Positions 1 through 34,046 of a DNA stretch of 34,046 nt are shown here, in pieces. The notes below the pieces were generated by a model, which saw only the letters and a list, made by a program, of their open reading frames with translations, searched no databases and was not told the DNA's origin. The translations under genes were made by a program, and so were the position numbers. Positions within the stretch are counted from its first letter, which is position 1. Each line of letters opens with the position of its first letter. This DNA comes from an uncultured Methanosarcinales archaeon (GTDB lineage Archaea; Nanobdellota; Nanobdellia; Woesearchaeales; CAYNLP01), in the NCBI GenBank assembly GCA_964398115.1, contig CAYNLP010000008.1, forward strand, positions 1-34,046, in the 5' to 3' direction.

Positions 1-380
1 CCTGTTGCTGGTACGCTTTTTCCGAAGAATCTGGCTAGTTGTGCCATTAGTCTATATTCTGTATCTGCTACTTTGTTGAGTTTGCAGTTTACGTAGAAAA
101 CTTCTAGTGGTACGTCTTTGTTGCGTGCTACTTGCATTAATTGGTTGGTGGTGTGTTTGATCGTTAAAGTTTTTCCTGTTCCAGTTTTTCCATATACGAA
201 TAAGTTGCTGGGTCGTTCGCCTCGTAGTGCTGGTGCTAGTATGCTAGAAATTTCTTTTATTTGTGATTCTCTGTGTTCTACTTCGTCTGGTACGTAGTTG
301 CTTTGTAGTGCTTTTTTATTAGTGAATATACTTTCTTTTTGTAAGAAGTCTTCGAAGTAATTTCTTAAGTTGTCCCCCAT
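1..380 (-). CDS. cdc6: Orc1/Cdc6 replication initiator, 5' part (runs off the left edge)
   Basis: Manual minus-strand translation from ATG at 380: MGDNLRNYFEDFLQKESIFTNKKALQSNYVPDEVEHRESQIKEISSILAPALRGERPSNLFVYGKTGTGKT...YVNC. This has the typical Cdc6 N-terminus and Walker A motif. Not in the ORF track. Confidence 0.96.
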   Translation of the reverse strand, partial: MGDNLRNYFEDFLQKESIFTNKKALQSNYVPDEVEHRESQIKEISSILAPALRGERPSNLFVYGKTGTGKTLTIKHTTNQLMQVARNKDVPLEVFYVNCKLNKVADTEYRLMAQLARFFGKSVPAT

Positions 381-387
381 CGTAAAG

Positions 388-406
388 TTTCCAAATGAAG
401 TAGGGG
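388..406 (+). promoter_or_regulatory. ORB-like element 1
   Basis: TTTCCAAATGAAGTAGGGG. Confidence 0.75.
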
Positions 407-414
407 TATATAAA
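407..414 (-). promoter_or_regulatory. TATA box of cdc6
   Basis: TTTATATA on the minus strand, 27 nt upstream of the cdc6 ATG. Confidence 0.7.
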
Positions 415-420
415 CTTTAT

Positions 421-433
421 TTTCATTTGGAAC
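421..433 (-). promoter_or_regulatory. Mini-ORB-like element 2
   Basis: GTTCCAAATGAAA on the minus strand. Its core TTCCAAATGAA is identical to element 1 and inverted; no G-string. Confidence 0.65.
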
Positions 434-488
434 ATATCTTGTTATATCTATAATTGAGAAAATTATTTTCTATATTGTATACCTCACA

Positions 489-508
489 CCCCTTCGTTTC
501 ATGTGGAG
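489..508 (-). promoter_or_regulatory. ORB-like element 3
   Basis: CTCCACATGAAACGAAGGGG on the minus strand. Confidence 0.8.
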
Positions 509-612
509 TGTTTAGAGGAGGGGAGGGGGTGAGTGTTTATTATATTATTATATTTCTATATTAACAATAAATAATAAATAAAGATGAAGACTGGTTCGGC
601 TTGGTTTTACTT

Positions 613-632
613 TTCCATATGAAATAGAGGGG
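613..632 (+). promoter_or_regulatory. ORB-like element 4
   Basis: TTCCATATGAAATAGAGGGG. Confidence 0.8.
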
Positions 633-686
633 TAGGACACTGTTTTTCAAAAGTAAGACTTTTATTTACTAAATAATTAATACAAG

Positions 687-980
687 ATGATGAGTATTAA
701 ACATCCTATTAGGGAAAGGATTTTAGAAAAATTATCCAGCGAGTTATCTAAAATTGTTATTAGTTTAGAAGAAGATCATAAAAGTCTAGAAGTTGCAAAG
801 AGTGAAGTTGATCAAGAGGTTGATAGTGTGAAGAAATATGTTGGTCAAAGTTTAGTAGATTTTAAGCGTCCTGTTGGTTCTGAAAATAGTGAACTTCATG
901 ATAGGAGTGTTAAAAAATTTCTTAGTAGGCTTGAGTCGATGAGGGAGCAGGCTTATGAACAAATTAAAAAATACAATTAA
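687..980 (+). CDS. Hypothetical helical protein
   Basis: 97-aa ORF with a TATA-like TTTTATT ~25 nt upstream; no family recognised. Confidence 0.6.
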   Translation: MMSIKHPIRERILEKLSSELSKIVISLEEDHKSLEVAKSEVDQEVDSVKKYVGQSLVDFKRPVGSENSELHDRSVKKFLSRLESMREQAYEQIKKYN

Positions 981-1073
981 TTTGTTCTTACTTTGAAATA
1001 ACAACAAAATCCAAACATTTAAATAAAAAACAAAATTAACCACTTCTACCAAGTAAAAAAGACGTGATAACTA

Positions 1074-1895
1074 ATGGTAGTTGAAGAAAAAACACTGAGA
1101 AAAATCAAAGAATTTGGACTCAACAGTTACGAAGCAAAAATATGGACAGCACTTCTCAGCAGAGGGGTGAGCACAGCAGGAGAAATTTCTGAAATAGCAA
1201 ACGTTCCAAGGAGTAGGAGCTACGACGTGTTAGAAAGTCTAGAGAAAAAAGGCTTCATAGTTATGAAAATCGGAAAACCAATACAATATATTGCAGTTCC
1301 ACCAGAAGAAGTACTAAACAGAGTTAAGAAAGATTTGAGAAGAGAAGCAGAAGAACAAGTAAAAGTTATAGAAGAATTCGAAAACAGTCAACTCTTAGAA
1401 CAACTCACAGAACTACACAGTACAGGAATAGATGCAGTAGACCCAACTGAAATAACAGGCTACTTGAAAGGCAGAGAAAACATCTACGATCATCTCCACA
1501 TGCTTTTCAAAAACGCTGATAACCAAATAAAAATGTCTTTAACTGAAGATGATATTGAAAACATGGGTAAAAACTTGAAAAGATCATTTACTAAAGTTGA
1601 AAACAATAACGTACAAGTAAGTATTAGTGCGTCAACTAGTCCAGATGAAATAAAAGACAGGGTTGGTTTTGAAATTCGAAACACCAACTTGAAAGGCAGA
1701 TTTATAATAATCGATAAAGAACAAGTTGTTTTCTACATAACAGAACAAGGAACACATCCAAAATATGAGACAGCGGTTTGGATTGAAAGCCCGGTTCTTG
1801 CTGAAACCTTCGAACACAACTTTAACACTAGTTGGAGTAAAGGAGAAGTAGAGACTAAAATTAAAACTGAGGTTACCAAGAAAAAAGGTGCTTAA
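1074..1895 (+). CDS. TrmB-family transcriptional regulator
   Basis: N-terminal wHTH FGLNSYEAKIWTALL...EISEIANVPRSRSYDVLESLEKKGFI...P.QY.AVPPE, plus a PLD-like C-terminal region (RFIIIDKEQ...AVWIES). Confidence 0.92.
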   Translation: MVVEEKTLRKIKEFGLNSYEAKIWTALLSRGVSTAGEISEIANVPRSRSYDVLESLEKKGFIVMKIGKPIQYIAVPPEEVLNRVKKDLRREAEEQVKVIEEFENSQLLEQLTELHSTGIDAVDPTEITGYLKGRENIYDHLHMLFKNADNQIKMSLTEDDIENMGKNLKRSFTKVENNNVQVSISASTSPDEIKDRVGFEIRNTNLKGRFIIIDKEQVVFYITEQGTHPKYETAVWIESPVLAETFEHNFNTSWSKGEVETKIKTEVTKKKGA

Positions 1896-1896
1896 A

Positions 1897-2424
1897 ATGC
1901 AAGACAGGGATTTTCACCCTGAGCAAGATGTTCCTCATTCTTATTTACAACAAATAGTTGAACAAGAAGGAGAACTATATGATTTACTTTCCACATGGGA
2001 CCGTTCAAACTTAATTGAAATTCAAGACCCTGTTTTTAACGGGCTTATCTTATATGGTGGCGATGTTGAACGTGAAGAAAGGATAAATATTGCGAATGTT
2101 AGCAACACACCTAGAACATGGGTTAAAAAAAGGGTGAGATCGAGTGGTGGTGTTAGAGCTAGACCTCCTATACAATATGAAGATAATTTAGATCAAGTAC
2201 TTAGAGAGTTGTCGGAACAAGCGATTAATGGTGAAGTGGATGAAGACCTTTACTTAGATTTACAACGAGGAAAAAAGTTTATTGGAACCCTGGTTTCACC
2301 TGTTTTAAAAGAGAGAGGAGTAAGATTATTTGATAAAATTAAAGATAGAGGGTCACGTTGGTACGAAGACTTTGATCTTAAAGAATGGGGTGTTCTTTAC
2401 ACCGGCCAACTATTAGAAAAATAA
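1897..2424 (+). CDS. Hypothetical protein
   Basis: ORF 1888-2424; the ATG at 1897, just after the TrmB stop, is the likelier start. No family recognised. Confidence 0.7.
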   Translation: MQDRDFHPEQDVPHSYLQQIVEQEGELYDLLSTWDRSNLIEIQDPVFNGLILYGGDVEREERINIANVSNTPRTWVKKRVRSSGGVRARPPIQYEDNLDQVLRELSEQAINGEVDEDLYLDLQRGKKFIGTLVSPVLKERGVRLFDKIKDRGSRWYEDFDLKEWGVLYTGQLLEK

Positions 2425-2463
2425 CTCATTAACTTTTTATTACTTACCACTTTCTTATTTTTT

Positions 2464-3144
2464 ATGCAAGTTGAAAATATCAAGTTCATAAGCACTTCTC
2501 ACATCGCTACAGAATCTGTTGAAGAGATTAGAGAAGCTTTTGAAGAGTACAAACCTGACATTGTAGCGGTTGAGTTAGATCCGCAGAGGCTGCAGAGTTT
2601 GATGATGGATCAACGAACAAGCCATCCTCCTACTTTAATTGCTAAAGTTGGACTTCTTGGTTATTTATTTGCTCTCATCGGCAGTTTCATGCAGAGAAAG
2701 TTAGGTAGTGTCGTTGGCACAAAGCCAGGAGAAGAAATGCTAGCAGCTGTTAACTTATCTAGGGCGAACGAGGCTGAACTTCACTTGATAGATCAAAATG
2801 TTGAGGTGACGTTGAAGAAACTTTCGAATCAAGTACCTTTTAGTGAAAAGATGAAAGTATTGTGGGAGTTATTAACAGGTTTTTTCCAAAATGATAGAGA
2901 AAGATTAGATATTGATTTAGATAAAGTTCCTAAAGAAGAAATAATTGAAAAACTTTCTGCTGAGTTAGAAGAAAAGTTCCCTCACATTTATAATGTGTTG
3001 GTTGAGCAAAGGAACGTTATAATGGTGAACAACTTAGAGGCTATCTCTAGGCAAAATCCTGAAAGTAAAATTTTAGCTGTGATTGGAGCTGGTCATACAA
3101 AAGAGATGGTTGAGTTATTAGAGGATCGTTTTGAAGAAAAATAA
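2464..3144 (+). CDS. TraB/PrgY/GumN-family protein
   Basis: Motifs TSH, PDIVAVELD..R, PGEEM..A, LIDQ, QRN..M and AVIGAGH. Confidence 0.9.
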   Translation: MQVENIKFISTSHIATESVEEIREAFEEYKPDIVAVELDPQRLQSLMMDQRTSHPPTLIAKVGLLGYLFALIGSFMQRKLGSVVGTKPGEEMLAAVNLSRANEAELHLIDQNVEVTLKKLSNQVPFSEKMKVLWELLTGFFQNDRERLDIDLDKVPKEEIIEKLSAELEEKFPHIYNVLVEQRNVIMVNNLEAISRQNPESKILAVIGAGHTKEMVELLEDRFEEK

Positions 3145-3147
3145 ATC

Positions 3148-3163
3148 TTTTCTATATTGAAAA
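3148..3163. repeat. Dispersed 16-bp palindrome, copy 1
   Basis: TTTTCTATATTGAAAA, between convergent genes. Confidence 0.85.
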
Positions 3164-3338
3164 AATAAAGTATATAAATATAAGTTTCACCCTCTATTTG
3201 CTCTTGAAGTTCCTTTTTCTCCTTCTCCAACTTTTGGGTATCAAGAAGGACTAGGTTTATACCTACTTCAAAAACCCTAAAACGAGTTCTGAAAAGCCTA
3301 AGAGTTGTATGGAGAACACGTATCTCTTTACACCACCA

Positions 3339-3947
3339 CTAAGTTAGCAGTTTCTTTCTTAAGTAGTAGAAAGTAGAGATGCTGATCACCAACATTATCG
3401 ACGCGTAAATAATTCGAAAAACTACGTTGGGGGGGTTCGTTTCAAACACAGTGTAAAAGTTGAAAATTTGTAATAACCCTATCAAAATCGCAGCCACTTT
3501 CCCCATCACCCAACCTGCCATACTCTTTTGAAGTATGAAGACGCCGCTAGTTATTTGGAACAATCCAAAGAGAAAGAACACTGTTCCTAACGCAACGTTA
3601 TATACTGGTAGAGGTGCAAGACCGAAGAGTTGTCCTAATAATGCTCCGGTGTATGACCATAAAGACACTGTTACTTTAGACAAAGGAAATGTGTTAGTTG
3701 ATATGAACAAGAACGTGCTTCGGAATGTGAAAATGGTCCCCATCAAGATGAAGAATCCGCTGATGATTGGTAAAGTATATTTTTCATAGCTATCTCGTTC
3801 TTGTAAAATCTTTTCAGCTTCTACTATGCTGTCATCTACTTCTTCTTCAGGCCATCCTTCTTCTAACAGGACGTCTCTTATTTGTTCTAACTCGAAACCC
3901 TCTTTTTTCTGGGCAACGACGTAGTTGATAACTTCTTCGCTTGCCAC
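3339..3947 (-). CDS. Hypothetical membrane protein with a small N-terminal helical domain
   Basis: N-terminus EEVINYV...GFELEQIRDVLLEEGWPEEEVDDSI, a pattern frequent in DPANN/CPR proteins, followed by about four hydrophobic segments. Confidence 0.8.
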   Translation of the reverse strand: MASEEVINYVVAQKKEGFELEQIRDVLLEEGWPEEEVDDSIVEAEKILQERDSYEKYTLPIISGFFILMGTIFTFRSTFLFISTNTFPLSKVTVSLWSYTGALLGQLFGLAPLPVYNVALGTVFFLFGLFQITSGVFILQKSMAGWVMGKVAAILIGLLQIFNFYTVFETNPPNVVFRIIYASIMLVISISTFYYLRKKLLT

Positions 3948-3993
3948 GTTATCTTTAAGGTTTCATCTTGTATTTAAATCGTTCCGTTATTTA

Positions 3994-4009
3994 TTTTCCA
4001 TATTGAAAA
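3994..4009. repeat. Dispersed 16-bp palindrome, copy 2
   Basis: TTTTCCATATTGAAAA, between divergent genes. Confidence 0.85.
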
Positions 4010-4062
4010 TAAAAGTTCAGGTGGACGTAAAACTTTTTTACCTTCAAAAACATACCCAAATT

Positions 4063-5337
4063 ATGAAATCTGCTTTCATCTTCCGAAGAGACTTAAGAAC
4101 ACACGACAACACCGGATTGATAAAAGCCTTGAAAGAAACAGGAAAAGTCCATCCTTGTTTTTTCTTCGACCCTAGACAATTACAAGATAATGAATATTTT
4201 AGCCCGAAAAGTTACGAGTTCATGAAAGAAAGCCTAGAAGAATTGAAAGAAAAAATACCTGAACTTACCTTCTACAAAGGACAACCACACAAACACGTTT
4301 CCGAACTAAACGTAGACAAGATTTACGTAAACAAAGACTACACACCTTTCAGTAAAAAACGAGATAAAAAGTTGAGAAAAGCATGTGGAGAAAATAATGT
4401 TGAATTCGTTCAAGAAACTGACTTACTACTAACAGAACCAGATGAGTTCACCACCAATAAAGGTGAGCCTTACAAAGTCTTCACTTACTTTTACAAAAAA
4501 GCCAAAGAGAAAGAAATCTCTAAACCTGTAGAGAACAACTACGATAATTATGTTGGCGGTGAAAGTGTAGAAATTCCTAATTTAGGGGAAAGTTTTCCTT
4601 TCAAAGCAGGAAGACAAGCAGGTTTAGAAAAATTGCAAAACTTAGATGTGGATTATGACAGAAAAGATTATCCTGCAGAAGATAACACAACAAGGTTAAG
4701 TCCGCATTTGAAGTTTGGAACTTTAAGTGTGAGAGAAGTATACCACGAAGTGAATGAATCGATAAGAAGACAACTTTTCTGGAGAGATTTCTTCACACAT
4801 GTAGCATCCCACTGGCCGAGAGTTTTTGGCAATAACTTTAATGAAAAATATGACGCTTTGGAATGGAGTTATGACAAAGAAGATTTCAAAAAATGGTGTG
4901 ATGGAAAAACAGGCTTCCCAATCGTGGATGCGGGTATGAGACAATTAAACAAAACAGGATGGATGCACAACAGAGTACGTATGATAGTAGCGAGTTTCTT
5001 AACCAAAGACTTACACATCGATTGGAGATGGGGAGAGAAATACTTTGCACAAAAACTTGTAGATTACGATCCTTGCTTAAACAACGGCAATTGGCAGTGG
5101 GCAGCCAGTACAGGATGCGACGCCCAACCCTACTTCAGAATTTTCAACCCTTGGAGTCAGCAAGAAAAATATGATCCAGAAGCAACTTACGTAAAAAAGT
5201 GGGTTGAAGAATTACAAGACGTAAATCCTAACGTGATACATCGCTTATATGAAGAAAGCGTTGAAAACTATCCAACACCGATGGTGAATCACAAAGAAGA
5301 AAGTGAGAAAGCAAAGTCTAAGTTTAAATCACTCTGA
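4063..5337 (+). CDS. phrB: Deoxyribodipyrimidine photolyase (class I CPD type)
   Basis: FRRDLRTHDN, TRLSPHLKFGTLS, RQLFWRDF, GKTGFPIVDAGMRQL..TGWMHNRVRMIVASFL, NNGNWQW, YFRIFNP. Start placed at ATG 4063. Confidence 0.96.
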   Translation: MKSAFIFRRDLRTHDNTGLIKALKETGKVHPCFFFDPRQLQDNEYFSPKSYEFMKESLEELKEKIPELTFYKGQPHKHVSELNVDKIYVNKDYTPFSKKRDKKLRKACGENNVEFVQETDLLLTEPDEFTTNKGEPYKVFTYFYKKAKEKEISKPVENNYDNYVGGESVEIPNLGESFPFKAGRQAGLEKLQNLDVDYDRKDYPAEDNTTRLSPHLKFGTLSVREVYHEVNESIRRQLFWRDFFTHVASHWPRVFGNNFNEKYDALEWSYDKEDFKKWCDGKTGFPIVDAGMRQLNKTGWMHNRVRMIVASFLTKDLHIDWRWGEKYFAQKLVDYDPCLNNGNWQWAASTGCDAQPYFRIFNPWSQQEKYDPEATYVKKWVEELQDVNPNVIHRLYEESVENYPTPMVNHKEESEKAKSKFKSL

Positions 5338-5532
5338 ATGTTTCTGGATAACGTCATAAGTTATGTAGAACGCACTTATTCCAATTAACAAGTAGATGGT
5401 AGTTACCAGGCCAGGTGCGAATCCAAGCCATTCACTCACAAAGTTGTATCTGAAAGCTCCTATAGTACCCCAGTTCAATCCACCTATAAGGATTAAAATG
5501 TAAGCGATTCCTTCCAACGCGTTTTTATTCAT
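5329..5532 (-). CDS. DUF378-family small membrane protein
   Basis: IAYILILIGGLNWG.IG.F.YNFV...IY.LIGISA pattern. Confidence 0.85.
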   Translation of the reverse strand: MNKNALEGIAYILILIGGLNWGTIGAFRYNFVSEWLGFAPGLVTTIYLLIGISAFYITYDVIQKHSE

Positions 5533-5579
5533 ATCCTTACTTTGAGCGTTTCTAATTTATATTATTTACCCAACATTTC

Positions 5580-5595
5580 TTTTCCATATAGAAAA
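5580..5595. repeat. Dispersed 16-bp palindrome, copy 3
   Basis: TTTTCCATATAGAAAA; 5577-5601 is identical to 33827-33851. Confidence 0.85.
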
Positions 5596-5648
5596 TAAAT
5601 ATTATGTAGGGTTTCCAACTAGGCAATCTTTAGAAAACCAGCTTTAAC

Positions 5649-6515
5649 TTATTTCAAATTTTCTTCTAAAAAGTTCAAAGTTCTATTCCAAGCATCTCTC
5701 GTTTCTTCAGGTGCAAACCTTTCACCACTCGGATTAGCAAATGCGTGTCCTACACCCTCATAAATGTAAATCTGTTTTTCCTTACCAAGCTCTGTCAAAC
5801 TTTGATTGAAACCCTTCACCATTTCTGGATTGATATTACCATCTTCTCCTCCAAATATTCCGAGCACCGGCCATTGTATTCTTTCAAGTTCGGTTTGATT
5901 ATCGGTTAAAGTCCCATAATAAATCACTGTGCCTGCTAACGGTTCTCCACTAAGTGATAGTTGCAAGCTCATACCACCGCCAAAGCACCAACCAAGTGAA
6001 GCTACATTTTCACCATCCACATAAGACCGGTCTTTAAGCCACTCGGTCGCGTCTTCCATCTCTTGCACATGTGTTTCCAAATTATTCCTTACTTCTCCAG
6101 ACAACTCACCAGCTCTTTGACTAGTCTCAGCAACACTGCCATTATACAAGTCTACAGCGAGGACAGCGTAGCCATGGCTGGCAAGAATGTCTGCCATGTA
6201 TTTAATTCCTGAATTTAAACCCCACCATTCGTGGATCATAACCACTCCAGGGTAAGTTCCATTATCTGAGGGTCTAGCCAAATAACCTTTGAAATTACCC
6301 TGGTCAATATTTTCAGAAATGATTTTCTCCTCTAAATTATCTACGTGGAACATATCCGCGTTTTGAAACTCTGCAGGTTTACAAGTCCCGCTTTCATTTA
6401 TTTCGTTCGGAGCACAGCCAATGTGTGCGTTGTTCTCCATACTAGGACTTGGTTGAGTCTGACAAGCAGATACTAGGAGTAAAATGGTTAGCAAAGATAA
6501 TATTAGCTTTTTCAT
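5649..6515 (-). CDS. Dienelactone hydrolase-family lipoprotein
   Basis: Signal peptide with lipobox (LLVSAC), IHEWWGLN, nucleophile motif GWCFGG, and GHAFANP. Confidence 0.93.
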   Translation of the reverse strand: MKKLILSLLTILLLVSACQTQPSPSMENNAHIGCAPNEINESGTCKPAEFQNADMFHVDNLEEKIISENIDQGNFKGYLARPSDNGTYPGVVMIHEWWGLNSGIKYMADILASHGYAVLAVDLYNGSVAETSQRAGELSGEVRNNLETHVQEMEDATEWLKDRSYVDGENVASLGWCFGGGMSLQLSLSGEPLAGTVIYYGTLTDNQTELERIQWPVLGIFGGEDGNINPEMVKGFNQSLTELGKEKQIYIYEGVGHAFANPSGERFAPEETRDAWNRTLNFLEENLK

Positions 6516-6557
6516 AACTTGAAGGAAATACTTTGATATTTATATATTCTTTAATTC

Positions 6558-6573
6558 TTTTCAATATTGAAAA
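6558..6573. repeat. Dispersed 16-bp palindrome, copy 4
   Basis: TTTTCAATATTGAAAA is a perfect palindrome; it extends to a near-perfect 30-bp palindrome at 6551-6580. Confidence 0.88.
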
Positions 6574-6588
6574 CAATTAAGGGTTCTT

Positions 6589-6879
6589 CTAATCTTCTTG
6601 CTCTTTCAAAACTTTCAATATCTTTGTTTCAACAGGTTTCGTTGTTTCATAAGCCTCTGCCACACCATCGGCGAAATCAGAACTTAGGTAATTCTCAATT
6701 TGCTCTCTACTTTCAAATTCAAATATTCCTTGAAAGACATCGCTGTCCTCATCATAGGTCCAGAATTTTTTCATCAAACCAGGGACTGTCAAGAAATGAT
6801 CAGACCTTTCTTCAGCTCTTCCCATAACCTCTTCTTTCGGAAGGTCGGTTTTTATTTCTGTAACCAGCAAATGTTTCAT
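6589..6879 (-). CDS. YdhR-like / ABM-fold putative monooxygenase
   Basis: VPGLMKKFW..DE......GIFEFESRE..ENYL.S pattern; 96 aa. Confidence 0.75.
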   Translation of the reverse strand: MKHLLVTEIKTDLPKEEVMGRAEERSDHFLTVPGLMKKFWTYDEDSDVFQGIFEFESREQIENYLSSDFADGVAEAYETTKPVETKILKVLKEQED

Positions 6880-6975
6880 ATGTTCTTCTTCATCAGCTTT
6901 GTTTTATTAATCTTAAGTTTAGCACTGGACATGTGTACGCGTGAAACTTATAACCTAGCTAAAACCCAACGAGTT

Positions 6976-7113
6976 ATGATTCTAGAAGAGGAAACAAAAG
7001 AGGTGGGAGAGAACCCTGAACACAGACAAACAGGCTTTCTCTGGTCAAGAACTATGCTAACCCCTAACAAATTCGCTCTCCCTCTCTTTAATCCTCACCA
7101 GAAAAAAGATTAA
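6976..7113 (+). CDS. Possible small ORF or gene remnant (45 aa)
   Basis: MILEEETKEVGENPE..., preceded by TATA-like CTTATAA ~25 nt upstream. Confidence 0.3.
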   Translation: MILEEETKEVGENPEHRQTGFLWSRTMLTPNKFALPLFNPHQKKD

Positions 7114-7177
7114 GTCTTCTATTTTCGCGACCAAGTTGTGCTCACAAAAAAGTTATTAAAATCTTCAGACTTTCTTA

Positions 7178-7596
7178 ATGTATGGAAAAACTGTTCTGGG
7201 CGTTTTTACGGTGGATTACAACGCTGAGACTTTAATCGATAAGTTGTTAGAAGACAAGAAAGATGGTTTTGACCTGGAACTAGAGTGGGTGTTGAAAGGC
7301 AAGAATTAGAATCTTTGCTACAAGACTTTCTAGACAAAGCGGTAAATCTCTCTGGATATGAAGAAGAACAATTACGAGACGCGGCTATTGAATTTGCATA
7401 CGTCACTTTAAGATTTAACTGGCCACCTGCCGTGACGTTCGAAAACATTCCTTTCAAAGGTGGAGACGATGAAAAAGGTTTTTATGAAAGAGGGAAGTAC
7501 TTTAGTGAAGAAGGTCATCAATTGTTGAGAAAGCAGGATGGTTTGAGAAAAAACATGGACCGGTTGTATTATGAAAATGTGAAGAGGAAACTGTAA
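7178..7596 (+). pseudogene. Hypothetical gene split by an apparent frameshift
   Basis: ATG 7178 (TATA-like TTATTAAA upstream) gives MYGKTVLGVFTVDYNAETLIDKLLEDKKDGFD... ending near 7309. A second frame opens after the TGA at 7270 and runs to 7596. Confidence 0.5.
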
Positions 7597-7635
7597 CTTT
7601 AACTTATTTAAACTTCTTTTTTCTCCCTAAAAAAC

Positions 7636-7983
7636 ATGGTTCAAACTTTAGGAAAGATGTTGGATGAAGCATTGAAAGAAGCTGAACCCGTAACGAGAGA
7701 TAATTTTGAAGAAGTTCTTGAAGAAATAGAAAGAAAACTCCAGTTCATGCCCCAGGTTAATGTTTATGAAGAACCAATCGGGGGTTTAAGTGGGTGGGTG
7801 AAACAAGAAAATCCTGACGTTACATTCTATCAAGAAAACAGTTATGGAGTGATCGAAACTGGTGGTTCAATACCGATGAAAGTAAAACCAGGAAGTAGAT
7901 ATGGCAGGTTCAGACACGGCTTTGTAGTGCAAGGTTTTGCTGGAGTAAATCATTCTTTGCATAAAGCGTTCAGTTCACGCTAA
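7636..7983 (+). CDS. Hypothetical protein
   Basis: 115-aa ORF with a TTTAAA TATA box upstream. Confidence 0.7.
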   Translation: MVQTLGKMLDEALKEAEPVTRDNFEEVLEEIERKLQFMPQVNVYEEPIGGLSGWVKQENPDVTFYQENSYGVIETGGSIPMKVKPGSRYGRFRHGFVVQGFAGVNHSLHKAFSSR

Positions 7984-7992
7984 AAAACTTTC

Positions 7993-8008
7993 TTTTCCAT
8001 ATAGAAAA
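7993..8008. repeat. Dispersed 16-bp palindrome, copy 5
   Basis: TTTTCCATATAGAAAA. Confidence 0.85.
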
Positions 8009-8055
8009 CAATTATTGGAAATATATTTAAGATAACAACCAGATAAGAAACCATT

Positions 8056-8841
8056 ATGGGCAAACTAATATACAGATGCAAACAACACTTCTCCATAACC
8101 ATAGAAGAAACTGCCGAAATGGCTATAACAGCCCTCGTAGCAGGCTTACTCTTAGCATTCAACGACTGGGGCAGCGGAGATCAGGTAAACATCGCACAAG
8201 GAATATCTAACACAATCCTAAACACACTCTTCGTACTGATAGGCCTAACTGCTCACGTCTCCGCACAAAAAGTGTTCGGCCTCAAAATGGGATATAAAGT
8301 GAAATATCGCTTCTGGAAACTAGGCCTAGTATTTGGTGCGATGTTCACCTTTATAACAGCAGGAGTAATACCACTATTCTTCCCAGGACACGTCAGAGCC
8401 AAAGCAGTTGAAAGCATGAGAGTAGGTAAATTCGGACCGAGATGGAGGAAATGGGAAGTCGGCCTCGTAAACTTTGCAGGCTCCTTAGCCGGGCTAATAC
8501 TAGTACTACTGGCAAAACCCATCTTTATGAACACACAAGCACCAGCAGTAATGACATTCATAGAAGCCAACCTATGGCTAGCCATCTGGTCACTACTACC
8601 AGTACCCTTATTCCACGGAGTGAAACCAGGAGAAGGAGGAAGAGTAGAATACAAATACGGAGGAGGAACTCCTGGCTTCAGCTTATTCGCCGGAAGCAGA
8701 CCACTGTGGGTGTTTTTCTTCAGCACATTCATCGTATACAGCCTCCTAGTACTATGGTCCAACACTTTCTCACTACCCTTGTCAATCCTAGTCGCCCTAG
8801 TGATCCTAGCAATATACTATTTCAACCTAGAAGCCGAATAA
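8056..8841 (+). CDS. Membrane protein, peptidase M50/site-2-protease-like with degenerate catalytic motifs
   Basis: S2P-like layout (..AHVSAQK.FG..MGY...Y..W; FAGSL; NLWLAIWSLLPVP), but HExxH reads HVSAQ and NxxPxxxxDG is lost. Confidence 0.65.
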   Translation: MGKLIYRCKQHFSITIEETAEMAITALVAGLLLAFNDWGSGDQVNIAQGISNTILNTLFVLIGLTAHVSAQKVFGLKMGYKVKYRFWKLGLVFGAMFTFITAGVIPLFFPGHVRAKAVESMRVGKFGPRWRKWEVGLVNFAGSLAGLILVLLAKPIFMNTQAPAVMTFIEANLWLAIWSLLPVPLFHGVKPGEGGRVEYKYGGGTPGFSLFAGSRPLWVFFFSTFIVYSLLVLWSNTFSLPLSILVALVILAIYYFNLEAE

Positions 8842-8907
8842 ACCCGTTTTTAGAGGAGAATAAGGAAAACTTTTATATAGTGGTGTACGCATAAAAACGT
8901 CCAGAAA

Positions 8908-8935
8908 AACCGCTGAGCACAAGCTCAGCTTGGTT
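8908..8935 (+). promoter_or_regulatory. Hairpin in the 5' UTR of the small basic protein gene
   Basis: GCTGAGC-ACAA-GCTCAGC (8912-8929), extended by AACC/GGTT. TATA TTTTATATA at 8871-8879; SD GAGGTGA at ~8949-8955. Confidence 0.6.
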
Positions 8936-8961
8936 AACAACATTTCATGAGGTGAATAATT

Positions 8962-9192
8962 ATGGGAGAAAAAGTTGCAAGAGTAGGTGTTGACAAAGAA
9001 GAGGGTTGGCTATATTACGTTGACAAAAACGGTGACGTTTCAAGAGCTAAAATGGCCAGAGGAGGCCGAAAGAAAGGCTCTACCAAGAACGAAAAAGTCG
9101 CCAGAGTCGGCGTTGACAAAGAATCAGGATATCTCTACTACGTCGACAAGAACGGAGACGTAGCCAGAGCCAAGATGGCTCGAGGAAGGTAA
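8962..9192 (+). CDS. Small basic two-repeat protein, candidate nucleic-acid-binding protein
   Basis: Two copies of EKVARVGVDKE.G.LYYVDKNGDV.RAKMARG, with a strong SD and its own promoter and terminator. Confidence 0.88.
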   Translation: MGEKVARVGVDKEEGWLYYVDKNGDVSRAKMARGGRKKGSTKNEKVARVGVDKESGYLYYVDKNGDVARAKMARGR

Positions 9193-9219
9193 ATTAAATC
9201 CTTCCTATTTTTTCCTTTT
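9184..9219 (+). terminator. Putative terminator
   Basis: GGAAGG...CCTTCC stem followed by a T-rich run. Confidence 0.5.
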
Positions 9220-9264
9220 ATAACCTCTAGTATGCGCACCACCTATCTAGTTCTAACCACTCTT

Positions 9265-10152
9265 TCATTCATAATCCCTGTATCTGCGCTTTATATCAAA
9301 TTTTAGAAAATTAAGATCCTCGCCCATCCTTTCACCTGGCAACCAACCCTTTTCCTCATAAGATGGGAATAGTTCGCTCGGCGTATCGTCCTCCGAGTGC
9401 TGGGTGTCTATCTGGGCGACTTCTGTCCTAGCAACCTCCATACTTTCTTCATAGTCGCACTCAGGATGGAGGATATGATTCAAGTGCTTGACTTCTGCGA
9501 ACGGATGATGCCAGGGCGGTTGCGTACTTGTTATCTCGACGTCATCCAATACCTTATTTACCAACAGGGAAGGTGACAATAACATCGCGCTCCCATAATC
9601 ACTACGAAATTCTTCAAGGCTCGCGTATCCCCCTCCATTTTCCAAGTGTCTGTAAACCTTCTCTGCCTTATTTCTCAGTCTTTTCTGAGCTTTTTCGAAA
9701 ACCTCATACAAGCTAAGATCTATGTCTTCTCCTCTGTCCAATATGCCAGCATTAATTCTCAAATCCTTTGACAGCTTATTGAAAATTCTTCCCGGATTGA
9801 GCTGGCCCGGCAGGTTTTCAGCCATGGCTTTCAAGTTATTCCGCAACTCCTTTGACAAATTGTTGAAAATGCCCCTTGGCTTGAACTTACTCGCCAAGTT
9901 TTCAGCCATTCCTTTCAATCTTCTATATGCAGGGTCTTTTTCCGATAACCTGCTCTTCCAAGTTTTATGATCGGCTCCTGGCTCTGCAGCGTCACTTATC
10001 CGAACTCTTTCGGGCGAATTAAGGTTCTCCTCCCTTCTTTCCTTCATCTCTCTAGCTGCAATCACTTTCGCCCTGTCGTTTTTGCTTTTAGCCTCTTCGA
10101 TAGCGTTTTCTATCAATGAATCCAGATTAGATGAGGATTGCAAATCAAGCAT
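9265..10152 (-). CDS. Hypothetical protein with an internal 28-aa tandem duplication
   Basis: Likely start ATG 10152 (MLDLQSS). Repeat units LKGMAENL...ELRNN and LKAMAENL...DLRIN. Confidence 0.75.
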   Translation of the reverse strand: MLDLQSSSNLDSLIENAIEEAKSKNDRAKVIAAREMKERREENLNSPERVRISDAAEPGADHKTWKSRLSEKDPAYRRLKGMAENLASKFKPRGIFNNLSKELRNNLKAMAENLPGQLNPGRIFNKLSKDLRINAGILDRGEDIDLSLYEVFEKAQKRLRNKAEKVYRHLENGGGYASLEEFRSDYGSAMLLSPSLLVNKVLDDVEITSTQPPWHHPFAEVKHLNHILHPECDYEESMEVARTEVAQIDTQHSEDDTPSELFPSYEEKGWLPGERMGEDLNFLKFDIKRRYRDYE

Positions 10153-10243
10153 TCTTGTTGCTATCAATGCATAGTCAAGCTTAAAAAATTTTAGGCGATA
10201 CGCTGAACAAACTATATAAAACAATTTTTATTCTCTTAAAAAC

Positions 10244-12442
10244 ATGATAGAAGGGTTCGAACCACGGCTTTACCAACAAACAATTCTCAACACAACCATT
10301 GAGAAAAACACCTTGGTAGTATTACCCACCGGTTTAGGTAAAACAGTAATAGCTATGATGCTAGCCGCACACCGCCTAAAAGAAATACCAGACAGCAAGA
10401 TAGTATTCCTAGCACCTACCAAGCCACTCGTGCAACAACACAAAAGAACCTTCGTAAAACACTTAGACACGGATGAAGAAACCATGCACGTCTTCACAGG
10501 AGACATAAGACCAGACAAAAGAGAAAAACTATGGCAAGACGCCAAGATAGTATTCTCCACCCCTCAAGGATTCGAAAACGACGTAATCAGCAGCAGAGTC
10601 AACCTTGAAGACGTAAGCCTAATGGTATTCGACGAAGCACACCGAGCCACAGGAGAATACAGCTACGTATTTATAGCAGAAAAATACATGACTCAAGCAC
10701 ACAACCCACGCGTCCTAGGACTCACGGCAAGTCCAGGAAGCGACCAGCAAAAAATCCGCAACGTGTGCGACAACCTCTACATCGACGAAATCGAATTAAG
10801 GACGGACGAAGACCCAGACGTAAAACCATACATACAAGATGTAGATATAGAAAGAATAACCATCGACCTACCCGACGACTTCGCACAAGTAATCAAATAC
10901 CTACGAGACTGCATGCAAAACAAACTAGAAAAAATCAAAGACTACGGCTACCTAACCGGCAGCGTCTCAAACTACAGCAGAAAAGACTTGCTCAAATTAC
11001 AAAAAGGAATGCAAAGCAAAATGGCCCAAGGAGAAAAAGACTGGGAACTCATGAAAAGCCTCAGCTTAAACGCCGAAGCCATGAAAGTACAACACGCACT
11101 CATACTAGCAGAAACACAAGGCATGGAAAGCCTCGTCAACTACATGAGAAGACTTCAAAAAGAAGCCAAGAACAGCCAAACCAAAGCAGTACAAAACCTC
11201 GTCAAAGACAAATACTTCAGAAGCGCTAAAGCCAAAGCCGAAAGCCTAATCGAACAAGGAGTAGAACACCCCAAAATGAAACGCTTGAAAAAAATCGTAG
11301 CGAGCGAACTAAACCAAAACCGCGACGCCAGGATAATAATATTCAACCAATACCGAGACCAAGTAGAAAAGCTCAAAAAAGAATTCGACGACATCGGATT
11401 TGCATGTGAAATGTTCGTCGGACAAATGAAGAAAGGAAACACGGGCATGAGCCAGAAAGAACAGAAACAAACCATAGAAAGATTTGAAGACGGAGAATTT
11501 AACATACTACTAGCAACAAGCGTAGCAGAAGAAGGCCTAGACATACCCGCCGTAGACCTCGTCGTATTCTACGAACCAATACCAAGCGCGGTAAGAACAG
11601 TACAAAGAAGAGGAAGAACAGGACGTCAAGAACAAGGAAAAGTCAAAGTACTCATAACCAAAGACACTGTAGACGAAGGATACCGATGGAGCGCACACCA
11701 CAAAGAAAAGAACATGATAGAAGCTATCAAAAACTTACAAGACGAATTCAACCCAGAACATGAAAAACCCACGCTTGACGAATACGTAGAAGAGGATCAA
11801 GTCACAATCTACGCGGACTATAGAGAAAAAGGCGGAGGCGTCATCAAAGAACTATCCAGAGAAAACGTCGACGTACAAATGAAAAGCATGGATGTCGGCG
11901 ACTACCTCCTTTCGGAAGACTTATGCGTTGAGTTCAAAACCGTACAGGACTTCGCCGACTCTGTTGTAGACGGCCGACTGCTAGAACAAATGAAAGACCT
12001 GAGCCAATACAAAAAACCACTCATGGTTATCGAAGGCGAAGAAGACATCTACGCAATGAGAAAAATGCATCCAAACGCAATCCGCGGAATGCTAGCCACA
12101 ATAATGTTCAATTACAACATACCAGTCTTCCAAACCAAAGACGCACACGAAACAGCAGGCTTCCTCAAACTACTGGCAAAGAGAGAACAAGAAGACAAAG
12201 ACACAGACTGGCAATTCCACACCAACAAACCCTTAACATTAAAGGAAAGACAAGAATACGTCGTGGCAGCCATGCCCGGCATCGGCAACAAACTAGCCAA
12301 ACCCTTACTCGAAGAATTCGGCAGTATCAAAAACTTAGTCAATGCAACTGAAGAAGAGCTCAAAAACGTCGACTTAATAGGAGATAAAAAAGCAGAACAG
12401 TTAAGAGAATTATTCGATACAGGGTATGACGATCAAGGCTGA
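10244..12442 (+). CDS. hef: Hef (FANCM/XPF-like) helicase-nuclease
   Basis: SF2 motifs LPTGLGKT, DEAH, TAS, ATSVAEEGLDIP and QRRGRTGR; ERCC4 nuclease GDY...VEFKT..DF; C-terminal HhH motifs (PGIG, DLIG). Confidence 0.96.
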   Translation: MIEGFEPRLYQQTILNTTIEKNTLVVLPTGLGKTVIAMMLAAHRLKEIPDSKIVFLAPTKPLVQQHKRTFVKHLDTDEETMHVFTGDIRPDKREKLWQDAKIVFSTPQGFENDVISSRVNLEDVSLMVFDEAHRATGEYSYVFIAEKYMTQAHNPRVLGLTASPGSDQQKIRNVCDNLYIDEIELRTDEDPDVKPYIQDVDIERITIDLPDDFAQVIKYLRDCMQNKLEKIKDYGYLTGSVSNYSRKDLLKLQKGMQSKMAQGEKDWELMKSLSLNAEAMKVQHALILAETQGMESLVNYMRRLQKEAKNSQTKAVQNLVKDKYFRSAKAKAESLIEQGVEHPKMKRLKKIVASELNQNRDARIIIFNQYRDQVEKLKKEFDDIGFACEMFVGQMKKGNTGMSQKEQKQTIERFEDGEFNILLATSVAEEGLDIPAVDLVVFYEPIPSAVRTVQRRGRTGRQEQGKVKVLITKDTVDEGYRWSAHHKEKNMIEAIKNLQDEFNPEHEKPTLDEYVEEDQVTIYADYREKGGGVIKELSRENVDVQMKSMDVGDYLLSEDLCVEFKTVQDFADSVVDGRLLEQMKDLSQYKKPLMVIEGEEDIYAMRKMHPNAIRGMLATIMFNYNIPVFQTKDAHETAGFLKLLAKREQEDKDTDWQFHTNKPLTLKERQEYVVAAMPGIGNKLAKPLLEEFGSIKNLVNATEEELKNVDLIGDKKAEQLRELFDTGYDDQG

Positions 12443-12843
12443 TACCTTCCTCTTATTTCCGTAACGCTATCCGCTTCTACAACCGGCATTTCTGTCAAGT
12501 AACGCCCAGCAGGAACGTCTTCCGGACACCTAACCCTTTCATCTGAAAAGCTGCCGTGAACTTGAACCCTGCCAAAATCAACATCTTGACTAGATCGTAC
12601 CGCGTATTCCGTGTCTTTTTCTTGAACCACGGCTAGTTCACCATCTTGACAATAGTTAGTAACGTCACCAATAAAACTCACCGACGGGTTTTCCCTTTCT
12701 TGAACACTCAATTCTTCAATTGCTTGCGATATTTTAGAGGATAAACTAGCTTTTTTAAAATCAGATTGGGTGTTGGGTTGACAACTAGCTGTTCCGATGC
12801 ATGCCATAGCTATAACTGTCTTAAGAGTTTTGTTTAGAGTCAT
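12433..12843 (-). CDS. Hypothetical lipoprotein or secreted protein
   Basis: N-terminal signal with lipobox-like TASC; 136 aa. Confidence 0.7.
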   Translation of the reverse strand: MTLNKTLKTVIAMACIGTASCQPNTQSDFKKASLSSKISQAIEELSVQERENPSVSFIGDVTNYCQDGELAVVQEKDTEYAVRSSQDVDFGRVQVHGSFSDERVRCPEDVPAGRYLTEMPVVEADSVTEIRGRYQP

Positions 12844-12894
12844 GTTGTGTGTGGAAAGACCTCTCCTTTAAATAAGTAAACGTAAAAATAAATA

Positions 12895-12910
12895 TTTTCC
12901 ATATTGAAAA
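12895..12910. repeat. Dispersed 16-bp palindrome, copy 6
   Basis: TTTTCCATATTGAAAA, between divergent genes. Confidence 0.85.
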
Positions 12911-12946
12911 GAAAACGTTTTTAACTCAAAAATAATAAACAATAAC

Positions 12947-13306
12947 ATGGAGCAACCCAAAGTAACCATAACCGCAAACCCCTACCACGAAAACGGAAAA
13001 TTCTACCAAACAATACAACAAGTAAGCAGAACCTTCCAACAAAACGGATTTAAAGTCCTCTCACCAGACCTAAATAGACTAGAAAGAGAACTCATGAAAC
13101 CAAGAAAAAAAGCAATCGAACAATCAGACATCCTCTACATCATAAACACCAACCCTATAGACGCCTTCATAGAAGAACAAATACAAACAGCAGAACAAGC
13201 AGAAACACGCGTATTCACACATGAAAAAAATGGCAACGGCCAATTCGGACATGTCAAGGAACTCGTTCAATTCTACCAAAGGTCACCTAAAGGATACCTA
13301 ATTTAA
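12947..13306 (+). CDS. Hypothetical protein, possibly nucleoside 2-deoxyribosyltransferase-like fold
   Basis: Pattern GF.VLSP...KAIEQSDILYIIN resembles NDT-like proteins; catalytic residues uncertain. Confidence 0.6.
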   Translation: MEQPKVTITANPYHENGKFYQTIQQVSRTFQQNGFKVLSPDLNRLERELMKPRKKAIEQSDILYIINTNPIDAFIEEQIQTAEQAETRVFTHEKNGNGQFGHVKELVQFYQRSPKGYLI

Positions 13307-14149
13307 ATCTAAACTCTTCAACTTCTCAACCCTCTCCTCAGTAGGAGGATGAGTACTAAACAACTTAACCAAACCCTTCTTACTAAACGGATTTACAATA
13401 AATAAACTGCTCGTACTCTCCCGGCCCATACGCATCGGCTTCTGCCTAGCATGACTCTCCAACTTTTGCAAGCCCTTAGCTAAGCCTTCACCACTACCAA
13501 CCAATCTAGCACCGCTTTCATCCGCCATGAATTCACGACTACGACTAATAGCTAATTGCAAAACAGTAGCAATCAAAGGAGTGACAATAGCCAAAACCAA
13601 CAATTCCAAAATACCACCTCCTTCGTCACCGCCACGACCTCCAAATCCAAACAACGCACCCCACCTAGCAATCATGGCAACATAGCTAATAACCGCGGCG
13701 ATAGTTGAAGCGATGGTTGTAATCAAAGTATCCCTATTCTTAATATGACTCAACTCATGCGCCGCCACACCCCTAAGTTCTTCCTCATCCATAACATCCA
13801 AAATACCTTTCGTGAAAGCAACCACACTATTTTCAGGATTACGACCAGTAGCAAAAGCGTTAGGTTGCTCACTAGGCACGATGAAAATACGGGGCTTAGG
13901 AATACCTGCTTTCTTGCTCAACTCATCAACCATCTTATGAATTTTAGGAAAATCACTTTGGCTCACTTCCTGCGCGTTATACATCTTCAAAACAATCTTG
14001 TCACTAAACCAATAACTACCCACGTTCATAATCAAAGCAAAAAAGATAGCAAAAGTCAAACCAGACTGTCCCCAAAAACTACCTATCCACAAGAAAACGC
14101 CTGAAAGAGCTGCCAGTAAGATTCCTGTCTTAACACGATTTTTCCACAT
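13298..14149 (-). CDS. htpX: Zinc metalloprotease HtpX (M48)
   Basis: SYWFSDKIVL, PNAFATGRNP, AHELSH, ISRSREFMAD and FSTHPP. Confidence 0.97.
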   Translation of the reverse strand: MWKNRVKTGILLAALSGVFLWIGSFWGQSGLTFAIFFALIMNVGSYWFSDKIVLKMYNAQEVSQSDFPKIHKMVDELSKKAGIPKPRIFIVPSEQPNAFATGRNPENSVVAFTKGILDVMDEEELRGVAAHELSHIKNRDTLITTIASTIAAVISYVAMIARWGALFGFGGRGGDEGGGILELLVLAIVTPLIATVLQLAISRSREFMADESGARLVGSGEGLAKGLQKLESHARQKPMRMGRESTSSLFIVNPFSKKGLVKLFSTHPPTEERVEKLKSLDLN

Positions 14150-14184
14150 GTATTTGAGAAAAAAAGATTGGACCTTAAATAATT

Positions 14185-14541
14185 TTAGTATCCTTTTTCA
14201 AACATCGGTGGCGTGTTCCTATTAATATAATTCGCCAAACCCTCAATTTGACGAAGATCTGTCCTAAACAATAAATTCCTAATATTCGTATTTACTTTAA
14301 CACCATGCCGGGCAAAACCCTTAGCCAAACGACCGAACAACTTCTTACCTGCACTATCTAAATCCGTCAAGATAACAACCTCCTCCTCATGCTGGAAATC
14401 CTCAACCACTTGATAAACAGGATCATTCAACACAGTAACATCGCTAAAACCAAGACGTTCCAAACTCTTCCTATCATTATGACCTTCAACAAGAACAGGC
14501 TTATCCCGAATACGCTTGATTTCATCAAGAACCTTTCTCAT
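14185..14541 (-). CDS. Small TOPRIM-domain protein
   Basis: VLVEG.ND...L and VVILTDLD.AG motifs; probable start MRKVLD at 14541. Confidence 0.88.
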   Translation of the reverse strand: MRKVLDEIKRIRDKPVLVEGHNDRKSLERLGFSDVTVLNDPVYQVVEDFQHEEEVVILTDLDSAGKKLFGRLAKGFARHGVKVNTNIRNLLFRTDLRQIEGLANYINRNTPPMFEKGY

Positions 14542-14580
14542 ACCCCTCAAAATGTTATACACGTTTTATATAATTAACGC

Positions 14581-17085
14581 TTAACCCTGCTGATAATTCT
14601 TTTGTAATTTCTTGTGGAAAGAAGTAACATCTTCAATATTATTAATTGTTAGCTCAGTAGTGCTGCTTCCTATAGTTTGAATTTTTACCTTGCCATTATC
14701 AAAAATTTTATTCAAGAATCCTTCTTCTTTTCCAATGAAGTCGATTTTAGGGAATATTATGGACTTCTGAACTTTGTAAAAAACTCCTCTTCTACCTACC
14801 ACTCGATAGCTCTGAATACTGTATGACTTATTCTTCAAATATATAACCATATAACCAAGCAAAGCCGCTCCTCCCAACCCAACCCATAGTTGGAAAGCTG
14901 GTACAAATAAAGTTACAAGAGCGATAAGGAAGAAAGAGGGGATCACATGGTTCCAGATATCCTGCTCAGATTCCAACGTAGATCGAGCATATTCCTCTGC
15001 TTTATCTTTTAAATCGTCAAATTCCTTAGCAGATGGGCGACTATAGAAAATCACGTCAATCAAGTCATCCATCACCCTTATACCAGGAACGTATGATACT
15101 TTGAAGCTATTAGAAGCAACTCTCTTATTCTTCCCAGAACCAACAATATGCTCTCCCGCAATATTAAATTTGATAGATCCATAACTACAGAAAGGCCATC
15201 TCTTCGTCTCGATATCCTTCACATCATCATATGAGATATGATACTGAGAAGTAAAAAATATGCCTTCTTTGAAATAAACATGATCATCAAAAAATGTGAG
15301 ACGCTGTCTATCAAAGTAAAACTTCTTGTAAACTGCTATTAAACCAACTGCAACAACTATAATAGCGGAGAGAACATACCAGCTTTTTATTAGGAAGAAA
15401 CTTAAAACACCTAATAATAGAACTGTTAGTGGCAAAAATGCTCTTATCATACGCGTAAAGCCAAACTCAGGTTGTATCTCATAAACTTTTTCTGAACCAC
15501 GAATATTCTTCTTCTCTAGAATCTGCTTAACTAACTTATCATCTTTAGCCACATTCTTAAAAGAAACGTCCTTAACGGATCCGATTGACAAAAACTTTAA
15601 GGTAAAAGTGTTGAAAATCCAATCTATCAAGTTTTCTTTCACAACTACGCCCGTGACTTTGTCAAAAGAAAACTCTCTGTTCTTTTCCCATAAAAATTCA
15701 AACCTCTCCTCAACCCCTTTTTTCCTTAGGTGGAAGGAGTAGAAGTGTACCTTTAGTCCTGCCCAAGCAATACTTAATAGAATAAATACAACAAAAAACG
15801 TTGCTAACACGGGAATGTTAAATAGCTGTAATGAAGTAGCAATCTGGGAGATGATTACAAGAGATAAGAAAAAACCTATAATAGCAGAAGAAAACGCTGT
15901 ACGTCCAAATTCCATATTTAATTCTCCTGTTACATCCGACACCGACCTCTCTACTTTTGATTCTCCCCCCTTTTGTAACGACCTTTCTGAAACGGTCTTA
16001 TCTTTCTGACTGATTAAACTATCAATATTTTCTTCCATCTCTTTTCCGTTACGTACATTCCTAAATGTGACCTCCCTACCAGCTCCAGGAGAACTTATAA
16101 CAATATTGTACAATCCAAGCATCTTCTCTACAACCCCACGAGTCGTTTCACTATCAGACAAGTTCTCTACCGGCAGAAAAGCCCGGTGCTTGGTTAGAAA
16201 TCCCTCTGTATAATCAATATTATCCTCATAAATAAAGTACTCTCTAAGACTAAGATCAATGGCGTAAAGTAGCAGATGAGTTATAGCACCTAATCCTAAT
16301 GGAATTCCAAATAACAATCCACTTGTTTCAAAATTGGAGGGCATAGAGGTTAGAGAACTAAATCCAACAACAAATAGTGCAAACAACACCCCTCTCGATT
16401 GTGATGAAATATTCATATAACCAGTGAGTAATGCGAAAGCCCCCATCCCAATGAGAAATCCACCTACTATGATTACAAAACTCCCCACGCTAGAACTTAA
16501 TAAAGTCGTTATAGCACGGCCAACAGAAGTTGAACCCACTATGGCTAACAACCCAGCAAATAAAAACAGAAGGCCAACATCGACAGCCACGCCAACTTTA
16601 TCGGGAGACTCTTTCTGAACTAGATCGTCACGAGATATTTCAAACCCAACACCTTGTAATAGTTCTTCCATGTAGCTATACATTTCATCAGGTTTATCAA
16701 CAGACCTTAACATAATCTCAGAACCCCCACCACCAGCAGCTTCTACAATGACATCCCCTGTGCTGAAAATCATATTTTCAAGAAAAGGCTTCTCTAACTT
16801 TACATGTGTGACATTCTTCAACATAAGTTCGGTTTCACTGTCACTAAAAATTGAACCTCGCTTCCAAATAACTCTGTCCTGTTCAAAGACATAATTCTCT
16901 TTCGAATAAGATATGAATAAAGAAAAAACCCTATAAATAAACCAAACTCCAACTATTATCGAAGTTACTAACCTAAAACCAAAGCTAAAACCAATAACTG
17001 CTAGTAAAGAAAAAAACAAGATAGACTTTATCAGATTATAATAAATAAAAGCGCTCTTATTCGGCTTTAATTCAAATTCGGACAT
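14581..17085 (-). CDS. Large membrane protein with multiple bacterial PH (bPH_2) domains
   Basis: About five TM-pair plus Y....(G.F)...I...K...(ifg.G.V.I) units; start ATG 17085 (MSEFELKP). Confidence 0.85.
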   Translation of the reverse strand: MSEFELKPNKSAFIYYNLIKSILFFSLLAVIGFSFGFRLVTSIIVGVWFIYRVFSLFISYSKENYVFEQDRVIWKRGSIFSDSETELMLKNVTHVKLEKPFLENMIFSTGDVIVEAAGGGGSEIMLRSVDKPDEMYSYMEELLQGVGFEISRDDLVQKESPDKVGVAVDVGLLFLFAGLLAIVGSTSVGRAITTLLSSSVGSFVIIVGGFLIGMGAFALLTGYMNISSQSRGVLFALFVVGFSSLTSMPSNFETSGLLFGIPLGLGAITHLLLYAIDLSLREYFIYEDNIDYTEGFLTKHRAFLPVENLSDSETTRGVVEKMLGLYNIVISSPGAGREVTFRNVRNGKEMEENIDSLISQKDKTVSERSLQKGGESKVERSVSDVTGELNMEFGRTAFSSAIIGFFLSLVIISQIATSLQLFNIPVLATFFVVFILLSIAWAGLKVHFYSFHLRKKGVEERFEFLWEKNREFSFDKVTGVVVKENLIDWIFNTFTLKFLSIGSVKDVSFKNVAKDDKLVKQILEKKNIRGSEKVYEIQPEFGFTRMIRAFLPLTVLLLGVLSFFLIKSWYVLSAIIVVAVGLIAVYKKFYFDRQRLTFFDDHVYFKEGIFFTSQYHISYDDVKDIETKRWPFCSYGSIKFNIAGEHIVGSGKNKRVASNSFKVSYVPGIRVMDDLIDVIFYSRPSAKEFDDLKDKAEEYARSTLESEQDIWNHVIPSFFLIALVTLFVPAFQLWVGLGGAALLGYMVIYLKNKSYSIQSYRVVGRRGVFYKVQKSIIFPKIDFIGKEEGFLNKIFDNGKVKIQTIGSSTTELTINNIEDVTSFHKKLQKNYQQG

Positions 17086-17194
17086 ATGACAAAGAAATGA
17101 AAGCATATATTTAAAAATCTTCTCTATCAAAAAAACTAATTCCGAAAATATTAACCTCAAATTTAAATAACTAAATCTTCTCTAAAAAAATTAT

Positions 17195-18487
17195 ATGTTC
17201 ATAGCCAAAACGTTGTCTTTCTACAAAAGGGAAGACATACAAGAAGCAATAGTAGAACACGCCAAGGATAAAGAAGTCGCGGTGATGTACGGCGACAGAG
17301 GCTTCGGCAAAAGACCACAAACACTCAGTTATAAGAATGACGTGTTAGAAGTAGCAAAGAACAAAGCAACAAGCCTCCACTGCAGCGAAGAACTATGGAA
17401 CAACCCTTCACAACTCAGCGCGGATATGAGAAGAGAAGAACTAGACGACCTCCGCAAAGGATGGGACTTTCTTTTAGACATTGACTGCACCATATTTGAA
17501 TACAGCAAAATCGCAGCATACTACGTCGTAAAAGCACTACAATACTGCGACGTAAACAAAGACTCAATCACCGTAAAATTCAGCGGAAACAAAGGATTCC
17601 ACATCGGCATACCATGGGAAGCATTCCCCAAAAAGGTACAAGGAGAAAAAACCAAAAAACTATTCCCCGAAGCACCGAAACGCCTCGCAGAATACGTCAA
17701 ATTCCTAATAAGACAACCCGTAAAAGAAGAAATCAAGAAACGAGAAGGCAAAGACATCGACAAAATAAGCGACAAAGTAAACATACCAATAGACGAACTC
17801 AAAAAAGAAACCACCACAGGAGGAGTAGACCTAAACCCTGCCCCATTCATAGAAATCGACACCCTACTAATAAGTAGCAGACACCTCTACCGAATGCCAT
17901 ACAGCTTCCACGAAAAAAGCCAACTAGTAAGCGTACCAATACAAAAAAACGAAATCTTAGACTTCGAAAAAGAAATGGCCGAACCCGAAAACGTAGAAGT
18001 AAACGCCCTCTTCATGAACCGCGACGTAAAAGAAGGAAACGCCAAAGGCCTATTCGTAAGAGCATACGACTACCAACCAGAAATAGAAACTGAAGAAGAC
18101 AAGAAAGACGACCGAACCTTCGAACTACCTGAACACGCCATAGAAGAAGAATGCTTCCCACCATGTATCAAAAAAATATTAGCCGGGCTAGATGACGGCA
18201 GAAAAAGAGCAGTTTTCATACTAATAAACTTCCTCAAAACCTGTGGTTGGGGACACGAAGAAATAAAACAAAAACTATACGACTGGAACGAAAAAAACAA
18301 AGAACCACTCAGAGAAGTATACATCAAAGGCCAACTCAGATACAGCAAAAACAAAGACCCAGTTCCCCCACCCAATTGTGAAAAGAAAGAATACTACAAA
18401 GACATCGGCGTGAAATGCCCCGACAAATACTGCCGATACAAAAACCCAGCAAACTACGCAAAGAAATGCCACGAAAAAGAAAACTAA
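17195..18487 (+). CDS. priS: Fused DNA primase PriS-PriL (DPANN type)
   Basis: AEP motifs WDFLLDID, KFSGNKGFHI and R.PYS.HEK, followed by the PriL Fe-S C-terminal domain FPPCI...PPPNC...C..C..KNP. Confidence 0.93.
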   Translation: MFIAKTLSFYKREDIQEAIVEHAKDKEVAVMYGDRGFGKRPQTLSYKNDVLEVAKNKATSLHCSEELWNNPSQLSADMRREELDDLRKGWDFLLDIDCTIFEYSKIAAYYVVKALQYCDVNKDSITVKFSGNKGFHIGIPWEAFPKKVQGEKTKKLFPEAPKRLAEYVKFLIRQPVKEEIKKREGKDIDKISDKVNIPIDELKKETTTGGVDLNPAPFIEIDTLLISSRHLYRMPYSFHEKSQLVSVPIQKNEILDFEKEMAEPENVEVNALFMNRDVKEGNAKGLFVRAYDYQPEIETEEDKKDDRTFELPEHAIEEECFPPCIKKILAGLDDGRKRAVFILINFLKTCGWGHEEIKQKLYDWNEKNKEPLREVYIKGQLRYSKNKDPVPPPNCEKKEYYKDIGVKCPDKYCRYKNPANYAKKCHEKEN

Positions 18488-18540
18488 TTGTAACTACTCT
18501 ACATCCATAAGCTTTATAAAGGGCACACTTTTCTCCAGAG

Positions 18541-18712
18541 ATGTCCCGGTCATAGACCGACTAGGGATATGCCTGAGAAAGACACTCTTCACATTCTGAA
18601 GAGGTCTGCAATAGGCGGTTGTCATACGCTCAAAGAACTTAGCAAGAGTTATCTCATCTCGACTCCCACCCGAGATGCAAACCGCAAATTCTCAGGCCGA
18701 AGAAGATCAAAA
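18541..18712 (+). ncRNA. Structured 5' leader of the rpl3 operon (candidate r-leader)
   Basis: TATA TTTATAAA at ~18513-18520. Paired segments: 18571-79/18689-97 (9 bp), 18585-91/18597-603, 18615-20/18680-85, 18655-61/18671-77, and a 5' hairpin at 18541-18570. Confidence 0.7.
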
Positions 18713-19699
18713 ATGGCAAAGAAAAGTTTTCCAAGAAGCGGAAGTATGCAATTTTGGCCTCGAAAAAGGTCTAAAAAGAGCTACGCTAGAATCAAGAATT
18801 GGCCAGACTCACAAAAACCAAAACCACTAGCCTTCGCCGGATACAAAGTCGGCATGACACACGTAATGGGAGTCGACAACACAAAAGACAGCCCGACAGA
18901 AGGCGAAGAAATACCATACCCAGTAACAGTGATTGAATGCCCACCACTAAGAATTGTTAGTGTAAGAACATACACCAAGAGGGGTGCTTCTCTACAAGTT
19001 TCTAACGAATACTTCGTTGGAGATCATAAAGATCTCGATCGAAAAATCGATGTCCCTGACAATACAGAAGAAGACCAAGTAGAAAATATTGAACCTGGCC
19101 AATATGAAGAAATCACAGTAACCGTACACACCATACCTAGCAGGACAGGAATTGAAAAGAAAACACCAGAAATTTTTGAACTACATCTCGGCGGCAATAA
19201 TTCTGAAAAACTAGAATTCATCCAAGACAACATAGGAAAAGACATCCCAGTTTCAGAAATTTATGAAGAAGGAGACCTAGTAGACGTTTATGGTATTACG
19301 AAAGGCAAAGGAACACAAGGCCCACTCAAAAGATTCGGAATCGGTCTCAAACCACACAAATCCGAAAAAGGAAGAAGAAGACCTGGAACACTCGGCGACT
19401 GGAAAAGACAACAACACAACATGCCAAGAGTGCCAATGGCTGGGCAAACTGGATACCAACAAAGAAGTGAAGAAAACCTACAAGTTCTAAAAATAAGTGA
19501 CGACCCAGACGAGATAAACGTCGAAGGCGGATATAAAAACTACGGCTTGGTCCAAAACGAATACATCCTAGTCAAAGGAAGCGTTCCAGGACCAAGCAAA
19601 AGAATGCTAATATTCACCAAACCAAGCAGGCCACCAAAGAAAAAACCAAGCCTGCCCACCATAAACTACATCAGCACGACAAGCAAACAAGGACGATGA
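18713..19699 (+). CDS. rpl3: 50S ribosomal protein uL3
   Basis: PRSGSMQFWPRKR, FAGYKVGMTH, TKGKGTQG and PMAGQTG; start placed at ATG 18713. Confidence 0.97.
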   Translation: MAKKSFPRSGSMQFWPRKRSKKSYARIKNWPDSQKPKPLAFAGYKVGMTHVMGVDNTKDSPTEGEEIPYPVTVIECPPLRIVSVRTYTKRGASLQVSNEYFVGDHKDLDRKIDVPDNTEEDQVENIEPGQYEEITVTVHTIPSRTGIEKKTPEIFELHLGGNNSEKLEFIQDNIGKDIPVSEIYEEGDLVDVYGITKGKGTQGPLKRFGIGLKPHKSEKGRRRPGTLGDWKRQQHNMPRVPMAGQTGYQQRSEENLQVLKISDDPDEINVEGGYKNYGLVQNEYILVKGSVPGPSKRMLIFTKPSRPPKKKPSLPTINYISTTSKQGR

Positions 19700-20505
19700 A
19701 AGTGAAAATACTAACTAAAGGAAGTACGGAAACAGGCGAGAAAGAACTACCAGACCAATTCCACGAGCCTGTACGACCAGATATTATCAAAAAAGCCGTC
19801 CGAGCCTTACAAGCGAGTAAAAGACAACCATACGGCGCTAAGAAAGGAGCAGGAATGAGACACTCAGCCGACCTAAGCAAGAAAAGAAGAGACTACCGAA
19901 CAAGCTACGGGTGGGGTATATCAAGAGTTCCAAGGAAAATCCTATCAAGAAGAGGGACCCGATTCAACTGGGAAGGGGCCATAGTATCCGGAACAGTCGG
20001 CGGACGAAGAGCCCACCCGCCAAAAGCAGAGAAAAAATGGGATATCAAAATCAATAAGAAAGAAAAGAGAAAAGCAATCCGAAGCGCGATGGCAGCAACA
20101 CAACAAAAAGAAATAGTAAACATGCGAGGACACAACACACCAGAAAACTACCCATTCATCGTAGAAACCGACTTAGAAGATATAGAAAAAACAAGCGAAT
20201 TAAAAGAAAAGTTAGAAAAACTCGGCTTTGAAGAAGAACTAGAAAGAACAAAAGAAAGTAAGGAAAGAAGTGGTAAAGGAAAGAACCGAGGACGAAGAAG
20301 AACATACAAAACCGGCTTGTTAATAGTGACGAAAGATGACGAAGCAGACATTATCAAAGCAGCAAACAACATTCCAGGGGTCGACGCAGTCTGCGTCAAA
20401 CGCTTAAACGCAGAAATCCTCGCACCAGGCACACACCCTGGCAGGATAACCTTATTCACTGAAGGCGCAATCGACGCGTTGGAAGAAGAGGAGCTGTTCC
20501 TATGA
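19696..20505 (+). CDS. rpl4: 50S ribosomal protein uL4
   Basis: VRPDII, GGRRAHPPK and LAPGTHPGR. Confidence 0.97.
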   Translation: MKVKILTKGSTETGEKELPDQFHEPVRPDIIKKAVRALQASKRQPYGAKKGAGMRHSADLSKKRRDYRTSYGWGISRVPRKILSRRGTRFNWEGAIVSGTVGGRRAHPPKAEKKWDIKINKKEKRKAIRSAMAATQQKEIVNMRGHNTPENYPFIVETDLEDIEKTSELKEKLEKLGFEEELERTKESKERSGKGKNRGRRRTYKTGLLIVTKDDEADIIKAANNIPGVDAVCVKRLNAEILAPGTHPGRITLFTEGAIDALEEEELFL

Positions 20506-20753
20506 GTGTAATCAAATATCCACTAAGCACGGAAAAAAGTATAAGACAAATGGAAAGTGAAAATAAACTTCAATTCGTCGTAGATATGAATGCGAACAAA
20601 ACACAAATCAAACAAGATATGGAAGAATTATTCGATTGTAAAATCGAAAACGTGCACACTTTGATAGATTCGAAAGGCAGGAAAAAAGCATACATCAAAT
20701 TCGGAGCGGAAACACCCGCCATTGACATAGCAACTCAATTGGGGATGATGTAA
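20502..20753 (+). CDS. rpl23: 50S ribosomal protein uL23
   Basis: IKYPLSTEK..., KKAYIK; operon position. Confidence 0.96.
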   Translation: MSVIKYPLSTEKSIRQMESENKLQFVVDMNANKTQIKQDMEELFDCKIENVHTLIDSKGRKKAYIKFGAETPAIDIATQLGMM

Positions 20754-20755
20754 AA

Positions 20756-21484
20756 ATGGGTAAAAACTTAATCCAACAAAAAAGAGGAAAAGGAAGTCCT
20801 AGCTACAGGAGTCCAAGCTTTCGATTCGCAGGAGCAGCAGGAGTAGAAGACAAAGACGCATACCAAATACTAGAACTACTAAAAGACCCTGCACACACCG
20901 CACCAGTAGCCAAGGTAGAATACGACGACGGGACATACGGAATCGTAATCGCACCCGAAGGAGTAAGGGAAGGGGAAGAATTCGAAATTGAAGATGGAGA
21001 AGTCAAAAGAGGAAATGTATTGAAACTAGACAACATCCCAGTTGGAACGAAAGTATTCAATATCGAAAAACAACCAGGCGACAAAGGAAAATTCGCAAGA
21101 AGCGGAGGAACAAGCGCAAAAGTCGTCGGAAAAGGCGACGGAGAAGTCATGGTACAACTACCCAGCAAACAAGTAAGAAGCTTCCACCCCGAATGCAAAG
21201 CCACAGTAGGCGTTGCAGCAGGAGGAGGAAGGACAGAAAAACCAATGATGAAAGCCGGAAACATGCACAAGAAGAGAAAAGCAAGAAACAAACTATATCC
21301 AAAAGTTTCCGGAGTGGCAATGAACAGTCTAAGCCACCCATTCGGTGGAACATCAAGCAGTCACAAAGGACGACCTACAATCGCCCCTAAGAACGCACCG
21401 CCTGGAAGAAAAGTTGGAAAGATCAGGCCTAAAAAGACAGGTCAAACCAAAGGCAGAAGCAAAAAGGAGAAAGATGAAAGCTAG
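20756..21484 (+). CDS. rpl2: 50S ribosomal protein uL2
   Basis: MGKNLIQQKRGKG, GVAMN..HPFGG and APPGRKVG. Confidence 0.97.
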   Translation: MGKNLIQQKRGKGSPSYRSPSFRFAGAAGVEDKDAYQILELLKDPAHTAPVAKVEYDDGTYGIVIAPEGVREGEEFEIEDGEVKRGNVLKLDNIPVGTKVFNIEKQPGDKGKFARSGGTSAKVVGKGDGEVMVQLPSKQVRSFHPECKATVGVAAGGGRTEKPMMKAGNMHKKRKARNKLYPKVSGVAMNSLSHPFGGTSSSHKGRPTIAPKNAPPGRKVGKIRPKKTGQTKGRSKKEKDES

Positions 21485-21496
21485 GTGATACCAAAA

Positions 21497-21883
21497 ATGG
21501 CAAAAGACGAATTCAAATATCGAGGAAAAACATTAGAAGAACTTCAAGATTTAAGCTTGAACGAACTAGCAAAACTATTACCTAGCAGACAAAGAAGAAA
21601 GATCAAGAGAGGATTCGACGACGACAAAAAAGCACTTATGAAAAAAGTCGAAAACAACGACACTGTCAAAACACATCAAAGAGACATGATAGTACTCCCC
21701 AACTGGGTTGGCAAAACTATAAAGGTTTACGACGGAGAAGAATTCCGACCAGTAACAATAGAACCCGCCCACATCGGACACTACTTGGGCGAACTAGTAC
21801 TAACAAGAGAAAAAGTCGAACACAGCGCACCAGGTGTCGGTGCGACAAGATCAAGCACAGCAATCGTTGCAAGAGCAAAGTAA
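21497..21883 (+). CDS. rps19: 30S ribosomal protein uS19
   Basis: FKYRGKTLEEL, KTHQRDM, GHYLGE and PGVGATRS; SD AGGTGA before ATG 21497. Confidence 0.97.
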   Translation: MAKDEFKYRGKTLEELQDLSLNELAKLLPSRQRRKIKRGFDDDKKALMKKVENNDTVKTHQRDMIVLPNWVGKTIKVYDGEEFRPVTIEPAHIGHYLGELVLTREKVEHSAPGVGATRSSTAIVARAK

Positions 21884-21884
21884 A

Positions 21885-22568
21885 ATGGGACAAAAATACA
21901 CATTTCAAGGAAGCGAGCAACACACGGCTAAAGCACTTGGCAAAAGCCTCCCTATCAGCACTAAGCACAGCATAGAAATCTGCAAAGCCATCAAAGGGAG
22001 ACACATCAACAACGCCAAGAAAATGCTAGAAAAAGCTGCTAAAGAAGAAGAACCCATAAGCTTCACACGCTTCACCGAAGGAGCAGGTCACAAACCAAAC
22101 ATAGGAATGGGTAAGTTCCCAGTCAAAGCCTGCAAAAACATACTACAAATAGTAGAAAGCGCAGAAGCAAACGCACAAAACCAAGGACTAAGCAGCGACC
22201 TGAAAATAATAAGTGCTGTGGCAAACGAAGGACCACAAAGCTTCCGATACGGCAGGCACAGAGGACGAAAAGAAAAAAGCACACACGTCGAAATAGTGGT
22301 CCGAGAAGTACAACCAGAAGAACCAGAAATCGAAGAAGTAGAAGAAAAAGAAACAGAATCAGAGGAAACCCAAGAAAAAGAAGAAAGCGAAGACAAAGAA
22401 GAAGAGGGAGAAGATAAAGAAATCCCTGCTAGGAGCACTATAGAAAACAAGACTAAAGATGAAATTAAAGAATATGCAAGTGAAGAATGGAATATTGAAC
22501 TATCAACGAATGATTTGAAGGATGAAATGATCGACCAGCTATTCGAGGAAATCGGTGATAACAAATGA
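21885..22568 (+). CDS. rpl22: 50S ribosomal protein uL22 with acidic linker and C-terminal repeat module
   Basis: ISTKHSIEIC, GKFPVKA, SAEANA and THVEIVV, then a ~80-aa extension. Confidence 0.96.
   Translation: MGQKYTFQGSEQHTAKALGKSLPISTKHSIEICKAIKGRHINNAKKMLEKAAKEEEPISFTRFTEGAGHKPNIGMGKFPVKACKNILQIVESAEANAQNQGLSSDLKIISAVANEGPQSFRYGRHRGRKEKSTHVEIVVREVQPEEPEIEEVEEKETESEETQEKEESEDKEEEGEDKEIPARSTIENKTKDEIKEYASEEWNIELSTNDLKDEMIDQLFEEIGDNK
22416..22568 (+). repeat. 50-aa module, copy A (C-terminus of uL22)
   Basis: [50 protein letters not shown]. Confidence 0.95.
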
Positions 22569-23505
22569 TCGAAAGAAAATTCATACAACAAAACATGATG
22601 CAACAAAGGATTAAAGAATTCGTCAGCAACCAGCTCAAACGAGCAGGTCTAAGCGACGTAGACTTCCAAAGAACACCTTTGGGAGAAAAAATAGTCATAT
22701 ACGCGTCCAGACCAGGACTAGTAGTAGGAAGAGGAGGAAGCAATATTGCACAACTAACACAAGACCTCAAAGAAGAATTCGACTTGGAAAACCCACAAGT
22801 AGAAATCGAAGAAGTAGAAGAACCAGACCTCGACCCTAAAATAATCGCAGAAACCGTAGCAAACAGCCTCGAAAGATTCGGACCAACAAGGTTCAAAGGA
22901 ATAGGATACAGAGCCTTAAACGACGCAATGGACGCAGGAGCTCGAGGAGTAGAAATAGTTATCAGCGGACGAGTACCAAGCAGTCGAGCAAGAACATGGA
23001 GATTCTACGCAGGATACCTCAAAAAAGCAGGTGAAACCAGCATATCAAAAGTAAAAGAAGGATTCCACCTAGCAGTTATCAAAGCAGGAAGCGTCGGAAT
23101 AAAAGTAAGAGTCATGCCACCCGACGTAAGACTACCAGACGACGTAGAAATCAAAGGCGAAGACATTGGAGTCGAAGAAGTAGAAGACGAAGACACCCAA
23201 GAAGAAATAGAAGAAGCAAAGAAAGAAGCAGAAGAAGTCAAAGAAGAAATAGAAAAAGTGGAAGAAAAAGAAGAACCGGAAGAAAGCGAAGAAAGTCAAG
23301 AAGATGAAGAAGAGAAAGACGTACCGGCTCGAAGCACAGTCAAAAACAAGACCAAAGACGAAGAAATTGAACTCACGTACCAGCTCAGTGAACGCNNNNN
23401 NNNNNAGAATACGCAGCAGATGAGTGGAACGTTGAACTCAGCACTAACGACTTGAAGGATGAAATGATTGACCAACTATTCGAAGAAATAGGTGAAAACG
23501 AATGA
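22565..23505 (+). CDS. rps3: 30S ribosomal protein uS3 with acidic linker and C-terminal repeat module (spans an assembly gap)
   Basis: RTPLG, RPGLVVGRGG and GVEIVISG. After the N-gap, another frame reads [32 protein letters not shown] and stops at 23505, overlapping the rpl29 ATG. Confidence 0.93.
23315..23505 (+). repeat. 50-aa module, copy B (C-terminus of uS3), interrupted by the gap
   Basis: KDVPARSTVKNKTKDE..[gap]..[32 protein letters not shown]. Confidence 0.9.
23396..23405. other. Scaffold gap (10 N)
   Basis: Run of N bases. Confidence 1.
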
Positions 23506-23687
23506 AATACGAACGTATAAAGGATATGTCCCAAGAAGAAAAAATGGAACAGATAAGAGAAGCAGAAATGGAACTCATCAAACTATACAGTCAAGTCAGT
23601 ACTGGGACACCGCCAGAAAACCCTGGCAAAATAAAAAACTTAAGGAGGACGATCGCCCGTATAAAGACGGCACTAAAAAATGAGTGA
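23502..23687 (+). CDS. rpl29: 50S ribosomal protein uL29
   Basis: ENPGKIKNLRRTIARIKT. Confidence 0.96.
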   Translation: MKYERIKDMSQEEKMEQIREAEMELIKLYSQVSTGTPPENPGKIKNLRRTIARIKTALKNE

Positions 23688-23988
23688 AGTATGCGGAAAG
23701 TGCGGATTACCTGAAGACCTTTGCGTCTGCGAAGATATCGCAAAGGAACAACAAACCATTACAGTAACAACAGAAAAACGAAAGTTCGGCAAAGACTACA
23801 CAGTGATTGAAGGCTTGAAAGAAAGCGAGATTGACATGAAAGATCTCGCAAAAAAACTGAAAACACAGTTCGCCTGCGGAGGCACTGTGAAAGAAGGAAA
23901 GATAGAACTTCAAAGAGACCACACAAAGGAAATCAAATCCGTACTTGTAGAAGAAGGCTTCCCACCTGAAAGCATACAGGTAAAATGA
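23680..23988 (+). CDS. sui1: Translation initiation factor aIF1 (SUI1)
   Basis: CGKCGLPEDLCVC, LAKKLK..FACGGT and IELQ.DH. Confidence 0.95.
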   Translation: MSEVCGKCGLPEDLCVCEDIAKEQQTITVTTEKRKFGKDYTVIEGLKESEIDMKDLAKKLKTQFACGGTVKEGKIELQRDHTKEIKSVLVEEGFPPESIQVK

Positions 23989-24212
23989 AACGGGAAGAAA
24001 TCATAGGTAAGACGATGAAAGTAGTAGATTCAAATAATCAGGACATAGTAGGCATCTGCGGAAAAGTCGTGGATGAAACTAGAAACACGTTTAAGATAAA
24101 AAACGACAATATAAAGACCATACTTAAAAAAGGCACTACATTCCGTATCGACGACGAAACAATAGAAGGAGACGAGATAATGATGAGACCTGAAGAAAGG
24201 GTGAAACTATGA
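23985..24212 (+). CDS. rnp1: Ribonuclease P protein component 1 (Rpp29/Pop4)
   Basis: EIIG...VVDS.N...GI.GKVVDETRNT and RPEERVK. Confidence 0.92.
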   Translation: MKREEIIGKTMKVVDSNNQDIVGICGKVVDETRNTFKIKNDNIKTILKKGTTFRIDDETIEGDEIMMRPEERVKL

Positions 24213-24802
24213 GCAAAGTAGTACAAGAAGGATGGAAACCAGAAGAAACATGCGAAGATGACAAATGCCCATACCACGGCAGCCTGTCACTACGAGGAAG
24301 AACCTTCACCGGAAGAGTAACCGGAGACAGGATGAGAAAAACAATAACCGTCGAATGGGATACTAAAAAGAAATATCCAAAATACGAAAGATTTGCTAGA
24401 ACCACTGCAAGTATCAAAGCACACAATCCACCTTGTATAGACGCAGAAACAGGACAAACCGTGAAAGTAGCAGAAACCAGAAGGCTATCCAAAACTAAAA
24501 ACTTCGTAGTAGTAGAAATAATCGATGAAGATACAACAATAATTGAAAGCGAAGAACCAAGCGCAGTGACAGAAGAAAAAGAAGGGCCAGAAGAGAAAGA
24601 ACCGGAAGAAAGCGAAGACACAGAAGAAACAAAAGAAGATGAAGATGAGAAAGAAGTCCCGCCAAGAAGTTCGGTAGAAAGAATGACCAAAGACGAAATC
24701 AAACAATATGCTGACGACCACTGGAATGTTGAACTATCAACGAACGATTTAAAGGATGAAATGATTGACCAACTATTCGAAGAAATAGGTGATCAAGAAT
24801 GA
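24209..24802 (+). CDS. rps17: 30S ribosomal protein uS17 with acidic linker and C-terminal repeat module
   Basis: [21 protein letters not shown] and [13 protein letters not shown], then a ~90-aa extension. Confidence 0.96.
24650..24802 (+). repeat. 50-aa module, copy C (C-terminus of uS17)
   Basis: [50 protein letters not shown]. Confidence 0.95.
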
Positions 24803-25200
24803 AAGCCGTAAAAAGCAAGATTGCAAAAGGACTAAGCGTAGGAAGCACTATACCCACCGCCGATAACAGTGGAGCGAAAAAAGTAGAAATCATTAGCGTA
24901 AAAGGACAAAAAGGAGTTAAAGGAAGAAGCAGCAAAGCAGGCGTTGGAGACATGGTAATGGTAGCAGTAAAGAAAGGAAGGCCAGACATGAGAAGAAGAG
25001 TAGTACCAGCCGTTATAGTAAGACAGAAAAAGCCATACCGAAGACCAGACGGAACTCGTATAAAATTTGAAGACAACGCCGCAGTTGTACTAAAAGATGA
25101 ACAAGGAAATCCAAAAGGAACAATATTCAAAGGACCAATCGCCAGAGAAGCCTGCGAAAGGTGGCCTGGCGTTGCAAAAGTAGCAAAGATAATAGTGTGA
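24799..25200 (+). CDS. rpl14: 50S ribosomal protein uL14
   Basis: [14 protein letters not shown] and KGPIARE. Confidence 0.97.
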
Positions 25201-25206
25201 TACAAA

Positions 25207-25584
25207 ATGACTGAATTCAACAAAAGCTGGAAGTCAAGTAAGAAACCAAAAAAGCAGAGGAAGTATAGACAAAACGCTCCTAAACACATCCAAGGAAACT
25301 TTTTGAAAGCTCACCTCAGCGAAGAACTCAGAGAAAAATACGATAAAAGAAGTTTAAGATTGAGAAAAGGAGACATGGTAGAAATAATGAGAGGAGACTA
25401 TAAAGGTGAACAAGGAGAAGTAGAACTAATAGATACAGACGAACAAAAAGTATACATAAGCAATATAGAAGTTACGAGAAGAGACGGTTCAAAAAGTAAA
25501 CCACCAGTTAAACCATCCAACCTAAAAATTACAGAACTAAACAAAGACGATCCAAGAAGGATAGAAGAGGTCGATACAGAATGA
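25207..25584 (+). CDS. rpl24: 50S ribosomal protein uL24
   Basis: SKKPKKQRK and the KOW motif RKGD.VEIMRG. Confidence 0.96.
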   Translation: MTEFNKSWKSSKKPKKQRKYRQNAPKHIQGNFLKAHLSEELREKYDKRSLRLRKGDMVEIMRGDYKGEQGEVELIDTDEQKVYISNIEVTRRDGSKSKPPVKPSNLKITELNKDDPRRIEEVDTE

Positions 25585-26261
25585 CAAGACATCACTTGAA
25601 GAGACTGCCCGCACCACAAACCTGGAGAGTAGGAAAGAAGAAAGAAACCTACGTCACCAGGCCAAAACCAGGAGCGCACAGCCTAGACCTCGGAATGAGC
25701 CTAGACACAGTTTCAAAATACGTCGGATTGACAGAAACCAAAGCAGAACTCAAAAACATACTACAAAATAAAAACTTACAAGTCGATGGCAAACAAAGAC
25801 ACGACGTTAAACTACCAGTAGGATTTATGGACGTCTTAAGCATTCCAGAAGATGACATATACTACAGAATCGTAATGAGCAGCAAAGGACTAGAAGCTCT
25901 CGAAATAAGTGAAGACGAAGCCAAGGTCAAACCAGTAAAAATCACTGGCAAAACCAAAATCAAAGGGGGAAAGACACAAATACAAACACTTGACGGTCGA
26001 AACATAACACTTGACGAAGACAAATACCAAGTAGGAGACACTTTACTAATACAAATACCAAGTCAAGAAATAGAAGAACACGTCAAACTTGAAAAAGGAA
26101 ACAAAATACTCCTATACAAAGGACGACACGCAGGAGAAATTGGAGAAGTCCAAGACATAGAAAGAGATAAGCTAACCTTCAAAAGCGGCGATGAAGCATT
26201 CGAAACAAGAAAAGAATACGCTTTCGTAATAGGAGAAGACGAACCAATAATCGAGTTATAA
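25581..26261 (+). CDS. rps4e: 30S ribosomal protein eS4
   Basis: HLKRL.AP..W, PVGFMDV, DGRN and FETRKEYAFVIG. Confidence 0.96.
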   Translation: MTRHHLKRLPAPQTWRVGKKKETYVTRPKPGAHSLDLGMSLDTVSKYVGLTETKAELKNILQNKNLQVDGKQRHDVKLPVGFMDVLSIPEDDIYYRIVMSSKGLEALEISEDEAKVKPVKITGKTKIKGGKTQIQTLDGRNITLDEDKYQVGDTLLIQIPSQEIEEHVKLEKGNKILLYKGRHAGEIGEVQDIERDKLTFKSGDEAFETRKEYAFVIGEDEPIIEL

Positions 26262-26265
26262 AAAA

Positions 26266-26784
26266 ATGGCACAACAAAACCAGATGAAGGAAGTTCGAAT
26301 CGAAAAGGTCACGCTAAACATAGGAGCAGGAAACGACCAAGAAAAGCTAAACAGAGGAGTACAACTACTCGAACACATAACAGGGATTGAACCAGTAAAG
26401 ACATACGCAAAAGAAAGAGTCCCAAGCTGGGACATCAGACCCGGACTTCCAATAGGATGCAAGATAACACTCAGAGGAGAACAAGCAAGAGAACTACTAC
26501 CTAACCTGTTAGAAGCAAAAGACGATAAACTACCAGCTAGCAGTTTCGACGACCACGGAAACGTCAGCTTCGGAATACAAGAATACATTGACGTAGGCGA
26601 CGTAGAATACGACCCAGAAATAGGAATGATGGGATTCCAAGTATGCATAACATTAGAAAGGCCAGGTTACAGAGTTGAAGACAGAAAAGTGAATAGCAGT
26701 AAAGTAGCTAGCAAACACAAAGTAGATCAAGACGCAGCGATAGAATTCTTCGAAGAAGAATTCGACGTCGAGGTGGAATATTAA
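26266..26784 (+). CDS. rpl5: 50S ribosomal protein uL5
   Basis: [29 protein letters not shown] and YDPEIG. Confidence 0.97.
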
Positions 26785-26785
26785 C

Positions 26786-27016
26786 ATGACACAATCAAAC
26801 TGGAAAAAAATGTTGAAACAACTGGAAGAAAAACCAGGAAAGATGGAAAAAGCACAGAAACACAACAAACCCAAAGACCGTAACAGTGGAGAAGACAAAT
26901 ACCACTGTAGAAGATGTGGTCGGACAGGAGGCCACATACACAAATACGGCCTTCACCTATGCAGGCAGTGCTTCAGAGAAATAGCGACAGAGATAGGATT
27001 CAAAAAATACAGTTAG
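26786..27016 (+). CDS. rps14: 30S ribosomal protein uS14 (Zn-binding, N-terminally extended)
   Basis: CRRCG...[15 protein letters not shown]. Confidence 0.96.
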
Positions 27017-27028
27017 AGGAGATACAAA

Positions 27029-27421
27029 ATGACACTAAACGATCCAATGGCAAACGTGCTTTCAAAAATTAAGAATTACGAAAACCAAGGTGAGAAAGTA
27101 GTTGAAACTAGACACAGCAGTAAAGTAGTGAAGAAAGTCTTAGACATCATGAACGAAAAAGGATACATTGGAGACTATGAAGAAATAGAAGACAGCAAAG
27201 GAAACATTTTGAAAATAAAACTTATCGGAAACATCAACGATACAGGAGTTATCAAACCAAGATTCAGCTTGAAAAAGAACGAATTCGAAAAATGGGAGCA
27301 AAGATACCTCCCAGCAAAAGACTTTGGTATAATAATACTAAGCACAAGTCAAGGAATAATGACACACTACCAAGCAAAAGAAGAAGGAATCGGAGGCAGA
27401 CTCTTAAGTTACTGCTACTAA
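27029..27421 (+). CDS. rps8: 30S ribosomal protein uS8
   Basis: DPMANVLS.I.N, IKPRF, YLPA and GGRLL.YCY. Confidence 0.97.
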   Translation: MTLNDPMANVLSKIKNYENQGEKVVETRHSSKVVKKVLDIMNEKGYIGDYEEIEDSKGNILKIKLIGNINDTGVIKPRFSLKKNEFEKWEQRYLPAKDFGIIILSTSQGIMTHYQAKEEGIGGRLLSYCY

Positions 27422-27425
27422 AAAA

Positions 27426-27974
27426 ATGCCTAGGAAAAACTTCGAATTGGAAGTTGCAATCCCAGAAGGAGTCGAGGTTTCTGTAGACAACGGTGTTTTC
27501 ACCGTTAAAGGAGACAAAGGAGAAGTCACGAGAGACTTGTTCCACCCAAGAATAGATGCTAAAGTGGAAAACGGGAATATAGTGTTCCACGTAGAAAACT
27601 GTACAAACAGAGAAAGAAAACTAGTCCACACTTACAGAGGACACGTTAAAAACTTATTCAAAGGAGCAAGTGAAGGAATCAAGTACAAACTACAAGTATG
27701 CGCAAGTCACTTCCCAATGGACGTCAACTATAACAATAACGAATTACAAGTAGAAAACTTCATAGGAGAAAGAACACCAAGAACTTTAGAAATCCCCGAG
27801 GGTGTAGATGTAAAAGTTGACGGTGACGAAATAATATTAGAAGGTGTAGACAAAGAAAAAGTCGGTCAAACCGCTGGCAGTATAGAAAACCTATGCAAAA
27901 GAAGAGGATATGACAGAAGAGTATTCCAAGACGGTATATACATAATAGAAAAAGACGGTAAGGAGCTGGTCTAA
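27426..27974 (+). CDS. rpl6: 50S ribosomal protein uL6
   Basis: HFPM, NFIGE, VGQTA and DRRVFQDGIYI. Confidence 0.97.
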   Translation: MPRKNFELEVAIPEGVEVSVDNGVFTVKGDKGEVTRDLFHPRIDAKVENGNIVFHVENCTNRERKLVHTYRGHVKNLFKGASEGIKYKLQVCASHFPMDVNYNNNELQVENFIGERTPRTLEIPEGVDVKVDGDEIILEGVDKEKVGQTAGSIENLCKRRGYDRRVFQDGIYIIEKDGKELV

Positions 27975-28544
27975 ATGGATAAAGAAGAATTACTCAAAAA
28001 AAGAAAGGAACTGAAAAACAAGAAGCCAGACTTTACCAGAACAGACAGTCACAAGAAAGACCGTATCGGAAATAGTTGGAGAAACCCTCGAGGACTACAA
28101 AACAAGATGCGGTTAAACAAAAGAGGATACAACAAGTGCGTACGTACAGGATGGGGCAGTCCAAAAGCGGTCAAAGGACTACACCCAACCGGTCTGGAAC
28201 CTATCAGAGTTCACAACACCAACGATTTAGAAGACATAGACGAAGAACTACAAGGAATCATAATAGCTTCAAACGTTGGAGATAGGAAAAGAGTGAAAAT
28301 AATTGAAGAAGCACAAGAAAGAGATATATCAATACTAAACCTCGACGGTGACGAATACCTAGAAAAAGTTGAACAAAAAATCGAAAAACGACAAGAGAAA
28401 AGAAAGAAACGAGAAGAAAAAAGAAAAGAAAGAGAAAAACAAGCTGAAGAAACCAGTGATGACGAAGAAAAAATTGATCCAGAAGAACAAAAGAAGAAAG
28501 AAAAAGAACAAATGCAAAAAGTCGTTGAAAAAGGTGAACAATAA
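27975..28544 (+). CDS. rpl32e: 50S ribosomal protein eL32 with a charged C-terminal extension
   Basis: KKPDF.R, WRNPRG.QNK.R and GLHPTG. Confidence 0.95.
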   Translation: MDKEELLKKRKELKNKKPDFTRTDSHKKDRIGNSWRNPRGLQNKMRLNKRGYNKCVRTGWGSPKAVKGLHPTGLEPIRVHNTNDLEDIDEELQGIIIASNVGDRKRVKIIEEAQERDISILNLDGDEYLEKVEQKIEKRQEKRKKREEKRKEREKQAEETSDDEEKIDPEEQKKKEKEQMQKVVEKGEQ

Positions 28545-28996
28545 TGGATTTAACCTTACAAAAAAGGCTAGCAGCGGACGTACTCGACGTAAGCAAGAAA
28601 AGAGTGAAGATGGAACCAGCCAGACTCAACGACATAAGCGAAGCCATAACCAAAACAGACATTCGAGAACTCATAAGCGAAGGAGCAATATGGAAAGAAC
28701 AAAAGAAAGGAGTAAGCAGAGCACGAGCTAACCAAAATCAAAGACAAAAAAGCAAAGGCTTACAAAAAGGAGACGGAAGCCGAAAAGGAACACCAACAGC
28801 GAGGAAAAAAAGCAAAGACAGGTGGATGGATAAAGTAAGAGCACAACGAAAATTCCTCAAAAAACTAAAAGAAAACAACCACGTCGACAACCAAACTTAC
28901 AGAAAACTATACAAAATGGTAAAAGGCGGATATTTCAGAAGCAAAAGACACATCAAACTATACATGGAAGAAAGAGACTTAGGTGATAGACAATGA
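28544..28996 (+). CDS. rpl19e: 50S ribosomal protein eL19
   Basis: LQKRLAA, GSRKG...AR and YRKLY..VKGG.F. Confidence 0.97.
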   Translation: MDLTLQKRLAADVLDVSKKRVKMEPARLNDISEAITKTDIRELISEGAIWKEQKKGVSRARANQNQRQKSKGLQKGDGSRKGTPTARKKSKDRWMDKVRAQRKFLKKLKENNHVDNQTYRKLYKMVKGGYFRSKRHIKLYMEERDLGDRQ

Positions 28997-29481
28997 GGCA
29001 CAACATGAAACGCTTACCCAGGAAGAGAAGAAAACAAAGCAAAACCAACTATGAAAAAAGGTTAAGCCTACTAAAAAGTGGAAAGCCAAGGCTAGTAGTA
29101 AGAAAAACCAATAAGAAAATAATCGCACAACTAATCGAATACCATCCAGACGGAGACAAAGTAGTGACAAGCGCATACAGCACAGACCTAGAAAAACATG
29201 GTTGGGAAGGAAGCTACAACAACACACCAGCCGCATACCTAACAGGAATGCTAATAGCAGAAAAAGCAAACGACGCAGGAATAAAAGAAGCAGTGTTAGA
29301 CATTGGATTGAACACCCCTGTTAAAGGAGCCAGAGTGTTCGCCGTTGCAAAAGGAGCAAACGACGCAGGCTTAGACGTGAACGTAAGCGAAGAAATCGCT
29401 CCAAGCGAAGAAAGAATAGAAGGAAACCACATCAGCGAAGATATGAAGAAACAATTCGAAAAGGTCAAGGAGGCAATCTAG
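28993..29481 (+). CDS. rpl18: 50S ribosomal protein uL18
   Basis: KTNYEKRL.LLKS, RLVVRKTN, NTPAAYLTG and LDIGL. Confidence 0.96.
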   Translation: MRHNMKRLPRKRRKQSKTNYEKRLSLLKSGKPRLVVRKTNKKIIAQLIEYHPDGDKVVTSAYSTDLEKHGWEGSYNNTPAAYLTGMLIAEKANDAGIKEAVLDIGLNTPVKGARVFAVAKGANDAGLDVNVSEEIAPSEERIEGNHISEDMKKQFEKVKEAI

Positions 29482-29483
29482 AA

Positions 29484-30221
29484 ATGGCTGAAGAACAAGA
29501 AGAACCTGAAGAGGAAGAACTCCTCCCCAAATGGGAGCCAAGAACCAAACTAGGAAGAAAAGTAAAGAACAGAGAAATTAGAGACATCGACGAAATCCTC
29601 GACAGAGGAGAAGTAATAATGGAAGAAGAAATAGTAGACGCACTCCTAGACCTAGAAGACGACTTAATCCTAGTAGGACAAAGCAAAGGAAAATTCGGAG
29701 GAGGACAAAGAAGAGTATTCAAACAAACACAGAAAAAGACCAGAGAAGGAAACAAACCAAGCTTTACTGCAATGGCTGTAGTTGGCGACCGAAAAGGACA
29801 CTTCGGAACAGGACTAGGAAAAGCAAAAGAAACCGTGCCGGCAAGAGACAAAGCACAAAGAACCGCCAAGAAAAACTTATTCAAGATTAGAAGAGGATGC
29901 GGAAGTTGGAGATGTGGATGTCAAGGACCACACAGCATCCCCTTCGCAGTAGAAGGCAGATGCGGAAGTGTAAGAATAAAACTAATGCCAGCGCCAAAAG
30001 GCAAAGGACTAGTAACAGAAGGCGAAGTTCAAAAAGCACTCGAACTCGCAGGTATCGAAGACGTTTGGAGCAAAACATTCGGACACACTGAAAACAAGAT
30101 AAACCTTATCAAAGCGTTAGAAGACGCGTTAAGAAAACTAATGACAACCAAACTCAACGCAGAAAGTAATCAAAACATCAAAGTATACGAAGGCAGTATA
30201 GAGGGAGACCATGGCGTCTAA
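29484..30221 (+). CDS. rps5: 30S ribosomal protein uS5
   Basis: WEPRTKLGR, RGCGSW.C.C..PHSIP and PAPKG.GLV. Confidence 0.97.
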   Translation: MAEEQEEPEEEELLPKWEPRTKLGRKVKNREIRDIDEILDRGEVIMEEEIVDALLDLEDDLILVGQSKGKFGGGQRRVFKQTQKKTREGNKPSFTAMAVVGDRKGHFGTGLGKAKETVPARDKAQRTAKKNLFKIRRGCGSWRCGCQGPHSIPFAVEGRCGSVRIKLMPAPKGKGLVTEGEVQKALELAGIEDVWSKTFGHTENKINLIKALEDALRKLMTTKLNAESNQNIKVYEGSIEGDHGV

Positions 30222-30570
30222 AATAGCAGCAGTATTGATAAGAAGCAGAGCAGGAGTGCAAAAGAAGATGAGCGATACTTTAGACATGCTTAAACTAAAT
30301 CAAAAACATAGTTGCGTCGTCATGGAAGACACGGAAAGCAACCGAGGCATGCTAGAAAAAGTACAAGGCCTAGTAACATGGGGCGAAATAAGTGATGAAA
30401 CCGTAGAAGAACTACAAGAAGAAAAGGACAGCAAAGATGGAAAACACTTCAACCTCCAACCGCCAAAAGGAGGTTTTGAAAGAAAAGGTATAAAAACTCC
30501 ATACAAGAAAGGAGGAGCCCTTGGTTATAGAGGAGAAGACATGAACGATTTGATAAGGAGGATGTTATGA
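30211..30570 (+). CDS. rpl30: 50S ribosomal protein uL30 (short archaeal form)
   Basis: DTL.ML.L, GML.KV..LVTWGE, F.L.PPKGG and GGALGYRG. Confidence 0.95.
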   Translation: MASKIAAVLIRSRAGVQKKMSDTLDMLKLNQKHSCVVMEDTESNRGMLEKVQGLVTWGEISDETVEELQEEKDSKDGKHFNLQPPKGGFERKGIKTPYKKGGALGYRGEDMNDLIRRML

Positions 30571-30995
30571 CTAACAAAAAGAAAAGGCAAAGAGGAAGCC
30601 ACACACACGGAGGCGGCAGTAAGAAAAAACGCCGTGGTGCAGGAAACCGCGGAGGTAGAGGCAGAGCTGGAACTGGCAAGAAAGGAGATCAGAAAAAACC
30701 CAGCTACTGGAAAGAAAAGAAAAAGAAAGGTTTCAAAAGCCTCCAACAAAAAAAAGGCAAGCCTGACGTTATCAACATCTCTCAACTTAACGAAACACTA
30801 GACAATTTGAAAGAAAAAGGCTTAATCGAAAAAGAAAACGGACAATACCAAGTCGACCTAAAAGAACTCGGTTATGGAAAATTGTTAGGCGCTGGAAGTC
30901 CAAAAGAAGAATACAATATAAAGGTTGAAAAAGCAAGTGACAGCGCCGTTGAAAAAGTTGAGGACAACGGCGGAAACGTCGAACTCCTAGGATAG
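30567..30995 (+). CDS. rpl15: 50S ribosomal protein uL15
   Basis: RGSHTHGGG.KKKRRGAG.RGGRG.AG and KLLG.G. Confidence 0.96.
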   Translation: MTNKKKRQRGSHTHGGGSKKKRRGAGNRGGRGRAGTGKKGDQKKPSYWKEKKKKGFKSLQQKKGKPDVINISQLNETLDNLKEKGLIEKENGQYQVDLKELGYGKLLGAGSPKEEYNIKVEKASDSAVEKVEDNGGNVELLG

Positions 30996-30998
30996 AAA

Positions 30999-32366
30999 AT
31001 GTCAATTGTAAAGACAATAGCCAACGCGTTACCAGAGGTTGCACCACCTAGGCAAAAACGTCTTTCTTTCAAGCAAAAAATGAAATGGACTTTGATAGTC
31101 CTAGTACTATTCTTCGTCTTAGGAATGGTACCACTCTATGGACTAGGACAAAACGCGCTTCAACAATTCGAATTCTTATCAACACTACTCGGAGCACAAT
31201 TCGGAAGTATCGTAAGCCTAGGAATCGGGCCCATCGTCACGGCCAGCATTGTACTACAACTGCTAAACGGCTCCGGAATCTTGAACTATGACATGACTAG
31301 TCAAAAAGGAAAGCAAGAATTTCAAGAAATGCAGCAAGTTATGACCGTCTTCTTCATAATAGTGGAAGCTTTCATATACGTGGCAATGGGTGGGCTAGCA
31401 CCAGCGCAAGGAGTGCCCATGCTCGTACTAGTATTCCAACTCTTCCTCGGAGGAATGATAATCGTATACTTAGATCAAGTGATAAGCAAATGGGGATTCG
31501 GATCAGGAGTTAGCCTATTCATCGCTGCAGGAGTTTCACAAACAATATTCGTACGGATGCTCAACCCATTGCCAAGTCCAAACAACCCAAGTGTGAGTAC
31601 TGGAGCAATACCAGCATTATTCGAATTCTTAAGCGTGGGAGACCCAACCAGCGCCGGCTTACAACTAGCAGGCATAATAGCAACGATAGCCGTGTTCGCA
31701 TTCGTAGTATACACACAAGCAATGAAAGTAGAAGTCCCTCTCAGTTTCGGAAGGGTAAGAGGGCACGGTGTTAGATGGCCTTTGGATTTCTTCTACACCA
31801 ATGTTATCCCTGTCATTTTAATCTCAGCACTACTCGCTAACATCCAACTCTTCGGAAAGTTACTAGACAACTGGGGATATCCCTTACTAGGAGAGTTCAG
31901 CGGCAACCAACCCGTGAGCGGATTGGCTGCATTTATGAACAATCCAAACCTTGTCAACAGCATAATCACAGGGAGTTTAACCTTTGACATGCTCGTGCAA
32001 AGCATCGTCTACATCCTAATCTATATGATTGGTGCTATGGTTTTCTCAATATTCTGGATGCAAAGTTCAGGCATGGATGCCAGGAGTCAAGCCGATCAAA
32101 TCATGAGCAGCGGCTTACAAATACCAGGTTTTAGAAGAGACAAAAGAGTATTAGAAAGATTACTCAACAGATACATCTGGCCACTCACAATAATGGGAGG
32201 TCTAGCAGTAGGATTCCTCGCCGCCGTGGCAAACCTAACAGGTGCGTTCGGAGGAGGGACAGGTATATTACTAACAGTTATGATAGTGTACAGGTTGTAT
32301 GAAGAGATTGGTCGTGAACACATGATGGAAATGAACCCGATGATGCGCAAGTTCATGGAAACATAG
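30999..32366 (+). CDS. secY: Preprotein translocase subunit SecY
   Basis: LGIGPIVTASIVLQLL, KWGFGSGVSLFIAAG, QIPGFRRD and GTGILL.V. Confidence 0.98.
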   Translation: MSIVKTIANALPEVAPPRQKRLSFKQKMKWTLIVLVLFFVLGMVPLYGLGQNALQQFEFLSTLLGAQFGSIVSLGIGPIVTASIVLQLLNGSGILNYDMTSQKGKQEFQEMQQVMTVFFIIVEAFIYVAMGGLAPAQGVPMLVLVFQLFLGGMIIVYLDQVISKWGFGSGVSLFIAAGVSQTIFVRMLNPLPSPNNPSVSTGAIPALFEFLSVGDPTSAGLQLAGIIATIAVFAFVVYTQAMKVEVPLSFGRVRGHGVRWPLDFFYTNVIPVILISALLANIQLFGKLLDNWGYPLLGEFSGNQPVSGLAAFMNNPNLVNSIITGSLTFDMLVQSIVYILIYMIGAMVFSIFWMQSSGMDARSQADQIMSSGLQIPGFRRDKRVLERLLNRYIWPLTIMGGLAVGFLAAVANLTGAFGGGTGILLTVMIVYRLYEEIGREHMMEMNPMMRKFMET

Positions 32367-32400
32367 CTTATTTAAACAAGAGGTGGTTTAGGGAGAATCT

Positions 32401-33153
32401 ATGGTATTAGGCTCGCTTTTAGACCCGATTTTTGGACCTTTACTACAACTTGATCCCCTCTACTCTATCATAATCTTAGCTTTTGGAATCACTTTCTTAA
32501 TCACTTTAGCCTATAAGTTCTTGACAGACCAGGAAGAAATGCAACGTTTGAAAGACAAGATGAAAGATTATCAGGATAAGGTTAAGGAAGTTCAGAAAGA
32601 AGATCCTGACAAAGCTATGGATGTACAGAAAGAAGCTATGAGCGTTAACATGGAGTATATGAAGAAAAGTTTCAAACCCACGCTTTACACTTTCATTCCT
32701 ATCATTATAATTTTTGGATGGATGCAAAGCCACCTTGCTTACATCCCAATCCAACCAAATCAACCGTTTAACGTCACTGCAGAGATGCAAAGCGGTTTGC
32801 CAGACAATGTAAAACTTTCAGCAGTTCCAGAACTTCCTGTTGAAAACCCGTCTAAACCAGCTAATAAAACAGTGACTTGGACGGTGAACGGAGCAGAAGC
32901 CGGCGAATACACATTAGTAGTTGAATATGGGGATAATCAGTTTAAAAAGAATATTTTAATATCAAACACTGATTATAAAAGTCCTAGTAAAGATTTTGAT
33001 GGACCGGTTCAAAATATCAAGGTTGGTATGAAAGAAGTCCATCCCTTAGGAAGTTTCAGCATTTTTGGTTGGAGACCTGGATGGTTAGGAACATATATCA
33101 TGCTTTCCATAGTGTTTAGTATCGTCTTGAGAAAAATCTTAGGAGTGGCTTAA
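32401..33153 (+). CDS. EMC3/TMCO1 (DUF106, Oxa1-superfamily) membrane insertase-like protein
   Basis: TM, coiled coil (TDQEEMQRLK...), FKP.LYT.IPIIIIFGW, then WLG.YI..SI.FS..LRK.LG; conserved position after secY. Confidence 0.9.
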   Translation: MVLGSLLDPIFGPLLQLDPLYSIIILAFGITFLITLAYKFLTDQEEMQRLKDKMKDYQDKVKEVQKEDPDKAMDVQKEAMSVNMEYMKKSFKPTLYTFIPIIIIFGWMQSHLAYIPIQPNQPFNVTAEMQSGLPDNVKLSAVPELPVENPSKPANKTVTWTVNGAEAGEYTLVVEYGDNQFKKNILISNTDYKSPSKDFDGPVQNIKVGMKEVHPLGSFSIFGWRPGWLGTYIMLSIVFSIVLRKILGVA

Positions 33154-33758
33154 AAGGAGGGAATATTCAAGTTTAGTTCTATAAGTAGAAAGTCATAAAG
33201 AGCTATTAGTAGTATTATAACAAACGCTATAAGGATTAGTTTGAATTTATGCTTGTGTTTTTGATGTTTTTCCCTATGCTCGTGTTTTACTACATCAATT
33301 AGTTCATCGCCGAAGTATACGCTCATATAAGTTCCTGCGGCAGAGACTAGTATTATCAGCCAATAAGGGAAAGGTTTGTAGAGTATGTGTCTGAAAAGTC
33401 TTAAAATAACGGTTTCTTGGAAAACTTGCGGGTTGAATATTATTGTGTCGATTGTTATGGTGAGTGCTATGAACCATACAACCATTTCCGAGTAAATCAT
33501 TTTTATATTGGTTAATAGGCGTATGGGGAAGTCTAGTAGGAATCCTGCATCTGCTATAGGGGTACAGAATACGAAGCAAGCCCATGTGAGGAAGGTTATC
33601 AATAATCCTTCTTGAACTCCGTATTCGAATGCGACGAATGTGAAATAACCTGTTACTACGGCAAGGACTAATAGCCATCTTATGAGAGTAGAACGTTTAG
33701 TTTCGTGTTTTATGTATTCTTCTTTTTCTTTTATTAATTGCTTAACCTTTTGAAACAT
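33150..33758 (-). CDS. Hypothetical membrane protein with a His/Lys-rich loop
   Basis: About five hydrophobic segments, CTPIADAGFLLDFP motif and KHEHREKHQKHKHK. Confidence 0.8.
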   Translation of the reverse strand: MFQKVKQLIKEKEEYIKHETKRSTLIRWLLVLAVVTGYFTFVAFEYGVQEGLLITFLTWACFVFCTPIADAGFLLDFPIRLLTNIKMIYSEMVVWFIALTITIDTIIFNPQVFQETVILRLFRHILYKPFPYWLIILVSAAGTYMSVYFGDELIDVVKHEHREKHQKHKHKFKLILIAFVIILLIALYDFLLIELNLNIPSF

Positions 33759-33829
33759 TTCTTAAATTCGTATTTGAGAGGTTATCATATAAAAACTTTG
33801 TTTTACTTCTCGTGAAGGAATCTTAATTC

Positions 33830-33845
33830 TTTTCCATATAGAAAA
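33830..33845. repeat. Dispersed 16-bp palindrome, copy 7
   Basis: TTTTCCATATAGAAAA. Confidence 0.85.
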
Positions 33846-33898
33846 TAAATAATACTGCTGGGATAACCTTTATAAAGGACATCTTTTTCCCCACGAAT

Positions 33899-34046
33899 AT
33901 GCCAGAGCCAAAACATAGAAATAAAAGCAAAAGGAAGGTATACAGGAAAACTCCCGGAGGAAAAACTGTAGAAAGATTTGAAGACAAAAAAAGTGGTAAA
34001 GCACACTGCAGCAACTGTGGTGAAGAACTTCACGGAGTGCCAAGAG
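33899..34046 (+). CDS. rpl34e: 50S ribosomal protein eL34, 5' part
   Basis: Manual translation MPEPKHRNKSKRKVYRKTPGGKTVERFEDKKSGKAHCSNCGEELHGVPR; TATA TTTATAAA at ~33869-33876. Not in the ORF track. Confidence 0.93.
   Translation, partial: MPEPKHRNKSKRKVYRKTPGGKTVERFEDKKSGKAHCSNCGEELHGVPR

Follow-up and report, generated by a model that had tools for sequence, protein, structure and literature searches.

A short RNA motif in the 5' leader of the rpl3 operon, retained and covarying upstream of rpl3 across an order of archaea, was identified in the window, i.e., the whole stretch of DNA analysed (34,046 nucleotides). The motif comprised a 5' hairpin (P0) and a 46-nt core, and the comparison of genomes makes it very likely a real, conserved cis-acting RNA of the rpl3 operon, as regards both its existence and its placement. 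It is read here, with a probability of about 0.6 based on sequence comparison, as a cis-acting autoregulatory leader of ribosomal protein (r-protein) genes, forming a family not described before in a DPANN order whose records are mostly titled Woesearchaeota or Nanoarchaeota. The preliminary description of this DNA had put forward a candidate new DPANN r-protein leader, and this central idea was supported by the absence of Rfam matches, by the conservation of the motif in relatives, and by covariation. The conserved new leader RNA thus stood; the large multibranch structure described there did not stand as the conserved unit, and was replaced by the 5' hairpin and the 46-nt core.

Few RNA regulators of r-protein synthesis are known in Archaea. 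The present motif was short, strongly covarying and present in more than 100 species of a major uncultivated lineage. As a defined 46-nt RNA it is suited to binding studies, for which natural variants are available (the simple form, the form with a CAGUAC insertion, copies with and without a U run, and copies with and without a distal competitor strand). It may offer a handle on the balance of ribosome production in archaea with reduced genomes, and is a useful marker for annotating the start of the rpl3 operon in MAGs of this lineage.

Conserved Core Motif

The core motif occupied positions 18571 to 18616 of the + strand (46 nt), as delimited by the covariance model, by covariation and by folding. 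Its outer helix P1 (GCCU.../...AGGC) paired GCCUG at 18571-18575 with UAGGC at 18612-18616 (+ strand), as supported by covariation. An internal loop (18576-18579 and 18608-18611, + strand), A-rich in the alignment of relatives, separated P1 from the variable hairpin P2 (18580-18591 with 18597-18607, + strand), which was also supported by covariation. Folded alone, positions 18571-18616 had a free energy of -21.3 kcal/mol. The plan common to the family was P1 as GCC.../...GGC, a 5' loop strand UGARAA, a variable P2, and a 3' loop strand (C)AAUA(AA)A. Among the 87 aligned copies, 77 had UGAAAA or UGAAAAA as the 5' loop strand, and the 3' strand read AAUA(AA)A-GGC.

The motif occurred in two forms. 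In 65 of the 87 aligned copies, P2 enclosed an additional hairpin and an invariant UUUUCAGUAC was present (CAGUAC insertion), and a plain P2 hairpin was present in the window, in the nearest genome, which belongs to the same genus (G001), in G002, and in about twenty other copies. For the inner hairpin P3, support in a crude test was weak (32 of 65 observed, 21.7 expected).

In copies of the CAGUAC form, the loop strand CUGAAAA and a UUUUCAG inside P2 were both invariant and perfectly complementary, and in several species a further CUGAARAA-like copy, the third, was present on the 3' side of P2, a layout that permits alternative pairings. The alternative hairpin CUGAAAA/UUUUCAG was 91% complementary in this form, with both sides nearly invariant; because of this near invariance, covariation was uninformative on that hairpin.

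Covariation of the Core Helices

Relatives were found through their L3 protein, which gave 30 rpl3 loci, and were then searched with the regular expression CCTGRRAA. Nearly all of the 30 loci had 150 to 850 nt free of long open reading frames (ORFs) 5' of rpl3, and CCTGRRAA was present 60 to 250 nt 5' of the ATG in 22 of them. In a plain MAFFT alignment of those 22 sequences (alignment A1), with P1 and P2 drawn by hand, 79.2% of the cells paired, vs. 29 to 50% when the 3' partner was slid by one to three columns, and the covariation score was 0.382, vs. 0.07 to 0.17 in the slid controls.

A covariance model (R1) was built from A1 and run over 93 loci, with L066 (from the unpublished genome G133) excluded. 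The 87 matches aligned to R1 (alignment A3) had 89.8% of their cells paired, vs. 18 to 53% when slid, in an alignment that was fitted to the model and hence favours the structure. The covariation score of A3 was 0.570 (0.04 to 0.17 when slid), a value reached by none of 500 shuffles. All six modelled pairs of P2 changed on both sides, in 22 to 34 sequences each (A3). In P1, 95.8% of the cells paired, the two central C-G pairs being invariant and the outer pairs covarying. The motif was thus kept upstream of rpl3 in relatives and covaried there, as a candidate r-leader had been expected to do.

RNAalifold, applied to a structure-free MAFFT alignment of 58 sequences, recovered P1 (5 bp, including the U-A pair) and four pairs of P2, with compensatory changes. 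It predicted no pairs on a first mixed MAFFT alignment, in which P2 was misaligned, and was uninformative on the pair formed by the genome of the window (G000) and G001, where MAFFT shifted the motif.

Operon and Start of rpl3

The first gene of the operon was rpl3 (uL3; 18713 to 19699, + strand; Pfam Ribosomal_L3, 5.3e-67), followed on the same strand by rpl4 (19696-20505; Pfam L4, 4.5e-39), rpl23 (20502-20753; Pfam L23, 2.6e-16) and rpl2 (20756-21484; Pfam L2_C, 2.2e-39). Downstream of rpl2, the ORF map showed densely packed + strand ORFs to approximately 33153. The rpl3-led operon, of about 14 kb, encoded some two dozen ribosomal proteins and SecY, and was AT-rich, with many T runs.

The rpl3 start at 18713 (MAKKSFPRSGSMQFWPRKRS) aligned with the L3 N-termini of the loci of 29 relatives, and in all of the 30 loci the N-termini aligned at a MAKK.../MP...PR.GS.Q.WPRKRA start. 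A coding reading of the region, by which rpl3 begins at 18569 with an N-terminal extension of 48 amino acids, would be consistent with the in-frame ATG at 18569 and with the lack of a stop codon until 18713, but among the 30 L3 loci a long in-frame upstream start was present only in the window's own, the extension had no Pfam match, and the changes between species preserved base pairs, not codons. This reading is extremely improbable.

Occurrence among Genomes

A search with R1 of 151 complete sets of contigs from the order (whole genomes; strict Infernal filters, E ≤ 0.01) yielded 89 matches, distributed over 87 genomes, 85 of which had one match and two of which had two. Eighty-four of the 89 matches lay directly 5' of rpl3 on the same strand, with a median gap of 60 nt to the L3 match; without the unpublished genomes G122 and G133, the corresponding figure was 82 of 87. 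The model had been built without 66 of the 84 genomes with a match upstream of rpl3. The five remaining matches were weak, and corresponded to coding sequence or to simple A/U hairpins. The neighbouring gene on the upstream side varied among loci while the adjacency to rpl3 held.

Of the 151 genomes, 149 yielded an L3. The window's own copy escaped the strict filter, and small sets searched under default filters added matches in G000, G026 and G032. With the filters off, a match (E ≤ 0.01) was obtained at 23 of 48 further loci upstream of rpl3, in each case on the strand of rpl3, and the GCCUG hallmark was present in nearly all of them. Strict and laxer searches combined, the motif was present in at least 110 of the 149 genomes with L3, and 39 of the 149 had no match at the thresholds used.

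The copy in the window scored 31.3 bits with R1 (18562-18622), the best match genome-wide, and in G000, G001 and G002 alike the top whole-genome match was the one at rpl3. A second match in G000 (C36:4855-4936; 25.7 bits) had no GCCUG and overlapped the 3' end of an ORF that looked like a ribosomal protein gene. In locus L069 (genome G138), a second, weaker match (991-1051, + strand; 29.7 bits) was located about 500 nt upstream of the main motif (1501-1592).

In a phylum-wide sample, 40 of 151 genomes had a match; all 40 were labelled as of the same order, and the other 111 had no stated order. An exact-pattern scan with one genome per species gave at least 120 stretches, 80 of them listed, and 50 among the 80 listed stretches had a full R1 match (E ≤ 0.001). 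Among those 50 listed matches the record titles were Candidatus Woesearchaeota (21), Nanoarchaeota or Nanoarchaeia (6), "archaeon" (2), "uncultured Methanosarcinales archaeon" (20), and a bacterium (1, a weak match). Other bacterial records among the listed stretches were set aside as chance matches to the seed pattern. The 20 records titled "uncultured Methanosarcinales archaeon" (loci L189-L259) had scores like those of records titled Woesearchaeota, and their titles may not reflect their lineage. A BLAST-type DNA search of the leader against 41 relatives matched only the start of the rpl3 coding sequence and generic promoter words.

Promoter and Place within the mRNA

A TATA word (CTTTATAAA) was present at 18512-18520 (+ strand), 193 nt before the ATG, in agreement with the long leader that had been noted initially. 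From the position of this word, the most likely start of transcription is some 25 nt further on, near 18541-18546. In 76 of 84 loci a strong TATA word (counted as CTTTATAWA, TTTATAAA, TTTATATA and CTTTAAAWA) stood 45 to 128 nt 5' of the CCUG of the motif; the stretch from the motif to the rpl3 ATG contained one in 2 of 86. The density of these words was 11.6 per kb upstream of the motif vs. 0.39 in the gap. Because TATA words were found upstream of the motif and almost never in the gap, the motif was taken to be part of the rpl3 leader, transcribed through into rpl3. P1 lay a median of 55.5 nt from the start codon, and in 12 of 86 loci the spacing was below 30 nt. Between the motif and the ATG the sequence was only mildly structured (median z = -1.04), and a word resembling a Shine-Dalgarno (SD) sequence occurred in 30 of 86 loci only.

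The alternative of an independent ncRNA, raised in the preliminary description, was disfavoured by the scarcity of promoter words in the gap and by the 12 short gaps. Such a gene would consist of P0 and the core (about 80 to 140 nt), with its own promoter, would end at the oligo-U stretch after P1, and would be no more than syntenic with rpl3 while acting in trans, e.g., in ribosome biogenesis. It would agree with the strong promoter word upstream of the motif, with the structured 5' end, and with the T runs after P1: archaeal RNA polymerase terminates at oligo-T, and P1 was followed by at least five T in 29 of 86 loci (12 T in L027) and by at least four in 40. It would not agree with the TATA words of the gap, which were found in those two loci only and so would leave rpl3 without a promoter of its own, nor with the 46 of 86 loci with fewer than four T after P1. 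The window, where P1 was followed by GGCGGTTGTC and there was no T run, was one of these 46. Part of the T run extended P1. Same-strand, immediate adjacency to rpl3 was also maintained by 84 of the 89 matches in spite of the varying upstream neighbour. A separate ncRNA gene is therefore unlikely, and the motif is treated in what follows as a part of the rpl3 leader.

P0 (18541 to 18570, + strand; from the minimum free energy [MFE] structure) preceded the core. In relatives, the hairpin at the position of P0 had a median z of -2.46, with z < -1 in 62 of 73 loci, and its sequences differed. Because a hairpin recurred in the same place across species, the 5' hairpin was considered a conserved feature. 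In many species (e.g., L040, L057, L081, L086 and L126), P0 was formed by a recurring palindrome, GUGUUUAAA...UUUAAACAC or GUAUUUAAAU...AUUUAAAUAC, which might just as well act at the DNA level, as an operator that overlaps the transcription start or as a second TATA-like element. The P0 sequence of the window differed from this palindrome.

Full-Length Fold of the Leader

Positions 18541-18712 of the + strand had an MFE of -56.6 kcal/mol, compared with a mean of -38.0 (sd 4.23) for dinucleotide shuffles (z = -4.40), and none of 200 shuffles folded as well. The minus strand was less exceptional (z = -2.16; 4 of 200 shuffles). All stems named in the preliminary description were present in the ViennaRNA MFE structure of 18541-18712 (+ strand): the 5' hairpin (18541-18570); a 9-bp closing stem, GCCUGAGAA/UUCUCAGGC (18571-18579 with 18689-18697), enclosing three branches; the hairpin AGAC-A-CUCUUCA/UGAAGAG-GUCU (18580-18591 with 18597-18607) as branch 1; and the stem GCGGUU/AACCGC (18615-18620 with 18680-18685) as branch 2, holding the two small hairpins AACUU/GAGUU (18636-18640 with 18646-18650) and CAUCUCG/CGAGAUG (18655-18661 with 18671-18677), all on the + strand. 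The domain closed by GCGGUU/AACCGC (18615 to 18685, + strand, with the hairpins 18636-18650 and 18655-18677 inside) was lineage-specific. The last paired base was 18697, and the structure ended 15 nt before the ATG at 18713, as had been described.

The distal strand UUCUCAGGC (18689 to 18697, + strand) was complementary to 18571-18579 and competed with the local P1. As the local P1 uses 18571-18575, it excludes the 9-bp closing stem, and the two are mutually exclusive. The distal pairs had probabilities of 0.70 to 1.00 in the full-length ensemble. Every prefix of the leader up to 18688 folded with the local P1, and when 18689-18697 were present the distal stem replaced P1; the full leader had -56.6 kcal/mol with the distal stem vs. 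-48.8 kcal/mol with P1 forced.

In G001, whose L3 was only 60% identical, P0, GCCUGAGAA, a fully covaried P2, CAAUAGGCGGUU, AACCGC and UCUCAGG were kept around a different, shorter insert, and the MFE structure had the same three-way layout, with a 7-nt equivalent of the distal strand. As conserved parts of the leader, the closing stem and GCGGUU/AACCGC did not hold beyond the genus, recurring in the congener G001 only, and the two inner hairpins were absent even from G001. Among relatives, a distal complement of at least 6 nt to the loop strand occurred in 12 of 82 loci, and was better than in shuffles (p ≤ 0.05) in 7 of 82; as a general feature it was rejected.

The multibranch fold is a genus-level elaboration and, on folding models, possibly a switch. 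The stronger claim, that the multibranch fold of 18541-18712 is itself the functional unit and the local P1 irrelevant, would draw on its being the MFE structure (z = -4.40), on the high probabilities of the distal pairs, and on the fact that G001 retains, with the three-way layout, both the closing-stem sequences (7 nt) and those of GCGGUU/AACCGC. It is very improbable: the order-wide partner of GCC(U) was the local (A)GGC, with the outer pairs of P1 covarying; the distal complement was rare; the closing stems of G000 and G001 were identical and hence gave no covariation; and the two inner hairpins were missing from G001. The 5' hairpin with the local core is the conserved unit.

Comparison with Known RNAs

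The novelty proposed in the preliminary description was borne out by the absence of Rfam 15 matches at the gathering score in the whole window. There were likewise no Rfam 15 matches at E ≤ 10 in positions 18400-18800, and none at the gathering score upstream of rpl3 in the loci of 20 relatives, where three tRNAs were matched elsewhere. ARAGORN found no tRNA or tmRNA.

In a comparison with rRNA, nhmmer with the motif profile gave a 17-nt match in one of three 23S rRNAs (E = 0.015), without conservation in the remaining two, as well as a second match at E = 1.6; in three 16S rRNAs nothing was below E = 3. Given these weak, non-conserved 23S matches and the lack of any in 16S, mimicry of rRNA at the level of sequence was judged not convincing by profile search. 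By eye, the 23S rRNAs at about 486-528 (G018 numbering) read (C)UGAAAAG, a hairpin, and AAAAG-(N)CCUGAAA, which recalls the "UGAAAAG, P2, AAUAAAAG" of the motif, A-rich strands being common in rRNA.

Two classes of RNA were considered and rejected. The motif resembled kink-turn (L7Ae) sites in having an asymmetric internal loop of three or more nucleotides between a GC helix and a second helix, and GCC-UGA-GA... of the window was superficially like a C-stem, a bulge and G.A. Kink-turns have tandem sheared G.A and A.G pairs next to a 3-nt bulge; here the first position after the bulge was A, not G (77 of 87 copies), and the opposite strand was U/A-A, not G-A, so the tandem G.A pairs were missing. 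Guide sRNAs have either box C (RUGAUGA) and box D (CUGA), or an ACA box 3' of a pocket hairpin. The motif had no Rfam match of snoRNA type, and contained CUGA but no box C; the sequence after P1 was U-rich, not ACA.

The survey of r-protein leaders by Eckert and Weinberg (2020; PMC7247131) reports, in its available text, four archaeal leaders among 20 new candidates. According to the same text, the L4 candidate of Archaeoglobi was the only archaeal leader of that survey placed before rplC/rplD, and was rated "?" (borderline covariation), its ligand being proposed by analogy with bacterial L4 alone (PMC7247131). As far as that candidate is described there, it is like the present motif in being archaeal and located upstream of rplC, rplD, rplW, rplB and the rest of the operon, but belongs to another lineage, and the covariation of the present motif was far broader and stronger. 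Since the present motif had no Rfam 15 match, it was not considered a member of the Archaeoglobi L4 candidate. Woesearchaeota, Pacearchaeota and Nanoarchaeota go unmentioned in the available portions of the survey (PMC7247131), and no paper tying Woesearchaeota or DPANN to such leader RNAs was found in the open-access and bioRxiv literature.

In the S10-operon leader of E. coli, as far as the accessible text of the source covers it, uL4 acts both on transcription, through an attenuator hairpin with a terminator, and on translation (PMC10931766). In common with the present leader, that text presents a long structured 5' UTR before an operon with rplC and rplD (PMC10931766). In the present leaders, too, a hairpin precedes a U run, in 29 of 86 loci but not in the window. 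The two differ in that there was no homology of sequence or structure and no Rfam match, and in that the archaeal operon begins with rpl3, not with rpsJ. Termination in archaea is not known to rely on NusA or on hairpin terminators of the bacterial kind. The S15 r-leaders of Methanomicrobia and Halobacteria, in the parts of the survey available, are archaeal like the present motif, and the poly-U that follows the Methanomicrobia motif, regarded there as possible intrinsic termination signals, is paralleled by the U stretch after the motif here; those leaders differ in lying before rpsO, in having another fold, and in their clear mimicry of a 16S junction, no such mimicry being found here (PMC7247131).

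Proposed Regulation

The nascent RNA would first form P0, and then the core with P1, the asymmetric A-rich loop, and P2. The invariant loop, framed by covarying helices, is a predicted protein site, and its protein would most likely be an r-protein of the operon; that the ligand is an r-protein is probable. By analogy with bacteria, uL4 is a candidate, and uL3, the product of the nearest gene, and others are possible too. When in excess over rRNA, the protein would bind the leader and expression of the operon would fall.

The read-out probably differs between lineages. With the motif 9 to 30 nt from the start codon, binding might block initiation, and where P1 is followed by an oligo-U run an early stop of transcription might result. 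The typical motif, at about 55 nt from the start codon, was too far for direct occlusion of the ribosome-binding site. In the genus of the window, the leader could act as a refolding switch, from the local P1 of the nascent RNA to the distal stem (18571-18579/18689-18697) of the complete leader; the distal stem would destroy P1 and leave free the last 15 nt, with their weak SD word. As the U run was present in a minority of loci and the distal complement was rare, no single expression platform was conserved.

A lesser possibility is that the leader binds something other than an r-protein, i.e., that it is a small-molecule riboswitch, the target of a non-ribosomal regulator, an element of RNA stability or processing, or a device by which RNA polymerase would withstand the many oligo-T runs of the operon. 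The conservation, covariation and placement of the motif would suit any cis-acting function equally, no mimicry of rRNA was found, and P0 is a possible 5' stabiliser. In bacteria, terminators come after the known antitermination RNAs, and the T run often found right after the motif is similar in this respect. The motif was nevertheless small, with one loop between two helices, as is usual for protein sites, and less elaborate than most riboswitch aptamers; it was also single-copy and tied to one r-protein operon, whereas metabolites and global regulators usually control several loci. There is only a slim chance that the motif, instead of sensing feedback, acts on archaeal RNA polymerase, as a protein-dependent attenuator at oligo-U or by processive antitermination across the T runs of the operon; if so, it would be the first attenuator or antitermination signal of this kind for Archaea. 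The autoregulatory r-protein leader is retained as the preferred reading.

Translation Signals and Flanking Genes

A putative weak SD word, GAAGAUC (18702 to 18708, + strand), preceded rpl3, as judged from a comparison of the sequences upstream of 25 genes; its spacing equalled that of GGUGAUC ahead of other genes of the operon. GGUGAU(A/C) was present at about -12 to -7 before many operon-internal genes (19696-32401 of the window). In three relatives the 16S 3' end (GGAUCACCUCCU) complements motifs of the GGUGAUC type. The short spacing between TATA box and start, described initially for many genes, was seen here for two, those at 17195 and 32401, each with a TATA-like word some 30 nt upstream and lacking a motif of the GGUGAU(A/C) type.

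The gene just 5' of the leader (17195-18487, + strand; 430 amino acids) had two primase matches in Pfam, to the small-subunit family (residues 112-249; E = 1.9e-5; 25.5 bits, with a cut-off of 26.8) and to the large-subunit family (residues 304-398; E = 2.1e-6), and on these matches its product looks like a fused PriS-PriL primase. Upstream of it, on the opposite strand, an ORF of 859 amino acids with many hydrophobic stretches extended over positions 14581-17160 (- strand).

Follow-up and report, generated by a model that had tools for sequence, protein, structure and literature searches.

A conserved acidic module with a predicted helix-extension-helix fold follows charged linkers on ribosomal proteins uL22, uS3 and uS17 of a DPANN archaeon

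Introduction

In the ribosomal stalk, bL12 or archaeal P1 carries a folded or peptide end on a flexible linker and is present in several copies per ribosome. Eukaryotic proteins of the inner nuclear membrane which belong to the LEM/helix-extension-helix (HeH) group have an N-terminal domain followed by a membrane segment. Ribosomal proteins themselves seldom gain extra folded domains; one domain shared by three of them within an operon is unusual, and its occurrence, across relatives, on nine or more ribosomal protein families of both subunits is more unusual still. In the accessible literature, bioRxiv preprint supplements apart, we found no description of ribosomal protein fusions of the kind analyzed here. 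The window, that is, the whole stretch of DNA under analysis, comprises 34,046 nucleotides (positions 1 to 34,046 of contig CAYNLP010000008.1, GenBank assembly GCA_964398115.1), and in it uL22, uS3 and uS17 are each followed by an acidic linker and a copy of one small module.

Results

Layout of the three fusions

The genes lie in the order uL3-uL4-uL23-uL2-uS19-uL22-uS3-uL29-SUI1-Rpp29-uS17-uL14, a conserved operon, in which uL23, uL2, uS19 and uL14 were named by eye from their translations and not by family scan. The identity of uL22, uS3 and uS17 follows from their Pfam scores (Ribosomal_L22 55.8 bits, cut-off 28; KH_2 61.8; Ribosomal_S3_C 56.5; Ribosomal_S17 77.6). The features are as follows.

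21885..22301, + strand: uL22 core, residues 1-139 (Pfam Ribosomal_L22, E 5.6e-15, residues 18-139)
22302..22421, + strand: uL22 acidic linker, 40 aa, 57% D/E, net charge -18 (composition; low-complexity GAA-rich repeats)
22422..22568, + strand: module copy 1, 48 aa and stop (profile E 5.9e-28; AF2 pLDDT 89.4)
22565..23179, + strand: uS3 core, residues 1-205 (Pfam KH_2, E 5.4e-17; Ribosomal_S3_C, E 4.1e-15)
23180..23317, + strand: uS3 acidic linker, 46 aa, 59% D/E, net charge -21 (composition)
23318..23362, + strand: module copy 2, N-terminal 15 residues DVPARSTVKNKTKDE in the uS3 frame (profile positions 2-15, i-E 0.0049)
23363..23395, + strand: 11 non-module codons ahead of the gap (last 24 nt unique in the window)
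23396..23405, no strand: scaffold gap of 10 N within module copy 2 (sequence)
23407..23505, + strand: module copy 2, C-terminal 32 residues (23407-23502) and stop, in a frame that differs from that of uS3 (profile E 2.5e-18)
23502..24212, + strand: genes without module between uS3 and uS17 (Pfam matches)
23502-23687, + strand: uL29 (Pfam Ribosomal_L29)
23680-23988, + strand: aIF1/SUI1 (Pfam SUI1)
23985-24212, + strand: RNase P Rpp29 (Pfam RNase_P-MRP_p29)
24209..24532, + strand: uS17 core, residues 1-108 (Pfam Ribosomal_S17, E 8.1e-22, residues 35-103; AF2 beta-barrel, pLDDT >90)
24533..24655, + strand: uS17 acidic linker, 41 aa, 51% D/E, net charge -17, predicted disordered (composition; pLDDT 44-60)
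24656..24802, + strand: module copy 3, 48 aa and stop (profile E 3.8e-27; pLDDT 91-96 in the full-length model; PHROG 8608, E 6.1e-5)

The start of uL22 was set at the ATG right behind the uS19 stop. Both uL22 (21885-22568) and uS17 (24209-24802) are single unbroken reading frames in the order core, linker, module, and in each of the three copies the stop of the module overlaps the next ATG (uL22 to uS3, as ATGA; uS3 to uL29; uS17 to uL14). When all six frames of the window were searched with the module profile exactly three sites were recovered, the next match being at E 0.6. Since the upstream half of the uS3 copy is in frame with uS3 and the downstream half overlaps the start of uL29, this fusion is anchored on both sides, yet it cannot be read as a single ORF in this assembly; the 11 odd codons before the gap are possibly a contig-end artefact. 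Of the three fusions that a preliminary description of this DNA had listed, those of uL22 and uS17 thus stand as uninterrupted ORFs, while the third is split by the 10-N gap with a change of frame.

Age of the copies and selection on them

Twenty residues are invariant across the uL22, uS3 and uS17 copies, and between 6 and 11 of the 60 bases in the corresponding codons differ from copy to copy, a Ser codon within this stretch being TCA in uL22 and uS17 and AGC in uS3. The uL22 and uS17 modules agree at 36 of 49 positions, or at 37 of 50 if the shared Lys just before them is counted. Pairwise DNA identity of the copies is 71-82% and dN/dS (Nei-Gojobori) is 0.12 for uL22/uS17 and 0.14 for uS3/uS17; for the uL22/uS3 pair synonymous sites are saturated (pS = 0.81, with pN = 0.11). 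As judged from sequence comparison, these DNA identities and dN/dS values mark the three copies as old paralogues under purifying selection and not as assembly duplicates. The preliminary description had reported the invariant residues with their synonymous differences, including the two Ser codons, and we see the same; its figure of 37 matches in 50 is reproduced with the preceding Lys, and its argument for selection at the protein level, against duplication by the assembly, is borne out by the dN/dS values.

It is scarcely credible, in our view, that the copies stem from repeats which were collapsed or misjoined, or from a chimeric assembly, and are foreign to the ribosomal protein genes. 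The scaffold gap inside the uS3 copy and the 33 nt ahead of it, which fit nothing, are what speaks for such an origin, and long exact DNA stretches common to the uS3 and uS17 copies could confuse an assembler; however, 18-29% of bases differ between copies, mostly at synonymous sites, two of the three fusions are free of any interruption, both halves of the uS3 copy have their anchor (the uS3 frame upstream, the uL29 start downstream), and the same type of fusion is found in independent assemblies from other sources. An artefact is, we consider, already largely refuted.

Predicted fold of the module and its linker

The module alone was modelled by AF2 with a mean pLDDT of 89.4, with helices at residues 5-9, 13-24 and 34-47 and a loop at 25-33. 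In full-length uS17 the core and the module both exceeded a pLDDT of 90, the module helices lying at residues 161-172 and 182-196, and the linker (residues 109-150) had a pLDDT of 44-60 and was without secondary structure. The module, of about 45 residues, is thus predicted to fold as a helix-extension-helix, in that the AF2 models show two helices with an extended loop between them over a span of about 35-45 residues. Across uL22, uS3 and uS17 the linkers consist of D/E to 51-59% and bear a net charge of -17 to -21. An HeH fold had been proposed earlier for the module, and both the AF2 prediction and the weak SAP, Rho-N and HeH signals given below agree with it; the flexible display proposed together with it is plausible, the linker being predicted as disordered.

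Relatives of the module in families, structures and phages

Against Pfam no family threshold was reached by the module, and NCBIfam gave no credible match. The window copies had no SAP, Rho_N or HeH match in Pfam at E ≤ 1; their relatives matched SAP with 14.8-15.7 bits (cut-off 23.9; E 0.012-0.023) and Rho_N with 14.6 bits (cut-off 24.9; E 0.033), besides weak matches to DEK_C and Ish1, so that the gathering scores of SAP (PF02037) and Rho_N (PF07498) assign the module to neither family. None of six Foldseek matches in the PDB had an E-value ≤ 0.001, the domain being too short for significance. The top folds, all below significance though of the expected kind, were the SAP domain of SLX4 (7bu5_B, TM 0.58), YqbF (2hjq, TM 0.64) and the Rho N-terminal domain (1pv4_E, TM 0.65, rmsd 1.7 Å over 39 columns, Foldseek E 8.4). 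A sequence search of the PDB with the three-copy profile yielded no credible relative (best E 0.14, Sus1), and the whole-carrier alignment retrieved only structures of uS4 and DsbA, through parts of the carriers. The comparison with Rho_N, HeH and SAP that the preliminary description had called for thus ended below every Pfam and NCBIfam threshold and with no significant match among solved structures. Atlas scores of 0.80-0.86 to phage Rho_N clusters are leads only, and the architecture of the Rho terminator (OB fold, RecA-type ATPase) is absent in every carrier, the likeness being confined to a fold of about 40 residues.

The nearest annotated kin is PHROG 8608, the N-terminus of T4 Inh-like proteins, to which the uS17 copy aligns at E 6.1e-5 with residues 8-45 on profile positions 8-45. 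All 13 proteins scanned matched this profile (E ≤ 0.01, best 5.9e-8) over positions of about 8-45, and in all 13 the match stopped at 44-48, the remainder of the 165 positions (about 50-165) being absent. The C-terminus of endonuclease VII (PHROG 3281) was matched at E 0.0057 by a window copy and at 1e-6 by the relative P0047, and the C-terminus of an Arc-like repressor family was matched as well. Predicted structures of viral Inh proteins gave the best folds (probability 0.99-1.00, TM 0.78, rmsd 0.5-0.7 Å), with 32-33% identity and Foldseek E-values of 0.2-0.3.

Carriers outside the window

The module is rare, with 27 proteins at E ≤ 1e-3 among 1.84 billion representatives. We read 31 clear carriers outside the window, 13 of them ribosomal proteins, one a sigma-70 factor and 17 others. 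The ribosomal carriers are uS17, eL14-like, eL34+eL14, eL31, uS4, eS6 and bacterial (CPR) uL22; at least six archaeal ribosomal protein families besides uL22, uS3 and uS17 bear the module, or at least nine, in both subunits, when the three of the window are counted. Hydrophobic membrane-type segments occur in 9 of the 17 non-ribosomal, non-sigma carriers, and in P0047 and P0056 the module is N-terminal and precedes the membrane segment, followed in P0056 by a DsbA-like domain, a layout which, read from sequence, implies a probably cytoplasmic module. One carrier is a stand-alone protein of 52 aa. The sigma-70 carrier, a CPR RpoD, has three tandem N-terminal modules with Arg/Lys-rich linkers between them. 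In a genome scan with a single peptide pattern, over a collection without the window's genome or archaeal carriers, four loci were found, all in CPR: two (L001, L002) with a uL22 bearing the module and two (L003, L004) with dnaG followed by an rpoD with three modules. The ten carriers looked up in clusters were all singletons.

The closest uS3 relatives (75-84% identity) have an acidic tail without the module, more distant ones have Lys-rich tails, and uS17 relatives with charged tails and no module also occur; some of the uS3 relatives are named Woesearchaeota or Nanoarchaeota, which fits a DPANN origin. The preliminary description had presented uL22, uS3 and uS17 as the decorated proteins and had reckoned with three copies per 70S ribosome. 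The set is not specific, given the six or more further families and a closest uS3 relative (84%) without the module, and three copies are, for this window, no more than a minimum.

Archaeal and bacterial modules share 60-70% identity. A module tree built on 48 columns left 18 of its 32 inner branches without resolution and gave good support to no more than the CPR uL22 group and two small pairs, so that it permits no claim on the donor or the direction of transfer.

Charge and the conserved loop

The net charge of the module ranges from -2 to -13 across carriers (median -7), the window copies themselves lying at -8 to -9. The ten-residue loop sequence recurs unaltered in 16 of 30 aligned carriers from both domains of life, and with at most one change (ELST[ND]DLK[DK]E) in 22 of the 30, again from both. 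In the window copies the loop ahead of helix 2 contains 4 acidic residues and a single basic one, against 4 basic residues, RKKK or RKTK, in P0064-P0066, which are among the most distant relatives and possibly phage-derived. Taken by composition, the charge data would argue against direct binding of nucleic acid by the module. Extreme 'salt-in' halophily was considered as the cause of the acidity and is not asserted, the pI of the 19 non-ribosomal ORFs of the window being spread over 4.5-9.7.

Discussion

The explanation that we favour, tentatively and at somewhat short of an even chance, is that the module is a mobile docking tag on polyanionic tethers, with itself or something common to both domains of life as its putative partner. 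Being polyanionic, the linker would be repelled by rRNA and would thereby keep the module clear of the ribosome surface, on a flexible arm that could extend to some 10-15 nm, where the module could dock through its conserved acidic/polar loop. As this loop hardly differs between archaeal and bacterial carriers, its partner would have to exist in both; the most economical candidates are a second copy of the module, bound through homotypic 'sticker and spacer' contacts, or a protein that occurs universally. The acidity of the module (median -7) and the conservation of its loop across domains make a protein, or the module itself, the likely partner. A CPR sigma-70 with three tandem modules and membrane proteins with a cytoplasmic one lend some circumstantial backing to RNA polymerase, one of the partners named in the preliminary description, and to a neighbouring module. 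A common address would in this way be given to ribosomes, to sigma/RNA polymerase and to a small number of membrane proteins, and in cells of very small size this would favour transcription, translation and membrane insertion at one place. Several observations count against a docking tag. The wider family context is DNA-linked (the C-termini of endonuclease VII and of the Arc-like repressor, the sigma factor carrier), the two kinds of protein found in two CPR genomes by the single-peptide-pattern scan were uL22 and RpoD only, the genome to which the window belongs has no known membrane-anchored or sigma-type carrier, and the decorated set of ribosomal proteins varies between relatives, so no particular ribosomal site seems to be required and the tag may be dispensable.

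The main rival, which we regard as rather unlikely, is that the module binds dsDNA directly in the manner of SAP, LEM-like and HeH domains and thus attaches ribosomes, sigma and some membrane proteins to the chromosome, favouring co-transcriptional translation and transertion. The weak SAP, Rho_N, DEK_C and Ish1 matches are in line with it, as are the endonuclease VII and Arc-like PHROG matches, the three copies with Arg/Lys-rich linkers at the N-terminus of a DNA-binding sigma-70, and the order of module and membrane segment in P0047 and P0056, which echoes the LEM/HeH proteins of the eukaryotic inner nuclear membrane. The invariant T12-K13 and K34, moreover, are at the N-termini of the two helices, where SAP-type domains contact phosphate. 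Yet the window modules are all acidic, with a loop unlike the basic one of P0064-P0066, and the ribosomal linkers at -17 to -21 would repel DNA. Acidic proteins of salt-adapted organisms can still bind DNA, but the non-ribosomal proteins of the window are only moderately acidic and salt-driven acidification offers no obvious explanation of the charge. The objection from charge applies equally to a tether that would bind mRNA or rRNA, by analogy with Rho-N domains such as that of plant RHON1 (described as an RNA-binding protein), and would capture transcripts or bridge subunits. We hold this to be very unlikely: the Rho N-terminal domain ranks high among the structural matches and there are Atlas leads to phage Rho_N clusters, but the former is not significant, the latter are leads, and the membrane-anchored carriers would be left unexplained.

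Tail and module may also be passive, serving solubility or charge balance of basic ribosomal proteins or acting as an anti-aggregation brush, with the folded end as a cap or assembly aid that has no specific partner. That the uS3 relatives end in acidic or in Lys-rich tails suggests that charged low-complexity tails are a general, composition-tracking feature of the lineage, and the module-free tails of uS17 relatives and the genome-to-genome variation of the decorated set point the same way. A purely passive role nevertheless appears improbable to us, as 20 residues stayed invariant in three paralogues despite saturated synonymous sites, identity between archaeal and bacterial modules is as high as 60-70%, the module occurs also on non-basic, non-ribosomal proteins and by itself in 52 aa, and exposed loop residues conserved to this degree speak for a specific interface.

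The docking tag can be extended to a broader proposal, which is speculative and which we think unlikely as a whole: a horizontally shared 'address tag' in DPANN and CPR, as ultra-small symbionts of both domains of life, in which many copies of one HeH sticker on disordered charged spacers would link ribosomes (each with several stickers, spread over both subunits), primary sigma/RNA polymerase and membrane-anchored proteins. A network or condensate with weak cross-links would then organise transcription, translation and membrane insertion, with viruses as the likely vehicle between domains. The triplicate module on a CPR housekeeping sigma factor and its place on the cytoplasmic side of membrane proteins suggest a simple, transferable means of positioning the gene-expression machinery where cells are very small. 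Should a partner come to light, the physical link between transcription, translation and membrane targeting in DPANN/CPR would be open to direct test, and movement of a domain between archaea, bacteria and probably their viruses would be documented.

Comparison with known systems

With the SAP, Rho-N and LEM-like HeH domains the module has in common a length of about 40 residues, the two helices with an extended loop, and the motifs T-K-x-E-[IL] at helix 1 and K-x-E-M-[IV] at helix 2. Unlike them it is strongly acidic with an acidic/polar loop, whereas the SAP-type loop is basic, it scores below the Pfam gathering scores and has no significant PDB match, and it is attached to ribosomal proteins, an attachment of which we found no report. 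The phage Inh 'prohead protease inhibitor' (PHROG 8608) is both its nearest annotated sequence relative and its best fold, but only the module of about 40 residues is shared and the protease-inhibitor part is absent. In position and similar length the fusions resemble the charged C-terminal tails of DPANN proteins, as in the uS3 and uS17 relatives that end Lys-rich or Glu/Asp-rich, but those tails have no folded conserved domain at their end. The ribosomal stalk (bL12, archaeal P1) is alike in holding several copies of a small element on flexible linkers, which in principle can catch a partner; it is, however, one defined site recruiting translational GTPases, whereas the module hangs from different proteins of both subunits, and its carrier set varies between relatives and includes non-ribosomal proteins.

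Architecture of the three fusions

The + strand of the region carries a classical archaeal ribosomal protein operon in the order uL3, uL4, uL23, uL2, uS19, uL22, uS3, uL29, aIF1/SUI1, RNase P Rpp29, uS17 and uL14, leading on to SecY. We identified uL23, uL2, uS19, uL14 and SecY by eye from their translations and the other genes by Pfam. Three of the products run past their cores into the module:

21885-22568, + strand: uL22, unbroken ORF of 227 aa, Pfam core at residues 18-139
from 22565, + strand: uS3, KH and S3_C domains (Pfam), a linker, then a partial module
24209-24802, + strand: uS17, unbroken ORF of 197 aa, Pfam core at residues 35-103

In uL22 and uS17 a linker of 40-41 residues (51-57% Asp/Glu, net charge -17 to -18) is followed by a 48-residue module extending to the stop codon, while the uS3 linker has 46 residues (59% Asp/Glu, net -21), after which the initial 15 residues of the module are in frame with uS3 (23318-23362). 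In all three copies the module stop and the ATG of the next gene share an ATGA overlap. It may be noted that uS5 (29484-30221) starts with an acidic N-terminal extension (MAEEQEEPEEEELL…), so that acidic extensions in this operon extend beyond the three module carriers.

The preliminary description had presented all three fusions as continuous. This stands for uL22 and uS17, but it had missed that the uS3 copy is split by 10 N with a change of frame. The N run lies inside the module copy at 23396-23405. The 11 codons ahead of it (23363-23395, 33 nt) bear no likeness to the module or to other window sequence, their final 24 nt occurring only once in the window, and could be an artefact of a contig ending at a repeat. 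Past the gap, the 32 C-terminal module residues (23407-23502) are read in a frame different from that of uS3, and their stop overlaps the start of uL29. Since one half of the module is anchored in uS3 and the other adjoins uL29, the sequence makes it very likely that the fusion is real, though it is not readable through in the current assembly.

Divergence and selection among the copies

As had been reported, twenty consecutive residues are invariant across the three copies and Ser is written as TCA or AGC; in all, the copies differ at 6-11 of the 60 bases of these codons. The modules of uL22 and uS17 agree at 36 of 49 positions, which becomes the earlier figure of 37 of 50 once the preceding common Lys is counted. 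DNA identity for the three pairs is 108/141, 114/147 and 109/141, and the repeat finder traced the homology, at 71-75% identity, for some 80 nt of the linker; the three sites are the sole matches to the module profiles within the window. By the Nei-Gojobori method dN/dS is 0.12 and 0.14 for two pairs, while the third pair is saturated at synonymous sites (pS 0.81, pN 0.11), which argues for selection on the protein, as first proposed, and against an assembly duplicate. On these sequence data we regard the copies as old paralogues kept by purifying selection, not as a collapsed or duplicated assembly; with such DNA identities and dN/dS values an assembly artefact is barely conceivable.

Fold and family of the module

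AlphaFold2, given a 30-sequence alignment, predicted a short helix (5-9), a helix (13-24), an extended loop (25-33) and a helix (34-47) with a mean pLDDT of 89.4. In the full-length uS17 model, built on 43 alignment rows, pLDDT exceeds 90 in both the module and the beta-barrel core and is 44-60 at linker residues 109-150, which lack predicted secondary structure; as modelled, the uS17 extension has the build of a folded head carried by a disordered tether.

The helix-extension-helix likeness suggested at first sight is upheld by this predicted fold and by weak SAP and Rho_N signals, but the window's copies had no Pfam match at E <= 1 and no PDB fold match was significant. Module relatives gave only sub-threshold Pfam hits (SAP, E 0.012-0.023; Rho_N, 0.033; also DEK_C and Ish1), and NCBIfam and PDB sequence searches returned no credible relative. 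Foldseek against PDB yielded 0 of 6 matches at E <= 0.001; the top, non-significant ones were the SLX4 SAP domain, the Rho N-terminus (TM 0.65, rmsd 1.7 A over 39 columns) and YqbF. Among predicted viral structures the best matches were T4-like Inh proteins (probability 0.99-1.00, TM 0.78, 32-33% identity, E 0.2-0.3), with endonuclease VII-type proteins also near the top. The sole sequence match that we judge meaningful is to PHROG 8608 ('prohead protease inhibitor'), which the window's uS17 module matches at E 6.1e-5 over profile positions 8-45 and which all 13 family members scanned match (lowest E 5.9e-8). Weaker PHROG matches were to the C-termini of an endonuclease VII family and of an Arc-like repressor family, and the protein atlas offered leads only (scores 0.80-0.86) toward phage Rho_N clusters. 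In our reading, the module belongs to the helix-extension-helix class as a divergent form, with phage modules as nearest kin, and lies outside every curated family.

Carriers beyond the window

The search for further carriers envisaged in the preliminary description was productive. With the three-copy profile, HMMER was run exhaustively over 1.84 billion representatives; no more than 27 proteins scored E <= 1e-3, 12 of them at E <= 1e-10, and word-based searches contributed a few more. We examined 31 clear carriers outside the window and classed them by Pfam; 13 are ribosomal and one is a sigma factor.

Ribosomal and sigma-factor carriers among database proteins (P-handles)
uS17: P0002
eL14-like KOW proteins: P0035, P0039, P0048
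eL34 and an eL14-like KOW protein in one polypeptide ending in the module: P0038, P0040
eL31: P0041
uS4: P0043, P0051, P0189
eS6: P0044, P0052
bacterial uL22: P0054
bacterial sigma-70, three tandem N-terminal module copies: P0050

Nine of the remaining 17 have hydrophobic membrane-type segments, including a PspC-domain protein and small two-segment proteins. In P0047 and P0056 an N-terminal module precedes a membrane segment; that of P0056 is followed by a DsbA-like domain, a layout which places the module in the cytoplasm. P0053 is a stand-alone 52-residue form, and several small carriers of unknown origin may be phage-derived. Leaving aside the sigma factor with its three N-terminal copies, no more than about 11 residues separate the module from the C-terminus in 28 of 30 aligned carriers, the exceptions being P0047 and P0056.

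Two uS4 carriers (P0051, P0189) have, after the S4 domain and ahead of the acidic linker with module, an extra segment of about 130 residues matched by no Pfam family. A 747-aa protein, P0060, contains at least 8 repeats of a related unit (…KDI.QYA.DQLGVELN…) and gives a weak match to the module profile over 8 stretches (E 6e-6); it could represent tandemly arrayed copies of a related HeH unit.

A genome scan gave four loci in two CPR genomes, Candidatus Magasanikbacteria and Candidatus Paceibacteria. Both encode uL22 with an acidic linker and C-terminal module (L001:3572-4129, L002:3575-4135), and the adjoining uS3 and uS17 are without it. The uS19 at these loci ends in a short poly-Glu tail. 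In both, rpoD, the primary sigma factor gene downstream of dnaG, encodes three tandem N-terminal copies (L003:2106-3827, L004:1990-3717) joined by Arg/Lys/Glu-rich linkers; they occupy the place of region 1.1, Pfam recognising regions 1.2, 2, 3 and 4 only.

The decoration is not confined to uL22, uS3 and uS17; the carriers vary among relatives (eL14-like, eL31, uS4 and eS6, for example). The organism behind the window is an archaeon of DPANN type, and the uS3 relatives that bear a name are Woesearchaeota or Nanoarchaeota. The closest uS3, P0069 (84% identical), has an acidic tail without module and probably shares a 12,176-bp contig with the module-bearing uS17 P0002. More distant uS3 relatives have Lys-rich tails, so charged tails are common in the lineage, and the module is an add-on whose set of carriers shifts between genomes. 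The module tree is mostly unresolved, and the window's uL22 module is 93% identical to that on the eL14-like P0035.

Other genes in the window

An ORF of 430 aa (17195-18487) contains both a primase small-subunit domain (residues 112-249, E 1.9e-5) and a large-subunit domain (304-398, E 2.1e-6) and looks like a fused PriS-PriL primase. A Hef-like protein of 732 aa (10244-12442) combines a DEAD/Helicase_C helicase, an ERCC4 nuclease and a helix-hairpin-helix tail, and an 859-aa protein on the - strand (14581-17160) has three bacterial PH (bPH_2) domains as its only recognised parts.

Possible function

As modelled, each ribosome would display several copies of a conserved folded head on disordered polyanionic linkers, on both subunits; rRNA would repel the acidic linker and project the head outward. 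The same head occurs on sigma-70 and on membrane proteins, whose layout puts it on the cytoplasmic side. Of 30 carriers, archaeal and bacterial, 16 have its exposed 10-residue loop unchanged and 22 have it with at most one change (ELST[ND]DLK[DK]E), which argues that any partner must exist in both domains. The module's net charge is -2 to -13 (median -7); a basic loop (RKKK or RKTK) is seen in three of the remotest members (P0064-P0066) and is absent from the main group. The acidity together with the loop constancy favours a protein partner, the simplest being the module itself in a second copy, or else a universal protein. We tentatively suggest that through such a putative partner ribosomes, sigma/RNA polymerase and some membrane proteins could share one address. 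That a particular ribosome site, such as mRNA entry or tunnel exit, matters is doubtful, because carriers vary between relatives and span many parts of both subunits.

The main rival is nucleoid tethering, in which the module would bind DNA directly. In its favour, the family is associated with proteins that act on DNA (endonuclease VII, an Arc-like repressor, a sigma factor), and PMC5512222 predicts dsDNA binding for Rho-N/SAP HEH domains in general; we consider direct DNA binding rather unlikely. RNA binding by the module would be very improbable. A passive solubility tail, which would need no partner, is improbable, though a little less so.

In the literature that we searched we found no account of these fusions between ribosomal proteins and the module. 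The HeH fold class and charged tails on ribosomal proteins are already known; what appears to be new, as judged from sequence, is a specific, mobile HeH module that crosses domains and is attached to many ribosomal proteins as well as to a sigma factor and to membrane proteins.
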